Virus record (IMG/VR): IMGVR_UViG_3300022690_000584
Reading direction: 5' to 3' (one strand)
Source: a virus
DNA length: 47,488 bases
The notes beneath the pieces are model-generated. The model saw only the letters and a program-made list of their open reading frames with translations, searched no databases and had not been told where the DNA came from. Shown here piece after piece: positions 1 through 47,488 of the stretch. The position numbers were made by a program, and so were the translations under genes. Numbering within the stretch: the stretch's first letter is position 1; every line of letters starts with the position of its first letter.

Positions 1-144
1 ATCAGCTAACCGCGCGCTTCAGTACGCATCAGATTAGGAGGAATCATGGCTAAGAAAAATTATGTAGTTAAACGTGCTGGTACTTATGGCATTGTAGGTC
101 GTGTTTTTGAGAAAGATTTTGGCAAAGATGGTTTAACAGATCGT
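1..144. repeat. Terminal direct repeat, copy 1 (identical to 47345..47488). The window is one closed 47344-bp genome plus a 144-bp overlap.
   Basis: Bases 1-144 recur verbatim at 47345-47488. The repeat holds the last 37 nt of the capsid ORF and the first 99 nt of the next ORF. Confidence 0.9.
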
Positions 145-300
145 CAAAAGCTTTTAATTAAAGAGTATAAAAAGCCTGTTGTTAAGGTTGACAATACTGA
201 AGAGTTAAAATCTTTAAAGTCTGATCTTGAAGTTGCTTTAAGTGAAAATAAAAAGTTAAAGTCTGATCTTGAAGTTGCTTTAAAGCCTAAAGAAAAGTAA
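46..300 (+). CDS. Hypothetical Lys-rich helical protein with an internal duplication (LKSDLEVAL twice)
   Basis: AGGAGG Shine-Dalgarno sequence just upstream of the ATG. It lies directly downstream of the capsid gene and is followed by an intrinsic terminator. Confidence 0.6.
   Translation: MAKKNYVVKRAGTYGIVGRVFEKDFGKDGLTDRQKLLIKEYKKPVVKVDNTEELKSLKSDLEVALSENKKLKSDLEVALKPKEK
214..283 (+). repeat. Perfect 28-bp direct duplication (214-241 and 256-283), period 42 nt
   Basis: ttaaagtctgatcttgaagttgctttaa occurs twice in frame, giving the repeated peptide LKSDLEVAL. Confidence 0.9.
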
Positions 301-320
301 CCTTTACAATGTAGATCAAA

Positions 321-345
321 AGCCACTTTAACCGGTGGCTTTTTC
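321..345 (+). terminator. Rho-independent terminator
   Basis: Stem AGCCAC (321-326) pairs with GTGGCT (335-340), followed by TTTTT. Confidence 0.7.
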
Positions 346-457
346 ATTTTCGGCCAACTTGCATTACGTTTAACCAGGGTTTATAATGTTTAAACTTTAA
401 ACAAGCATTACAAAGCAAAAATAAAAACCAGATACATGCTTAATTCTGGAGATAAAT

Positions 458-778
458 ATGAGTTGGTCACTAGCAGGAACTTCAACAGTAAACGTAAAAA
501 AATTTAAAGGAATTACTTCATTTGCACAGGGCGGTATGAGTACTATACCTATTGAAGATATAGCGGTTGATATATCTAGAATTATAGTAATAACAGCAAC
601 GGTAGATAATTCAACATCACCATCATTACCTTCACTAGTTCCAACGGAGTTCTCTGCCAGCGGTGGGCTTCAATTCAGCGTATGGATTGATTATACTGGC
701 ATACACCTAAAATTACATCCAACTAATAGCGCATTTATATTAAATAGAGAGTTCTATGTCTTAATTGTTTTTGCATAA
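458..778 (+). CDS. Hypothetical beta-rich protein (structural cassette)
   Basis: GGAG sequence 6 nt upstream of the ATG. It is the first ORF after the terminator. No domain recognised. Confidence 0.5.
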   Translation: MSWSLAGTSTVNVKKFKGITSFAQGGMSTIPIEDIAVDISRIIVITATVDNSTSPSLPSLVPTEFSASGGLQFSVWIDYTGIHLKLHPTNSAFILNREFYVLIVFA

Positions 779-848
779 ATATATATGCCTACCATAAAAA
801 CAACCAAAATGTTAATATATGCCTATACTTGACAAATAGGACTGTATT

Positions 849-1142
849 ATGGCAGACACTAGACCTGATATAACTTTACCAGCAAACACACAAGTAGATC
901 TTTATGCTGCTTTAAATGCACAAGGTGGATTTCCCGCTGTATCAGTTGGTACTCAAATATCCGTTCAAAACAAAGGGGGTGTAAAAATTGAACTGAGAAC
1001 AAAGGCAACTACACCATCTTCAACTGATGGATCAAATGATTTGGATATCGGCAATCAGCAGTTTGTTAATGAAACTGGTGATTCAGGGGCTTTTGCATTT
1101 AGTCCTGGTGTAGAATCTATAATCAATGTAAGGGTTTTTTGA
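849..1142 (+). CDS. Hypothetical small beta-rich protein
   Basis: ORF in the co-directional cassette. Its stop lies 1 nt before the next start. Confidence 0.5.
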   Translation: MADTRPDITLPANTQVDLYAALNAQGGFPAVSVGTQISVQNKGGVKIELRTKATTPSSTDGSNDLDIGNQQFVNETGDSGAFAFSPGVESIINVRVF

Positions 1143-1143
1143 T

Positions 1144-2370
1144 ATGACATTCAAGCCATCAACCGATGGTGACGCTGAAGTTGACCCGATAGTTATTAAG
1201 GTTAGTTCTCTTTCTGATCTACCATCACCAGTAGGTGACGTAATAACAGTGGTTAATGGTAAAGTATACGACTGGAAAGGAATAGTTGATATAAGCCCTA
1301 ATAGATTGTTATTCCCAACCGGCAGTACAATTACATTTCGAGGCTCATCAAGCCTTCAAGACACCGTTGTTTCGAACGTGTCAGGGGATTTTATCACAGG
1401 TCAGGACGTGTTTATTACAATGGATCAGCTTTCGTTTGAAACTCCTAACGCTGATTTTTTTGATATAACTCAAACTTCTCTAACAAATATCATAATGACG
1501 TTTGTTGATATTCTTGATTACAATACACTAGGTAGTATAACTGATACGGATTACGTACTGATGGACAATATGTTCATAGACGGAAGAAATAGCGTTGGAG
1601 GACTTAGTTTCTTCGGGACTTGCGGGATACTGCTGTTAACAAATACTCAGCTTCCAGGGTTTAGGGGTACGCTAGTAAACTTAGGGACTGCAATATTTAC
1701 TGATATATTTCTTCGTAACGATATAATTACAATTGACAGAACAGATCCACTTCAAATAATCATGCTAGGTACTTCTGATAATGGAAATATTGATATTCCA
1801 TTGAGTGGCTTCGGTCGAGTTGATAACGTACATATACGACAAACAAATGTCAACGATCCCGTTGTAACATCTGCAATACAAAACGTTGAAATAGGTGATA
1901 AGTATTGGTGGTTTAGTGGGAATCCAACCGCTCCAGATAGCCGTCATTTTGCGCAGATAGATAGTGAAGCAAACACAAACACAACCGTACTATCATTACC
2001 TGACACTTTTGTCCAGGTTACGACAGATAACGCCATGCTTGTCGAAGCTCAACGATTTAAACTAAATGTTAGTAATGAATTAGAGTTTGATGCTATACAG
2101 TCGGTAATAGTTACATTTATAGTTAATATCGCTGCTGAAAAGGCATCGGGTGGTTCAGCTGTTTACAAATTTACCGTGTTTAAAAACGGGCTTGCCGGTG
2201 ACAAAGTTGCGCTATCCTTCCCACTTGAGGTTAAAACAACAGTTGGAACAATATCATTCACAGGTCAAACTACGCTAATTGATGGGGATGTTTTAGATGT
2301 TTTTGTCCAGGGAGTTGGCCACAGTGATAATATAAACATTATAACACTTTCATTCCAAATTAACGGATAA
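1144..2370 (+). CDS. Putative fibre/spike-like structural protein (beta-helix-like core, jelly-roll-like C-terminus), paralog A
   Basis: Ser/Thr/Asn/Gly/Val-rich 408-aa protein. It shares motifs with the 2444..3643 product (ITFRGSSS vs ITFTGSGS, GRVDNVHI vs GMVDNCNF, WWFSGNPTAPDS vs WRFNGNAQIPNS). The C-terminal pattern (KNG...GD.L.VFV) is reminiscent of C1q/TNF-like domains. Confidence 0.55.
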   Translation: MTFKPSTDGDAEVDPIVIKVSSLSDLPSPVGDVITVVNGKVYDWKGIVDISPNRLLFPTGSTITFRGSSSLQDTVVSNVSGDFITGQDVFITMDQLSFETPNADFFDITQTSLTNIIMTFVDILDYNTLGSITDTDYVLMDNMFIDGRNSVGGLSFFGTCGILLLTNTQLPGFRGTLVNLGTAIFTDIFLRNDIITIDRTDPLQIIMLGTSDNGNIDIPLSGFGRVDNVHIRQTNVNDPVVTSAIQNVEIGDKYWWFSGNPTAPDSRHFAQIDSEANTNTTVLSLPDTFVQVTTDNAMLVEAQRFKLNVSNELEFDAIQSVIVTFIVNIAAEKASGGSAVYKFTVFKNGLAGDKVALSFPLEVKTTVGTISFTGQTTLIDGDVLDVFVQGVGHSDNINIITLSFQING

Positions 2371-2443
2371 CGATATAATATATGATCGAACTTAAATACA
2401 CTTCAAATATATTTTTAGTTATTAATGTAAGGATGTTTTAATT

Positions 2444-3643
2444 ATGGCTTTTGGTAGTCCATTAGATGGTTTGGCGGATTTTGAACCTTTAGAAAACGAA
2501 AGAAATATAAACCGAGAATCTGACTTTGATAACCAAACAGCTACAGATATAATATTGACGCCTGGTGTTTTTTATAAAATTGGAGCTAGCTTTTCAACAT
2601 CTAAAAAATTTACCACTCAGGGCGGAGTTATGGAGGGGCTTAGATCTGCGTCCATCATAACTTTTACTGGTTCCGGCTCAATGTTTACGAACACGGATGG
2701 AACATTTAGAATAAGTGATATCTTTATTGATTGCCCAGGCGCTACAGTTTTTGAATGCATTGGTGATGACACTGGAAATGTAGGGCATAGGGTAAATGCT
2801 ACAGGGGTAGTTGTCATAAGCTGCTTAAAAGTTATGACCTCTACAGGCGCAGGCGCACAAATTTTCGACTTGGTTCAAGTTGGTAATTTGATTGGTACTA
2901 CTGCTTTTTCATTTACAGGAACGTCCCCTGCAGTTGTTTTTAACTTTTCTCGTGTTGCTGTTTTTAACATGATAGCATCATCAATCGGTTTTGATTTTGG
3001 CTCTACTGTAGTAGAAGAAGTAGAAATCGGAAATGTTATTTTATCCGGAGATGCAACTGCTACGGCTATATCTGGTTTGCCTTCAAGCGGAAATATAACA
3101 CCTAACAATTTAGGGATGGTTGATAATTGTAACTTTTCAGATTTTACTACGCAGTTATCTGGTATTTCTGAGGATGATATAAGATGGCGGTTTAACGGTA
3201 ACGCTCAAATACCTAACTCAAAAGCCATAGGAATGGTTTCAGTTAACAATAATGTTACAGAAACCGCAATAACCACCATTAACACCCCTGTAAAAATGAA
3301 TGCTACATTCGTAACTGATGTAGCATCAGGTTTTATCGCTGACGGGACGGGAAGGTTGACATTCATTTCAGAAACAGACGAAAAGTTAGCTATAGACGGA
3401 ACAGCAACACTGCTGACAGCTTCTGGCGGTTCAGATACACAGGTGAGCTCGTATATTGCAATAAATGGAACAGAGGTTGACTCAACAGTGAAGCAAGGGA
3501 CGGCAACATCAACAAAGGCAGCACCTTTGTCTATGATTTGGGAGCATAACTTCACAAAAGATGATTTTATTGAAGTTTTTTTAGAGAACAATACTGGTAT
3601 GGTCAACTTGGTTGGGAAACAGGCCGTTTTAAGAATAAGATAG
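2444..3643 (+). CDS. Putative fibre/spike-like structural protein, paralog B
   Basis: 399 aa with the same architecture as 1144..2370. The C-terminus (YIAINGTEV...DDFIEVFLEN...AVLRIR) resembles a C1q/TNF-like jelly roll. Confidence 0.55.
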   Translation: MAFGSPLDGLADFEPLENERNINRESDFDNQTATDIILTPGVFYKIGASFSTSKKFTTQGGVMEGLRSASIITFTGSGSMFTNTDGTFRISDIFIDCPGATVFECIGDDTGNVGHRVNATGVVVISCLKVMTSTGAGAQIFDLVQVGNLIGTTAFSFTGTSPAVVFNFSRVAVFNMIASSIGFDFGSTVVEEVEIGNVILSGDATATAISGLPSSGNITPNNLGMVDNCNFSDFTTQLSGISEDDIRWRFNGNAQIPNSKAIGMVSVNNNVTETAITTINTPVKMNATFVTDVASGFIADGTGRLTFISETDEKLAIDGTATLLTASGGSDTQVSSYIAINGTEVDSTVKQGTATSTKAAPLSMIWEHNFTKDDFIEVFLENNTGMVNLVGKQAVLRIR

Positions 3644-3729
3644 CTTTATAATATTGCATTTTATTTGAATGATTATTGATTTGATAATATGGTACAATTG
3701 CAATAATGAACAAATAGGAATAAATCGAC

Positions 3730-4113
3730 ATGGCATTATTTACAGTAAACAAGCCGCTTGACGCGATATCAACCGACATAAGCGCAAACATTCTTGATTT
3801 GAATGCTGCACCTCATACTTTTGTCACGACAAATTTTAAACAGATTCTATGGATTGAGAATAATGAAGCTGTTCCGTTAACCATTACGGTGTTGGGCCAA
3901 GGTGTTACGGTTGCTAATTGCCCTGGCATTGGTTCTGTAACTTTGGCTTCGATAAGTAATAATGTAATAGTCGTTGCTGCTGCTGCTACTGTTGCCATCA
4001 GTGTACAATTGCTTTCTAGTTATATGGGTGCTACTGGCACAACCGTTGATGTGACTGTTGCTGGATCAACCGCACCTTCATTGGCGTTTGCATGGCTGAA
4101 TGATTACAGCTAA
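3730..4113 (+). CDS. Hypothetical beta-rich protein
   Basis: AGGA upstream of the ATG. It is the last ORF of the cassette and is followed by a strong bidirectional terminator. Confidence 0.5.
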   Translation: MALFTVNKPLDAISTDISANILDLNAAPHTFVTTNFKQILWIENNEAVPLTITVLGQGVTVANCPGIGSVTLASISNNVIVVAAAATVAISVQLLSSYMGATGTTVDVTVAGSTAPSLAFAWLNDYS

Positions 4114-4115
4114 AG

Positions 4116-4140
4116 AAAAAGGGGCTCACGCCCCCTTTTT
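4116..4140. terminator. Bidirectional rho-independent terminator
   Basis: AAAAA-GGGGC-tcac-GCCCC-c-TTTTT, between convergent gene blocks. Confidence 0.8.
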
Positions 4141-4295
4141 GATAAGTATATCAATGTGTATTTTGGCTAGTATTGCGCCTTTTAATTTTCCCTCGTTAAA
4201 AAATCCTTTTATGTACCTACCAAAATATTGAATGTGTGTGTTCCTACTTATTGGCATGTATTTAATTGTGTATCTTTTATATTTTATGTGATCCA

Positions 4296-4487
4296 TTATT
4301 TAGCCTTCAGTTTTATTGTTTCATTGCAGGTGAATGACGTCCTCACATATTTATGTCTTTTCTTTGTTTCAGCCAACCATTTGTTTCCAGCTTTAATACA
4401 ACTTGATTGACTACCCATTTCTATTGCTGTTATTGCTAAAGCCTCACCGTTGAAGGTCATGGTTAATATCAATATAAATACGTTCAT
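4296..4487 (-). CDS. Hypothetical small protein with an N-terminal hydrophobic (signal/TM-like) segment
   Basis: Its start overlaps the stop of the upstream gene (TAATG coupling). The N-terminus reads MNVFILILTMTF. Confidence 0.45.
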   Translation of the reverse strand: MNVFILILTMTFNGEALAITAIEMGSQSSCIKAGNKWLAETKKRHKYVRTSFTCNETIKLKAK

Positions 4488-5263
4488 TATTTAACTACCC
4501 ATTTAACGCCAGGAATGTCACCGTTAATAATAGTTTTCAATAGCCCTTTAGGTGATAGCCCGTCAAGCATTAAGCAACTCATGGCGCTAACAGCAGTATC
4601 AATAGCTAGTTCTTTATCTGTTTTTGTTTCGATTGGTTTGTGAATAACACGACTACAACAATTTTCTATGAATGCTATTTCACCAAAAACCTTAGTTTTA
4701 AAGCACAAAATACCATCGCCAATATATGTTATTACTGCTTCGTCATGATGCACTCTATCCTTTGAATCGCTGTCTATAATTATGTTTGATATCATACCGA
4801 CAACAGGGTTTTCACCAGCTTCTTTCATTTCTTTGGTGTAGATTGGTTTTTTAATTTTTAATGGTGGTGGATCTCTATTTATAAACATATCAAGCTTACG
4901 CTCACCATCAATAAGTTTTTTACCTAAACCGTTTACACCGTTTCGCTCATTTAACCAAACTTTCTGCTCAGCCAAATAAATCTCATATAGTGCTTTTATG
5001 TTTGGTTTCCATTTTTCTAAGTAGTTATAACCATCACCAACAGGCCACCCATGACCGTATGCATTAAGCCCATCTGATTCGCGTCCATTTTTATACGTTG
5101 CAATAACAGGCACCCAATCAGCAACAGGCTGCTCACCTGTGTTTTCTCTGTCTGCGAATGAGACTATGAATGTTTGTTCATCAAAGCAAACCCAGTTATC
5201 AGAGCTTATTGTTTTTATGCCTTTATCTTTCAACCAGTCAGTTGGCACTCTAATGTCACTCAT
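4487..5263 (-). CDS. Hypothetical protein (258 aa), middle gene of the antisense cassette
   Basis: Long ORF translationally coupled to both neighbours. No domain recognised. Confidence 0.6.
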   Translation of the reverse strand: MSDIRVPTDWLKDKGIKTISSDNWVCFDEQTFIVSFADRENTGEQPVADWVPVIATYKNGRESDGLNAYGHGWPVGDGYNYLEKWKPNIKALYEIYLAEQKVWLNERNGVNGLGKKLIDGERKLDMFINRDPPPLKIKKPIYTKEMKEAGENPVVGMISNIIIDSDSKDRVHHDEAVITYIGDGILCFKTKVFGEIAFIENCCSRVIHKPIETKTDKELAIDTAVSAMSCLMLDGLSPKGLLKTIINGDIPGVKWVVK

Positions 5264-5523
5264 GATCTAACCACCAAAACAGCAATAATCATTGAAATAA
5301 ATCCAAGTATTGGAAATAACACACTCTTAGCTAACTGCATATACCTGTACTTATCAGATTTCAAGTCAATAGGATTTTCTGATAAAAGCTCTTCAAGTGT
5401 TCTTTGTGATAGCACTAAATTGCCATCATCTAACCAGTAAACTTTATTACCTGCCCCTTTTATATAAAAAAGAGTGCCAAGTTTATAATCTGCTGCTGGG
5501 TTTTGATTTGTTTGGTTATTCAT
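5260..5523 (-). CDS. Hypothetical C-terminally membrane-anchored protein
   Basis: Start placed at the internal ATG (5523) because AAGGA lies 7 nt upstream. The C-terminal TM segment is VLFPILGFISMIIAVLVV. Confidence 0.5.
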   Translation of the reverse strand: MNNQTNQNPAADYKLGTLFYIKGAGNKVYWLDDGNLVLSQRTLEELLSENPIDLKSDKYRYMQLAKSVLFPILGFISMIIAVLVVRS

Positions 5524-5575
5524 AATTATTCCTTTTAATTGATTTCCTAAACACAATACAACACTTAAACGTAAC

Positions 5576-5604
5576 TTGCAACACCTTTTGTAAAATGCTA
5601 TTAT
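5576..5604 (+). promoter_or_regulatory. Sigma70-like promoter with extended -10
   Basis: TTGCAA (5576-5581), 17-nt spacer ending in TGc, then TATTAT (5599-5604). It lies 28 nt upstream of the 5632 ATG. Confidence 0.5.
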
Positions 5605-5631
5605 ATTTAAAAATAAACAACAGGCATAAAA

Positions 5632-6063
5632 ATGAAATTAGAGCAGTTTGAGGTATTACTAGAATTCCACTTGGGTTTGATTCGCGCTGAAATAAAGCCG
5701 ACAACTACTATAGGTGCAAGAAAAAAACTAGTTGATGGTATTTTTTCTGCAGATAATAGCACCATAAAAAGAGAAGTTGAAAACCTCGTTAACAAATTAA
5801 ATAGTAGATTTGTTTCACTGCAAGGATGGGTTAAATCAAAATCTATTAATGAGAAAATTAAATTATATAACAGTAATAACAATAGAAATCCTAGTGATGA
5901 CGTGTTTTATGCTACATTTAAATGGATGGTTAATCCTGATGAGCGCGGTCTAATGTATCAAACATCAATAGAGCATGGTATTAACCCGCAATGCATGAAA
6001 GCATTAAAACCAAGAATTGAAAGGTGGGATTCTTACGCGATCAAGTTGATTGATACACTGTAA
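5632..6063 (+). CDS. Hypothetical protein
   Basis: First ORF downstream of the predicted promoter. No domain recognised. Confidence 0.55.
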   Translation: MKLEQFEVLLEFHLGLIRAEIKPTTTIGARKKLVDGIFSADNSTIKREVENLVNKLNSRFVSLQGWVKSKSINEKIKLYNSNNNRNPSDDVFYATFKWMVNPDERGLMYQTSIEHGINPQCMKALKPRIERWDSYAIKLIDTL

Positions 6064-6176
6064 TTTTGTACAATTGTATTTCTTATAATTATCGAGTATT
6101 TATTATGTATTTATTTATTGAAGTTAAAGGCAAGGACGATGACGATGGAACAGGCACAAAGCCGCCACCATAGACA

Positions 6177-6692
6177 ATGATTGAATTTGTTTTTAGTGAA
6201 GCAATATTTGTTAATGCGTTGATACTTTCGCCTTATTTAATACTGCTTATATTAAAGTTTACAGCTGCGAGATTCAAAGTCTTCGCGGCTGTTTTTTTAT
6301 GTATAGTTATCAGTCACACTCCGCTATATTTAATTATGGACAATATACATAGATATTCTTTTTTGTCGATTGTTTACATCATTGCATGCAGGAATATAAC
6401 TAATAAAAAAGTTTCTGCAACTTGCTGTATAATGGCTATATTCGAATTATCAATGGTTATTGATAGGTATGTCAATGCAGGCGTTGAAACTTGGCTTTAT
6501 ATTTATTTTGAAGAAATCACACTTATTATTCACAGCCTTATCATTTCTGCTTTCTTTAAGTGGGAATTTAACTGGAGGCGGGGAGCTGTGGGATCTGCTG
6601 TTGATTATATGCGTAAGTTATTACGTAATATGCGCTATGCATCACGTTTATGTTATGATTACATCATTAATCAAAAGCGACAAATTGAGTAA
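6177..6692 (+). CDS. Hypothetical multi-pass membrane protein
   Basis: Several hydrophobic helices. There is no obvious SD sequence. It is the only long ORF filling this co-directional gap. Confidence 0.4.
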   Translation: MIEFVFSEAIFVNALILSPYLILLILKFTAARFKVFAAVFLCIVISHTPLYLIMDNIHRYSFLSIVYIIACRNITNKKVSATCCIMAIFELSMVIDRYVNAGVETWLYIYFEEITLIIHSLIISAFFKWEFNWRRGAVGSAVDYMRKLLRNMRYASRLCYDYIINQKRQIE

Positions 6693-6697
6693 ATCTG

Positions 6698-6976
6698 ATG
6701 AGTGATGACAAATTAGAGAAAATTGAAGTTAGCTTAACTGAGCTGATCAAAGAAGTATCTTTACTTATCGGAGAATTTAAATGGTATAGAAAAGAAGTTA
6801 GTGAACTAAAGGCTGACATAAAAAGCCAAGATGGTAGGCTTAGAGTTTTAGAGACTAAGATGCCATCACTAGAAGAAATGAAAGATAACAATAATAAAAT
6901 AAGAAACTCGGTTATTGCCTCACTAGCAATAGCCGTTATCATTGGCGGAATTATAGCAAAAGTCGCGGGGGCATAA
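6698..6976 (+). CDS. Hypothetical coiled-coil protein with a C-terminal TM anchor
   Basis: Heptad-like N-terminal part. The C-terminus VIASLAIAVIIGGIIAKVAGA is hydrophobic. Confidence 0.55.
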   Translation: MSDDKLEKIEVSLTELIKEVSLLIGEFKWYRKEVSELKADIKSQDGRLRVLETKMPSLEEMKDNNNKIRNSVIASLAIAVIIGGIIAKVAGA

Positions 6977-7368
6977 TGGCAATACCAATAACAGTAGCAG
7001 AAATACAGGCGCTTTGTCCTTCATCGTTACCTGATGCGTTAATTAGTGATTTAATATGCACGGTTGCCGATGCAATGGAAACATGCGTTGAATCTGCTTA
7101 TCCGCTGTGTTTAGCAAAAAGCATTCTTCAATATACTGTTTGCCATTTAGTTCTTAATTCTGTTGGTGGCGAAATCAAATCAGAACGGGCTCCAAATGGT
7201 TCAAGTACAACATTCGAGAACCATAACGGAGGCGAAGGGTTAAAGTCTACTTCATTTGGTCGTCTAGTTATCAGCCTTGATACTGGGCTTTGTTATAACT
7301 CACTATTCGCACCTACATTCTTATTTTTATCTGGTGGTAATCCAGCCACTCCTAATGGGGTTTGTTAA
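6976..7368 (+). CDS. Putative head-tail joining protein
   Basis: Called from position and size only. Its start overlaps the upstream stop (TAATG). Confidence 0.35.
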   Translation: MAIPITVAEIQALCPSSLPDALISDLICTVADAMETCVESAYPLCLAKSILQYTVCHLVLNSVGGEIKSERAPNGSSTTFENHNGGEGLKSTSFGRLVISLDTGLCYNSLFAPTFLFLSGGNPATPNGVC

Positions 7369-7718
7369 TGACTAGATCAACAGCAAGAGCAGCAACAAAA
7401 ACTGTGACAATTTGGCCGGTAATAGGAAAAGATCCATATACAGGTTTAACCTATGGCCCACCAATCACAGAAAAAACAACTTTCGAACAAGGTAGCACAC
7501 GTCAATATAATGACAGTAAAGGAAATGCCTTTATTCCTCGTTCAATTTATTGGTATGAAATAAGCGCTAACGGTGTGCCAAAGTTAAATGATGCCATTGC
7601 ATTAGGCGATCATACTGCTGTGCCTGATCCTATAAATGTTAAGGTTGTTGAATTTGTCAAGGTTAGTAAGTTGCAGGATGGTATTCGTCAGATTGATGAT
7701 GTTATGGTTTTAACATGA
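7362..7718 (+). CDS. Putative head closure / head-tail adaptor protein
   Basis: Called from position and size (118 aa). It overlaps both neighbours, which suggests coupled translation. Confidence 0.4.
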   Translation: MLMTRSTARAATKTVTIWPVIGKDPYTGLTYGPPITEKTTFEQGSTRQYNDSKGNAFIPRSIYWYEISANGVPKLNDAIALGDHTAVPDPINVKVVEFVKVSKLQDGIRQIDDVMVLT

Positions 7719-7939
7719 TAAGAAGTTACGCTGGTTATGAAAAATACGAATCTGCTATTTTAGATAAAGTTATGATGCATTGTTTTTTTACGCAATCTGC
7801 GCCTGACTTGGGATTTGTTCTCGGTAGCCCAGTTTACTCTATAGGCTTTAACGAATTAATAGATCTTAAGTTTATTAAGATGCGGCTTTATTACAGTGTT
7901 AGGTGGGCTTTAAGATGCCAGTCAATAAAGCAAAGTTAA
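7715..7939 (+). CDS. Hypothetical protein (neck module)
   Basis: ATGA overlap with the upstream gene. No domain recognised. Confidence 0.4.
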   Translation: MIRSYAGYEKYESAILDKVMMHCFFTQSAPDLGFVLGSPVYSIGFNELIDLKFIKMRLYYSVRWALRCQSIKQS

Positions 7940-8337
7940 AAATATTAAAAGACAACATGAAGCGCACATTCAAAGATATTAGTGATAAAAAAGCGCCTCA
8001 GTTTGTTAGTGCTGTTTTGTCTATTGGTGAAAATCATTCTAAGGAATTGGCACCTGTTGCTTATTCTTTTTTGATAAATAATATAATAAAAGATTTAAAT
8101 GTTTCTGGCAGTAAAGTTACCGGAACTTTAACTTATGCTCAAAATTATGCCGCTGCATTGGAATTCAGAACTGATTGGAAACCTAAGCCACCACCAAAAT
8201 ATGGCAATAAGAAAAAAGGTATTGCACCGGCACCAGCTTGGAATCCAAACGCTACGCCTCATTATCTTAAGCGGGGTTTCGAAGATCAAGAGAGCCAAGC
8301 GCTGATTAAAAGAGTTGAGGGGATATTCAAGATATGA
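7915..8337 (+). CDS. Putative HK97 gp10-like neck/tail component
   Basis: The motif ...TLTYAQNYAAALEF resembles the YA..vEfG signature of the HK97 gp10 family. The start is ambiguous (7903 or 7915). Confidence 0.45.
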   Translation: MPVNKAKLKILKDNMKRTFKDISDKKAPQFVSAVLSIGENHSKELAPVAYSFLINNIIKDLNVSGSKVTGTLTYAQNYAAALEFRTDWKPKPPPKYGNKKKGIAPAPAWNPNATPHYLKRGFEDQESQALIKRVEGIFKI

Positions 8338-8780
8338 GCACAATAGCAGATTTAGAAGTCAAACAACTTGAAGATCACTTAACTTCTGGAGGCTTCTTTG
8401 CACCTTTTACTGATATTTTAGGAAATAATCAGCCAGCGCCAACATTCCAGTCGTTCGAATTAGATTTAACCAATGGAACGGTTGACCGTAATGAGCGAGT
8501 TATCATGATCCGAAACTCTGGAAATATAACAGCTTCAACCCGAACATTTTTCAAAGAAAGATTTATGTTAGTTTTAGTTGTTGGCCGTGTTGGTGAAAGT
8601 GATCGCGTTATTGTCAATGGACTCGCCGAAGATATAGAAGATTATTTAGTTAAAAACTTCTCTGATGGTGCATGTATTGCCAATATTGTTAGCTCAGGTG
8701 TAAGTCCTACATTCATCACCGAAGATGGTCGCCGGGCGTTTGAAATAAATATTACTGTAATGTTTAATATTATTCGTTGA
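8334..8780 (+). CDS. Putative tail completion/terminator protein
   Basis: It is the last gene before the major tail gene, with an ATGA overlap upstream. Called from position only. Confidence 0.35.
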   Translation: MSTIADLEVKQLEDHLTSGGFFAPFTDILGNNQPAPTFQSFELDLTNGTVDRNERVIMIRNSGNITASTRTFFKERFMLVLVVGRVGESDRVIVNGLAEDIEDYLVKNFSDGACIANIVSSGVSPTFITEDGRRAFEINITVMFNIIR

Positions 8781-8957
8781 CATTGTGTTTAATGTGTTTT
8801 ATATTTAAGTTGATTTTAAGTGTAACTATATAGTCTGTATACAAGAGTGAGTTAGTGTTTAATTCCTGCAACGCGTTAAACAGCATAATACCTACCTTGC
8901 AAGCTAGTTCACTTTTTATACAGATTATAACGCAAGTATTTTACATTTAGATTTTAA

Positions 8958-8985
8958 TTGACGCTAGGAAAGACTAGAATATAAT
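8958..8985 (+). promoter_or_regulatory. Near-consensus sigma70 promoter
   Basis: TTGACG (8958-8963), 16-nt spacer, TATAAT (8980-8985), with an AT-rich tract upstream. Confidence 0.6.
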
Positions 8986-9108
8986 TAACCTCTCGTTCAC
9001 ACATTGAAACATCGTGTGGGATTTACTGGTAAATCGACTGAGCAGGACACTCGGGGTATTTGAAAAGCCATTGGTACTATTTTACCACCAGTAAATTATA
9101 ACTATTAC

Positions 9109-9187
9109 ATCGACGTACGCAAATTGGTAATCCGCCGACTAAGCGTTATGCCGGTATTTGCAGGTTCGAGTCCTGCCGTCGATACCA
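9109..9187 (+). tRNA. tRNA-like element / possibly degenerate tRNA (anticodon not assignable)
   Basis: Perfect 7-bp acceptor stem (ATCGACG with CGTCGAT). D-arm CGCA-AATTGGTAA-TCCG with one mismatch. Canonical T-arm GCAGG-TTCGAGT-CCTGC. Discriminator A and an encoded CCA. No canonical 5-bp/7-nt anticodon arm can be drawn from the 25 nt in between. Confidence 0.45.
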
Positions 9188-9342
9188 AATTCATGAAGTA
9201 TCAAGCAGTGTTAGCGATGCCCTAGTTAACATTAAAAATCTGCCGTAAAAGCCGGTTTGAGGAGCCATTATTTTAAATAAGAATATTAGAGTTTCAATTG
9301 CTCTACAAAATGGTAGGTTTACCGATATTTTTATTATAATCA

Positions 9343-9368
9343 AAACCCTCTTAATTGAGGGTTTTTTA
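9343..9368 (+). terminator. Rho-independent terminator
   Basis: AAACCCTC-ttaatt-GAGGGTTT followed by a T-run. Confidence 0.8.
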
Positions 9369-9430
9369 TTACCCACAATTCCATGCTACAATACTATCGA
9401 ATTAATTATAAATTACTCGGAGCATAAAAC

Positions 9431-9919
9431 ATGGCGATTTGTAGCACTTCCACAAATAACCCAGGCAAAAACGTTGCTGTCGAATTCGCTATTGGTTGTG
9501 GCGATGATGATTTTTTAACTAACACTTACAAACCACTAGGAACGATAAACGCTAAGGATTTAACTTTTGCTGCTGTTGAAACTGACAATACCAATGATCT
9601 ATCTGGCTCTACATCTTCATCAATTATAGTTAGAACTAGCTTCGATTTAACGGTTGCTGGTTTTACAACTAATGTCGATTCTGCAACTTCTGCGCAAAAC
9701 GAATTAGTAACTTATTACTTTGCTGAGCTCCAAGCAGGAAGACAACCAACCGTCTGGATAAAAATATCTGGCCCAAACTACCCTAGAACCTGGCATATTT
9801 TTATGAATTACAAAGGCGGCGGGGAAGGGTTTGGCACTGATGATCTGCAAAGTATCTCATTTGACTTTAGTGTTACCGATACGGGCACGGCAATTAATAA
9901 CGCAGTAAACTTAAGTTAA
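9431..9919 (+). CDS. Major tail (tube) protein
   Basis: 162 aa with GGAG upstream. It lies immediately before the chaperone and tape measure genes. Called from position and composition. Confidence 0.6.
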   Translation: MAICSTSTNNPGKNVAVEFAIGCGDDDFLTNTYKPLGTINAKDLTFAAVETDNTNDLSGSTSSSIIVRTSFDLTVAGFTTNVDSATSAQNELVTYYFAELQAGRQPTVWIKISGPNYPRTWHIFMNYKGGGEGFGTDDLQSISFDFSVTDTGTAINNAVNLS

Positions 9920-10491
9920 TGCTAAAAAATTACGGGCATGCGTCAATAAAATGGCAAGGTGAAGAATATCACCTTGCTCCTACCTTTGCCAATATTGCAA
10001 AAATTGGTACGCCTACCGAGATAATATACGATTTCAAGTCGTTCATTTCTACTGATAACATTTGGCACAAATTTAATATTTCCTTGGTTGTATTGGATGC
10101 CTGTAGTGATAAAAAAATACCAGAAGAATTAACCGGAAGAATGCAGTTCAGTGAGCGCCAACAGAAATTCTTATATGTTAAACCTTCTCACGGGTTACCA
10201 ATGATAAACGATGTCATTGTACTTGCTGAGCATTGTTTTCTGCACGGCGTTTGTGGAAAGTCTGATAAAAAGGGCAAAGGTGAGGCTATCGATTCTTTTG
10301 ATGTATATGAGTACATGGAGCTTGCCAGGGTTCATCTTGGATTGTCTTCCGAAGAAGCCGGTAACATGACCATGACTGAATTCGTCAGAATGACAGATGC
10401 TAAATTTCCACCTCAAAATAATGGCGAAGTTACCAAAGAAGAAAGCGACGATCTTTTTGGTTGGCTTCAAGAAAAAAATAAGGTTCACTAA
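9919..10491 (+). CDS. Tail assembly chaperone (gpG-like)
   Basis: It sits between the major tail and tape measure genes, and its stop overlaps the tape measure start (TAATG). The C-terminus is acidic. Confidence 0.5.
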   Translation: MLKNYGHASIKWQGEEYHLAPTFANIAKIGTPTEIIYDFKSFISTDNIWHKFNISLVVLDACSDKKIPEELTGRMQFSERQQKFLYVKPSHGLPMINDVIVLAEHCFLHGVCGKSDKKGKGEAIDSFDVYEYMELARVHLGLSSEEAGNMTMTEFVRMTDAKFPPQNNGEVTKEESDDLFGWLQEKNKVH

Positions 10492-12782
10492 TGGCTAATG
10501 CTGGTTCTATTGAGTATATCGTTGAAGCTGATACAGCGGCAATGCTAAAGGCTGAAGCCGTGGTGAATAAATCTTTAAATAAAATAACTAAAGATTTCGA
10601 CAAAGCCGACAAGTCAGTAAGGAAGTTTGAAAAGACACAAAAGTCAGCCGGTAACTCAATAAACGTTATGGGTCAGGTTTTAGATAAAAATGGCAATATA
10701 GTTGTAGGGCTAACACTTAAATACAGGAAACTAGCAAACGAAGCAAGTAATTCATTTAACAAATTAAGCACTAAAGTTTCAAAAAGCGTAAAAGGTGTAA
10801 ACAAAGGCCTTGCAGGAATGAGTAGGAATGCTGGTCAAGCCGGTATACAATTTCAACAATTTATAGGGCAAGTTCAGGGTGGTCAAAATGCACTTTTAGC
10901 ATTTTCACAACAAGGCGCCGATTTAGGTATTGTTTTAGGTCTTCCTTTAGTTGGTGCAATAGTAGGTATATCGGCATCAATTCTCGGATTGCTGTTACCT
11001 ACACTATTTAAATCTAAAAATAGCATGACTGAGTTAGAGGAAATAGCTAAAAAACTTGGTAAAACATTAAAAGAAACTGCTGATGGAACGAATGTTTTAT
11101 CTGAAAGAATACTTAAACTAGCAAAAAGATCTGAATCACTAGCCAAGATAGAAATATCTAAAGGTATTGTAAATTCAGAAGATCAGATCAAGAAGTCAAT
11201 AAAAGCAATAACCGAAACAGTTGAAAAAGGTAATTTCACCTTTAGAGAATCATATTCAGAGACCTTTGACGCTGTACTAAATTCAACAACAAAAACTTAT
11301 GATGAAGTATTAAAGTCAACAAGATCGTTTACGGGTCTTTTAGACAAAGGATTAAGAGGTGCTTCATTAAATGAAATTGGCGCATTAGAAAGGAACACAA
11401 GAGCTTTAAGGAAAGAGTTTGGCCTCAGCCAAGAACAAGCAATTAGGCTTGGTGTTTCCGTATCAAATGTCTTTACGGATAAATCTATTTTATCAGCAAA
11501 ATCTCTTGAAAACGTACTTTCTGATTTAAACGATGAAACAGTTGGAGCAAACAAAAAGCTTGTAAATTTATCATCGTCTTTAATTCCATTATTTCAAAAG
11601 ATATTTGCCGGTGTAGATAATGTAAACCTATTAAGACAGGCTTTTACTGATCTAGGTGCAGCACTAGAAAAAGGTGAAAAGGAAGTATCTAAATACGATG
11701 AAACTATCAAAGGTATAGAGCAATCGTTAAAAGCTCAAACTGTAGCCCTGGAAGAGGGAGAAGAGGCCGCATTTAGATTCGCCATTGCTCAACAACTGGG
11801 GTTAAAAGTTGGCGAACAAATACCAGCTTCACTTGATAAGCAGATCGCCGCATTATTTGAATTAAAAGAAGCACAAGAAGCAACCAGAGAAGATGAGGTA
11901 GCAACAAAAACACTTAAAGGTAAAGTTCTGTTTCTGGGTATTGATGAAGAAGAGAAGCTAACAGCTAAATTTGAAAGGGAAAATGAGCTACTACGTCAGG
12001 CTAGAGAAAAAGACATATTAACTGAACTTGATTTTTTAGAAAGAAAAGAAGTACTTGAGTCTCAGCACGAAGCAAACTTAAAAAAATTGAGAGACAAATC
12101 AACCAATGATGCAATATTAAATTTTGAAGCGCTAGAGAATCAAGTTATAGGCACATTTGCCAGTATAGCGTCAGGTGCGCAAGAGGGTGAGTCAGCTATA
12201 AAAAGCCTTGCACAATCAATATTAACCCAAATGCTTGGCGCCTTGATAAAGTTAGGAATACAGGCTGTCGTGGGTCAAACAACCGTCGCAGCAACCACCA
12301 TTGCAACTGCTGGCGCTATGTCTGCAGCTTTAGCAACTCCGGCGGCGCTAATGTCACTTGCTACCGCTGGAGCCAATTCCGTCCCTGCTTCTGCTGGTAT
12401 AACCGCAACCGTTGGTTTAGCTAATGGCTTGGCCATACCAGGTTTAGAGCATGGCGGAGCAGCACAAGCCGGTAAGCTATTTCAAGTTGGTGAAGGTGGC
12501 AAACCTGAAATATTCACATCTGGCGGTAAAAACTTCATGATCCCAGGTGATAGTGGAACGGTAACATCTAACGATGATGCTTTCGGAAACCAACAAGTTC
12601 AAATGAATGTTACAATTGAAAATAATGTTTCAAACGCTGATATTCAAACAAGAATGAGCGAGGATGGTAGAAATATGAGGATAATGATTAATGAAGTTGC
12701 CAGCCAGATCAATTCTGGTCAAGGTGCGATATCGAAAGCATTAAGAAATTCAACCAATACCACATTTAGGGCTAACAGATAA
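10491..12782 (+). CDS. Tail tape measure protein
   Basis: 763 aa with long coiled-coil stretches, a central hydrophobic Gly/Ala-rich segment and a C-terminal AAxAA-rich region, in the canonical position. At about 0.15 nm per residue the length suggests a tail of about 115 nm (inference). Confidence 0.85.
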   Translation: MANAGSIEYIVEADTAAMLKAEAVVNKSLNKITKDFDKADKSVRKFEKTQKSAGNSINVMGQVLDKNGNIVVGLTLKYRKLANEASNSFNKLSTKVSKSVKGVNKGLAGMSRNAGQAGIQFQQFIGQVQGGQNALLAFSQQGADLGIVLGLPLVGAIVGISASILGLLLPTLFKSKNSMTELEEIAKKLGKTLKETADGTNVLSERILKLAKRSESLAKIEISKGIVNSEDQIKKSIKAITETVEKGNFTFRESYSETFDAVLNSTTKTYDEVLKSTRSFTGLLDKGLRGASLNEIGALERNTRALRKEFGLSQEQAIRLGVSVSNVFTDKSILSAKSLENVLSDLNDETVGANKKLVNLSSSLIPLFQKIFAGVDNVNLLRQAFTDLGAALEKGEKEVSKYDETIKGIEQSLKAQTVALEEGEEAAFRFAIAQQLGLKVGEQIPASLDKQIAALFELKEAQEATREDEVATKTLKGKVLFLGIDEEEKLTAKFERENELLRQAREKDILTELDFLERKEVLESQHEANLKKLRDKSTNDAILNFEALENQVIGTFASIASGAQEGESAIKSLAQSILTQMLGALIKLGIQAVVGQTTVAATTIATAGAMSAALATPAALMSLATAGANSVPASAGITATVGLANGLAIPGLEHGGAAQAGKLFQVGEGGKPEIFTSGGKNFMIPGDSGTVTSNDDAFGNQQVQMNVTIENNVSNADIQTRMSEDGRNMRIMINEVASQINSGQGAISKALRNSTNTTFRANR

Positions 12783-13300
12783 TGGCATTAATTGAATATC
12801 CTTGTAAGCTGCCTGACTTTAAGCTTGGCAAAAGAAGGCATGAGCAGCAAACGTTCAGGACTAATCAACCTTTTGCCGGGCAGTTATTTATCGAGCATAT
12901 CACCGATGATACCCCTGTTACATGGGAGGTAACAATAACAGCTGTAGGGAGAACGCAAGCAAGAATGTTTCAGGATTTTTTGCGTCAAATATGTGACGGT
13001 AGCCCATTTAATAAATGCATACTTACCGAGGAAGGTTTTATAGTTCATGAAGTAAGATTTATTGAATTTCCATTATCACCCGTTCAAATAGGAACCGGAC
13101 AAGCTTGGGAATATTCAGGCGTAATATATGCAACAAAATTAATACAAGAAGATGCCTTGATCTGCGCACCTGGATTGATAGCGAATAATTTAGATGATGC
13201 AGCTTGTTTAGATAGGATAGTTAACAGCATTTGGCCACGTGTTAATATTCCACCGCCTTTGCTTGATTTTTCCATTAACCAAAATTGGCCGGAAGTATAA
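12782..13300 (+). CDS. Putative distal tail / minor tail protein
   Basis: It lies immediately downstream of the tape measure gene (TAATG overlap). Called from position only. Confidence 0.45.
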   Translation: MALIEYPCKLPDFKLGKRRHEQQTFRTNQPFAGQLFIEHITDDTPVTWEVTITAVGRTQARMFQDFLRQICDGSPFNKCILTEEGFIVHEVRFIEFPLSPVQIGTGQAWEYSGVIYATKLIQEDALICAPGLIANNLDDAACLDRIVNSIWPRVNIPPPLLDFSINQNWPEV

Positions 13301-13821
13301 TGACAACACCATTTTATAGTGATCAGCAACGTGAGTATTGGGTTAAAAGACCAGGGGACATAAAGCTATTCCAGTTTTGGACGGTTGAATTTCAACATCC
13401 TGATTTTGGCTTTGTGAGATTGGTTGAAAATCAATTTGTTGATAAGCAATTTGATGTTGATGGAACATTGGAAACTTTCACCGCTGTTTCAATGCAGGTG
13501 CCAAAGGTAACCAATCAAGAAACAGATACCACTAAAGCAGGAACAATAATTTTTGGTAGAATAGGTATACAGTTCAGAAGAAAGTTATTCATGATCACGC
13601 CACTAGGGGCTATAACATCACCAATAACAGTCAAACTTAGGCAGTATCAAAAGAATTTAGTTAGTCCAATTTACGAGCGCAGACTTTACGTTGCTAAGGA
13701 TGGTATAAGTATAACTGCTGAGAATGTGAATGTGAGGCTATCGGTTGATAACCCCGCTAAATTGACGCAGGAATCACAGTTTTATGATCCTAGTATTTGG
13801 ATTGGCTTACGGGCTATCTAG
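13285..13821 (+). CDS. Putative minor tail (gpL-like/hub) protein
   Basis: Called from its position in the tail-tip module. It overlaps the upstream gene. Confidence 0.4.
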   Translation: MAGSIMTTPFYSDQQREYWVKRPGDIKLFQFWTVEFQHPDFGFVRLVENQFVDKQFDVDGTLETFTAVSMQVPKVTNQETDTTKAGTIIFGRIGIQFRRKLFMITPLGAITSPITVKLRQYQKNLVSPIYERRLYVAKDGISITAENVNVRLSVDNPAKLTQESQFYDPSIWIGLRAI

Positions 13822-14098
13822 GTATTGACTTATGTGAGCAACCTTTATTTCCCTCGGCAATATACCCTTTATAAAAATCAGGTTTATTCATTACGGGTTG
13901 CTCGTCGTTAACTACTAATCTTGTAACGTCAAACCAATTACCCTCCTGAGTTTTACCTTCTTTACATACTGGTGGTGTTATTACAGCTTGAACGCAACCG
14001 TATAAGTCGAATGAAACTGTAGTTATAACTCCTGAAAAACCTGTTACGGCATCTTTTGCTTTTTTACCTAATAATTCAATGTGCTTATTACTTTGCAT
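13814..14098 (-). CDS. Hypothetical protein (antisense insert in the tail module)
   Basis: 94-aa ORF on the opposite strand, overlapping its upstream partner by 11 nt. Confidence 0.5.
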   Translation of the reverse strand: MQSNKHIELLGKKAKDAVTGFSGVITTVSFDLYGCVQAVITPPVCKEGKTQEGNWFDVTRLVVNDEQPVMNKPDFYKGYIAEGNKGCSHKSIPR

Positions 14099-14357
14099 CT
14101 TTATTTTCTCCGTTTTTGTATTTAGCCAGTTCGGCCTTTAATTCGGCAATTTCTTGCTCTGGTGATTTGTAATCAACCGCGTAAAATTTTGATTTTATTT
14201 CTTCGTTACTTATGGGTGGATCGTAATTTATTTCTTCAATTTTAACCCAACCCAGAGGTAAACCAGCACCACAAATTAAAGAATCAAAATAATAAATAGG
14301 ACTACCATCAGAATTTAGTCCTGTAACGTAAACATGTACTTTTATTTGGTTATCCAT
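14088..14357 (-). CDS. Hypothetical protein (antisense insert in the tail module)
   Basis: 89-aa ORF with AAGGGAAA upstream of the ATG on the minus strand. Confidence 0.5.
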   Translation of the reverse strand: MDNQIKVHVYVTGLNSDGSPIYYFDSLICGAGLPLGWVKIEEINYDPPISNEEIKSKFYAVDYKSPEQEIAELKAELAKYKNGENKDAK

Positions 14358-14458
14358 TAATTTCCCTTAATAAGGTTTTAAACATAATGCTAACACATGT
14401 AAACATAATATCAATACCTATTTTATGTTAAACTTAATAAAAATATAAAGGGGCATTT

Positions 14459-14875
14459 ATGGATCAGCATGAATTTATAAGTAAAACGTTACATTTACCA
14501 TGGGTGAATCGGCAATCAAGTTTTATCTCGGTCGATTGCTGGGGGTTAGTTTTACTCTACTATAATCATGTTTTATGCATTAAATTACCTGAGATAAAAG
14601 GATACAAAAAAGGAAGTTGCGACACTGGTCAGGGTTGGGATAATGGCATTGACCAGTGGGATAAATTAGAAATACCAGAGCAAAACGCAATATTTACATG
14701 CTACAAATCAGGTAGACCAATTCATGTTGGCATATTAATTTCAAAAACAAAAGTTTTGCACGCCAGAGGATTTATTGATAATCCTGGTAAAGTTGAAATT
14801 CATAGTGTAAGAGCAATTGAAGCTATATATGGTAAAATGACTTATCACAAATTTAAAGGTTTGAATAATGCCTAA
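14459..14875 (+). CDS. Tail-associated NlpC/P60 family cell-wall peptidase (gpK / GTA g14-like position)
   Basis: Catalytic Cys context VDCWGLV and His context PIHVGILIS...VLHA. AAAGGGG upstream of the ATG. It lies between the hub-like and J-like genes. Confidence 0.75.
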   Translation: MDQHEFISKTLHLPWVNRQSSFISVDCWGLVLLYYNHVLCIKLPEIKGYKKGSCDTGQGWDNGIDQWDKLEIPEQNAIFTCYKSGRPIHVGILISKTKVLHARGFIDNPGKVEIHSVRAIEAIYGKMTYHKFKGLNNA

Positions 14876-17384
14876 GCTAATTATACAAAACGGTCAGGCT
14901 AGTTATAGCAGTAAAGAAATATTTGATTTCGACGATGGGTTAAATGCTACCCAAATGATAATGAAGCATTTTCCTGATGGCGTCGATCCTGATAGTTATG
15001 ACATTTATATAAACCGTGAAAAGATTAACCTGTACGATGAGCCTGATGAAAAATTATTCATGGCTTTATCAGATCATATAGTGACGGTTATCAATGAGGT
15101 TAAAGGCGTTGGAGTTGTTGCTGGTAATCTTGCATCTGTTTTTGTTGCTTCAAATATTATTTTAGCATTTGTCCCAAAATTACCGGGCAACGTTGGTCAG
15201 AGAAAAGATAGCCCGAATAATAACCTTCAAGCTCAGACGAATATAGCAAGACCATATCAGGCATACCCTTTGATTTTTGGTAGTCCGAGAGCTTTCCCAG
15301 ACTTGACTGGTGAGCCGATAATTGAATACGTAGAAAATCAAAAAATAGTAACTCAGTTTATGAATATTGGCGTTGGTCTATTCGATATAACTCAGATAAG
15401 GGCAGGAGAAACACCTCTTGGTAACTTTGTCGGGGCATCATCAACTATATTCGAGCCCGTAAATAGAGTTGTTACCGTGCCAGAATTGACCACGTCATTT
15501 GCATCTAATGAGGTTGACGGTCAGGAGTTGTTAGGAATAAATGAAGGTGCAAGCGGTGTAACATATAACCTTGTTGAAAGTGGCGTTGGTAATGCTGATT
15601 TTGCGGGGTTGGCTTTTGTGTTTGATGTTTTAAAGGACGTTGAATCAGACGCATTAAAAGCTGCTTTTGATGCTGCAGCATCCTATCATTTAGATTTGCA
15701 ATACAATAGGGATGTGGACGGTCTTGGGAACTTTCAATTATCTAGTGGGTCTGGTGCCGTATCTTCTGTCGTTTTAGATGGATTCATGACATTTTACACC
15801 ATAACAATAGATAATTTCACAGGACCGGCATCTAATCCAACTGCATCACCTAAATATCAAGGTCCATTTGTTGCTACTGAAAAAAGCGGTCTAATTATTG
15901 GCCCGATAAAATCAGCTGTTGACGCTTCTGAATTATGGCTTGATATTATTTTTCAGCGAGGGTTGAAAGGAACTGTTGATATAGAACTTACTACTCAAGA
16001 GCTTGACGGTCAAGGAGGTTTGCCAATTGGCGCGCCTGTTGTTGATAACTTTTCATTCACTGATGATACATTAGAGCAGTTGTTTTTCACTCATAAAAAA
16101 GTATTTTCAACTAAACAATTTTTTCAATTCTCAGTACAAAGAACTAATGAAGCATTGCAGAATTCAAGCACTCCAGATCAAGCAAAATTTGAAGCGGCTA
16201 AGTCGATTAATAACTTTACTAATTTGACATTTCAAAATAATACATTGATAAAAATTGTGGTTCCTGCAACGGTAAACGCTACTTCATTACGTGAAAATCA
16301 AATAAACTTATCACTTACTAGTAAATTAATCACGTATGACGGTGTTAATGTAGTAACGACGCCTACAGCATCCAGAAAAATGGCGGACGCTTTATTGCAC
16401 ATGTACGTTGATTTTTTCGGCTTAGATCCGAACACGCTTGCACTTGATGAGCTTTACGAAATACAAAACAGACTTGATTTAGCAAACCCCGCTCTTGCAT
16501 CATTCGACTTTACATTTGATGATATAGACGTTTCTCTCGATGAAAGAATGGACAGTATATTGCAAGTCTCCAGGTGCTTTAAATGGCTTGATGGTGATGT
16601 TTATAGGTTTGGTAGGGATGATACTAGAGAGTTTGCATCGACGACAATAACTAGGCGCGATTTAGCTACTGAAAGAGATTATTCGATAAGCTTTAACCCT
16701 CAATTATTAGAGGCTTTTGATTCGGTAAAGGTTGAATTTGTCAATCCGGTAACAAACAAAAATGATTATATATTCAGAACGTTCGACGCTAACAGTGTTG
16801 ATCCTGAAAACCCAACGGTTATAGATGGTGTTGGTAGTAACCCTAAAACAATGCAACTAGCTGGTTGTAAAGAATCATTCAATGCCATAAATAGAGCAGA
16901 ACTGGAAATAAGAAAATTAATTTACCAAAGATATGTTTTGACAGATACCATGTTTCCCGTTGGTATGCTTTTAGATAGGGGTGATATGGTTATTTATGCT
17001 GAGCAGTATGACAGTGATCTATTTGACGGTGAAATATTGAGCGTAACTGGTGATATAGCGTCAACAAGTGAATCGATTGATTTTAGTACGGGGCCGTTTG
17101 TTGTTCATTATATGGTTGATGATGGCACCAAGATTGGCCCATTTGACATTACTGAGGTACAAGGTCAGCCATTTAAATTTCAAAGTAATGGGTTGAGTCA
17201 AGTGTTTGTTAAGGATTCAATGCTAGGGTTTGAAATACAAACAGGCTCAAGGTACATAATAGGCAAAACTATTGATATAGATGCGGCTAGGTGGTCTATT
17301 GTTGAAAAAGATGCAGTGGGTAATAATGTACAGTTAACTATGGTAAACTACGATTCAAGAGTTTATGACTTCGATAATTTATAA
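14868..17384 (+). CDS. Tail tip / host-specificity protein (gpJ-like)
   Basis: 838 aa, the largest tail-tip ORF, following the NlpC/P60 gene as in lambda-like and GTA-like tails. Confidence 0.6.
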   Translation: MPKLIIQNGQASYSSKEIFDFDDGLNATQMIMKHFPDGVDPDSYDIYINREKINLYDEPDEKLFMALSDHIVTVINEVKGVGVVAGNLASVFVASNIILAFVPKLPGNVGQRKDSPNNNLQAQTNIARPYQAYPLIFGSPRAFPDLTGEPIIEYVENQKIVTQFMNIGVGLFDITQIRAGETPLGNFVGASSTIFEPVNRVVTVPELTTSFASNEVDGQELLGINEGASGVTYNLVESGVGNADFAGLAFVFDVLKDVESDALKAAFDAAASYHLDLQYNRDVDGLGNFQLSSGSGAVSSVVLDGFMTFYTITIDNFTGPASNPTASPKYQGPFVATEKSGLIIGPIKSAVDASELWLDIIFQRGLKGTVDIELTTQELDGQGGLPIGAPVVDNFSFTDDTLEQLFFTHKKVFSTKQFFQFSVQRTNEALQNSSTPDQAKFEAAKSINNFTNLTFQNNTLIKIVVPATVNATSLRENQINLSLTSKLITYDGVNVVTTPTASRKMADALLHMYVDFFGLDPNTLALDELYEIQNRLDLANPALASFDFTFDDIDVSLDERMDSILQVSRCFKWLDGDVYRFGRDDTREFASTTITRRDLATERDYSISFNPQLLEAFDSVKVEFVNPVTNKNDYIFRTFDANSVDPENPTVIDGVGSNPKTMQLAGCKESFNAINRAELEIRKLIYQRYVLTDTMFPVGMLLDRGDMVIYAEQYDSDLFDGEILSVTGDIASTSESIDFSTGPFVVHYMVDDGTKIGPFDITEVQGQPFKFQSNGLSQVFVKDSMLGFEIQTGSRYIIGKTIDIDAARWSIVEKDAVGNNVQLTMVNYDSRVYDFDNL

Positions 17385-17394
17385 GGCGGATTAA

Positions 17395-18891
17395 ATGGGT
17401 TGCGAAACCAATGATTGCACTGATGTAGCCGCTTCATGTGCAAAATCAAAAAATGAAGTGTTAGGCACAACCAGCGCTGATGCACTGGCATGTAACGCAT
17501 CTACTATCGATACAGTAGTTAACGGCGTTGGTGTTGCAGTAAATAGACTTGGCAATCAATTAAATTCGCTTTCACAGCTTGAATCAAATTATACAATTAC
17601 GGCAATAAATGGCGGGATTTGGGCAGCTGGTCAAGCATTCACCGCATTTAATCAATTCATGGTTTTTAATCAAGTTGCTTATCAACCTAAAATTACAACA
17701 ACTTTGCCTTATATTGTTGGAGCTGATCCTACAATTGATCCAAACGTTGAGCCTGTACCAGTATCTTTAGGTGTATCGAAATCATTTGATCTAACGGCAA
17801 CATTATTAACACAAGATCTAAACAGCCTTCAAGTTGTAACAACCAGAGATGGAATAGTTACAGGTGATAATTTTGGCGGTGTATTTTCTCCTACCGGTGC
17901 AACAATACCAGGTAACGCTGGGACTGTTGATGTTATAACAGCAAAGATTTATGATTTAAATGGTATTGAATTTAAACTTATATCCCAAAAAATAAGATTA
18001 GAGACGCTAAACGTTCAATACTCAGAAACACCAGCCATTGTATTAGGTTACATCATAGAGTTAAGGAAAGCTGCGTTTACTCCAGATATCAGCCCGAAAT
18101 ATGATGTTAGCGTTCCGTTTTTTGGTCGAGATGCTTTCACTACAGATTGGGAAACCTCACTACATAGAGGGCTTGCAACTCATAATCCTGAAAACACAGA
18201 AATAGCTTTTACTTTGGGTCAAAAGACCACGATAAGAGGTAATAAAACATTTTGGGAAATGGACGTACAAATAAGCTCAGATAATATTGCATTTGTTTTT
18301 CACGATGAAACTGTTGACAACTTAACTGATGGAACAGGTGTAGCAAGATCGCTTACTATCGCACAATTACAAGCTTTAAAATTTGACAGGACCACGGGCA
18401 CTATATTTGAAGAAGGGGTAAGAATACCTTTACTTGAAGATGTAATAAAGGCCGCAGCTGTACGAGGTGTTAAGCTTGAAATAGAAATGAAACGTTATGG
18501 TCTACCTGTAACTTTAGCTGATTTTACGGTAATGACTGATTTAATCAAAAAATATTCAATGTCAAATAGCACAACATATTCCTCATTTGAAATAGATGAC
18601 ATAGTTACTATAAGAGGGTTAGATAGTCAAGGTGGCCTTGCATTAGCTTCACAAACGCCATTAGCGAATATAGCTGATTTGGAAACATTAAGATTGCTAT
18701 CTTTAGGATCAAATAGGCAACCAGTGCTGGCAAAATCAATAGTGCAATGGACTGATGATCCGACTGACGTTGCGGTTTGTCATTCTTTTGGCGTTGACTG
18801 CATAGCATTTACAGCAACAAAGGGCCGTGAACTAATAACTTTTTCAGAGATTGGCATACATAAAATACATACCAACAGTAATATAAGGTAA
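17395..18891 (+). CDS. Tail fibre/spike with a C-terminal glycerophosphodiester phosphodiesterase (GDPD) domain
   Basis: N-terminal ~110 aa are homologous to the 19715..20383 product. The C-terminal half carries GDPD signatures: HRGLATHNPENTEIAF and WEMDVQISSDNIAFVFHDETVDNLTDGTG. Confidence 0.75.
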   Translation: MGCETNDCTDVAASCAKSKNEVLGTTSADALACNASTIDTVVNGVGVAVNRLGNQLNSLSQLESNYTITAINGGIWAAGQAFTAFNQFMVFNQVAYQPKITTTLPYIVGADPTIDPNVEPVPVSLGVSKSFDLTATLLTQDLNSLQVVTTRDGIVTGDNFGGVFSPTGATIPGNAGTVDVITAKIYDLNGIEFKLISQKIRLETLNVQYSETPAIVLGYIIELRKAAFTPDISPKYDVSVPFFGRDAFTTDWETSLHRGLATHNPENTEIAFTLGQKTTIRGNKTFWEMDVQISSDNIAFVFHDETVDNLTDGTGVARSLTIAQLQALKFDRTTGTIFEEGVRIPLLEDVIKAAAVRGVKLEIEMKRYGLPVTLADFTVMTDLIKKYSMSNSTTYSSFEIDDIVTIRGLDSQGGLALASQTPLANIADLETLRLLSLGSNRQPVLAKSIVQWTDDPTDVAVCHSFGVDCIAFTATKGRELITFSEIGIHKIHTNSNIR

Positions 18892-18900
18892 TTCTATATA

Positions 18901-19701
18901 ATGAAAATACCAATTAATAAACTATTTAATCAAGAACCTTGGGTGCAGACAACAACAGGCACCGGAGCTATAACGTTTTTCGACAATCCTGAAAACGCTC
19001 AATCTACTGGCGATTTAGTAAGAACAATAGGTAATAACACTAGTCAGGCAACAGTACATCATGATTTTAGCTTGTCGCCTGGTGAAACAATAGAGGTTGA
19101 TGTAATTGCTAGGAACTTACCTGGATTTGTTGATACAGGTTCAATATACCTAGAATCCCCTATTGGCAATAGAGTTGCTGAGGTATTTGTTACGTCAACA
19201 AACTTTCAAGATTCAATTGCTTTAGTTTGGACTTCACCATTTAACGAAGGCTTTGCCATGACTCTTGTTAGGGTTGTTTTTGGCTCTGCAAGTACTCGTG
19301 ATTCTCAAGTTGAATTTTATAGACCAAGGGTTAGGCTTTACAATGGTCTTTTAGCTAGTCGTCGAGTTTTGATGGATGGTGAAATTGATATAACAGCAGG
19401 TGTTTATACTTTACTTTCAGATGGTGATCCATTCAACGTTGACCCTGCAACTATAATTAGGAATGGTGCAACAGGTGAGTTGGAAATAAGACCGCACATG
19501 GAATCATCTTCACCTTACAGGGGTAAAGTTCATATAACACCGATAAGGTCAGGCGCTTCCAAAAAGTATTACATAGAGGCTAGATATACAGTATCAACAG
19601 GAAAAATACAGATAGGTTTCTTTGACATGGGGACTAGTGCGGCTGTTGATGTCAATGCGCTAGTTGATACGCAACTATTTGCTTTTTCTGTTTATATATA
19701 A
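18901..19701 (+). CDS. Hypothetical tail-fibre-module protein
   Basis: 266-aa beta-rich ORF between the two fibre paralogs. Confidence 0.4.
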   Translation: MKIPINKLFNQEPWVQTTTGTGAITFFDNPENAQSTGDLVRTIGNNTSQATVHHDFSLSPGETIEVDVIARNLPGFVDTGSIYLESPIGNRVAEVFVTSTNFQDSIALVWTSPFNEGFAMTLVRVVFGSASTRDSQVEFYRPRVRLYNGLLASRRVLMDGEIDITAGVYTLLSDGDPFNVDPATIIRNGATGELEIRPHMESSSPYRGKVHITPIRSGASKKYYIEARYTVSTGKIQIGFFDMGTSAAVDVNALVDTQLFAFSVYI

Positions 19702-19714
19702 TTAAGGTTTTAAT

Positions 19715-20383
19715 ATGGCTACTCCAGACTCGTGTACATTATCATCAGCAGAGCCGTTAGGCACTAACAGCGATAATGCATTAAACTGTAATTCATCTGT
19801 TTTAGATTCTGTGGTTAACGGCACCGTAACTGTAGTCAGTAGAATAGGTAAAAATTTAAATTCATTGGCGCAGATAGAAGCTAATTATATAATTAGCGCT
19901 ATAAACGGCGGTGTTTGGGATACAGGGATATCATTCACCGCATTTAATCAATTCATGGTTTTTAGCGGTACTGCATATAAAGTTAAGATCACAACAACTT
20001 TGCCATTTGTTTCAGGCGCAACTCCTGATTTGGCATTTGTTGAGCCTGTGCCCGCTTCATTTGTTGACTTGGCGAATAATCAAACAGGTACGGCATATAC
20101 ATTGATCTTGTCTGATAATAATAAAACAATATGGATGAATAACGCAGCATCTAACACTTTGACAATACCTACTAACGCCTCAGTTGCTTTTGCTGTAAAT
20201 GATATTATTATGATTGTTATGGAAGGTGTAGGTGTAACAAAAATAGCTTCTGACACTGGCGTAACCTTGAACGGTGTTCTTGATGGTAGTGGGGATTTAA
20301 CATCGCAATATGCAGCGGTCACTTTAATAAAAAGAGGGACTAATTCATGGGTTGCCATTGGTAATATGGGTGCTATTACATGA
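19715..20383 (+). CDS. Second tail fibre protein sharing the N-terminal anchor module
   Basis: Residues ~10-115 align with the 17395 product (NGG.W..G..FTAFNQFMVF....Y..KITTTLP...GA.P......EPVP). Confidence 0.6.
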   Translation: MATPDSCTLSSAEPLGTNSDNALNCNSSVLDSVVNGTVTVVSRIGKNLNSLAQIEANYIISAINGGVWDTGISFTAFNQFMVFSGTAYKVKITTTLPFVSGATPDLAFVEPVPASFVDLANNQTGTAYTLILSDNNKTIWMNNAASNTLTIPTNASVAFAVNDIIMIVMEGVGVTKIASDTGVTLNGVLDGSGDLTSQYAAVTLIKRGTNSWVAIGNMGAIT

Positions 20384-21048
20384 ATTTATTACGTACTGCT
20401 ATGCAGCAAGCCAAAGCAGGTCCGCCACTTGTTACGGGATCATTTAATTTAACAGCTAATACGAATGCAGCTGGAATTACCTGGGATGGTTTTAATTTTT
20501 GGTGTGCTGATAATGTAACAAATGCAATATTTCAATATAATACAAACGGTATTTACACTGGTTTCAGCTTCTCAACTGCAGCAGAGCATGCATCAACAAG
20601 AGATGTAACAATTAACGTCTCAAATCTTGCTGTGGTTGGTAATACAAGCGACACTGTCACAAGATGGAGTAAGTTAGGTGCTAATTTAGGTGTTATATTT
20701 GCAGTGACTCCAGAAGATGACCAGGCGCTAGGTGTTGATTTTGATGGGGTTAACTTCTGGGTTTGTGGTTTTACTAACTTAAGGGTTTACAAGTATGATT
20801 CGTTAGGTATTTATACCGGTATTAGTTTTTCAATATCTGGTGAAACAGTAAATCCACGAGGGGTATCATCAATAAATAATGATTTATGGGTTGCTGGCAC
20901 TGTAGAAGATAAAGTATTTAAATATTCAAAGTCAGGTGTTTACTCGGGTATTTCCGTTGCAACAGCTGCGTTACCAATGGGTTGTTTGGCTATAGATAAT
21001 AGCCTTTGGGTAGTGAATGGTAACGTAGCAACAGAGCACGCAATTTAA
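20380..21048 (+). CDS. Beta-propeller (NHL-like) repeat protein, probable fibre accessory or receptor-binding component
   Basis: Four to five ~43-aa repeats, for example GITWDGFNFWCADNVTNAIFQYNTNGIYTGFSFS and GVDFDGVNFWVCGFTNLRVYKYDSLGIYTGISFS. ATGA overlap with the fibre gene. Confidence 0.55.
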   Translation: MNLLRTAMQQAKAGPPLVTGSFNLTANTNAAGITWDGFNFWCADNVTNAIFQYNTNGIYTGFSFSTAAEHASTRDVTINVSNLAVVGNTSDTVTRWSKLGANLGVIFAVTPEDDQALGVDFDGVNFWVCGFTNLRVYKYDSLGIYTGISFSISGETVNPRGVSSINNDLWVAGTVEDKVFKYSKSGVYSGISVATAALPMGCLAIDNSLWVVNGNVATEHAI

Positions 21049-21092
21049 TAAATCAATGTCCTGTCGTTTTTCCATAACGGGATTATTTTTAC

Positions 21093-21491
21093 TCAAGTAA
21101 TCTTAACATTAAAGTTATCACCTAAAATACTCATCAAGTGGGCTAGAGTTTTTCGACTATTTGTTACCATGATCCCGTTATGGCTGTTTTTGATAGAATC
21201 GCCGACTAAAATACAGCCTTTTGTTTGGTTAACCCAATTACCTGCATGTATTTGTACGTAAAACCTATCATGAACATTTTCAAGTTCAATGCAAAGCCCA
21301 TTTTTACGACTTTTTATTTTGCTGGCCGCATAACCATCTTTTGGAATACAACTGATATCTGATTCGTTGTTTTTCCATGGTGGCTCTAACGTAAAGCATT
21401 TAAAGTCACTTCCCTCAATGGTTAACTCGCCCATTGTCGCATATGGTAAATACCATCTATTAATTGTTATCATAATTTCTCCTAAATACAT
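21093..21491 (-). CDS. DUF5675-like protein with a YkuD-like His...Gly-Cys motif; candidate cell-wall-acting enzyme
   Basis: The motif YVQIHAGNWVNQTKGCILVG resembles the H...GC catalytic signature. This call rests on memory of the family only. Confidence 0.4.
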   Translation of the reverse strand: MYLGEIMITINRWYLPYATMGELTIEGSDFKCFTLEPPWKNNESDISCIPKDGYAASKIKSRKNGLCIELENVHDRFYVQIHAGNWVNQTKGCILVGDSIKNSHNGIMVTNSRKTLAHLMSILGDNFNVKIT

Positions 21492-21772
21492 TCGTCATCA
21501 TCGTCTTCACATTTATTTGTTAATGCTAATGTTTCGCATAAGTGTTTTCTATTATCACAAAAAGATTGTTTCTTACCTGAATTCTTTACCCTTTCCCAAA
21601 TAACTTTAGCAACAGAATACAAGTTTGCAGCCCTTTTATACTGGCCTTCTTGCTCATTTAATATTGCCTCTGATTGCTTTTTCCTTGCTCTAATTGCTTG
21701 TGTCGTTGTCATTTTAATGCCATGTTTCTGTTGATTTGTATTTAATTTAGTGTATATTGTGTTTAATGTCAA
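21482..21772 (-). CDS. Hypothetical basic protein with an acidic Cys-containing tail
   Basis: ORF overlapping the downstream gene by 10 nt. The true start may be the internal ATG at 21712. Confidence 0.4.
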   Translation of the reverse strand: MTLNTIYTKLNTNQQKHGIKMTTTQAIRARKKQSEAILNEQEGQYKRAANLYSVAKVIWERVKNSGKKQSFCDNRKHLCETLALTNKCEDDDDECI

Positions 21773-21793
21773 ATTAAACGTAAAGAAAATAAT

Positions 21794-22174
21794 ATGAGAG
21801 ATTTAACGCAAGAAGAAATAGACGAAGCTCCTGAATGGGCATTAAATTTTAGAGTTATTGAAAATAATTTTACACCAAAAATAATAAGTTACAACTGTGG
21901 AAGCAACAAGAAAAAATCACAAGCCTATTACCTTGATCACAAAACATGGACTCCAATATGTTTTGGGGCTACTCAGCACGAAGAATTCAAACCAATACCC
22001 CGAGAAAAGTTTGATATAAATAAGTATTATGAGGATAGAAATAATTATGACGACCCTTATATATGTACAAAAATTGACGGGGATGATTGTTGTATTGTTG
22101 ATGGTTCTTTAGGTAAAGAAGATGCAATAGCAATAGCCAAATACTTCAAACTAACACCGGAAGATTTAAAATGA
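21794..22174 (+). CDS. Hypothetical protein
   Basis: First ORF of a short rightward operon. No domain recognised. Confidence 0.5.
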   Translation: MRDLTQEEIDEAPEWALNFRVIENNFTPKIISYNCGSNKKKSQAYYLDHKTWTPICFGATQHEEFKPIPREKFDINKYYEDRNNYDDPYICTKIDGDDCCIVDGSLGKEDAIAIAKYFKLTPEDLK

Positions 22175-22407
22175 AAAAACAAGAAGCAATACAATGGTGC
22201 GTAGAGAATGTTAACACCTGGCCTAGCAATACCAAAGGAATTGTCAGCACTCCTGATGGTTGGCGTTGGATTAAATCAACTGATGATGATACTGGTTATG
22301 TTGATATGATTTTGATTAACGGCTCATTTAATGAGTTTATTAATAAGTGTGATTGGATTGATGCTTTGATGAAGCCGCATAGTGATAGTGAGAGTGTTTT
22401 TGGTTAA
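22171..22407 (+). CDS. Hypothetical protein
   Basis: ATGA overlap with the upstream gene. Confidence 0.5.
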   Translation: MKKQEAIQWCVENVNTWPSNTKGIVSTPDGWRWIKSTDDDTGYVDMILINGSFNEFINKCDWIDALMKPHSDSESVFG

Positions 22408-22433
22408 ACGGCACAGGCTAAAGGAGAATAACA

Positions 22434-22775
22434 GTGTTTGAAAATATAAAGTTTAAATCTATTGAAGTAGGTAGAAGGCGCACCAATGGTTTATTTGTAA
22501 ATATAATAATCAGGGGTAGGTTAATATCTGGTGTGTTTTCTTCCGAAGCTACAGATAAGTTAAATGAAATTTGCCCTGAATATTCTTCATTGAATATACG
22601 TGTCGCTAATGGGTCAATATTTGGTTTTAATCCTATTGTTGGAACCGTAAAAAAGAAGTGTAAAACACATTTTGGGATGACTTGCTTACGTGACCATGTG
22701 AAGACTTTAAAAAAAGGCCGTTACAAGTTAACACTCTATAAAGACATGTTGGTATGTGACCTTAACAGCCAATAA
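22434..22775 (+). CDS. Hypothetical basic protein
   Basis: GTG start preceded by AAGGAGAA. Confidence 0.5.
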   Translation: MFENIKFKSIEVGRRRTNGLFVNIIIRGRLISGVFSSEATDKLNEICPEYSSLNIRVANGSIFGFNPIVGTVKKKCKTHFGMTCLRDHVKTLKKGRYKLTLYKDMLVCDLNSQ

Positions 22776-22797
22776 TTTAAATAAGGAACAGTAAATA

Positions 22798-23040
22798 ATG
22801 AAAGCAATAAAAATTGAAAATACCGATCTTATAAATAAAATAAGAACTGACTATATGATGAACCAAATTTACCGCATGGCAAGTCAAGAGGGTATTGGAG
22901 AAAAAGCTATGCTTATAAAGGCCGTTATTTGCCTACTAAATTTAAAAGAAGAAGCTTTCCAAGAAAAGGTTGATGAATTAATGAGACGTCCTAGCAATAA
23001 AATAATGGAACAATTTAACTTAACAACTAAAGATAATTAA
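22798..23040 (+). CDS. Hypothetical protein
   Basis: AAGGAA upstream of the ATG. Its stop overlaps the convergent gene's stop (TTAA). Confidence 0.5.
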   Translation: MKAIKIENTDLINKIRTDYMMNQIYRMASQEGIGEKAMLIKAVICLLNLKEEAFQEKVDELMRRPSNKIMEQFNLTTKDN

Positions 23041-24014
23041 CCAACCAACAAAAGCTTATCACGCCGCTTAGCCATACGGTCAAGTAAATCCTGCTGCAAA
23101 ACTTCTCCAGTCTTTTTATTAACTAGGACTGGTGATTGCGAGCAAAGGCAATTAATAGCGTTACCATTCCTAGCGTAAAACTCTCTAACCTCATCAGTGG
23201 TATATGTTCTGCCATGCCTTTTTATATGAACTATCCTTGATGTAGGAGCCAAAGCACTAAACCAAAGCGATAGCATACCCCACTCAGAATCACCATAAAC
23301 ATCTTCGTTAAGTTCATCAGTCTCAACGCCACCAGCCGTTCGGTATGAATTTAATATTTCAGTTCTAGCTATTCTTTGGGCACGATTAAAGCTTACTTTA
23401 ACTCGTTCAGTGATGTTTTTACTTAATTCTCGTACACCAATACCATCAATCATGCCTCTTGCTAAAGTATTGGATAAGTCAGCCCTAGTTGAGTCTGACA
23501 GCCCTTTCATAGATTCAAAGGTTCGTGCCTGAACAAGTCCGACCCGCTTTTGAAATCCCCGGCTAAAAATTATCGAATCTAATCGTATTAATCGCATGTC
23601 TCTTGATAGTTCAGGGTCAACAGCCTCAACCGTAGCTATATTTTTAGATGACTGCAGTACGTCACTAGTACCATCTTCATAAGCCTGGGTAAGGTTGGTA
23701 TTTAACCACCACCTTTGAGTAAAAAAACCACTAGGGTTATCAAGTAATTCGTCATTTAAAAGCTCTTGAATGAACGTGTTTATGTTTTGAAATCGAGCAA
23801 CATCAATTTGATATTCATATTTTATATTTGCGGATATTACACGTTTATCAAGGGTGCCAATTAATTGGCGCATACCTTTATCGATACGTAGATACCTTGC
23901 AACAAGCTTTCTTTTTGCGCCTCGGATATTATTAAACTGTGCAGCAGGATCGGCAGCGTTACGCGGTACAATTGGATTGCCTATGTCACTTTTCCGTAAT
24001 GAATTAATTTTCAT
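23037..24014 (-). CDS. Head morphogenesis protein (SPP1 gp7 / Mu F-like)
   Basis: It lies immediately downstream of the portal gene with an 11-nt overlap. The motif RIARTEILNSYRTAG is typical of the Mu F family. Confidence 0.7.
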   Translation of the reverse strand: MKINSLRKSDIGNPIVPRNAADPAAQFNNIRGAKRKLVARYLRIDKGMRQLIGTLDKRVISANIKYEYQIDVARFQNINTFIQELLNDELLDNPSGFFTQRWWLNTNLTQAYEDGTSDVLQSSKNIATVEAVDPELSRDMRLIRLDSIIFSRGFQKRVGLVQARTFESMKGLSDSTRADLSNTLARGMIDGIGVRELSKNITERVKVSFNRAQRIARTEILNSYRTAGGVETDELNEDVYGDSEWGMLSLWFSALAPTSRIVHIKRHGRTYTTDEVREFYARNGNAINCLCSQSPVLVNKKTGEVLQQDLLDRMAKRRDKLLLVG

Positions 24015-25428
24015 TAAAAGGGCCGCTACTTGGATTCAGATCATCCTCTCCAAATTCTTCTAGACTACCAAGTACTTCTATTTCACCTTCATGACCAGAA
24101 GTTTTTAGCATTAACTCATCTGAAAATAAAGGTGCTTTCCTTCCTGAGTTAAATCTTCTTTCGTTGATGTTTTCCATTTTATCAGCTAAGTCTAATTTAT
24201 CACTTGAAGAATCTTCTTGTAGATCATCCCAGGTAACTTTAATTTCATCGTCAGGCTCACGAACAACGCCTATTTTGATTAAATATTTTAGGAAGCCAAT
24301 AATAATAGCTGGGGTAATAAAGTTTTCACGGCGACTAGTTGCTGTTTCATTGAATGCTGTTTCATTGCCAGTACTAGCCTGTTTATTCATTTGTACGCCT
24401 ATTAACTCACTTGCTGGCGTATTTATTGATGATGCATAAACGTTTAATGAATTGGTAAATGGTTGAGTTGGATCGGCTAATGTTGATTGTAAAGTGTGAA
24501 TATCCATACCGTAAATAGTTAAGTTTGGCGAGTCGCCACGATTGAAATTATCAACATTTTCATCGTAGGTTGCTTTAAACTTCTCATCCTTCAATGCCTG
24601 AGCAACTTGATTGTCATTTACATTTGTAATAAATCTTTGCTTTGAATTCTTCCTCAAACCAGTTTGACCACTGGCGCAAATTATTTCAAGATCCATTAAA
24701 GCATTAAATCCTGCTTCATTAGCTGGTATGCCAAAAATGCTACCATCGTCGGCACCTTCAGCAACAGGAAATACACGACTGGGATCTAATCGTATTTGCT
24801 TATTATCAATTGGATTTCTGTCACCAAAAACCTCTTCACGCAAGTTATAATGTGAAGGCATCCCATAATCAGCACTATTTATATCTGAATTTGTTCCAAC
24901 ATCGGTAACATCAACTTGTGATTCAAACTTAGGTACTAATTTTATTAATGCCTCTACGCTGTTTACTTTTGTTATTGGCTTATCAGGATCGTTTGATTCT
25001 TGCTCTTTAACTACCGGTAAAATAACTGCATATCGGCCAACGCGCTGACGCCAATCAACACCCTTTAGCCTAGCAAATAAGAAATGTTTTTCTATTAATA
25101 CTGCAACATCTTGCTCGAATGGTGTTAACGCGCGATCACCATCTTTTTCACCATCTGTGATGATAGGGTTACTTTGCCAACACTTATCAACAATTTTATG
25201 AATACCGGCATGAGCAATACCGAATCTTGATTGCATATTCCAGTGATCACCAAAATTTAGTAATTTTGGATAACCTGCAGAAGACCAATAATCAATATTT
25301 GTATTTGAATTATGATATGTTCCTGTTAGGTGATATCCGAACATAGAACTTCGTCTATTACCAGAAAAACCTCTTCCATCTGTATTGGCTAGTAATTTCT
25401 TCGCACGCTTTTGTTTTTTACTCGGCAT
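24004..25428 (-). CDS. Portal protein
   Basis: 474 aa, upstream of the MuF-like gene, with an acidic C-terminus. Size and pairing are typical of DUF1073-type portals. Confidence 0.65.
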   Translation of the reverse strand: MPSKKQKRAKKLLANTDGRGFSGNRRSSMFGYHLTGTYHNSNTNIDYWSSAGYPKLLNFGDHWNMQSRFGIAHAGIHKIVDKCWQSNPIITDGEKDGDRALTPFEQDVAVLIEKHFLFARLKGVDWRQRVGRYAVILPVVKEQESNDPDKPITKVNSVEALIKLVPKFESQVDVTDVGTNSDINSADYGMPSHYNLREEVFGDRNPIDNKQIRLDPSRVFPVAEGADDGSIFGIPANEAGFNALMDLEIICASGQTGLRKNSKQRFITNVNDNQVAQALKDEKFKATYDENVDNFNRGDSPNLTIYGMDIHTLQSTLADPTQPFTNSLNVYASSINTPASELIGVQMNKQASTGNETAFNETATSRRENFITPAIIIGFLKYLIKIGVVREPDDEIKVTWDDLQEDSSSDKLDLADKMENINERRFNSGRKAPLFSDELMLKTSGHEGEIEVLGSLEEFGEDDLNPSSGPFNEN

Positions 25429-25433
25429 AATAA

Positions 25434-25456
25434 AGCCCTATTTGATTTATAGGGCT
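25434..25456 (-). terminator. Hairpin between the methylase and portal genes (terminator and/or 5' stem-loop of the portal mRNA)
   Basis: Perfect 8-bp stem AGCCCTAT/ATAGGGCT with a 7-nt loop. On the minus strand it is preceded by TGCTATAAT (25457-25465, extended -10-like) and followed by TTTATT-ATG. Confidence 0.4.
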
Positions 25457-25486
25457 ATTATAGCAGGATTGTTTTTTATTATATAA

Positions 25487-26065
25487 TTACTGGTTATCGA
25501 ATGCTTTTTTATTTCTATTAAACCTTACATACTTGGCCTGTCCACCATTATTAAAGGGAGTCCATAAAGGGAAGCAAACAGGAAAGTTTGCACCAGATTT
25601 AACGTGCTTGTTTTGTTTTTTACACCATCTAGTAAATGGTGTTCCATCATGTTTTAAGAATTGAATTCTACCATCTGGAACATAGATGAAAGTAGCTTTT
25701 CTTTCCACCTCTTGGAACCAATCTACATCTGGGGCATGTTTTACGCACCCTAAAACAAACGCACCATAAATAGACTCTTGCCAAGCGGTTAAAGTGAATA
25801 TTTTTGATTGACTGAATGGTGGATTCATCCATAGACAATTTGTTTGATCATATCCTGTATTTATTTTATGAAGTTTGTCAGCCCAATTTTTATCCAGTGC
25901 ATTATCTTCTTTACTCCAAAAGCTTTTTGATACTGCACTTTTTTCAGTAGCGCAAACATCGTGCATAATATTTACATTTACAACTGATTCTAATTGATTA
26001 ATAAGCCAGCGAGGTGTCATTGAGTTGTCGGCTTCACTCTCGCCACTGTGATATGCTTTATCCAT
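25487..26065 (-). CDS. Phage-type DNA N6-adenine methyltransferase (Dam-like)
   Basis: Motifs TPRWLINQL, HDVCAT and LWMNPPFS (catalytic NPPF). Confidence 0.8.
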   Translation of the reverse strand: MDKAYHSGESEADNSMTPRWLINQLESVVNVNIMHDVCATEKSAVSKSFWSKEDNALDKNWADKLHKINTGYDQTNCLWMNPPFSQSKIFTLTAWQESIYGAFVLGCVKHAPDVDWFQEVERKATFIYVPDGRIQFLKHDGTPFTRWCKKQNKHVKSGANFPVCFPLWTPFNNGGQAKYVRFNRNKKAFDNQ

Positions 26066-26311
26066 TACATTTCCTATAAAAGTTGTAAGTTATAACCCTA
26101 ATCGGCCAAGCGGGTTAGTCTTGATGTAGGAACAAACACGTAATCGAGGAAGAAACGCGCAAAAACCTTACCTACTCATTTACTGTGATCCGTTGTGCTT
26201 TAGTGCAAGGAGTGCAACGTCAATGTTGCGACCATTCAACCTTGTATCGAGCAAGATAACGCTACAACGGCAGTCATCATATACGCATGAGTTACCACGT
26301 ATTATTGTTTG

Positions 26312-27313
26312 TTAAAACTTACTTGTTATTTCTTCGTCAGTTGGTTCTATTTTTGGTTCAACTTTTTGGGGTTCTGGTTTATTTTCTGCTATTTTTGCCG
26401 GGTCGAATGGTTTAGTTGCCACACCTTCATTTATTGGAAATTCTTCCTTATTCATTTCATCAATAGCTTGTGCTGATGCCCACAATGAAGATTTTAACGT
26501 TTGCATTTTATCCTGCATAGGCTGTGGCATAGCTAACCATGCTTTTTTTAGTGAATCACAACCATCATTGGAAGCTAATTGCATCTTATTACGGTAGCTT
26601 TCCATTTCTTCGTCGACATCGCCAGAGTTAACCCATTCAAGAATTTTACGACCTGTTTCTATGCCGAGATAATTACTTCCATCACCGAATGCTGATTTTA
26701 AATCTTTAGGTATTTTAATGTGCTGTTGATTCATCCCTTCATTGAAAAGCATTACACTAGCTGTCATTTCAAATAAGAAATTCTTTTCACATAATGGCTG
26801 CACACCGATACTTTTTGGATTGCTTGGATTGCTAAAATCCATTTTTTCAGCTGCACGTATACATGCGATTATATGCATATCAGATTGTAACAGGGTCATC
26901 ATAAACTTATTTTTATGTTCGTATTTTGCCTTTTTCCAATCCGCCATTTTCTTGCCGCGCAACAATGGTGCTTCTGCTATCTCCATGCAGCCAGATTCCC
27001 ATTCATGAGATACAGAATCAATTATCAGCACCTTAACGCCAGCCTGTTGAAATTCCTTTATTGCTGTTGCGTATCTTTCAGGTGAAAATGGATAGAATAA
27101 ATCACCTATCATAAACTGACCATCTAACTCATTAGCATAAAGTGAACCTCGGCGATTTTCAGTGTCAAGGAATCCTATCTCGTTTGCGTTATCTACCATG
27201 CCCCTTGCTATGTATAATGCAGTTAGTGTTTTGCCGCTTCCTGATTGCCCTGCTAATCCTATTACCAATTTTGAACCTGCTCTTACTGCTGGGCGTATGT
27301 TTAGGATGCTCAT
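26312..27313 (-). CDS. Sak4-like (AAA_24/RecA-fold) recombination ATPase
   Basis: Walker A GQSGSGKT and Walker B-like LIIDSV. C-terminal Pro/Glu/Lys-rich tail. Confidence 0.6.
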   Translation of the reverse strand: MSILNIRPAVRAGSKLVIGLAGQSGSGKTLTALYIARGMVDNANEIGFLDTENRRGSLYANELDGQFMIGDLFYPFSPERYATAIKEFQQAGVKVLIIDSVSHEWESGCMEIAEAPLLRGKKMADWKKAKYEHKNKFMMTLLQSDMHIIACIRAAEKMDFSNPSNPKSIGVQPLCEKNFLFEMTASVMLFNEGMNQQHIKIPKDLKSAFGDGSNYLGIETGRKILEWVNSGDVDEEMESYRNKMQLASNDGCDSLKKAWLAMPQPMQDKMQTLKSSLWASAQAIDEMNKEEFPINEGVATKPFDPAKIAENKPEPQKVEPKIEPTDEEITSKF

Positions 27314-27663
27314 GGTTTAACACCTAAAATTTCAGACATCATGTTATCAATGGCTAGAGTTATTTTTGCTCTAGTTGTAGGATCTTGTCTAAGGGTGTTT
27401 ACTGTTTTTTCAACCTCTCCGCCAAATTTTGAAATAATAACTTTTGCTAATTTAGCTTTCATCTCACTTTTAATTTGAATTTTAAAGTCACAAGAAGACA
27501 TTAGCTCATTAACTGCTTCTGACGCCATTGATTGCAATGATTCCTTTTCGCTTTTAAGTGCATCATTTATAGCTAGAACTAATGGTGAATTGTAACTTAG
27601 TAATGACGATTCAATTGCTTTGCTGATCGCTTTTTCTGCTGATAGTAATAATTCTGATTTCAT
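27310..27663 (-). CDS. Hypothetical helical protein
   Basis: ATGA-type overlap with the downstream ATPase gene. AGGAAA upstream of the ATG. Confidence 0.5.
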   Translation of the reverse strand: MKSELLLSAEKAISKAIESSLLSYNSPLVLAINDALKSEKESLQSMASEAVNELMSSCDFKIQIKSEMKAKLAKVIISKFGGEVEKTVNTLRQDPTTRAKITLAIDNMMSEILGVKP

Positions 27664-27731
27664 AATATTTCCTAAAAGTTAAAACCTGCAATAATAATAT
27701 TACGTTTAATTAGTTAATGCAAGTATTATGT

Positions 27732-28700
27732 TTAATTAAAACCATAACGCTTAGCAATATAATCAGACGTAGGCAAATTAACCGGACCGTCGAAATATGC
27801 GGGCCAAACATCTGTTTTTTTACATTGGTCAAATCGAATCAAAGCACTAATGTATTGTTCACGTCCTACTTGCAACTGTTCATCAGTCAAATAATAAAGT
27901 TGATGTATGAATGGTGACTTTTTCCCTTGAGCCAATAAAGCCGCTTTGAAATGTTTTGAGTAAACAGCCGACAAAATATCGCATGTAAATGCTTGTTTAA
28001 ACCAATAACCGGCTTCGTGTGCTTGCCTAGCGAACTGCTCTGGGTTCATTCTTGCCGTGGTTTTATAGTCAGGAACCACGCAGTCATGTGTAATTATATC
28101 CGGCCTTACTTTTACTTTGTGCCAAACATCATTTATTAACAATTCGCAAAAAATAGAAGTTTCAACCGTGGCACCTTTAAATAATTCCAAGTTACTTTCA
28201 TCTGCAAATAGAGCACGCCTCATTTGCATTATATTGTCGTGATCCTCACCTTTTACCAATGTTATTTGTTTTTCTTCACAATTAAGCTCTTGGATTCGAT
28301 CATCTAACGCGAGTATTTTTACGTCAGGGTCAATGTTAATAGCTCGTTGAACAAGTTCATAAAATGGCTTGTTTGAATATCCTGGTATACCATGGTCCTT
28401 AATGAATTTCTTAATGCCTGCATCACTTGTTAAATAATTCTCATCATCAGACTTTGTTATTTTCCTGGCAAATTGCTCTTCAAATAAATCGGGTTCAAGC
28501 ATGGCCGCATGACTTGCTGTACCAAAATGTAATGCGGCTGACTGTTCTTTTTCTCCGAAATGAGCATCAGCTGGGCACTCTGCGAATATGTTAAATAATT
28601 CTGACCCACTGGCATAGTCTTTGTATTTTTCACCGTGGTAATCATCGTTTGATAGCTCACCGTTTGGATATACGGTTACATTTTGTATTCCGATTATCAT
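27732..28700 (-). CDS. PD-(D/E)XK exonuclease (RecE/exonuclease VIII-like)
   Basis: N-terminal FGTASHAAMLEP. Core ...VRPDIIT...VVPDYKTT...QAHEAGYWFKQAF matches the D...D-x-K...Q..Y pattern. Confidence 0.7.
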   Translation of the reverse strand: MIIGIQNVTVYPNGELSNDDYHGEKYKDYASGSELFNIFAECPADAHFGEKEQSAALHFGTASHAAMLEPDLFEEQFARKITKSDDENYLTSDAGIKKFIKDHGIPGYSNKPFYELVQRAINIDPDVKILALDDRIQELNCEEKQITLVKGEDHDNIMQMRRALFADESNLELFKGATVETSIFCELLINDVWHKVKVRPDIITHDCVVPDYKTTARMNPEQFARQAHEAGYWFKQAFTCDILSAVYSKHFKAALLAQGKKSPFIHQLYYLTDEQLQVGREQYISALIRFDQCKKTDVWPAYFDGPVNLPTSDYIAKRYGFN

Positions 28701-29062
28701 CTCGACACCTTATCTTTTAAATTATGATACTTATTAATCCACTCATCTTTTGATTTTTTAAGGTATGCACATGATCGCTCTAATTTTTCTATTTCTTTTC
28801 TTGATAGCTCACTGCTTATTTTGCAAAATTCACGTCTAGCAATACTTAACGGAGTTGTCGCCTCATGACCCGTTGATTCATACCCACTAAAACAACCTTC
28901 TGTTAATCCGTGAATTATTTGGTCTGAAACATGCTTTATTATTTCGTCACTACAACTCAATTGTTCTATTAACTGCTTTTCCTGATCACCTGAAAGGCTA
29001 CTAAGCAAATCAACTATATTAATTTTTAAATCGTCACCGTCTAATTTTGTTGAGATACTCAT
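28697..29062 (-). CDS. Hypothetical protein
   Basis: Overlaps both neighbours by 4 nt. Confidence 0.5.
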   Translation of the reverse strand: MSISTKLDGDDLKINIVDLLSSLSGDQEKQLIEQLSCSDEIIKHVSDQIIHGLTEGCFSGYESTGHEATTPLSIARREFCKISSELSRKEIEKLERSCAYLKKSKDEWINKYHNLKDKVSR

Positions 29063-29649
29063 AGTGAACCGCCATTAATTGATTTCAACAACAAACGAGA
29101 AGCTTTAAACCTTAATATTGGCCGTTCTTTGCAATGAACTTGTTCGCCAGTGCTGGGGTTTCTTTTAAAGCCTGCTGGATGTATTGAAAAATAAAAAACG
29201 CCTAAACCCCTTAATTCCATACGACAAAGACCCTTAGAAACACCATCTAGATAATCAATAAATACATCAAATGCGGCTCTTGCTTCTTCTAGACTTACAT
29301 TGGCTAATGATGAAATTATTGAACATATTTTTGGTATGGATGCTTTTTCACTATCATCTTTACTTTTACCAAAAGTGATAACTTTCCTGGCCGTAATTAA
29401 GTGATAATCGCCATTTTTAGGGTTTCTTCCTGCACGCTCTTCTTTATGATTAGTTGATAATATGCCACAACCTTTAATGGCGACTTTTTGCCCATCAGTT
29501 AACAGAGCTATCATGCAATCAGTCACCGATTGAATGATGATTTTTGCTTTAGACTTTTTCATCCCAGTAACTATTGACAAAGTGTTTGATATCCTTACTT
29601 TTGTTACTGTCATTACTTTTCTAGCATCTGGCTTTCTATTGATTCGCAT
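29059..29649 (-). CDS. Tandem (two-domain) HU/IHF-like DNA-binding protein
   Basis: Two HU-type arms in one chain: KGCGILSTNHKEERAGRNPKNGDYHLITARKVITFGKSK and LRGLGVFYFSIHPAGFKRNPSTGEQVHCKERPILRFKASR. Confidence 0.75.
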   Translation of the reverse strand: MRINRKPDARKVMTVTKVRISNTLSIVTGMKKSKAKIIIQSVTDCMIALLTDGQKVAIKGCGILSTNHKEERAGRNPKNGDYHLITARKVITFGKSKDDSEKASIPKICSIISSLANVSLEEARAAFDVFIDYLDGVSKGLCRMELRGLGVFYFSIHPAGFKRNPSTGEQVHCKERPILRFKASRLLLKSINGGSL

Positions 29650-29706
29650 TTTAATTGCCTTTAGTTATTGAGTTCTTAATAAATATAGTACGTTGCGTTT
29701 AGTAAA

Positions 29707-30159
29707 TCAAGAGTTATGTTTAATTTTATTTGAGAAATAATCTCGGATTGCTTCAAGGGCTGCTTGGTATCCGTATGCGACAATTGAAATATAACCTCTT
29801 GCCTGACAATTCAATAGGAATGTTTTTTGCTCTGGTTTGATTTCGCTGTCAGCTTTACGTGATCGTTTTAGCTCTAAAACTAACCCATGACTTCCGCATG
29901 ATGGCACCATTGTTATCCAGTCTGAAACGCCCTTTTTACGGCCGTACTTTTTTAAGTCGGCGCCGTACTGAGCGCCACCTGTGCCACCTTCATTCACAAC
30001 ATGAAACATCATCGAATATTCTTCAGGAAACCTAACACTACAAGCTGAATTCAAATCAATCTGCTCGCACTTCTCCTTACGAGATTTCATATTGCTGGCA
30101 TTTAATACATCATCCCAATAACACAGAATACCCGAACGGTTTCGTTTTTTGATTATCAT
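29707..30159 (-). CDS. VRR-NUC domain nuclease
   Basis: GVSDWITMV...HGLVLELK...KPEQKTFL...ARGY matches the D...ExK...Q pattern of VRR-NUC. Confidence 0.7.
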   Translation of the reverse strand: MIIKKRNRSGILCYWDDVLNASNMKSRKEKCEQIDLNSACSVRFPEEYSMMFHVVNEGGTGGAQYGADLKKYGRKKGVSDWITMVPSCGSHGLVLELKRSRKADSEIKPEQKTFLLNCQARGYISIVAYGYQAALEAIRDYFSNKIKHNS

Positions 30160-30353
30160 CTCTTCACCTTTTTGCGCATTTTTTTAGCGGCAGTCACGGC
30201 CTGTTCAATTAACTTAGATGCCGTGTTAAACTTATTTTTCTTAAAGTCATCACAAGCGCCAGTCGCCGCATTTCTTGATGTTATTTCGTCGCAATTTTCA
30301 GACTTACACCTTTTGTAAACTGCTTTGTATATCATGTCGATAGCGCTTGTCAT
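30156..30353 (-). CDS. Hypothetical small basic protein
   Basis: Start placed at the internal ATG (30353), which has GAGG 9 nt upstream. The longer ORF form reaches 30383. Confidence 0.45.
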   Translation of the reverse strand: MTSAIDMIYKAVYKRCKSENCDEITSRNAATGACDDFKKNKFNTASKLIEQAVTAAKKMRKKVKR

Positions 30354-30613
30354 AGTCTTGCCTCTATTTTGTATGCTAGCCACGCTCTAAAAGGGGTTTC
30401 TCTTTTAAACCCTGATTTTGATCCACTAAAAAAAGCATGTTCTAATTTCTTTTCAGCGTCATGTTTGTAATCGCTATCTAAATCAGCATTGGTTCGTAGA
30501 ATTAAGTTATCCTCAGAAAGTTCTTTTTTATCGCCGGTTAATTCTTCAACTTTTTGCTCAAGCTCTTCGATTTTTTCAATTAACTGTTCTTTGGTCATTT
30601 CGTTTGTATTCAT
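30350..30613 (-). CDS. Hypothetical coiled-coil protein
   Basis: ATGA overlap with the helicase stop. Confidence 0.5.
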   Translation of the reverse strand: MNTNEMTKEQLIEKIEELEQKVEELTGDKKELSEDNLILRTNADLDSDYKHDAEKKLEHAFFSGSKSGFKRETPFRAWLAYKIEARL

Positions 30614-32511
30614 GCTACCCTCTTGCCCCCTTTAGTCGTTTTACCACTATTAAATTTCAATCCATGTACAACTGATTGACCCTTTTCATTAATACGATGC
30701 GTTGCAAAAACTGGTATATCAAACATGGCTTTATTGTTAATCACTTGTGGTGCAGTCATTGACATTATACTCATTTGATATGAATGACCGTTTATGTGAC
30801 GGTTAACGAATCCAGATTGCCAAGTTCGTTTGCCACCTTCTTTAATGGCCCAGTAATCAACGTTGGCTATTTCCTGCTTTCCGGTTTCATCGAAAACATC
30901 AAAGTAATACTTAACATTTATTGCATCGCTGTTTTTACCTGTAACGCTTATAGCCATTCTAAGAACAGGCTTCCAGTCATGGAGACCATACGATGTATTT
31001 GATAACTTGGCGTTTGGATCAATCAGTGTATTATCACAAATACGACAATAACGAGCGGCAATGTCATTTTCTGCGCCACAACCTTTATTTTTAAGCAGGC
31101 CATTTACCATATGATCATCACACGTTCTTGATTTCCAAAAGTATGCGCATCTACCGTCTTTTTCTTTTTTACTTTCGCCTTTGCAGCGCCTGGCATGCTC
31201 GCCGTTTTCTGTCTGGCATGTAGGGCATGTAATAGGATCGCCGCTATCTTTTGACTTTTGCAGGTCAGCATCTTCAAGCAATGGATCATCAAACATTTCA
31301 TGCATAGACGCCATGGTTCCAGAATAATCAAGCACTAGGTGATCACTCTTTTCATACCCTAGTTTTTTATGCTCATCCTTGAGTAAGCGCATGCCACGAC
31401 CTAGTAATTGAGTTAAAAGCGTAAGGCTACCAATGCGACGAAGTAACACGCTGACATCCCACAACGGCACGTTAACACCTGTCGTTAAGCATCCTATTTG
31501 TACGATATATTTATACCTAAATGTGCCTCGATCATTTAACTTACCGTGCTTTGCGTCTCGAAGTATTTGTTGCCGGTTTTTCTTGCCTGTATCTATGGTG
31601 ATAATTGCATATTCATCATCAGGCAATACGCTGACAGCTTCTTTACAATGTTTGGCACCTGCACAAGTGATCAACACACATAGCCTATCTTTAACTATTC
31701 TAATGACGTCCATCATTATCGATTTAGTTAGTTCTATGTTCATTTTATCGTGCATTGCTTCCATATCAGCATTAGAAAAATCTTTTGTGCCATGCTCTTC
31801 AATATCATCGAATTCAGACAGGTCATAACCGGCATCTTGATCAGGTACGCCAAAAATTGTTGGTACAATATAACTATTATCAACAAGGAATTTACGGCCA
31901 ATTTCTGGTAATATTACCTGCTTCCAGAATGGTCCCTTTATTGATTCAACACCTCGATATGGAGATCCTGTCATACCTAAAATAACTAGCTTAGGGTTTA
32001 GCACTTTGAAATGGTTTAAAATTTTTGAATAGCACTTGTCGCCACCTTTGATAACGTCCTCCCAATTTACTTGATGGCACTCGTCGATTAAAATTATATG
32101 AGGTATCCATTTTGTTCTTGCTTTTGGGTCAAGTAATCCGTATTTATCACTTAAATGATTTGTAATAGTTCCCTCAGTACCTACCACAGTTGAATAATGC
32201 GTTGATTTACGGTCAAGGCTTGCAGAAAATACAGAGCAATTAGAACCCATGTTAAAAACTTCTTCGGAATCTTGCTCGACCAGCTCACCCGTGCGGGCAA
32301 GTATCAACAATCTAGCGCCAACATTTTGACAGTGGCTTGCGATTGCCCCGGCAATAATGGTTTTACCTGCAGCTACATAAGCATTTATATAGGCTGGAGT
32401 TGGTTTAATTTCACCTGATAATTGCTTCCTAATGTGGTCAAGCGAGTCTTGAATAACTTCCCATTGGAATTCATACGGCGTTATTTTGCCTAGCTTTGGT
32501 ATCTCGATCAT
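30610..32511 (-). CDS. SF2 (DEAH-type) DNA helicase with a C-terminal zinc-ribbon region
   Basis: Walker A AAGKT, DECH box (ILIDECHQV), TGSP, QLLGRGMRL. Cys clusters CPTCQ...RRC and CGAEN...CRICDN. Confidence 0.8.
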   Translation of the reverse strand: MIEIPKLGKITPYEFQWEVIQDSLDHIRKQLSGEIKPTPAYINAYVAAGKTIIAGAIASHCQNVGARLLILARTGELVEQDSEEVFNMGSNCSVFSASLDRKSTHYSTVVGTEGTITNHLSDKYGLLDPKARTKWIPHIILIDECHQVNWEDVIKGGDKCYSKILNHFKVLNPKLVILGMTGSPYRGVESIKGPFWKQVILPEIGRKFLVDNSYIVPTIFGVPDQDAGYDLSEFDDIEEHGTKDFSNADMEAMHDKMNIELTKSIMMDVIRIVKDRLCVLITCAGAKHCKEAVSVLPDDEYAIITIDTGKKNRQQILRDAKHGKLNDRGTFRYKYIVQIGCLTTGVNVPLWDVSVLLRRIGSLTLLTQLLGRGMRLLKDEHKKLGYEKSDHLVLDYSGTMASMHEMFDDPLLEDADLQKSKDSGDPITCPTCQTENGEHARRCKGESKKEKDGRCAYFWKSRTCDDHMVNGLLKNKGCGAENDIAARYCRICDNTLIDPNAKLSNTSYGLHDWKPVLRMAISVTGKNSDAINVKYYFDVFDETGKQEIANVDYWAIKEGGKRTWQSGFVNRHINGHSYQMSIMSMTAPQVINNKAMFDIPVFATHRINEKGQSVVHGLKFNSGKTTKGGKRVA

Positions 32512-32924
32512 GAGTTACCTTTTAACAATTCAACTTTTGCCTGTAAATTAGCTATCTGATGTTTTATTTTTATGATTTCTTCGGTGTTGTCTGGTTTGTC
32601 TGGCTTTATACGGTATTCCCAATCAGCAAACCAACATGGATCGCAATCGTACCATTTGCCATGAGGATGTTTACCTTGAATAATCGCCCCATCAGCCCAT
32701 GCTTTTATTTCTTTACAGTGTATGTGTGGGGTTGGTTTTTGCTTTACAAGCTCAAAAGATGCACTAAGTCCTGTATATGAGTTGTTTATACAAAATTCAG
32801 ACGCTTTGTTAAGTTCTATTTTGTAAGTTTTATCAAGTTCGTAACAGCTAATACTTGAATCAACACAAACAACCTCATCCCCAGCCTTTAAATCATGCTC
32901 TTTTATTAGATCTTGTAGGTTCAT
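32508..32924 (-). CDS. Hypothetical protein
   Basis: 4-nt overlaps on both sides. The C-terminal motif KAWADGAIIQ...WEYRIKP recurs in phage hypothetical proteins (from memory). Confidence 0.5.
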   Translation of the reverse strand: MNLQDLIKEHDLKAGDEVVCVDSSISCYELDKTYKIELNKASEFCINNSYTGLSASFELVKQKPTPHIHCKEIKAWADGAIIQGKHPHGKWYDCDPCWFADWEYRIKPDKPDNTEEIIKIKHQIANLQAKVELLKGNS

Positions 32925-33325
32925 TTCAGTAGCTCCGGATTTTGGTGAATGTTGCCGATTATTTCCATTGCTTTGTTAATTGATGCTGCATAAGCAAAAT
33001 TACCATAGTGGAAAGCATGGTTATTTGGGCGAAGATTTACTGTATGAAAATTTAGTGATGGATGAAGCTTTACCACAGCAATTCTCGGTATGAATTCTTC
33101 GAAACCTGGAATGTGACCCCATTTGACAATGTCACCACTGTACATATCAATATTGTTAACAGTCAATCCGGTGAATTGCATTAACACATCACCAAAATCA
33201 CCTCGCATTAATCTGCATAAATTTGCTGCTTGATATTGATCTTTGCATAATTTATCTGGGTTAAAATAAATCATGCTTTTGTGATTCTCATGCCAAGCTC
33301 TAAATTTTATCACTCTTATTCCCAT
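32921..33325 (-). CDS. YopX-like protein
   Basis: KFRAWHE...MQFTGL...MYSGDIVKW pattern. Confidence 0.6.
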   Translation of the reverse strand: MGIRVIKFRAWHENHKSMIYFNPDKLCKDQYQAANLCRLMRGDFGDVLMQFTGLTVNNIDMYSGDIVKWGHIPGFEEFIPRIAVVKLHPSLNFHTVNLRPNNHAFHYGNFAYAASINKAMEIIGNIHQNPELLK

Positions 33326-33368
33326 CCCTTATTAATTAGCTTTAAACACAATAACACCAAAACACAAC

Positions 33369-34178
33369 CTATTCAAGTATTATGTTTAATTTATTATCAG
33401 TATTAACAATATTACCCAAAGTTTGCCATAAAACACTGTTTATATTAATCCAATCAGCCTTATGTAATTCCTCAATATCATCGCAAAACAATTGATACTT
33501 AATCTTTTTTTGATTGAGTCCCTTTACTATGTGGATTAAATTGTTTAGGTCAAATATGCATACAATACAGACGCCGATAAAACCGGCGTGTTGATACAAT
33601 TTTATTGCCTTGAAATAGTCGAACACTAAAATAACTGTCTTGCCAGGATTGCCGAAGATCAAACAAGAACCATAAACAAATTGCTTATTTAAATACCTGA
33701 CATCAAAACCAGGACCCTCAATCATGGCCAGGCTGACCATCAGACCGTTCAAATCCGTTAACGGCACAACTTGATAAGCACCGTTAAAATAAACACCATT
33801 GACGCATTCACAATTAGCCAATATTTCACCTGCATCATCAGCGTTACCTTTTTGACTTAATGGCAATCTTAATTTTCTTACGGGAGCTGAAACGCGCCGT
33901 GAAATATTATCAATAAATGCGTTACTATCGATGGATGTAACCGCTTCCTTAAAGTCACAGCCCGTATATTCCATGATAAAACCGATAACATCACCATGGA
34001 CACCACAGCCAAAACAGTAATAAAATTGCTTGTCTTCTGCTACCGTGAATGATGGAGTTTTTTCACCGTGAAATGGGCAGCATGCGCCGTAGTTTTTGCC
34101 CATCTTTTTTAAGCCGATATAGCCGTCAATTATGTCAACTATGTTTATGCTGTCTTTTAGTTGGTCTGTGTTTATCAT
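33369..34178 (-). CDS. DNA primase (zf-CHC2 zinc-binding domain; catalytic part not confidently recognised)
   Basis: CCPFHGEKTPSFTV...YYCFGCGVHGDVIGF is the DnaG-type CHC2 zinc finger. The remaining ~180 aa show only weak TOPRIM-like features. Confidence 0.7.
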   Translation of the reverse strand: MINTDQLKDSINIVDIIDGYIGLKKMGKNYGACCPFHGEKTPSFTVAEDKQFYYCFGCGVHGDVIGFIMEYTGCDFKEAVTSIDSNAFIDNISRRVSAPVRKLRLPLSQKGNADDAGEILANCECVNGVYFNGAYQVVPLTDLNGLMVSLAMIEGPGFDVRYLNKQFVYGSCLIFGNPGKTVILVFDYFKAIKLYQHAGFIGVCIVCIFDLNNLIHIVKGLNQKKIKYQLFCDDIEELHKADWININSVLWQTLGNIVNTDNKLNIILE

Positions 34179-34900
34179 GAGTTAGCCTCGAATACTGCTT
34201 GTGAAAATCCTCGCAGTGTGGCGCTTCTTATGTTTTTAGTTCTCAATGATTTTCCGCCGCATTTTTTCCAGCCTGGGTTATCCTTAAGTAATGGTTCGAT
34301 TCTCTTTTTAACTGGTTCCTTGAACCCCCCTCCGGTCCATATGCAAGTGTTTTTATTGTACCTATCCTGACCCGGGTAAATATTACTATACAAAGGGTGT
34401 TCGTCATTTTTAGGGAGATAGCCGGCATAATCACAAGGATTAAATTTAAAATCTGGCTTTCTATAAATCGTGCTTATTACACCCACAGGGTTTTCCCATC
34501 CATACGCGCAATTAAAATCATCGCCAACAAGTTTAACTAAATAAACTAAAGACATGGCATCTTGTTGGAAGTGAGGGTTAATCAACCTTTTTTTACTGAA
34601 GTGTTTAGCGCCTGCAACAGTTAAATCTGTACAGTCTGGAAAGCCAAAAACAAATTCAGCTTCACTACCAACTATTGTTTTGATTTTTTCTATATCGACC
34701 CTAGAAGGATATTTGCAAAAACCAACAGAATTTGAATAGCTTTTAACAAACCACATACCGACATTTAAAATATTCTCATGGTCTGACTTGGTAACTCCTT
34801 CCGGGTGTTGACCATCAAAACAATAACAAAGATAACCAGCATCAGCCCAAGGTTTAGCCATTATCCCAGTGTAATCAAATAAAAATATTGCTTTCTTCAT
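34175..34900 (-). CDS. DNA (cytosine-5) methyltransferase-like protein (short, non-canonical motif IV)
   Basis: FLFDYTG (motif I-like), FGFPDCTDLTVAG (motif IV-like but P-D-C instead of P-C), WENP (motif VI ENV-like). Confidence 0.5.
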   Translation of the reverse strand: MKKAIFLFDYTGIMAKPWADAGYLCYCFDGQHPEGVTKSDHENILNVGMWFVKSYSNSVGFCKYPSRVDIEKIKTIVGSEAEFVFGFPDCTDLTVAGAKHFSKKRLINPHFQQDAMSLVYLVKLVGDDFNCAYGWENPVGVISTIYRKPDFKFNPCDYAGYLPKNDEHPLYSNIYPGQDRYNKNTCIWTGGGFKEPVKKRIEPLLKDNPGWKKCGGKSLRTKNIRSATLRGFSQAVFEANS

Positions 34901-36351
34901 ATCAACACCCCCAATTTAGGATTAATCGTTATATCATTGCCAATACAGACACACAAATTCAACTTCTCACAAGCTGGCAATACATTCTCGCGCAAGTAAC
35001 CTGACAACTTGGCACGCCCTTTAAATATAGGTTTATGCTTCACCAGGTCACGAATAGCTGTAACCGAAACTTGATTTTTATTCTTACTTAGGAACTTTTT
35101 AAACTGCTTAACCATTTCCTCAATTTCTGATTTGTCGCCGATAAAACCTTGGCTATCAGCAGTGGTTATATACATTTTTATCAACTGTTTGTATATTTTA
35201 ATTGCCCATTTTACAGAGCTTTCTTCAACAACTAAAGGTGTTAATTTACCCCAGTTTTCAATGACATGAAGGACACAAGATATTTTCATTACCTGCTTAT
35301 CCATCTTACCAACTGCGCCACGCAACATGTTGTTTGAGTACATACCACCGTCTTTCAAATGTGGTTCAATTTTAGTCTTGTTTACCTTGATTGCATGAAT
35401 AGCTTTATCAGAAAATGTGAATACAGTTTTATCGGAAAACACTAATTTATTAATCAACATGATGTATTTTTTTTGTATGGCTTTATCGCATGGAAAGAAA
35501 TTCATGTGATCACGTTCGCCAAAAAGGTTATCTTCCCGGTAAAACAAAAATCGTTCACTTACACCGTTACCCCGAGAACCTGCAGCCAAAATGATTGGCA
35601 ATGTTTCATCCTGGGCAATAACAGCAATCGAACCCCTGACATAACCCTCGCCTGATTTACGTGAAACACGGTTAGAGGAAAGCCAATCACCATCCCAAGA
35701 TTGCAATATTATATCTGCATTGGTTACTGAATTTTCACTGTAAATATTTCCAATAACAACATTTATTGCCCCGGCTTCATCACTGATAATGTTCCAGGTA
35801 TTGTTTTGCTTAAATGCCAGGTCTTCCAGCGCTTCTGGAGTGGTGTTACTCACAGCGTATTTATAAATAGGTGTTTCTTCAAGCTTTTCAATAGAATCAA
35901 CCAAGTCATTAGTTAACGAGTCAATTTCTAAGTCTAGCTCAGCCCCCTTTAAGTCCTTCTTTAATACCTCAATCGTGCTTTCAAGTTTATTACGTTTACC
36001 TTGCTGTTTCTTATTAAAATCAGTAAAGGCATTACGGACAGGGTTTACGTAAAAGCTATTAATTCCTGATTTACCGGTAGACGGTGGCTGAGCAGTTATT
36101 ATGTATAAGTTCACAGGGGAATCGTTCCCGTGATACTCATAACTAAACGATTTAGTCATAGCCGATGCAATTACACCAAGACCATGAACAAATGCAGTAT
36201 TAACCGGGAATTGTATTTGTGTCGCTATTTGCTGGGCAAACAGTGTTAACAAATCCTTCCTTTTAAAATCCACAACCTGTATGTGCTCTTTAGGTGCGGT
36301 GTCAGAATCTTCTGGCATTATCGGTTCAGGCCATTCTTTTTGTTGTTCCAT
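34897..36351 (-). CDS. DUF3987-type P-loop ATPase (putative replicative helicase or primase partner)
   Basis: P-loop QPPSTGKSG. 484 aa, adjacent to the primase. The family is recognised from memory only. Confidence 0.5.
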   Translation of the reverse strand: MEQQKEWPEPIMPEDSDTAPKEHIQVVDFKRKDLLTLFAQQIATQIQFPVNTAFVHGLGVIASAMTKSFSYEYHGNDSPVNLYIITAQPPSTGKSGINSFYVNPVRNAFTDFNKKQQGKRNKLESTIEVLKKDLKGAELDLEIDSLTNDLVDSIEKLEETPIYKYAVSNTTPEALEDLAFKQNNTWNIISDEAGAINVVIGNIYSENSVTNADIILQSWDGDWLSSNRVSRKSGEGYVRGSIAVIAQDETLPIILAAGSRGNGVSERFLFYREDNLFGERDHMNFFPCDKAIQKKYIMLINKLVFSDKTVFTFSDKAIHAIKVNKTKIEPHLKDGGMYSNNMLRGAVGKMDKQVMKISCVLHVIENWGKLTPLVVEESSVKWAIKIYKQLIKMYITTADSQGFIGDKSEIEEMVKQFKKFLSKNKNQVSVTAIRDLVKHKPIFKGRAKLSGYLRENVLPACEKLNLCVCIGNDITINPKLGVLI

Positions 36352-36360
36352 GTAAACCCC

Positions 36361-36591
36361 TTACTTGGCTCTTAGAACTTGAACGGCTTTTGTGCCATCT
36401 GCCTTTTTTACTGTTGCAACCTGAAATGAAACGTTCGATTTTGCTTCATATGTCCTGGCCGCTACCGCTATTTTTTTAACATCACAATCGTTAAACCCAT
36501 CAGGTAATTCTATGCCTTTACCAACTTCTAACTCATTAAATGGCCATTTTTTACGCGTTGGTTTAAATTCTTCCTTTGATATGAATTTCAT
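36361..36591 (-). CDS. Hypothetical small protein, first gene of the leftward operon
   Basis: Start placed at 36591 because the predicted leftward promoter (36623-36651) overlaps the longer ORF form that starts at 36651. Confidence 0.45.
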   Translation of the reverse strand: MKFISKEEFKPTRKKWPFNELEVGKGIELPDGFNDCDVKKIAVAARTYEAKSNVSFQVATVKKADGTKAVQVLRAK

Positions 36592-36622
36592 TATAAACAC
36601 TCTATTTTTACAAGGAATACAT

Positions 36623-36651
36623 AGATTACACATGTTAAACGTAATTGTCAA
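36623..36651 (-). promoter_or_regulatory. Leftward sigma70-like promoter
   Basis: On the minus strand: TTGACA (36651-36646), 17-nt spacer, TAATCT (36628-36623). The spacer contains one copy of the TAAACGTAAT motif. Confidence 0.5.
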
Positions 36652-36675
36652 ATACAGGCAATTTTGGTGGTTTTC

Positions 36676-36960
36676 GTGGGAAAAGTGGGAAATAGGAAAA
36701 AAATAGGAAAACTTTTCCCAGTCTGTAGACTATGCTATCACTGGTCTAAGGTCGATTATGGGAAAATAGGAAGAAGTCGCCCCTCTCCCTCCATATAAAT
36801 ATAAATCTGTAACCACCCCTCTATATAAAAATTTATTATTTATTTATATTATTATAATTAGATAGATTTTTTTCCTATTTTCCTATTTGGTACTAAACCC
36901 TTATATGGTACGGGTTGTAGGATGGGAAAAAAATTCCCATATTTTCCTATTGTGGGAAAG
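36676..36960. repeat. Iteron-like array (GGGAAA / TAGGAAAA units in both orientations) flanking an AT-rich core; candidate replication origin or regulatory hub
   Basis: GTGGGAAAA 36676, GTGGGAAATAGGAAAA 36685-36700, TAGGAAAA 36704, TTTTCCCA 36713, TGGGAAAATAGGAAG 36759-36773, TTCCTATTTTCCTATTT 36872-36888, ATGGGAA-aaaaa-TTCCCAT 36922-36940, TTTTCCTATT 36942, GTGGGAAAG 36952. Confidence 0.55.
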
Positions 36961-37044
36961 TTGTAAATAGTTAAATGTAATGGTTGTAATTGGTAGTTAA
37001 ACGTAATAGTATTTGGTTAGTTAAATTAATTAGGACGGAAAATC

Positions 37045-37311
37045 ATGAAATACAGTAAAGGTGACTTGGTTATATCCACAAAGAAAAAAATTGAATGGCT
37101 TGGTAAACATCAACCAGAATTTTTGTTGTGTGAAAAAGGGGACAGGTTAAAAATACTTAAATGCTTTCCTAAAGACGGTTTTCCAAATCATGGTGTTGAT
37201 AGTTATTCAGTTCAAGATGAAGAATCTGTTTATGGTGATTTCTTTATGGAAGAAACCGATCTTGAACAACCAGTTGATAACAATGACGGTCCATCAGAAA
37301 TTAAGGAATAG
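37045..37311 (+). CDS. Hypothetical protein with an acidic C-terminus, first rightward gene
   Basis: GGACGGAAAA upstream of the ATG. The C-terminal third is rich in Asp/Glu. Confidence 0.55.
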   Translation: MKYSKGDLVISTKKKIEWLGKHQPEFLLCEKGDRLKILKCFPKDGFPNHGVDSYSVQDEESVYGDFFMEETDLEQPVDNNDGPSEIKE

Positions 37312-37312
37312 C

Positions 37313-37588
37313 ATGAATAACACAATCGGAACAGAGCAATTAAAACCTATTGTTTGGATGAAGCCTGATGTTTTACCTGATAAACCAGTCGACGGAGAAG
37401 ATGCTAAGCAATGTTGGGTAGCATTCGATGTGAAACATTTAAAAGAACCAGATATATTTTTAGCTAAATTTGAATGGGGTGATTGGTATTTTGAAGGGGA
37501 TTGCTTGATTAATTCTGCATGGGGTGAACTGTTAGCCTGGGCTGAATATACCCCGCCGACTTTTCAGGAGCTATTGACTGATGACTGA
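37313..37588 (+). CDS. Hypothetical protein
   Basis: Start placed at the internal ATG (37313), which has AAGGAA upstream. The longer ORF form (37190) overlaps the previous gene. Confidence 0.5.
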   Translation: MNNTIGTEQLKPIVWMKPDVLPDKPVDGEDAKQCWVAFDVKHLKEPDIFLAKFEWGDWYFEGDCLINSAWGELLAWAEYTPPTFQELLTDD

Positions 37589-37751
37589 CATATTTATATA
37601 TTTTATGATTGCGTATTTTATTTTGTCTTGGAAAGACTCAGTGGTTTACAGATACAAAATAGCGTACTACGAAGTAAAACTTAAAAATTTGGGTGTTGAT
37701 ATTACTCATGTTGAAAACATTACGATTATAGGGGTTTTTACTGATGACTAA
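37581..37751 (+). CDS. Small hypothetical membrane protein (56 aa, below the ORF-track cutoff)
   Basis: Read manually: MTDIFIYFMIAYFILSWKDSVVYRYKIAYYEVKLKNLGVDITHVENITIIGVFTDD. It fills the 37589-37743 gap and overlaps both neighbours by 8 nt. Confidence 0.45.
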   Translation: MTDIFIYFMIAYFILSWKDSVVYRYKIAYYEVKLKNLGVDITHVENITIIGVFTDD

Positions 37752-38067
37752 GGCAATTAAAATAGAAAACTGTCAGACTTGCCCGCATGAAGGTAAATGC
37801 AAAGCATGGACATCACTATCAAAAAGTCAACGAGTTCAATTAGCAATAGGAAATAATACGCCACATGAATTCATACTTGCCAAGTGTCATTTAGATGATG
37901 AATTGAAATCGGAATTATCAGAATATTTATTATCAGATGATTATATAAACTTACTTGAACGTGCAATATTATCAAGATACGGAACATCATCAAACAATAA
38001 AGTGAAACATCACAGAGTTATAAATATGATCGAAAAGTTTAAACTTGATAACAAAGAAGGTAAGTAA
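37744..38067 (+). CDS. Hypothetical Cys-containing protein
   Basis: CQTCPHEGKC near the N-terminus. Coupled to its neighbours. Confidence 0.5.
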   Translation: MTKAIKIENCQTCPHEGKCKAWTSLSKSQRVQLAIGNNTPHEFILAKCHLDDELKSELSEYLLSDDYINLLERAILSRYGTSSNNKVKHHRVINMIEKFKLDNKEGK

Positions 38068-38273
38068 TGATGCGTGAATTAACCGATTTAGAAATTTGTG
38101 AAAAGATGACTGTGATAACAATTAAAAACACGACTTTTACATACAAAAACAGCAAAGTTGCATTTGTTTGGACTAGTAGTGAAAAGTCGTCAAAGTGCTC
38201 TTGTGGTGAAGAGTGGGAGCCAGTTAACGTCAATGATAACAGGTGTAAGAAATGTAATGGTGCAGGCTTATGA
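38067..38273 (+). CDS. Hypothetical zinc-ribbon-like mini-protein
   Basis: CSCG...CKKC. TAATG overlap with the upstream gene. Confidence 0.5.
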   Translation: MMRELTDLEICEKMTVITIKNTTFTYKNSKVAFVWTSSEKSSKCSCGEEWEPVNVNDNRCKKCNGAGL

Positions 38274-38479
38274 ACATACCAGACAATTTAAGCGCACAAG
38301 ATGACCCTGCTAGTGATGGTGATGCTTTGGTTGTTATTTGTGATCAGGGTGGATGTATGAATTCAATTACTATAGATGATGCTAGCAAAAGTGATGAGCT
38401 TGAATGTCACGGCGGCGTTACTTGTAGTTATTGTGTCGGTGAGAATATTAAGTTCCTTTTTGATAATTACGACAAATAA
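38270..38479 (+). CDS. Hypothetical acidic Cys-containing mini-protein
   Basis: ATGA overlap with the upstream gene. ECHGGVTCSYC motif. Confidence 0.5.
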   Translation: MNIPDNLSAQDDPASDGDALVVICDQGGCMNSITIDDASKSDELECHGGVTCSYCVGENIKFLFDNYDK

Positions 38480-38539
38480 GGTAGACATAACCAATTTTAA
38501 TGATAGTATACGCGCCTTTTAAAACACGAGGGAACAAAA

Positions 38540-39154
38540 ATGTTCAAATCAATTATTATTAATTCTTTACTGGCTTTAACTCTAACGGCTTGTACCAATG
38601 CAAACAGCGCGATGCAAATATCACATCGTGGTTATGATGAAAACAAAATATCCGGGTTTATCGAGGCAGTCTTTGACGGGTTTGATTACCTTGAAACTGA
38701 TGTAAGACTACGTAATGGTGAGATTGTTTTACTTCATGATGATGTTGCATGTAGTGATTGCGATAAGTTATCTACGTTGCTTAGCTTTGCCCGGCATTAC
38801 AATGTGACCGTATTTATTGAAGTCAAAGAGTATGAGGCTATCGAAAAAACTGTAGAAATTGTTAATAGATATGATGATGTAATACTTATTTCATTCGATA
38901 CCAAAACATTAATTAAGCTTAATTCTATGACAAATTATCCTCTTGGCCTGGTGACTAGTGATGCTAAAAATGTTGATGAAGTGTCTAGCATTATCGATTG
39001 GGTATTTATCAGCAAGAACTATGTCGATAACTGTGTTAGCTATTTAAAGTGTGCTGCCTGGACTATATCCAATGATGCAGACCTTGATTTAGTTAATTCT
39101 AAGTTTGGTTTTGCTGGGCCGCTTGTTGATGCTTTTGTTATGGACCGGTGGTAA
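38540..39154 (+). CDS. Secreted lipoprotein glycerophosphodiester phosphodiesterase (GDPD family)
   Basis: Lipobox LTLTAC after a hydrophobic leader. GDPD motifs ISHRGYDEN and YLETDVRLRNGEIVLLHDD. GAGGGAA upstream of the ATG. Confidence 0.8.
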   Translation: MFKSIIINSLLALTLTACTNANSAMQISHRGYDENKISGFIEAVFDGFDYLETDVRLRNGEIVLLHDDVACSDCDKLSTLLSFARHYNVTVFIEVKEYEAIEKTVEIVNRYDDVILISFDTKTLIKLNSMTNYPLGLVTSDAKNVDEVSSIIDWVFISKNYVDNCVSYLKCAAWTISNDADLDLVNSKFGFAGPLVDAFVMDRW

Positions 39155-39156
39155 TT

Positions 39157-39357
39157 ATGGATGGTAATGATGAATTGTTAGATGATTTTATATTTGACCA
39201 TGAATCCCTACTTGTAGAACGTGTCACTAAGTTTGATTTAATAAAAAAAGATCAGTCACATGAGAGTAGGGTTAATGCGTTGTGCGATTCATTATGTACA
39301 GAAAAGAGCGGCTATAAATTTACAAAATGGATACGTGATATAATGGGTCAAATTTAA
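39157..39357 (+). CDS. Hypothetical acidic protein
   Basis: ATG at 39157 is preferred to the GTG at 39148. Confidence 0.45.
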   Translation: MDGNDELLDDFIFDHESLLVERVTKFDLIKKDQSHESRVNALCDSLCTEKSGYKFTKWIRDIMGQI

Positions 39358-39361
39358 TTGA

Positions 39362-39787
39362 ATGGTTAGTGTTATGGGTAAGTTCGGTAGACCAACAATT
39401 TATACTAATGAAATGCTTGAAAAAGCGTTCGAGTATATAGGGTTGTTCGACTTAAGGCAGGGCGAAAGAGAATGCAACGTTGACCAGGAAATTATCCCTA
39501 CTGTAGTTGGTTTATGTCGATATATTGATCGCTCAAAGTCAACCGTATACTCATGGCTTAAAGATGAAGATAAAGGCGACTTTCTGGACATTGTTAGCGC
39601 ATTAGAGGAAAGTCAACACATCTCTTTAGTTTCTGGAGGCCTTTCTGGCGGGTACAACCCCATGATAACTAAGCTTATTCTATACAAGCATGGTTACTCT
39701 GAAAAAATGGAAGTTGATAATACTTCTAGTGATGGGTCACATAAAGGCTTTAATTCGTTTTACGATAAGGATGAAGGAGATGGTTAA
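39362..39787 (+). CDS. Putative terminase small subunit
   Basis: N-terminal GRPTIYTNEMLEKAFEYI resembles the GRP.kyt.e motif of small terminases. It lies upstream of the large subunit. Confidence 0.55.
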   Translation: MVSVMGKFGRPTIYTNEMLEKAFEYIGLFDLRQGERECNVDQEIIPTVVGLCRYIDRSKSTVYSWLKDEDKGDFLDIVSALEESQHISLVSGGLSGGYNPMITKLILYKHGYSEKMEVDNTSSDGSHKGFNSFYDKDEGDG

Positions 39788-40064
39788 AATATTAATTGGC
39801 GGTCGTGGATCAAGTAAAAGACCAGAGGTAAGGTTTAAATCTGGTGCATATGTTGATTGGAATGAATTAGATGATGTTGGTTCTGTGGTTGGCTTGAAAC
39901 CAGAATGGGCTACGCACATTTCACAAACTCGTGCTGGTGATATGGTTTGGCTTAATACCGATAACGGCAAGACGAAATTTATAAATAGCGATAGAGTCGT
40001 TGAGCTGCCGTTGAGTAATTACTTGTTTAGAAGGAGTAAGCCAATACCGGAAAGCTGGAATTAA
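39780..40064 (+). CDS. Hypothetical protein between the terminase subunits
   Basis: Start placed at 39780, which has AGGAGA upstream. The N-terminus VKILIGGRGSSK echoes the TerL Walker A segment. Confidence 0.5.
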   Translation: MVKILIGGRGSSKRPEVRFKSGAYVDWNELDDVGSVVGLKPEWATHISQTRAGDMVWLNTDNGKTKFINSDRVVELPLSNYLFRRSKPIPESWN

Positions 40065-41458
40065 TGGCCTCGTTAAACCCAAATCTAAAATCATTCTGGA
40101 AAACAAAAGCTGATGTAAAAGTATTAAAAGGCGGTCGTGCAAGCTCTAAAACATGGGACTGTGCAGGATTCGCCATTTTTTTGGCGTCTAGGTATAAAGT
40201 TAAATTCCTATGCATGCGCCAATACCAAAATAAAATCAAAGAATCTGTCTATGCAATACTGAAAATTCAAATCGAACGTTTCGGACTTTCCGAAGAGTTC
40301 GAAGTTTTAGCATCTGAAATAAAGCATAGAACCACTGGTTCATCGTTTCACTTCTACGGTATACATCGTGACATTGCTGAGATAAAAGGCTTTGAGGGTG
40401 CTGACATTGGATGGATTGAAGAGGGTGAAGGTCTAACTAAAGATCAATGGACAGTTATTGAACCAACAATACGCGCAGAGGGTGCGGAGTGCTGGATACT
40501 GTACAACCCAAGGTTAGTCAGTGATTACGTTGAGACATTCAAGCATGACCTTGATAACGGCGTCCTTGTTCGCCAAATAAACTACGATGAAAACCCATTC
40601 CTATCAAATACCATGCTTCGTAAAATAGCCAGGATGAAAGACCAGGACTATGAAGAGTACGAACACATTTATCTTGGCATACCAAAAGCCGATGATGATG
40701 ATGTGGTTATTAAAAGGTCCTGGATAGAAGCCGCTATTGATGCTCATATTAAGTTAGGAATTGAACCATCAGGCAGTCATAGGATAGGATTCGACGTTGC
40801 TGATGGTGGTAAGGATTTATGCTCACAGATACATGCGCATGGGATAGTTGCCTTATGGGGTGAGCACTGGAAAGCTAAAGAGGATGAGCTAGATGAAAGT
40901 TGTGCAAGGGTTTACAATCGCGCTTTTGGTTTTAATGCTGAGATTGATTATGATTCTATTGGTGTTGGTGCTGGTTGCGGTCCATTGTTTAGAAAGCTTA
41001 ATGAATCTCGTCAGCATGAAAATGGCTACATTCAGGTCAAATACAAAAAATTCATAGCCGGCGCTGGCGTTATCGACCCTGGCGGGTATTACATTGATGC
41101 CGGAGATGAAAAGACAACCAATAAAGATTTCTTCGAAAACCTAAAGGCTCAATCATGGTGGATGGTGGCTGATAGGTTTAGAAACACTTACAATGCGGTA
41201 ATAAAAGGCACTGCGTTTGACGAATCTGAACTTATTAGTATTAGCTCTGATATGGCAAACTTAGGAAATTTGGTTACTGAGCTTTCGACGCCTAGAAGAA
41301 GATTTAGCAAATCCGGTAAAGTTATGGTTGAAAGTAAGGAAGAATTGAAGAAACGTGAAGTGGATTCCCCCAATGATGCAGATGCATTTATTAATGCTTT
41401 CTCACCCAAAGAGAGTAACGGCGCCATGGACTTAATGTTTCAGTCTAATTTGAATTAA
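40064..41458 (+). CDS. terL: Terminase large subunit
   Basis: Walker A-like VLKGGRASSKTW, Walker B IGWIEEGE, and a C-terminal nuclease-like half (GFDVADGG...). Confidence 0.9.
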   Translation: MASLNPNLKSFWKTKADVKVLKGGRASSKTWDCAGFAIFLASRYKVKFLCMRQYQNKIKESVYAILKIQIERFGLSEEFEVLASEIKHRTTGSSFHFYGIHRDIAEIKGFEGADIGWIEEGEGLTKDQWTVIEPTIRAEGAECWILYNPRLVSDYVETFKHDLDNGVLVRQINYDENPFLSNTMLRKIARMKDQDYEEYEHIYLGIPKADDDDVVIKRSWIEAAIDAHIKLGIEPSGSHRIGFDVADGGKDLCSQIHAHGIVALWGEHWKAKEDELDESCARVYNRAFGFNAEIDYDSIGVGAGCGPLFRKLNESRQHENGYIQVKYKKFIAGAGVIDPGGYYIDAGDEKTTNKDFFENLKAQSWWMVADRFRNTYNAVIKGTAFDESELISISSDMANLGNLVTELSTPRRRFSKSGKVMVESKEELKKREVDSPNDADAFINAFSPKESNGAMDLMFQSNLN

Positions 41459-41480
41459 AGCCGCTGTTGCGGCTTTGTTT
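41458..41480. terminator. Rho-independent (bidirectional-type) terminator
   Basis: AAGCCGC-tgtt-GCGGCTT followed by TGTTT, between convergent genes. Confidence 0.7.
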
Positions 41481-41483
41481 AGC

Positions 41484-41672
41484 TTAACGATGACTTACAT
41501 CACCGTTAACTGTAAAATTTATATTTCCAGTTAATTCGATATTTCCAGTTAATTCTACATCTTGAACAACCCCGTCAATAATTACCTTTCCATCTGTAAT
41601 TAACACGTTATTACCTCGAAAGTTTTTACCATCGATAACAACCGTTCCTGGGTCGTTCATTGTTAATTTCAT
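41484..41672 (-). CDS. Small beta-helix-repeat protein (bactofilin-like pattern)
   Basis: Periodic G/V/I/N pattern (VVIDGKNFRGNNVLITDGKVIIDGVVQDVELTGNIELTGNINFTVNGDV). AAGGAAA upstream of the ATG. Confidence 0.4.
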   Translation of the reverse strand: MKLTMNDPGTVVIDGKNFRGNNVLITDGKVIIDGVVQDVELTGNIELTGNINFTVNGDVSHR

Positions 41673-41715
41673 GTTATTTCCTTTTAATACGCCCTTGCGG
41701 GCTGTTTGTTTGGTT

Positions 41716-42444
41716 TTATTTATTTATAACAACCAGCATAGTTGAAATATTAGTTCCGCTCTCTTTAAATGCACCTTGTGGTATTTCTTCAGTATATGAA
41801 TCAACAGAACTTAACCATTCGCGGAATGATATTTGTTTTTTCTGACTTCCATGGACCCAGCTTTTACTCATAATAGAAACAAGTAAGCCACCTTCATGTA
41901 AAAACTTGTACATGTGCAATACGTGATCAACATCCTGATTTTTTGTAAATGGCGGATTTGCCACTATCCTTTTATATTTTATATGTTCTTCCGGATTAAT
42001 ATTAAGAAAATCTAACGGTGTTAATTCTTTTTCATATTTTCTATTTAACACTTTTATGTTTTCTGGCATTAATTCGATCATACTAGCGTGAGCGCCAAGC
42101 TCAACAATTCCATCAACAATAGCCCCTTGTCCTGCGCTAGGCTCAAGAACTAACATATCAGAATGAATACAAGCATGATTCATTAGTAAATCAACAACAC
42201 CTGAAGGAGTAGGGAAAAATTGAAACTTCTTTTTATCGTTAATTACTTCACCACCGACAAGCCTAGACTGTACAATAGATGCATCTTCAGAGAACTCAAA
42301 CCCACATTTTTTATACTTTCCACCAGCAGTAATTAAACATTTCTTTACCTGACTATAGTTATCAAACTGTTCATCTTTAGGTAATTCCAAACGATTACCA
42401 TTAACTGTCATTTTTTTTATTGAATTTATTAAATCTTCTTTCAC
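41716..42444 (-). CDS. SAM-dependent DNA N6-adenine methyltransferase
   Basis: Motif I VLEPSAGQGAI and motif IV IVANPPF. Confidence 0.75.
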   Translation of the reverse strand: MKEDLINSIKKMTVNGNRLELPKDEQFDNYSQVKKCLITAGGKYKKCGFEFSEDASIVQSRLVGGEVINDKKKFQFFPTPSGVVDLLMNHACIHSDMLVLEPSAGQGAIVDGIVELGAHASMIELMPENIKVLNRKYEKELTPLDFLNINPEEHIKYKRIVANPPFTKNQDVDHVLHMYKFLHEGGLLVSIMSKSWVHGSQKKQISFREWLSSVDSYTEEIPQGAFKESGTNISTMLVVINK

Positions 42445-42472
42445 GGTATTTCCTTTTTAATTATCTCGTTTC

Positions 42473-42574
42473 GTTGTGTTTATTTAACAACCCCAACATT
42501 AAACACAACAAACCCAAATGTAAAGAACTATTTAGCTATTGTGTTTAAATGATTGTTGTGGTAGATTGTGTTTA
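42473..42574. promoter_or_regulatory. Divergent control region with four copies of the TAAACACAA[TC] motif
   Basis: GTTGTGTTTA 42473, TAAACACAAC 42500, ATTGTGTTTA 42538 and 42565. Confidence 0.5.
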
Positions 42575-42600
42575 GTTAAATTACTTAGGAATGAAGAAAT

Positions 42601-42885
42601 ATGAATAAATTAAAAATAATACAAATACAAGCAATGTTAAATGATGAGTATTGGCAAGGTGTTATTCTTGGTTTGGGTAATGACGGTGTTACTTATCAAT
42701 ATGACGGGTCAGGATGGAGCGTATATGCACCAGCTATAGATATGTCTCACTCTGAAAGCCAAGGTGATGAAGAACATGAAAGAATTGATGTATTCCAAGA
42801 GATGAACATCAATGAAATACCAACGGTTTTAAATGGTATGTTGAGCGCATTAACAACCACTAAACATAAGGGGCAGCAAAGATGA
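42601..42885 (+). CDS. Hypothetical protein
   Basis: AGGAATGAAG upstream of the ATG. It is the first gene of a rightward operon. Confidence 0.5.
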   Translation: MNKLKIIQIQAMLNDEYWQGVILGLGNDGVTYQYDGSGWSVYAPAIDMSHSESQGDEEHERIDVFQEMNINEIPTVLNGMLSALTTTKHKGQQR

Positions 42886-43094
42886 CCTGCGACTACTGTA
42901 AAGAACCATCTAAATACCAATTACAAAATGGAGAGAGATTTTGTGAATTATGCATTAAAAAGAAGTCAGTAATTTTAACAATAGACAAATGCATAGAATA
43001 CTTAACTAAAAATAAAACACAAATTAGTGAAGAGCAAAGTACTAAGTTGTCTATGCTGTGGGTAGATTCAGAATTGAAACATATTGAACCCTAA
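42882..43094 (+). CDS. Hypothetical zinc-ribbon mini-protein
   Basis: CDYC...CELC. ATGA overlap with the upstream gene. Confidence 0.5.
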   Translation: MTCDYCKEPSKYQLQNGERFCELCIKKKSVILTIDKCIEYLTKNKTQISEEQSTKLSMLWVDSELKHIEP

Positions 43095-43114
43095 ACTTAA
43101 AGAGGAATAAGATA

Positions 43115-43360
43115 ATGGAAGTTAAATTTATAGAAAAATACACAAAGCTAGGCGATATCAAAGAAGGGCAAGTTGCAGTTTCAAAGGACAGAAAAGAGTT
43201 CTTTGTATGCTGCTACTATTGGTGTGCTACTTTAAAATTAAATAAGAAAATCATAATAAACTTAAATTATTTATCTAACAACCAGTACACGGAAACTTTA
43301 GATTTAGAGCAGCTAGTAAAGATACTAAAGAGAGGAGATAAGTTTGTTTGTGAAGTTTAA
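43115..43360 (+). CDS. Hypothetical protein
   Basis: AGAGGAA upstream of the ATG. Confidence 0.5.
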   Translation: MEVKFIEKYTKLGDIKEGQVAVSKDRKEFFVCCYYWCATLKLNKKIIINLNYLSNNQYTETLDLEQLVKILKRGDKFVCEV

Positions 43361-43374
43361 CAAGGAATAAACAA

Positions 43375-43584
43375 ATGTCAGATATATTTGAAATAGTTAA
43401 AAAGCTAAGAAATAAGGAGAATGTTATAATCCCTAATAACTATTCTTTTACAGTGATGCAACAAATACAAGATCACGCTGATGAAATAGGATATTTAGAA
43501 CCCATTAAATTTAAGCCTTACGACGATAAACACACTTTATTGACGTTAGATATTCAAACTAAACAGATAACACCTGGTAACTAG
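43375..43584 (+). CDS. Hypothetical protein
   Basis: AAGGAA upstream of the ATG. Confidence 0.5.
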   Translation: MSDIFEIVKKLRNKENVIIPNNYSFTVMQQIQDHADEIGYLEPIKFKPYDDKHTLLTLDIQTKQITPGN

Positions 43585-43612
43585 TAATTAAAATAAGGTA
43601 AAGGTAAATAAG

Positions 43613-43900
43613 ATGAAACACAACATTGAAAAAATAATACCTGAGAAAAAAGTTACGGTAGTTGATTTTAAAACTTGTGATATATGTAAAAGACCTGACA
43701 GAGCCAGTACTTCAAGAGTTGATACATGTGATTTAGACAATGTCGAGATAGAGTATAACGATGTAGAATGTAGATATCCTGAATGCGGTAGTGGTGAAAA
43801 ATACATTTATGACATATGTGAGGAATGCTTTAAAGAAAAAGTTATACCGGCTTTATGTGCACTTGGCGCTGAACCATCCATAGAACCGTGGGACTACTAA
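43613..43900 (+). CDS. Hypothetical zinc-ribbon protein
   Basis: CDIC...CRYPEC...CEEC. AAGGTAAAGG upstream of the ATG. Confidence 0.5.
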   Translation: MKHNIEKIIPEKKVTVVDFKTCDICKRPDRASTSRVDTCDLDNVEIEYNDVECRYPECGSGEKYIYDICEECFKEKVIPALCALGAEPSIEPWDY

Positions 43901-43917
43901 CAAATAAGGTAAATAAT

Positions 43918-44127
43918 ATGAGCGAGAAAACAGAAATATCACCCATAGGATTATTCTTTTCAATACTGGCACTGATTATATTTACATTTTTAGCATATAA
44001 AATAACAGGTGAAAGTATTTTGCTGTCAATATTAATTGGTCCAATTGTAGCTGCATCAGCTTGTCGTCCAGCAAATACAGAATATGGCAATAAGTATTTT
44101 ATGTGGATGCGAGATAAGAAACCATAA
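43918..44127 (+). CDS. Small two-TM membrane protein with a basic C-terminus (holin-like topology)
   Basis: Start placed at 43918 (AAGGTAAA upstream); the ORF could begin at 43888. Hydrophobic segments GLFFSILALIIFTFLAY and ILLSILIGPIVAASA, tail RDKKP. Confidence 0.45.
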   Translation: MSEKTEISPIGLFFSILALIIFTFLAYKITGESILLSILIGPIVAASACRPANTEYGNKYFMWMRDKKP

Positions 44128-44157
44128 ATTAACCTAAATAAAAAACCATGCTATACT

Positions 44158-44184
44158 AGCCCCAATCAACAAAGGGGCTTTTTC
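44158..44184 (+). terminator. Terminator-like hairpin abutting the next start codon
   Basis: AGCCCC (44158-44163) pairs with GGGGCT (44174-44179), then TTTTC, then ATG at 44185. Confidence 0.55.
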
Positions 44185-45885
44185 ATGCCACAGAAAATAT
44201 TAAAAAGAAAAGCGTTACACCTTAATTCAAGTCTTACCGCAAACGCTATTATCACCAATAAAGAGGTCTACGGGGCCAACCATATCGTCATTGAGGGCGC
44301 TGGCTCTATCATTGCTGATACTGTGATGAATGGCATCTTTTACCCGAGAGATGAAGTTATAGCCCTTGCAAATCGAACGAAAGCAGATATTCATGCACCA
44401 TCAGGTCATCCAGTCGATGAAGATGGTAACTTTATTAGTGCCGGTCACCCCATGGCAACCCAGCAAAATTTTATCGGCGCCATAAGTAATAATTACCGAA
44501 TGAATGGTGATCGACTTGTCCGGGATATCTCAATAAACCCTGAAATTGCTAATCGATTTTCTGATGGCAAGGAAATAATTCGTCGCATAGAAAACGAAGA
44601 GGATACCGATACGTCAACCGGTTTATTGCTTCAATTAGAAGAGAAAAGCGGCGTTGGCAATGATGGGGAACCATTTAAGTTTATAGCGCGAAATATGGAG
44701 CTAGACCATGACGCTATATTGATTAAAGAACGTGGTGCGGCAACATCATTACAAGGTGTTGGCATGTTTGCCAATGCAAAAGGTGATGAGTTCACCGTTG
44801 ACGAATACACAATTAACGCATCAATACCAGCCATGAATTTATCTTTGGCACCGAACGATTTCGTATGGAATGAGTCGGAAGCACTAGCCAGAATTAAAGA
44901 GTTCACCAACAGCAAAGATAAGCCGAGCTCAAACTTCCGTAGATTCTTCCTAAACTTCGACCAGTCAAATGTCGATTCGTTTGATAGCTACACCAATTTG
45001 TTTGCTGATGTTATTAATGGTGTGCCACATGCCGTAAAAGCACCAATAGAAGCTGTAAAAAATAACGTTAATGCAACGGCTTATAATGAGAGGTTTGTTA
45101 ACAATAAAGATGGTGTAATCTCAAAAGCATGGAATGTAATTAAATCTATATTCATGAGTAATAAAGATTTAAGCCATAGTGATATCGAAAATAAAATACA
45201 TGAAAAGCTAAACGAAGGTCGTACAGGTGATATACGTCACCTATGGCCCATGGAGATATTCGACACCAAGTTTGTTTATAGGTCCGATAATGATACACTG
45301 TTCATGCAATCATACGCTTTGGTAGATGATGATGTGGTTTTCATTGGAGAGCGCACAGAAGTCGAACGTGTGGTAGAATTTAAAACAGTTAGTAACAACA
45401 ACGGAGATCGCATTATGCGTGAGAAAGTCATTAAGGCATTAAATGCCGCAAATGTAAACATAGAAGGCTTAGACGATGATGCGATCTTTGCAAAATTTGA
45501 AAGCCTTAATAAACAGGATGACGAAAATTTGACTGAGGAAGAAATCCTCAAGAGAAAAAAGGAGAAGGGCAAAGGTAAAAAGTCTGAACATAATAGTTTG
45601 ACTTTGGACGATATCACAGCAGTCGTGAACGCAGCTATTAAACCTCTTCAAGATAAGATAGACGCTAATACCGACAAAGAACTAGATAACCTAGTTGAGC
45701 AAGTCGAAAAACTTGATATAGGGATCAGCAAAGAAGCTGCTAAAACTATGGGTGTAAATTCATGTAAAGATGTTTTAGCCAAAAATGGTGTTACTGCTTT
45801 TAATAGTTCTGGCGGCTATACTCAACATAATAATTCAGAAGACGGGTGCTCAACCCTGACTCTTCCAACTTCGGTTAAGGAGTAA
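44185..45885 (+). CDS. Putative prohead protease/scaffolding protein (DUF2213-like N-terminus, coiled-coil charged C-terminus)
   Basis: 566 aa, directly upstream of the decoration-like and capsid genes. The C-terminal ~150 aa are helical and highly charged. Confidence 0.5.
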   Translation: MPQKILKRKALHLNSSLTANAIITNKEVYGANHIVIEGAGSIIADTVMNGIFYPRDEVIALANRTKADIHAPSGHPVDEDGNFISAGHPMATQQNFIGAISNNYRMNGDRLVRDISINPEIANRFSDGKEIIRRIENEEDTDTSTGLLLQLEEKSGVGNDGEPFKFIARNMELDHDAILIKERGAATSLQGVGMFANAKGDEFTVDEYTINASIPAMNLSLAPNDFVWNESEALARIKEFTNSKDKPSSNFRRFFLNFDQSNVDSFDSYTNLFADVINGVPHAVKAPIEAVKNNVNATAYNERFVNNKDGVISKAWNVIKSIFMSNKDLSHSDIENKIHEKLNEGRTGDIRHLWPMEIFDTKFVYRSDNDTLFMQSYALVDDDVVFIGERTEVERVVEFKTVSNNNGDRIMREKVIKALNAANVNIEGLDDDAIFAKFESLNKQDDENLTEEEILKRKKEKGKGKKSEHNSLTLDDITAVVNAAIKPLQDKIDANTDKELDNLVEQVEKLDIGISKEAAKTMGVNSCKDVLAKNGVTAFNSSGGYTQHNNSEDGCSTLTLPTSVKE

Positions 45886-45888
45886 ATC

Positions 45889-46326
45889 ATGGCTGATAAA
45901 GGCAAAAGATTAATATTCTCCGATGGTGAGACTTTAAATGCTACCGAAGGTTTAGCGGCTGATGGCACAATAAAACCTGGTATGTCAGTTCTTCACACTG
46001 CTACCACAATTGCAAGAAGTACCAATGCTAGTACTGTTTTCGGTTATCCACATTTATTTGCTGATTACGATATGTTGCACGGCAGAACGGTTGATGATTT
46101 GTGGGTATCTGGTGACACCTTAATTGCTCGTGAATTAACCCAGGGTAAAAAAGCAAACCTTATAGTTACCGCTGTTAATTCTACAGCAAGGGGTATTGCG
46201 CTAACTTCAAACGGTGATGGCACGCTAAAGGTTGCTGACGTTGCTGATTTAGATTATGTGTTAGCATATACAGACGAAATTTTAAACATTGCAGGCGTTG
46301 GCTTAATGCGCGTCAAAGGAGCTTAA
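45889..46326 (+). CDS. Putative head decoration / capsid accessory protein
   Basis: 145 aa between the scaffold-like and capsid genes. AAGGAG upstream of the ATG. Confidence 0.4.
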   Translation: MADKGKRLIFSDGETLNATEGLAADGTIKPGMSVLHTATTIARSTNASTVFGYPHLFADYDMLHGRTVDDLWVSGDTLIARELTQGKKANLIVTAVNSTARGIALTSNGDGTLKVADVADLDYVLAYTDEILNIAGVGLMRVKGA

Positions 46327-46328
46327 TC

Positions 46329-47381
46329 ATGATTTTTGACACAGCAATATGCCAAGGTAATGCAGCAGACCTTAGAGCTATGGCAGCTCAATATGCATAC
46401 GTAAACGCTCAGCGAGATGATCCGCGTCATGCGCTACCACTTAGTATGTTTGCAAACTCAGGCACTAAACCGCTTGATTTATTCCGTGAATGGGATAATC
46501 AAACAGTTGCACAATTCAGACTTGATGAAGGTGATAATATTCTAAATCGTTTATTGCCACTATCACGATCTACAAATATTGGGCGAACTGTTTTAGAAAA
46601 TGCGCGCGCTTCTGATGCGGGTGATTTTACACAATCAATGAGTGGTGAAGAGGGATCTCGCTACGACAATGTTGATTACGATTTAAATCAAACAATTATT
46701 CCTGTAGGTCTGAATGGATATAAGCGTAATTGGCGTGAAAACCAACAGTTGAATCTTGAAGACTTTAACGATGCATCAAACCAGCAACGTGAAGCCGTTC
46801 GAACACACAGACAAGGTGTTATCGGTACATTCATGGATGGGCATAAAAACAAAGATGGTCAATTTATTGTTGAAAAGGGATCTCAGTGGCAGGGCGTTAG
46901 AGCTGACAGTCGTGTTGATCAAATTGATTTAGGTGCAGGTGGTTTAAATGTTGATTTAACATTGTCAACAACTACAGGTACATCAATTTTTAATGCTTTC
47001 CTTGAGATGGCACGTATTAGAGCTGTTGATAATAAGGTTTCTGCAGGTGCTATTTATTTCGTATCGCCAACAATATTTTTCAACTTGATGCGCGATTTTG
47101 CTACTGAATTTAATGGCAAGTCCATTAAAAACAAAATCATGGAAATTGAAGGCATTTTAGGTATTGAGATGACAAGTGTGTTAATTGGAAACCAAGTGCT
47201 TTCAATTCCGTTTCAAACTACATTTATTCAACCTGTGGTTGGTATGGGAGTTAGCACAATAGCCCGTTCTCGTCCTAATTGGAACGACCCATTTGCATTC
47301 GAAGTTGTTTCAGCTATCGGTTGGAATGTTAAGACCGACTTTGGATCAGCTAACCGCGCGCTTCAGTACGCATCAGATTAG
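46329..47381 (+). CDS. Major capsid protein
   Basis: 350 aa with AAGGAG upstream. Position and size are typical of an HK97-fold capsid gene following scaffold and decoration genes. Confidence 0.7.
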   Translation: MIFDTAICQGNAADLRAMAAQYAYVNAQRDDPRHALPLSMFANSGTKPLDLFREWDNQTVAQFRLDEGDNILNRLLPLSRSTNIGRTVLENARASDAGDFTQSMSGEEGSRYDNVDYDLNQTIIPVGLNGYKRNWRENQQLNLEDFNDASNQQREAVRTHRQGVIGTFMDGHKNKDGQFIVEKGSQWQGVRADSRVDQIDLGAGGLNVDLTLSTTTGTSIFNAFLEMARIRAVDNKVSAGAIYFVSPTIFFNLMRDFATEFNGKSIKNKIMEIEGILGIEMTSVLIGNQVLSIPFQTTFIQPVVGMGVSTIARSRPNWNDPFAFEVVSAIGWNVKTDFGSANRALQYASD

Positions 47382-47488
47382 GAGGAATCATGGCTAAGAA
47401 AAATTATGTAGTTAAACGTGCTGGTACTTATGGCATTGTAGGTCGTGTTTTTGAGAAAGATTTTGGCAAAGATGGTTTAACAGATCGT
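47345..47488. repeat. Terminal direct repeat, copy 2 (identical to 1..144)
   Basis: Verbatim repeat. It contains a second, truncated copy of the start of the 46..300 ORF (ATG at 47390). Confidence 0.9.

Follow-up and report, generated by a model that had tools for sequence, protein, structure and literature searches.

What does a phage keep in a long, apparently non-coding gap among its structural genes? The window analyzed here, that is, the whole 47,488-nt stretch of viral DNA (IMG/VR record IMGVR_UViG_3300022690_000584), raises this question by a gap of about 650 nt (8781-9430) upstream of the major tail gene, in which there is no conserved open reading frame (ORF). The longest ORFs within the gap are 26-61 aa and none has a ribosome-binding site; in addition, each frame across the parts shared with homologues is interrupted by a stop codon or an indel in at least one homologue, so the preliminary description of this DNA, in which no credible ORF was seen there, holds. 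The answer proposed here, to which we give a little better than even credence on the strength of sequence comparison, is that 8958-9369 constitutes an autonomous RNA-only moron, namely a predicted stable-RNA transcription unit of the tRNA-operon type placed in a cargo slot. All features located below lie on the + strand.

The cassette is bounded by signals for transcription. A promoter-like site, P1 (8777-8805, TTGACA-17-TATATT, 11/12 match to sigma70 consensus), coincides in part with the tail-terminator stop codon and forms the left boundary of the slot, and a second one, P2 (8958-8985, TTGACG-16-TATAAT, also 11/12), has a predicted transcript start at about 8992. They are separated by a spacer (8806-8957) with no credible ORF. 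Sites of at least 11/12 number five in the whole 47.5-kb window (both strands) versus 2.4 +/- 1.6 in Markov shuffles, and two of the five fall within the 650-nt gap. The P2 site is not seen in the relatives. As for P1, among cargo-bearing relatives with a readable junction, TTGAC(A/G/T)T is present at the same junction in L001, L002, L011, L058, L059, L060, L063 and L066, and it is missing there in the empty-slot relatives L061 and L064; the cassette is probably read from P1 at 8777 as well. At the other end lies an intrinsic terminator (9342-9369), whose hairpin (9342-9365, AAAACCCTC-TTAATT-GAGGGTTTT) is followed by a U run and folds at -12.8 kcal/mol with z = -4.6. The automated terminator scan missed this hairpin, probably due to the swallowing of the T run by greedy stem extension. 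The whole predicted transcript (8990-9372) has a folding z of -3.8. Both the near-consensus sigma70 sequence at 8958-8985 and the predicted strong terminator of the preliminary description were therefore confirmed, the former as one of the five such sites of the window and the latter by folding.

The 5' part of the predicted transcript is a structured leader, the minimum-free-energy fold of which gives z = -2.3. It contains hairpin 1 (8997-9019, CACACA/CGTGTG paired at 8997-9002/9014-9019) and element 2 (9020-9097), which consists of an 11-bp closing helix (9020-9030/9087-9097) with three small hairpins inside. The helices listed earlier reappear at or close to the same places: CACAC/GTGTG as hairpin 1, the long bulged helix (9021-9033/9081-9096) as the 11-bp helix of element 2, and, farther downstream, TAGAG/CTCTA at 9287-9305. 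Neither the leader (8992-9108) nor the spacer at 8806-8957 has a homologue in any fetched locus, and covariation of the leader helices is thus without comparison partners.

The leader is followed by a non-decoding, tRNA-like element at 9109-9187. A focused scan of 701 nt gave a match to the Rfam tRNA family (RF00005) at 9109-9184 with 32.3 bits against a gathering score of 29 (E = 8e-5), a score only 3 bits above the cut-off; the match was not reported in whole-window scans with either standard or permissive filters. The acceptor stem (9109-9115/9177-9183, ATCGACG/CGTCGAT) is paired at 7/7 positions and the T arm (9160-9176, GCAGG-TTCGAGT-CCTGC) at 5/5, with a T loop of the TTCRANY type. The D arm (9118-9134) has a loop AATTGGTAA containing GG and a stem with one C.C mismatch, the variable loop is 9155-9159, and the 3' end carries a discriminator A (9184) and an encoded CCA (9185-9187). 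What is lacking is a normal anticodon arm, in which a stem of 5 bp would close a loop of 7 nt bearing U33 and an anticodon that can be read: in the aberrant "anticodon" arm (9135-9154, CCGAC-TAAGCGTTAT-GCCGG), the loop is 10 nt long and the stem contains an A.C mismatch. ARAGORN with default settings found no tRNA at the element because the "anticodon loop" is 10 nt long, and it called the element only under relaxed or intron settings, where an "intron" of 3 nt had to be forced or a 4-base anticodon accepted at an 80% threshold. The module at 9109-9187 is real, and for want of a proper anticodon arm it has to be filed as tRNA-like, not as a tRNA. Its folding z (-1.5) is unremarkable. A tmRNA, either one-piece or permuted, was ruled out, since ARAGORN was negative including relaxed thresholds on the gap, no Rfam tmRNA match occurred in the window, and both acceptor strands lie within 79 nt. 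Apart from tRNA, no Rfam 15 family came near its gathering score in the gap scan; the best other matches, all over the terminator hairpin at 9342-9365, were STnc370 (33 vs 54 bits) and the rimP leader (24 vs 47 bits).

A homologue of this element is found in the relative L062 (315-402, 35.6 bits), and the evidence for selection on the element comes from these two sequences. From the window to L062, acceptor pair 2:71 changes from T-A to C-G, the first T-stem pair from G-C to A-T and pair 4:69 from G-C to G-T, and all positions of the acceptor and T stems remain paired. The "anticodon" loop has 10 nt in the window and 22 nt in L062 and differs by indels, yet both loops have TA.AGC...GT.TT.TG in common, which suggests that the aberrant loop is older than the split between the two sequences. 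The string AAGCGTTAT was considered as a functional "loop motif" and rejected: 28 of its 32 carriers (31 IMG/VR loci and the window) are ordinary phage tRNAs, where it forms the 3' anticodon stem and the variable loop.

Module A (9190-9262, 73 nt) begins 3 nt after the CCA of the tRNA-like element and is a compact, covarying RNA motif common to unrelated phages and not represented in Rfam 15. It comprises a palindrome (TTCATGAA, 9190-9197), an invariant block (AAGTATCAAG, 9196-9205), helix H0 (9206-9208/9240-9242), hairpin H1 (9209-9231), an A-rich linker (9232-9239) and H2 (CCG-TAAAAGC-CGG, 9243-9255). The motif was found in nine distinct phage sequences, and as its members were collected with exact-word patterns, the invariant blocks are partly an artefact of the search. 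The helices show 71/71 paired cells versus 40.4 +/- 3.1 in shuffles (0/20000 as high); for H0 and H2, 98.1% of cells are paired versus 75.6% in shuffles (0/500), with 13 double-sided changes. The covariance model R1 gives 55-83 bits to the members and at most 17 bits to everything else. The palindrome also keeps its symmetry despite sequence change (TTCATGAA, TTTGCAAA and TTCTTAAGAA). The folding z of module A (-0.1) is unremarkable. Seven of the nine members come after a tRNA or tRNA-like element that ends in CCA; one of these follows tRNA-Phe within a 22-tRNA array in a 302-kb contig (L068) and another follows tRNA-Ser (L074). Module A is not preceded by a tRNA in L069, L070 and L072, and in L062 the body of the preceding tRNA-like element is not resolved. 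Elsewhere, module A lies inside structural gene modules of unrelated phages, and the L069 copy adjoins a gene for a T5orf172-domain protein.

The motif is rare, with six distinct IMG/VR loci found besides this phage lineage. Wider IMG/VR patterns (the 16-mer alone, or a relaxed H2) gave 13 and 111 extra matches, none of which pairs both H0 and H2; those inspected lie apparently within coding sequences and added no members. Model R1 on 41 loci detected no divergent copy in L058, L059, L065, L066, L002 or T4. In Rfam 15, module A itself has no match, and in its loci no family besides tRNAs reaches the gathering score, the other matches being plastid UTR models antisense to tRNA genes (33-34 vs 66-68 bits); likewise, where module A lies in long non-coding regions elsewhere, these gave no Rfam match to a known ribozyme, riboswitch, ROOL/GOLLD or group I intron. 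A literature search on the motif strings returned only chance matches to primers and barcodes. Two other roles were rejected: target pairing by the conserved 5' block, whose reverse-complement matches in the phage genome occur at chance frequency, and a micro-ORF (MKYQ...), the start of which is absent in L062 and L072 and the frame and length of which vary. The GAGGAG at 9259-9264, noted earlier as an orphan, is indeed present with no start codon behind it and is probably a chance occurrence, given its position in the non-conserved tail of module A. Downstream of it lies module B (9285-9330), 87% identical to L001 3716-3761 and composed of two hairpins, a T-arm-like one (AGAGT-TTCAATT-GCTCT, 9288-9304) and GGTA-GGTT-TACC (9312-9323); the stem of the latter is GGTA/TACC in the window versus TGTA/TACA in L001, a compensatory change.

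In the relatives, the slot between the tail-terminator and major tail genes is variable. It is empty in L061 and L064, holds protein genes on either strand in several relatives, duplicated gene fragments in L001 and a genuine tRNA-Pro(TGG) and tRNA-Asp(GTC) in L066. Aberrant tRNA-likes occupy the slot in five relatives, namely as T-arm/acceptor/ACCA elements in L058, L059, L060 and L062 and as two elements (TL1 and TL2) without encoded CCA in L002; thus the T arm and acceptor are kept in all five, the normal anticodon arm is missing, and four keep the encoded ACCA. A terminator hairpin stands at the same place in relatives with + strand cargo, is missing in the empty slots of L061 and L064, and so travels with the cargo; the terminator/promoter stretch can be aligned by BLAST among most cargo-bearing relatives. 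Outside the cassette and 3' of the terminator is an extended -10 promoter of the major tail gene (TGCTACAAT, 9384-9392); all relatives, those with empty slots included, retain a TGnTAYAAT some 40 nt upstream of the ATG of that gene. Farther afield, the whole gap has no DNA similarity to 50,697 cultured phage genomes, and at E values up to 10 the T-arm/acceptor part alone matches phage tRNAs, with nothing for module A. A scan of JGI metagenomes gave three short contigs and no new type of cargo, and no relatives of the tail gene were found in bacterial genomes, hence no prophages. With respect to the rest of its genome, the phage encodes its own primase, helicases and exonuclease.

These data bear on the two readings offered in the preliminary description. 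One of them, a leader of the lambda pR'-tR'/6S or HK022 put type in which read-through of 9342-9369 sets tail gene expression, has in its favor a likeness in layout, since late structural genes are preceded by a strong promoter, a short structured RNA and a terminator; the distance from the strong terminator to the major tail gene is 62 nt, and the terminator would block read-through from the head-tail genes upstream, which share its strand. Such a gate, however, goes with a conserved cis leader and late genes devoid of a promoter of their own, whereas here no part of the leader is conserved, the cargo is dispensable and wholly different among relatives, the empty slots have no terminator hairpin, and the tail gene has its own conserved promoter 3' of the terminator in every relative. 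No Q-like or put-like element was recognized either in this analysis, which used no dedicated model. Because of the tail gene's own promoter and the variable cargo, the gate reading is not supported, and we regard it as very improbable. For the other reading, a stable RNA encoded by the phage (tRNA-like or sRNA), there is support in kind from the tRNA-like element with its L062 homologue and from the covarying 3' motif; the decoy role put forward with that reading is conjectural. A more serious rival, doubtful but a genuine contender, is that the cassette is a decaying remnant of a slot that once held tRNAs, namely a tRNA pseudogene with an insertion in its anticodon loop flanked by functionless debris of a tRNA array. 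The genuine tRNAs of L066, the high variability and dispensability of the cargo, the truncated look of L002 TL1/TL2 and L058, the gene fragments in L001 and the presence in the aberrant loop of AAGCGTTAT, which is common in real phage tRNAs and hints at tRNA ancestry or recombination, all agree with decay. Nevertheless, where the window and L062 differ in the acceptor and T stems, the changes compensate each other or keep the pair as a wobble, and the flanking sequence common to both loops suggests that the defect predates them; in addition, the five tRNA-like relatives all retain the T arm and acceptor, four of them with ACCA, and since module A covaries across unrelated phages, it is not expected to be debris.

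An element acting as DNA was also considered, in which the tRNA-like sequence would be an attP core matching a host tRNA, or the palindrome a target of a homing endonuclease or recombinase that mobilizes the cassette. The slot is an apparent recombination hot spot with sharp junctions, the palindrome stays symmetric as its sequence changes, and module A recurs in structural modules of unrelated phages, with a T5orf172-domain neighbor in L069; also counted here is ORF5 of X03016, inside the T4 tRNA cluster, which we take to be the SegB homing endonuclease. Against this, a search of 185,579 species (one genome each; the host genome may be unsampled) for the 3' half of the tRNA-like element (25 nt) gave no exact match, a 21-nt core has none in IMG/VR, no integrase family occurs among the 29 ORFs scanned, and the tail gene has no relative in bacterial genomes; the attP version was rejected on these grounds. 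Moreover, covariation of H0, H1 and H2 suggests that a folded strand is under constraint; RNA is the simplest candidate for that strand, and a DNA site for protein binding would leave the covariation unexplained. On the whole, a DNA-level role seems very unlikely, if a shade less so than the gate. The least credible of the alternatives is a working but unusual tRNA, either a frameshift or non-standard decoder or one from which extra loop bases are removed after transcription. Its body and encoded CCA are intact and relaxed ARAGORN can be made to accept either a 4-base anticodon or tRNA-Asn(GTT) carrying an "intron" of 3 nt, but the loops of the window and L062 have no common anticodon and the A.C mismatch adjoins the loop; short spliceable tRNA introns are not known from bacteria or their phages.

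The proposed autonomous RNA-only moron has its closest known counterpart in tRNA subcluster II of phage T4 (X03016), which contains tRNA-Arg, species 2 RNA (rnaD), species 1 RNA (rnaC) and a terminator. In both, small non-coding RNAs (stable in T4, predicted in the window) lie directly after a tRNA or tRNA-like element and in the same orientation, have tRNA-like 3' features and sit in a unit running from promoter to terminator. T4 species 2 ends in CCA, species 1 combines a stem like that of an acceptor with a canonical T arm (CCGGG-TTCGAAT-CCCGG), and the junction after CCA is ACCA-AAUU in T4 and in the window alike. Expression of RNAC and RNAD is documented for T4, and no function has yet been assigned to either (PMC9697503). 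However, there is no sequence homology, as model R1, which covers module A, gave no match against L199, the tRNA region of T4, with E values up to 10; the 5' region of species 1 (GAAAUAUC...GCCGUAAGCCGA) was rejected as a relative of module A, for the H2 pairing is missing and the model gives no score. Furthermore, the T4 unit belongs to a real tRNA cluster of a 169-kb myovirus. In the 47-kb genome studied here, which is of siphovirus type, there is but one "tRNA", a defective one, and the unit would be a moron lodged between tail genes. What the two have in common is architecture, and processing in the window is a prediction.

Phage tRNAs proper have been proposed to evade host anticodon nucleases through changes in the anticodon loop, and the published escape tRNAs keep a 7-nt loop and a working anticodon (PMC10264068; PMC11555353). 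The element in the window resembles bona fide phage tRNAs in its tRNA-shaped body, its encoded CCA, the concentration of changes in the anticodon loop and the occurrence of real tRNA-Pro and tRNA-Asp in the same slot of relatives; it differs in its loop of 10 nt (22 nt in L062), in not decoding and in failing ARAGORN. A parallel in proposed mechanism exists with processing handles of tRNA-like shape, for example mascRNA on MALAT1, and with small RNAs derived from spacers, for example the 3'ETS-leuZ sRNA of E. coli, none of which has a sequence relation to the cassette; on the view taken here, RNase P and 3' processing enzymes would be recruited by a module shaped like a tRNA, and the ends of a neighboring functional RNA would be set in this way.

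Accepting the stable-RNA transcription unit, a primary transcript of about 380 nt would contain the structured leader, the tRNA-like element, module A, two hairpins and the terminator. The tRNA-shaped RNA would keep the acceptor stem, the elbow and ACCA, and with the expanded loop in place of the anticodon loop it could not decode. Host RNase P would cut at 9108/9109, and RNase E or 3' exonucleases would act on the conserved junction ACCA-AAUU; after both events, module A and the tRNA-like RNA would exist apart from each other as two stable small RNAs, in the manner of T4 subcluster II. The anatomy, the slot, the conservation and the covariation are results of the analysis, and transcription, processing and in-trans activity are inferred; the likeliest activity would be that of a tRNA mimic for enzymes that read the acceptor or elbow of tRNA, with module A as the effector or a partner RNA. 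A bolder proposal, which is speculative and rather unlikely as it stands, is that module A represents a new class of phage RNA acting with tRNA 3' ends and that the tRNA-likes are selected mimics, both together making up an RNA-only counter-defence that would sequester or misdirect host immune nucleases reading the acceptor, elbow or CCA tail instead of the anticodon; or else module A, with its symmetrically covarying 5' palindrome, would act as a homodimer.

ARAGORN and Rfam with default filters report nothing at the cassette, and therefore such cassettes are being missed in annotation. This is of interest because phage tRNA genes are now tied to escape from tRNA-targeting immunity, and the non-tRNA stable RNAs that travel with them have been without a function since T4 species 1 and 2 were described. 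A single slot that holds real tRNAs, tRNA-likes with acceptor and T arm only, or nothing is a natural series on the use of the tRNA body, and module A can be synthesized and tested directly. If the counter-defence or dimer proposal were true, it would also suggest for species 1 and 2 of T4, after decades without any, a role that can be tested.

The window amounts to a practically complete phage genome (~47.5 kb, ~37% G + C), whose large terminase shares 75% identity with that of Vibrio phage 1.210.O. The division of its structural module between strands is unusual: the portal and head-morphogenesis genes lie beside the replication genes (23037-25428, minus strand), away from those for terminase, capsid and tail (40064-47381 and 1-21048, plus strand). 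The gap at 8781-9430 gave no match to cultured phages in a DNA similarity search. Its left neighbour is a tail-terminator gene (8334-8780, phrog_782), in whose relatives Pfam Phage_tail_terminator_3 is present; on its right, at 9431-9919, is the gene of the major tail protein (phrog_853). All the elements listed in the preliminary description are found there. Only ORFs of 26-61 aa occur, none of them credible; the sigma70-type promoter (TTGACG-16-TATAAT, 8958-8985) matches at 11/12 positions, and the strong intrinsic terminator (9342-9369) has the textbook form (z = -4.6). The leader helices reappear in the minimum-free-energy fold, and the predicted 383-nt transcript folds better than every shuffle (z = -3.8). 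Promoter-like sites matching at least 11/12 number five in the whole window against 2.4 +/- 1.6 expected; two fall inside the gap, the second (8777-8805) overlapping the stop codon of the upstream gene. The gap is read here, with slightly better than even confidence, as a tRNA-operon-type RNA moron, an autonomous unit. Host enzymes of tRNA processing would cleave its transcript to yield a tRNA-like RNA unable to decode, together with a small conserved RNA.

About 20 loci of like gene order, found through tail protein homologues, were compared, and the space between the two flanking genes is different in each. It is empty (~75-80 nt) in L061 and L064, and in L067 it spans ~150 nt, in which a terminator-like hairpin but nothing recognisable as cargo is seen. 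Elsewhere it holds minus-strand protein genes (L003, L004, L005), plus-strand ORFs (L006, L011, L059, L002), duplicated upstream-gene fragments (L001), genuine tRNA genes (L066; Pro-TGG, 58 bits, and Asp-GTC, 55 bits), or aberrant elements that combine a T arm and an acceptor stem but lack a normal anticodon arm (in L058, L059, L060 and L062, and twice in L002) and that encode ACCA except in L002. In the eight cargo-bearing relatives with a readable left junction (L001, L002, L011, L058, L059, L060, L063, L066), the cargo opens at the upstream gene's stop codon with TTGAC(A/G/T)T, and relatives with plus-strand cargo have a terminator hairpin at its end; the empty slots have neither. In addition, TGnTAYAAT stands ~40 nt upstream of the tail gene ATG in all relatives, empty or filled (window 9384-9392). 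Since the terminator is absent from empty slots and TGnTAYAAT is always kept, the terminator is part of the cargo, which it insulates, and a separate promoter downstream serves the tail gene. Consequently, the earlier proposal of a lambda pR'-tR'/6S-like or put-like leader gating tail gene expression loses its basis, while the alternative offered with it, a phage-encoded stable RNA, is supported in kind. In L011, the slot also contains a GC-rich, apparently structured non-coding segment (2230-2520, GGGATAGGAGGGGCACCACCCCTCC...) without an Rfam match, followed by an ORF whose hydrophobic N-terminus resembles a signal peptide.

For the tRNA-like module, a focused Rfam scan gives 9109-9184 a tRNA score of 32.3 bits (gathering score 29), and whole-window scans give nothing. 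ARAGORN reports no tRNA, and a call on 9109-9187 needs either a lowered threshold with a 4-base anticodon or forced removal of a 3-nt "intron". The element is filed as tRNA-like because it reaches the Rfam score and one defining tRNA feature fails. From 9109, the acceptor 5' strand and linker (ATCGACG, TA) are followed by a D arm (CGCA-AATTGGTAA-TCCG) with the GG of its loop intact, an "anticodon" arm (CCGAC-TAAGCGTTAT-GCCGG) with a 10-nt loop and an A.C mismatch in the stem, a variable loop (TATTT), a T arm (GCAGG-TTCGAGT-CCTGC) with 5/5 pairs and a canonical loop, and the acceptor 3' strand (CGTCGAT, 7/7 paired), discriminator A and encoded CCA. The string AAGCGTTAT in the aberrant loop recurs widely in genuine phage tRNAs (3' anticodon stem and variable loop), which favours tRNA ancestry over a motif.

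The main rival to the moron reading is that the element is a decaying tRNA remnant, and this is considered clearly less likely. A homologue in the related locus L062 (315-402, 75% identity, Rfam tRNA 35.6 bits) differs from the window at acceptor pair 2:71 (C-G for T-A), T-stem pair 1 (A-T for G-C) and pair 4:69 (G-T for G-C), with zero broken pairs in the acceptor and T stems. The "anticodon" loops, of 10 nt in the window and 22 nt in L062, share flanks and differ by indels, L062 carrying a tandem ATAGCA duplication. This comparison, of two sequences and not amounting to proof, suggests that the loop defect is old and that the acceptor/T-arm half was maintained afterwards. As to attachment, the 3' half has no exact counterpart in the genomes of 185,579 species or in IMG/VR, and neither an integrase among the ORFs scanned nor a prophage relative was found; an attP role is therefore unlikely.

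The sequence directly 3' of the CCA (ACCA-AA-TTCATGAAGTATCAAG...), here called module A (9190-9262), is common to the window, L060 and L062, and pattern scans found it in six more distinct, unrelated IMG/VR loci. In L068, a 302-kb contig, it fills the 88-nt tRNA-Phe/tRNA-Asp space of a 22-tRNA array; it lies 3' of tRNA-Ser in L074, 3' of an aberrant tRNA in L071 (identical to L073), 3' of a terminator-like hairpin in L069 and L072, and between baseplate genes, on the opposite strand, in L070. In the structural alignment, an invariant AAGUAUCAAG block is accompanied by helix H0 (3-5 bp, first pair Y-G throughout), with hairpin H1 and an A-rich linker inside it, and by hairpin H2 (NCG-UAAAAGC-CGN), adjoining the 3' strand of H0; the orphan GAGGAG noted earlier is present in the variable tail. 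All 71 of 71 helix cells in nine sequences are paired, against 40.4 +/- 3.1 in column shuffles (0/20,000 reach 71); the alignment was fitted to the structure, H0 and H2 being nonetheless anchored by invariant blocks. In an alignment made by the model, pairing in H0 and H2 reaches 98.1% (75.6 +/- 4.1 shuffled; slid controls 5-46%), with 13 double-sided changes against 3.7 expected (0/500). Thermodynamic stability is unremarkable (z = -0.1). A conserved ORF was rejected, the start being absent in two members and the frames varying. With the covariance model R1, members reach 55-83 bits, and no other sequence in 281 kb exceeds 17 bits; relaxing the IMG/VR patterns brought in no further members, no Rfam family matches and no paper contains the motif strings. 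The family looks rare, or too divergent for exact words.

Directly 5' of the invariant block, a palindrome changes in sequence and keeps its symmetry: TTCATGAA in six members (window 9190-9197), TTTGCAAA in L062 (231-238), TTCTTAAGAA in L072 (3740-3749) and TTCA-T-TGAA in L060 (2750-2758). Its length does not allow an intramolecular hairpin, and such symmetric change could reflect dimerisation of the RNA or a target for a DNA-binding protein or endonuclease that acts as a dimer. Other segments accompany module A. In L074, it begins a 613-nt non-coding tRNA-Ser/tRNA-Pro spacer (643-1254), GC-rich, structured in look and without an Rfam match, which may be a larger RNA of no known family. L069 (3231-3345) and L072 (3622-3735) share a ~100-nt element directly upstream (73% identical across 144 nt, a stretch that takes in the first module A bases), with a long closing helix (GGGTATTTAGAACTG / CAGTTTTAAGTACCC) and then a U run; this element may represent a terminator or else a stable RNA in its own right. 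Upstream in L070 (2900-3420) are ~500 nt of GC-rich non-coding DNA, between two baseplate genes and opposite to both, with a TTGACA-type site at the start and no Rfam match. The L068 array (3526-7708) has other long non-tRNA spacers (4558-4669, 5440-5532) and an ARAGORN call with a 2-base anticodon (3683-3758); further aberrant tRNA-like elements may be hidden in tRNA arrays.

Neither the spacer (8806-8957) nor the leader (8992-9108), whose folds are predicted only, has a homologue in any locus compared. In the leader, a long helix is modelled to close a four-way, cloverleaf-like junction (9020-9097), one arm having a 5-bp stem and 7-nt loop (CTGAG-CAGGACA-CTCGG). Module B (9285-9330) is 87% identical to L001 3716-3761 and contains two hairpins, the first resembling a T arm and the second showing one compensatory change. 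The former (AGAGT-TTCAATT-GCTCT, 9288-9304) has T-arm size and loop pattern and could, with its flanks ATTTT/AAAAT, form a minimal acceptor/T-arm minihelix as in L058 and L002; the likeness may also be chance in AT-rich sequence. The L001 slot (3270-3715) has an 82-aa ORF amid copies of the 3' end of the upstream 118-aa gene and the 5' end of the tail-completion gene, and this duplication stops exactly where homology to window 9285 starts, an endpoint that indicates recombination at the T-arm-like hairpin.

Among known arrangements, T4 tRNA subcluster II (tRNA-Arg, species 2, species 1, terminator) comes closest; in it, species 2 RNA ends in CCA, species 1 RNA has a canonical T arm, and the ACCA-AAUU junction is as in the window. 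However, model R1 detects no sequence homology between these RNAs and module A. The 5' end of species 1 (AAUUAUCGAUUCGAGGAAAUAUCUUUGCCGUAAGCCGAG, 1802-1840 of the T4 tRNA region, record X03016) loosely echoes the module A blocks (palindrome, GAAGUAUC, GCCGUAAAAGCCGG), but the helices are absent and R1 gives no score. Both T4 RNAs are expressed late and have no function assigned so far (PMC9697503). Phage tRNAs have recently been proposed to counter host tRNA-targeting nucleases (PMC10264068; also PMC11555353, PMC12851939 and PMC13056530), so that a mimic or decoy role is conceivable for RNAs keeping the acceptor/elbow half alone. The proposed cassette belongs in kind with T4-like tRNA-associated stable RNAs, and the module A motif is its new component.

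Follow-up and report, generated by a model that had tools for sequence, protein, structure and literature searches.

A tRNA-like gene without a decoding anticodon arm between the tail genes of a marine siphophage

Phage tRNA genes are usually discussed as helpers in codon usage or as replacements for tRNAs that were cut by defence systems. The locus described here raises the question what a phage may do with a gene which has the ends and the elbow of a tRNA and no anticodon arm for decoding. The DNA is the IMG/VR record IMGVR_UViG_3300022690_000584, and all positions refer to the window, i.e., the whole stretch of 47,488 nt which was analysed. According to PHROG and Pfam scans the phage is a lytic, marine siphophage with a T1-like layout. 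Genes for structure and packaging (tail terminator, major tail, tape measure, portal, terminase) and for DNA metabolism (Dam methylase, primase, helicases, recombination genes, HU) were found, and the tape-measure gene has distant kin in Vibrio, Pseudoalteromonas and Aeromonas phages. The same scans of the ORFs showed no integrase, reverse transcriptase, TROVE/Rsr protein, synthetase, transferase or tRNA enzyme.

We read the element as a non-decoding descendant of a phage tRNA-Asp(GUC) in a small tRNA/small-RNA cassette with presumably independent transcription, where it would most likely serve as a processing or stability handle; a probability of roughly one half appears adequate. It appears that a phage lineage has abandoned decoding and yet preserves the tRNA shape. 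If this is true, bacterial viruses possess a counterpart to the tRNA mimicry of mascRNA, tmRNA and Y-RNAs, and a simple system would be at hand for the acceptor/T-arm half alone as a processing signal, a stabiliser or a decoy.

The element and its arms

The element is located on the plus strand and is composed of the following parts.

9109-9187, plus strand: tRNA-like element, 79 nt, 32.3 bits with RF00005; read as a non-decoding derivative of a phage tRNA-Asp
9109-9115, plus strand: 5' strand of the acceptor stem, ATCGACG; 7 of 7 pairs with 9177-9183 by direct reading and pair table
9116-9117, plus strand: T8 and A9, by direct reading
9118-9134, plus strand: D arm CGCA-AATTGGTAA-TCCG; stem 9118-9121/9131-9134 with three of four pairs
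9122-9130, plus strand: D loop AATTGGTAA, with A14, G18 and G19 in place
9135-9159, plus strand: 25-nt segment CCGACTAAGCGTTATGCCGGTATTT between the D and T arms, by direct reading
9135-9154, plus strand: aberrant anticodon arm, stem CCGAC/GCCGG with an A.C mismatch at 30-40
9140-9149, plus strand: loop of this arm, TAAGCGTTAT, 10 nt, without U33 or a usable anticodon
9155-9159, plus strand: variable loop TATTT, the same in contigs L173 and L187
9160-9176, plus strand: T arm GCAGG-TTCGAGT-CCTGC; 5 of 5 pairs and a canonical T loop
9177-9187, plus strand: 3' strand of the acceptor stem, CGTCGAT (9177-9183), followed by A73 (9184) and an encoded CCA (9185-9187)

An earlier note on this DNA had described a perfect acceptor stem followed by A-CCA and a textbook T arm, and both descriptions hold. 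The element has the 7-bp acceptor stem and the single-stranded NCCA 3' end of a tRNA, and its T arm displays a 5-bp stem, a 7-nt loop, G53-C61, U54, U55, C56, R57 and A58. Acceptor pair 3-70 is C-G, i.e., there is no G3.U70. The D arm had been called intact as well; U8, A14, G18 and G19 are all present, and its stem has one C.C mismatch.

The anticodon arm of a tRNA, with its 5-bp stem, 7-nt loop, U33 and purine 37, is not formed. As the earlier note had stated, in no register does 9135-9159 combine a 5-bp stem and a 7-nt loop. Among tRNA-like registers of the 25-nt segment the best is CCGAC/GCCGG with a 10-nt loop and the variable loop TATTT, and the loop UAAGCGUUAU offers no U33-NNN-R37 register. 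The fold preferred in the note, CCG/CGG enclosing TAA-GCG-TTA, survives as one possible reading, but it is neither the best tRNA-like register nor the minimum-energy fold of RNAfold, in which the acceptor and T arms persist and AUUGGUA is paired with UGCCGGU.

ARAGORN reported neither a tRNA nor a tmRNA over the whole 47.5-kb window, and Rfam at gathering thresholds returned nothing for the window, tmRNA included. In a permissive local Rfam scan RF00005 (tRNA; gathering score 29) matched 9109-9184 with 32.3 bits and an E value of 9e-5. This alignment treats 14 anticodon-arm nucleotides as an insert and flags non-canonical pairs in the D stem. Thus, a canonical cloverleaf, which would have shown that the hand fold had overlooked one, was returned neither by ARAGORN nor by the local Rfam scan. 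The single-sequence folding z-score is -1.5, which is not significant alone; at this value the folding energy by itself proves nothing. That the element is more than a chance similarity rests on the covariance-model score together with the homologues described below. It is filed as a tRNA-derived, non-decoding tRNA-like gene. Because standard tRNA callers miss such genes, phage tRNA-derived RNAs are under-counted.

Relatives, descent and selection

Upstream of the element is the tail-terminator gene (8334-8780), downstream the major tail gene (9431-9919, phrog_853); the two are separated by the 650-nt gap in which the element lies. Relatives were found via the major tail protein, and their comparison demonstrates that the gap is a variable cargo slot and recombination hotspot. 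In L003, L004, L145, L165, L166 and L176 the slot contains unrelated ORFs, in L171, L175 and L178 almost nothing, and in L174 a 290-nt gap without a tRNA-like element. With the major tail protein as query, three loci were obtained from metagenomes, none with the element.

Two relatives are decisive for the origin of the element. L177, with a major tail protein 69% identical to that of the window, carries in this slot a tRNA-Pro(UGG) of 58.2 bits and a tRNA-Asp(GUC) of 54.7 bits (L177:549-625), both called by ARAGORN. L173, with a major tail protein 75% identical, carries the orthologue of the window element (L173:315-402; 35.6 bits with a 22-nt insert), which ARAGORN rejects. It reads ACCGACG-TA-CGAAAATGGTAATCCG-CCGCC-(20-nt loop)-TGCGG-TATTT-ACAGG-TTCAAGT-CCTGT-CGTTGGT-G-CCA; its D arm is CGAA-AATGGTAA-TCCG, and its 20-nt loop TATAGCAATAGCATTGTGTT contains a tandem duplication of ATAGCA. 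Outside the loop the cores of the window and L173 elements are 83% identical. The L173 element and the L177 tRNA-Asp(GUC) are 69% identical and have in common the initial four anticodon-stem pairs (TGCGG on the 3' side), TTCAAGT as T loop, the 3' acceptor CGTTG.T and G73-CCA. As the window element is the orthologue of that in L173, and the latter shares stem, T loop and 3' end with the tRNA-Asp of L177, the window element stems from this lineage. Its status as a non-decoding tRNA-Asp derivative is well supported by these comparisons.

A direct comparison of the window element with the L177 tRNA-Asp(GUC), its homologue by way of L173, shows the same slot, the same order acceptor-D-anticodon-variable-T-acceptor-NCCA, A1-U72, most of the CCG./.CGG anticodon stem, the same T-loop type and an encoded CCA. 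The differences concern decoding and identity. The tRNA has the loop CUGUCAA, whereas the element has the 10-nt UAAGCGUUAU without U33 or GUC, an A.C mismatch in the anticodon stem, and is rejected by ARAGORN. The identity elements for AspRS are the anticodon GUC and the discriminator G73. L177 has both; the window element has no GUC and A at position 73 and, therefore, is not a tRNA-Asp isoacceptor. The aberrant loops themselves look homologous, i.e., TA-AGCGTTAT of the window corresponds to TATAGCATTGTGTT of L173 after removal of one ATAGCA copy, and the 9-mer AAGCGTTAT of the window loop is identical in L002:2052-2060.

Further members of the slot are remodelled in other ways. In L168 the element measures 57 nt; it combines a tRNA-Pro acceptor (CGGAATA) with a CACCG-TTTAG-CGGTG hairpin of 5-nt loop, a T arm and A-CCA, and the D arm is missing. 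In L169 and L170 long inserts occupy the centre, and the T arm and CCA are present. The slot copy in L002 contains a loop region with AAGCGTTAT, its alignment to the window being significant (0 of 500 shuffles); it has no CCA and runs on into a long helix. The window, L173, L168, L169 and L170 all retain acceptor stem, T arm and CCA (NCCA in L173, L168 and L170, CCA after the acceptor strand in L169), and they differ in, or have lost, the D and anticodon arms. The anticodon loop comprises 10, 20 or 5 nt or is replaced. The discriminator and the first pair differ also (A73 or G73; A1-U72, C1-G72 or G1). Scans of viral contigs and genomes with the motif AAGCGTTAT..GGTTCGA yielded L002 as the only true relative, all other matches being ordinary tRNAs or chance matches in coding regions. 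BLAST of gap, element and module, the latter being described below, against 50,697 isolate phage genomes showed generic T-arm similarity only.

Could the element decode nevertheless, either with an expanded anticodon loop of the frameshift or suppressor type or after post-transcriptional removal of the extra loop nucleotides? L169 and L170 possess UUCUAGA (anticodon CUA), compatible with a 7-nt loop, on covarying short stems, and L168 has UUUAG; for those members odd decoding is not dismissible. The loop of the window, however, lacks a U33-NNN-R37 register, and the ORFs of the phage are intact under the standard code. To our knowledge, loops of 10 and 20 nt are outside anything which decodes, and we know of no small-intron splicing system for bacterial tRNAs. 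For the window element decoding is thus very improbable.

A different origin would be an attP copy or a scar left by recombination with a host tRNA. The 3' portion of a host tRNA is found in many temperate phages, and the 26-nt stretch 9152-9177 occurs unchanged in a tRNA piece of the unrelated viral contig L187. Against this, no integrase or recombinase is encoded in the scanned ORFs, and the same slot contains two free-standing tRNA genes in L177. Both acceptor strands are present, so the element is more than a 3' fragment. The earlier note had asked for identity with a host tRNA to be checked: the 22-nt GGTTCGAGTCCTGCCGTCGATA (9163-9184), which extends from the T loop to A73, has 0 exact matches in 185,579 representative bacterial and archaeal genomes. 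On this result the host-tRNA scar was rejected, and as a whole such an origin deserves next to no credence.

The earlier note had left open a decayed tRNA and a non-decoding mimic. That the element is a non-decoding tRNA derivative is supported by L173 and L177; plain decay is disfavoured, though not disproved, by conservation and compensatory changes in the stems. Identity between the window and L173 amounts to 72% in the adjacent major tail gene, to about 55% at its third positions of conserved codons and to 40-42% in the 60-nt flanks. In the 24 positions of acceptor and T stems five nucleotides differ, and all 12 pairs are kept. Pair 2-71 is T-A in the window, C-G in L173 and G-C in the L177 tRNA-Asp; pair 49-65 is G-C, A-T and G.T, respectively; pair 4-69 changes from G-C in the window to G.U in L173. 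When five substitutions are placed at random all pairs are preserved in 0.17% of trials (p ~0.002). With L173 as the one close orthologue, next to the more distant L002, the selection test is based on 12 differences. As the loops look homologous and the 9-mer is identical in L002, decoding was probably lost before the compensatory changes occurred in the stems. Conservation and compensation favour a retained tRNA-shaped RNA over plain decay, without proving it. Selection appears to act on the top half of the tRNA, and the element probably acts through its tRNA shape and not by decoding. A recent lateral transfer of the element of about 80 nt, or of the cassette, could inflate the apparent conservation.

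The competing view is that of a plain pseudogene, i.e., a tRNA-Asp whose loop was broken by small insertions and which drifts without function towards deletion. No tRNA caller accepts the element, and the D and anticodon stems each contain a mismatch. Among relatives the slot is canonical in L177, damaged in L168, L169 and L170, and empty in L171, L174 and L175, and sub-threshold tRNA-like sequences exist in unrelated phage tRNA clusters, too (L181, L186). On the other side, the core is conserved well above silent sites and flanks, 5 of 5 stem substitutions preserve pairing (p ~0.002), and acceptor (7/7), T stem (5/5), elbow nucleotides and CCA are intact in the window and in L173 despite differing loops. 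Phage genomes usually purge useless DNA fast, which also counts against a pseudogene. We consider plain decay less likely than retention but grant it a fair share, as the sample is small and lateral transfer could mimic conservation. Should the element be a pseudogene, it still documents fast remodelling of tRNA genes in a phage cargo hotspot.

The phage 'pseudo-tRNAs' of L181 and L186 resemble the element with respect to a sub-optimal covariance-model score and a defective anticodon arm. They differ in that the element has a perfect top half, compensatory evolution, and a conservation above neutral between two non-decoding lineages. The individual cases are L181:2656-2723 (19.5 bits) and a 'tRNA-???' in L186. 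The slot as such is a recombination hotspot of remodelled tRNA pieces, a pattern which ongoing decay would generate as well.

The cassette, the downstream module and a proposed role

In addition to the element the gap contains two sigma-70-like promoters, a non-coding module, a terminator-like hairpin and a TGnTAYAAT promoter of the tail gene.

8777-8805, plus strand: predicted sigma-70-like promoter TTGACA-17-TATATT, where the tail-terminator gene ends; marks the conserved entry of the cargo slot
8958-8985, plus strand: second sigma-70-like promoter TTGACG-16-TATAAT, predicted solely from its match to the consensus (11 of 12)
9188-9255, plus strand: conserved non-coding module directly 3' of the CCA; no Rfam family match
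9342-9367, plus strand: intrinsic-terminator-like hairpin AAAACCCTC-ttaatt-GAGGGTTTT with a T run at the end of the cassette; conserved in L001, L168 and L172
9384-9392, plus strand: extended -10 promoter-like TGCTACAAT ahead of the major tail gene

The first promoter has the same TTGACAttgtgttt in L168, L170, L174 and L177 and a variant, TTGACAtatgattt, in L169. The second is positioned about 125 nt upstream of the element. Most relatives retain the TGnTAYAAT motif; the form in L169 and L174 is GTGATACAAT. The hairpin at 9342-9367 gave chance matches to Rfam models of the sRNA-terminator type, and a fold of the whole 381-nt cassette was uninformative.

Additional copies or partners of the element in the window were considered and rejected. 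Local alignments of 9027-9075 as a partial duplicate of the element and of 8826-8880 as a remnant of an L169-type element were no better than those of shuffled sequences (166 of 500 and 56 of 500, respectively). For the loop as an antisense seed, AAGCGTTAT and its complement showed no enrichment in the window, with 13 matches against 16 expected.

The module consists of AATTCATG-AAGTATCAAG, a stem P1, a hairpin P2 (TGTTA/TAACA), an A-rich stretch and a hairpin P3, CCG-TAAAAGC-CGG; its signature is AAGUAUCAAG...CGUAAAAGCCG, and covariation is seen in P1 and P3. It is present also in L170, L173 and in the unrelated viral contigs L179-L184 and L186. In unrelated contigs it usually belongs to tRNA clusters, where it is placed directly 3' of a tRNA or between two of them; L186, L184 and L181 show it behind the 3' end of a tRNA. 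It adjoins the CCA in the window and in L170, and in L173 it is located 19 nt upstream of the element. A small ORF was dismissed as an explanation: ORFs starting with ATG-AAG-TAT-CAA stop at different places, and the conserved CGTAAAAGCCG is in different frames.

How might the element function? Its RNA would be transcribed from the sigma-70-type promoters, cut at the 5' end by RNase P and trimmed at the 3' end to the CCA, as is a tRNA, and it would act through its tRNA shape, off the ribosome. As a tRNA-shaped 'punctuation' it would set the ends of the adjacent, co-transcribed small-RNA module. Possible precedents, by analogy, are flanking tRNAs which release a spacer RNA from a polycistronic tRNA precursor, and mascRNA, which defines the 3' end of MALAT1. 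The acceptor stem, T arm, elbow and NCCA of tRNAs constitute the surface for RNase P, 3'-end trimming enzymes, the CCA-adding enzyme and TruB/TrmA, and the minimal RNase P and CCA-end substrate matches the parts which are kept across the relatives. Judged from the sequence, the features of an RNase P substrate are present, i.e., a predicted coaxial acceptor/T-arm helix of about 12 bp, the T-loop elbow, a 3' RCCA and a single-stranded 5' leader. As a second option the element might be a minihelix mimic which occupies a tRNA-binding protein. The sequence evidence favours a processing/stability handle or a minihelix mimic over neutral decay.

Some observations touch on the handle. The cassette has its own predicted promoters and a terminator-like hairpin, which is in line with it. 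Two facts weaken the handle reading. The module has no neighbouring tRNA in L179, L180 and L182; hence a tRNA handle is not obligatory. The L002 copy without CCA and with its long helix is at odds with processing by RNase P.

Alternatively, the minihelix with CCA may be a mimic or decoy of tRNA ends, which soaks up a host factor acting on tRNA 3' ends, e.g., CCA-targeting toxins, or is charged as a non-ribosomal donor. Acceptor, T arm and NCCA are kept while the anticodon is free, and phages reportedly carry tRNAs which counter tRNA-targeting defences. Nevertheless, Pfam and PHROG scans of the ORFs disclosed no partner gene in cassette or genome, there is no G3.U70, and acceptor sequences and discriminator vary among relatives, so that no common aminoacylation identity is visible. 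We regard this alternative as quite improbable. The earlier note had suggested a decoy for tRNA-targeting nucleases. Anticodon nucleases recognise the anticodon loop, and the anticodon arm is also read by most synthetases. A decoy for anticodon nucleases is unlikely because the loop is the very part which varies or is lost across the relatives.

Returning to the processing/stability handle, a wider proposal can be formulated, tentatively and at odds clearly short of even. Marine T1-like siphophages may keep, under purifying selection, anticodon-less tRNA-shaped RNAs derived from their own tRNA-Asp and tRNA-Pro genes, with the acceptor/T-arm minihelix and CCA as the only conserved surface and with a loop motif, (U)AAGCGUUAU, common to L002 and the P2 loop of the widespread, tRNA-cluster-linked module as seen in L184. 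They would form a new class of mimics, either RNase P-dependent punctuation for spacer-derived small RNAs or decoys for tRNA-3'-end factors. In the literature we found no described phage family of non-decoding tRNA-like genes.

Comparison with established tRNA mimics

Membership in the tmRNA-like or YrlA-like RNAs is a further alternative. YrlA RNAs, which have no anticodon, mimic the acceptor, D and T arms; they are permuted, with the T arm ahead of the D arm, have a closed acceptor hairpin and a Ro-binding stem which replaces the anticodon arm, and are encoded beside rsr (PMC4201824). YrlA of M. smegmatis is cut by RNase P and receives CCA (PMC4201824). The element is likewise a non-decoding mimic of these three arms. 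Unlike YrlA, it has the normal tRNA order and free ends; permutation, Ro60/Rsr-binding stem and an rsr neighbour are absent, and the scanned ORFs contain no TROVE gene.

With the tRNA-like domain of tmRNA the element has in common the acceptor and T arm, the D-loop nucleotides, the ACCA end and the lack of an anticodon. It differs as a contiguous RNA of 79 nt without an mRNA-like domain, pseudoknots or the G3.U70 alanine identity, and with a real D stem; ARAGORN called no tmRNA. A weak match to the tRNA-like domain, 22 bits, is located at L002:2166-2218 in the same slot. Taken together, a tmRNA-like or YrlA-like nature of the element is hardly credible.

A mascRNA-type element is a cleavage signal for RNase P and RNase Z which defines the end of a neighbouring RNA. 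The mascRNA of MALAT1 (RF01684) resembles the element by its tRNA-like cloverleaf in which the acceptor and T arms are conserved and the anticodon arm is not. It is, however, eukaryotic and has no sequence homology to the element, which RF01684 does not match in the window, and processing is a prediction in the case of the phage RNA. Since the defining features are absent, membership of the element in the YrlA, tmRNA or mascRNA families was rejected. A weak match to RF01684, 16.7 bits, is found at L002:2164-2213.

Cargo between the tail-terminator and major-tail genes

The gap that houses the tRNA-like element (window 8781-9430) was compared with the same gap in the related contigs L001-L004, L145 and L165-L178. 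It is a cargo hotspot whose framing signals are conserved. A TTGACAttgtgttt promoter marks the end of the tail-terminator gene, a TGnTAYAAT promoter precedes the major tail gene, and a terminator hairpin is the third signal. The cargo itself varies: some gaps have none at all, others contain unrelated ORFs in either orientation, and others again carry tRNAs and tRNA-likes. Elements in five of these relatives are:

L002:2010-2110, tRNA-like copy with AAGCGTTAT
L002:2166-2218, second, 53-nt mini tRNA-like, after the first
L145:~1887-1975, basal helix GGTAATGGTTTTG/CAAAACCATTAACC, homologous to that of L002
L168:2123-2179, 57-nt derivative of tRNA-Pro(UGG)
L169:2324-2405, remodelled tRNA-like
L170:2144-2248, remodelled tRNA-like

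The first L002 tRNA-like lacks a CCA and stands atop a 13-bp bulged helix (GGTGAGTGTTTTG/CAAAACACTCAACC), with which it folds at z = -4.0. The mini tRNA-like matches weakly to the tRNA-like domain of tmRNA and to mascRNA. The insert on the L145 helix differs from that of L002.

The L168 derivative has the acceptor CGGAATA and the ACCAAATT trailer of the canonical tRNA-Pro(UGG) in the relative L177. Its D arm is deleted, its T stem is preserved by a compensatory T-A to C-G change, and its anticodon hairpin is CACCG-UUUAG-CGGUG with a 5-nt loop. The L169 and L170 tRNA-likes have in common a T arm (TCAGG/CCTGA), the CCA, one extra nucleotide at the junction of T stem and acceptor, and a conserved palindromic TTTTCTAGAA; acceptor pairing is imperfect (6/7-7/8). 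TTTTCTAGAA is compatible with a 7-nt loop, UUCUAGA, which would present the amber-suppressor-like anticodon CUA on covarying stems of 3-4 bp. The L169 tRNA-like has no D arm.

A structured module 3' of the element

Directly 3' of the CCA of the window element lies a conserved module. Copies are located as follows:

window 9188-9255
L170:2249-2315
L173:229-296, contig with the orthologue of the window element
L186:4394-4462, unrelated viral contig
L184:643-714, unrelated viral contig
L181:2727-2797, unrelated viral contig

Further copies are in L179, L180 and L182, also unrelated. In such unrelated contigs the usual site is directly after the CCA end of a tRNA or between tRNAs. The module begins with (A/G)WTTCATG-AAGTATCAAG and stem P1; the P2 hairpin that comes next is variable, and an A-rich stretch separates it from the P3 hairpin, CCG-UAAAAGC-CGG. 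P1 and P3 show covariation. The conserved CGTAAAAGCCG is in different reading frames among the copies, which rules out a coding reading. The module is conserved, structured and non-coding. It matched nothing in Rfam or in isolate phages.

In the L184 module the P2 loop (~672-690), CUAGCGUUAUGG, is near-identical to the aberrant anticodon loop of the window element, CUAAGCGUUAUG, compared over window 9139-9150. By a rough estimate the shared 8-mer has a chance probability of about 1%. Module and tRNA-like could have a loop motif in common, or one could have acquired its loop from the other. UAGCG also occurs within the P2 loops of the window and L170 modules.

Odd tRNA-likes and permuted halves in unrelated phages

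Elements rejected or flagged by standard callers are present in other phage tRNA clusters, too:

L181:2656-2723, tRNA-like of 19.5 bits with shortened acceptor, directly preceding the module; identical in L183
L186:3683-3758, ARAGORN 'tRNA-???' with a 2-nt anticodon

On the minus strand of L187 (IMGVR_UViG_3300000970_000052), at ~640-860, tRNA halves stand in circularly permuted order. The 3' halves comprise anticodon GTC, CTCGG, TATTT, the T arm and the acceptor 3' strand; a few nucleotides after each comes a 5' half with a complementary acceptor strand. Acceptor complementarity between paired halves is 6/7 and 7/7; in the first unit, complementarity to the 3' half extends to the anticodon-stem strand in the 5' half. 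ARAGORN reported no tRNA at this locus. Window 9152-9177 has 26 exact nucleotides in common with it. The L187 break separates position 31 of the anticodon stem from the loop, and the extra nucleotides of the window and L173 elements are placed where the L187 halves break.
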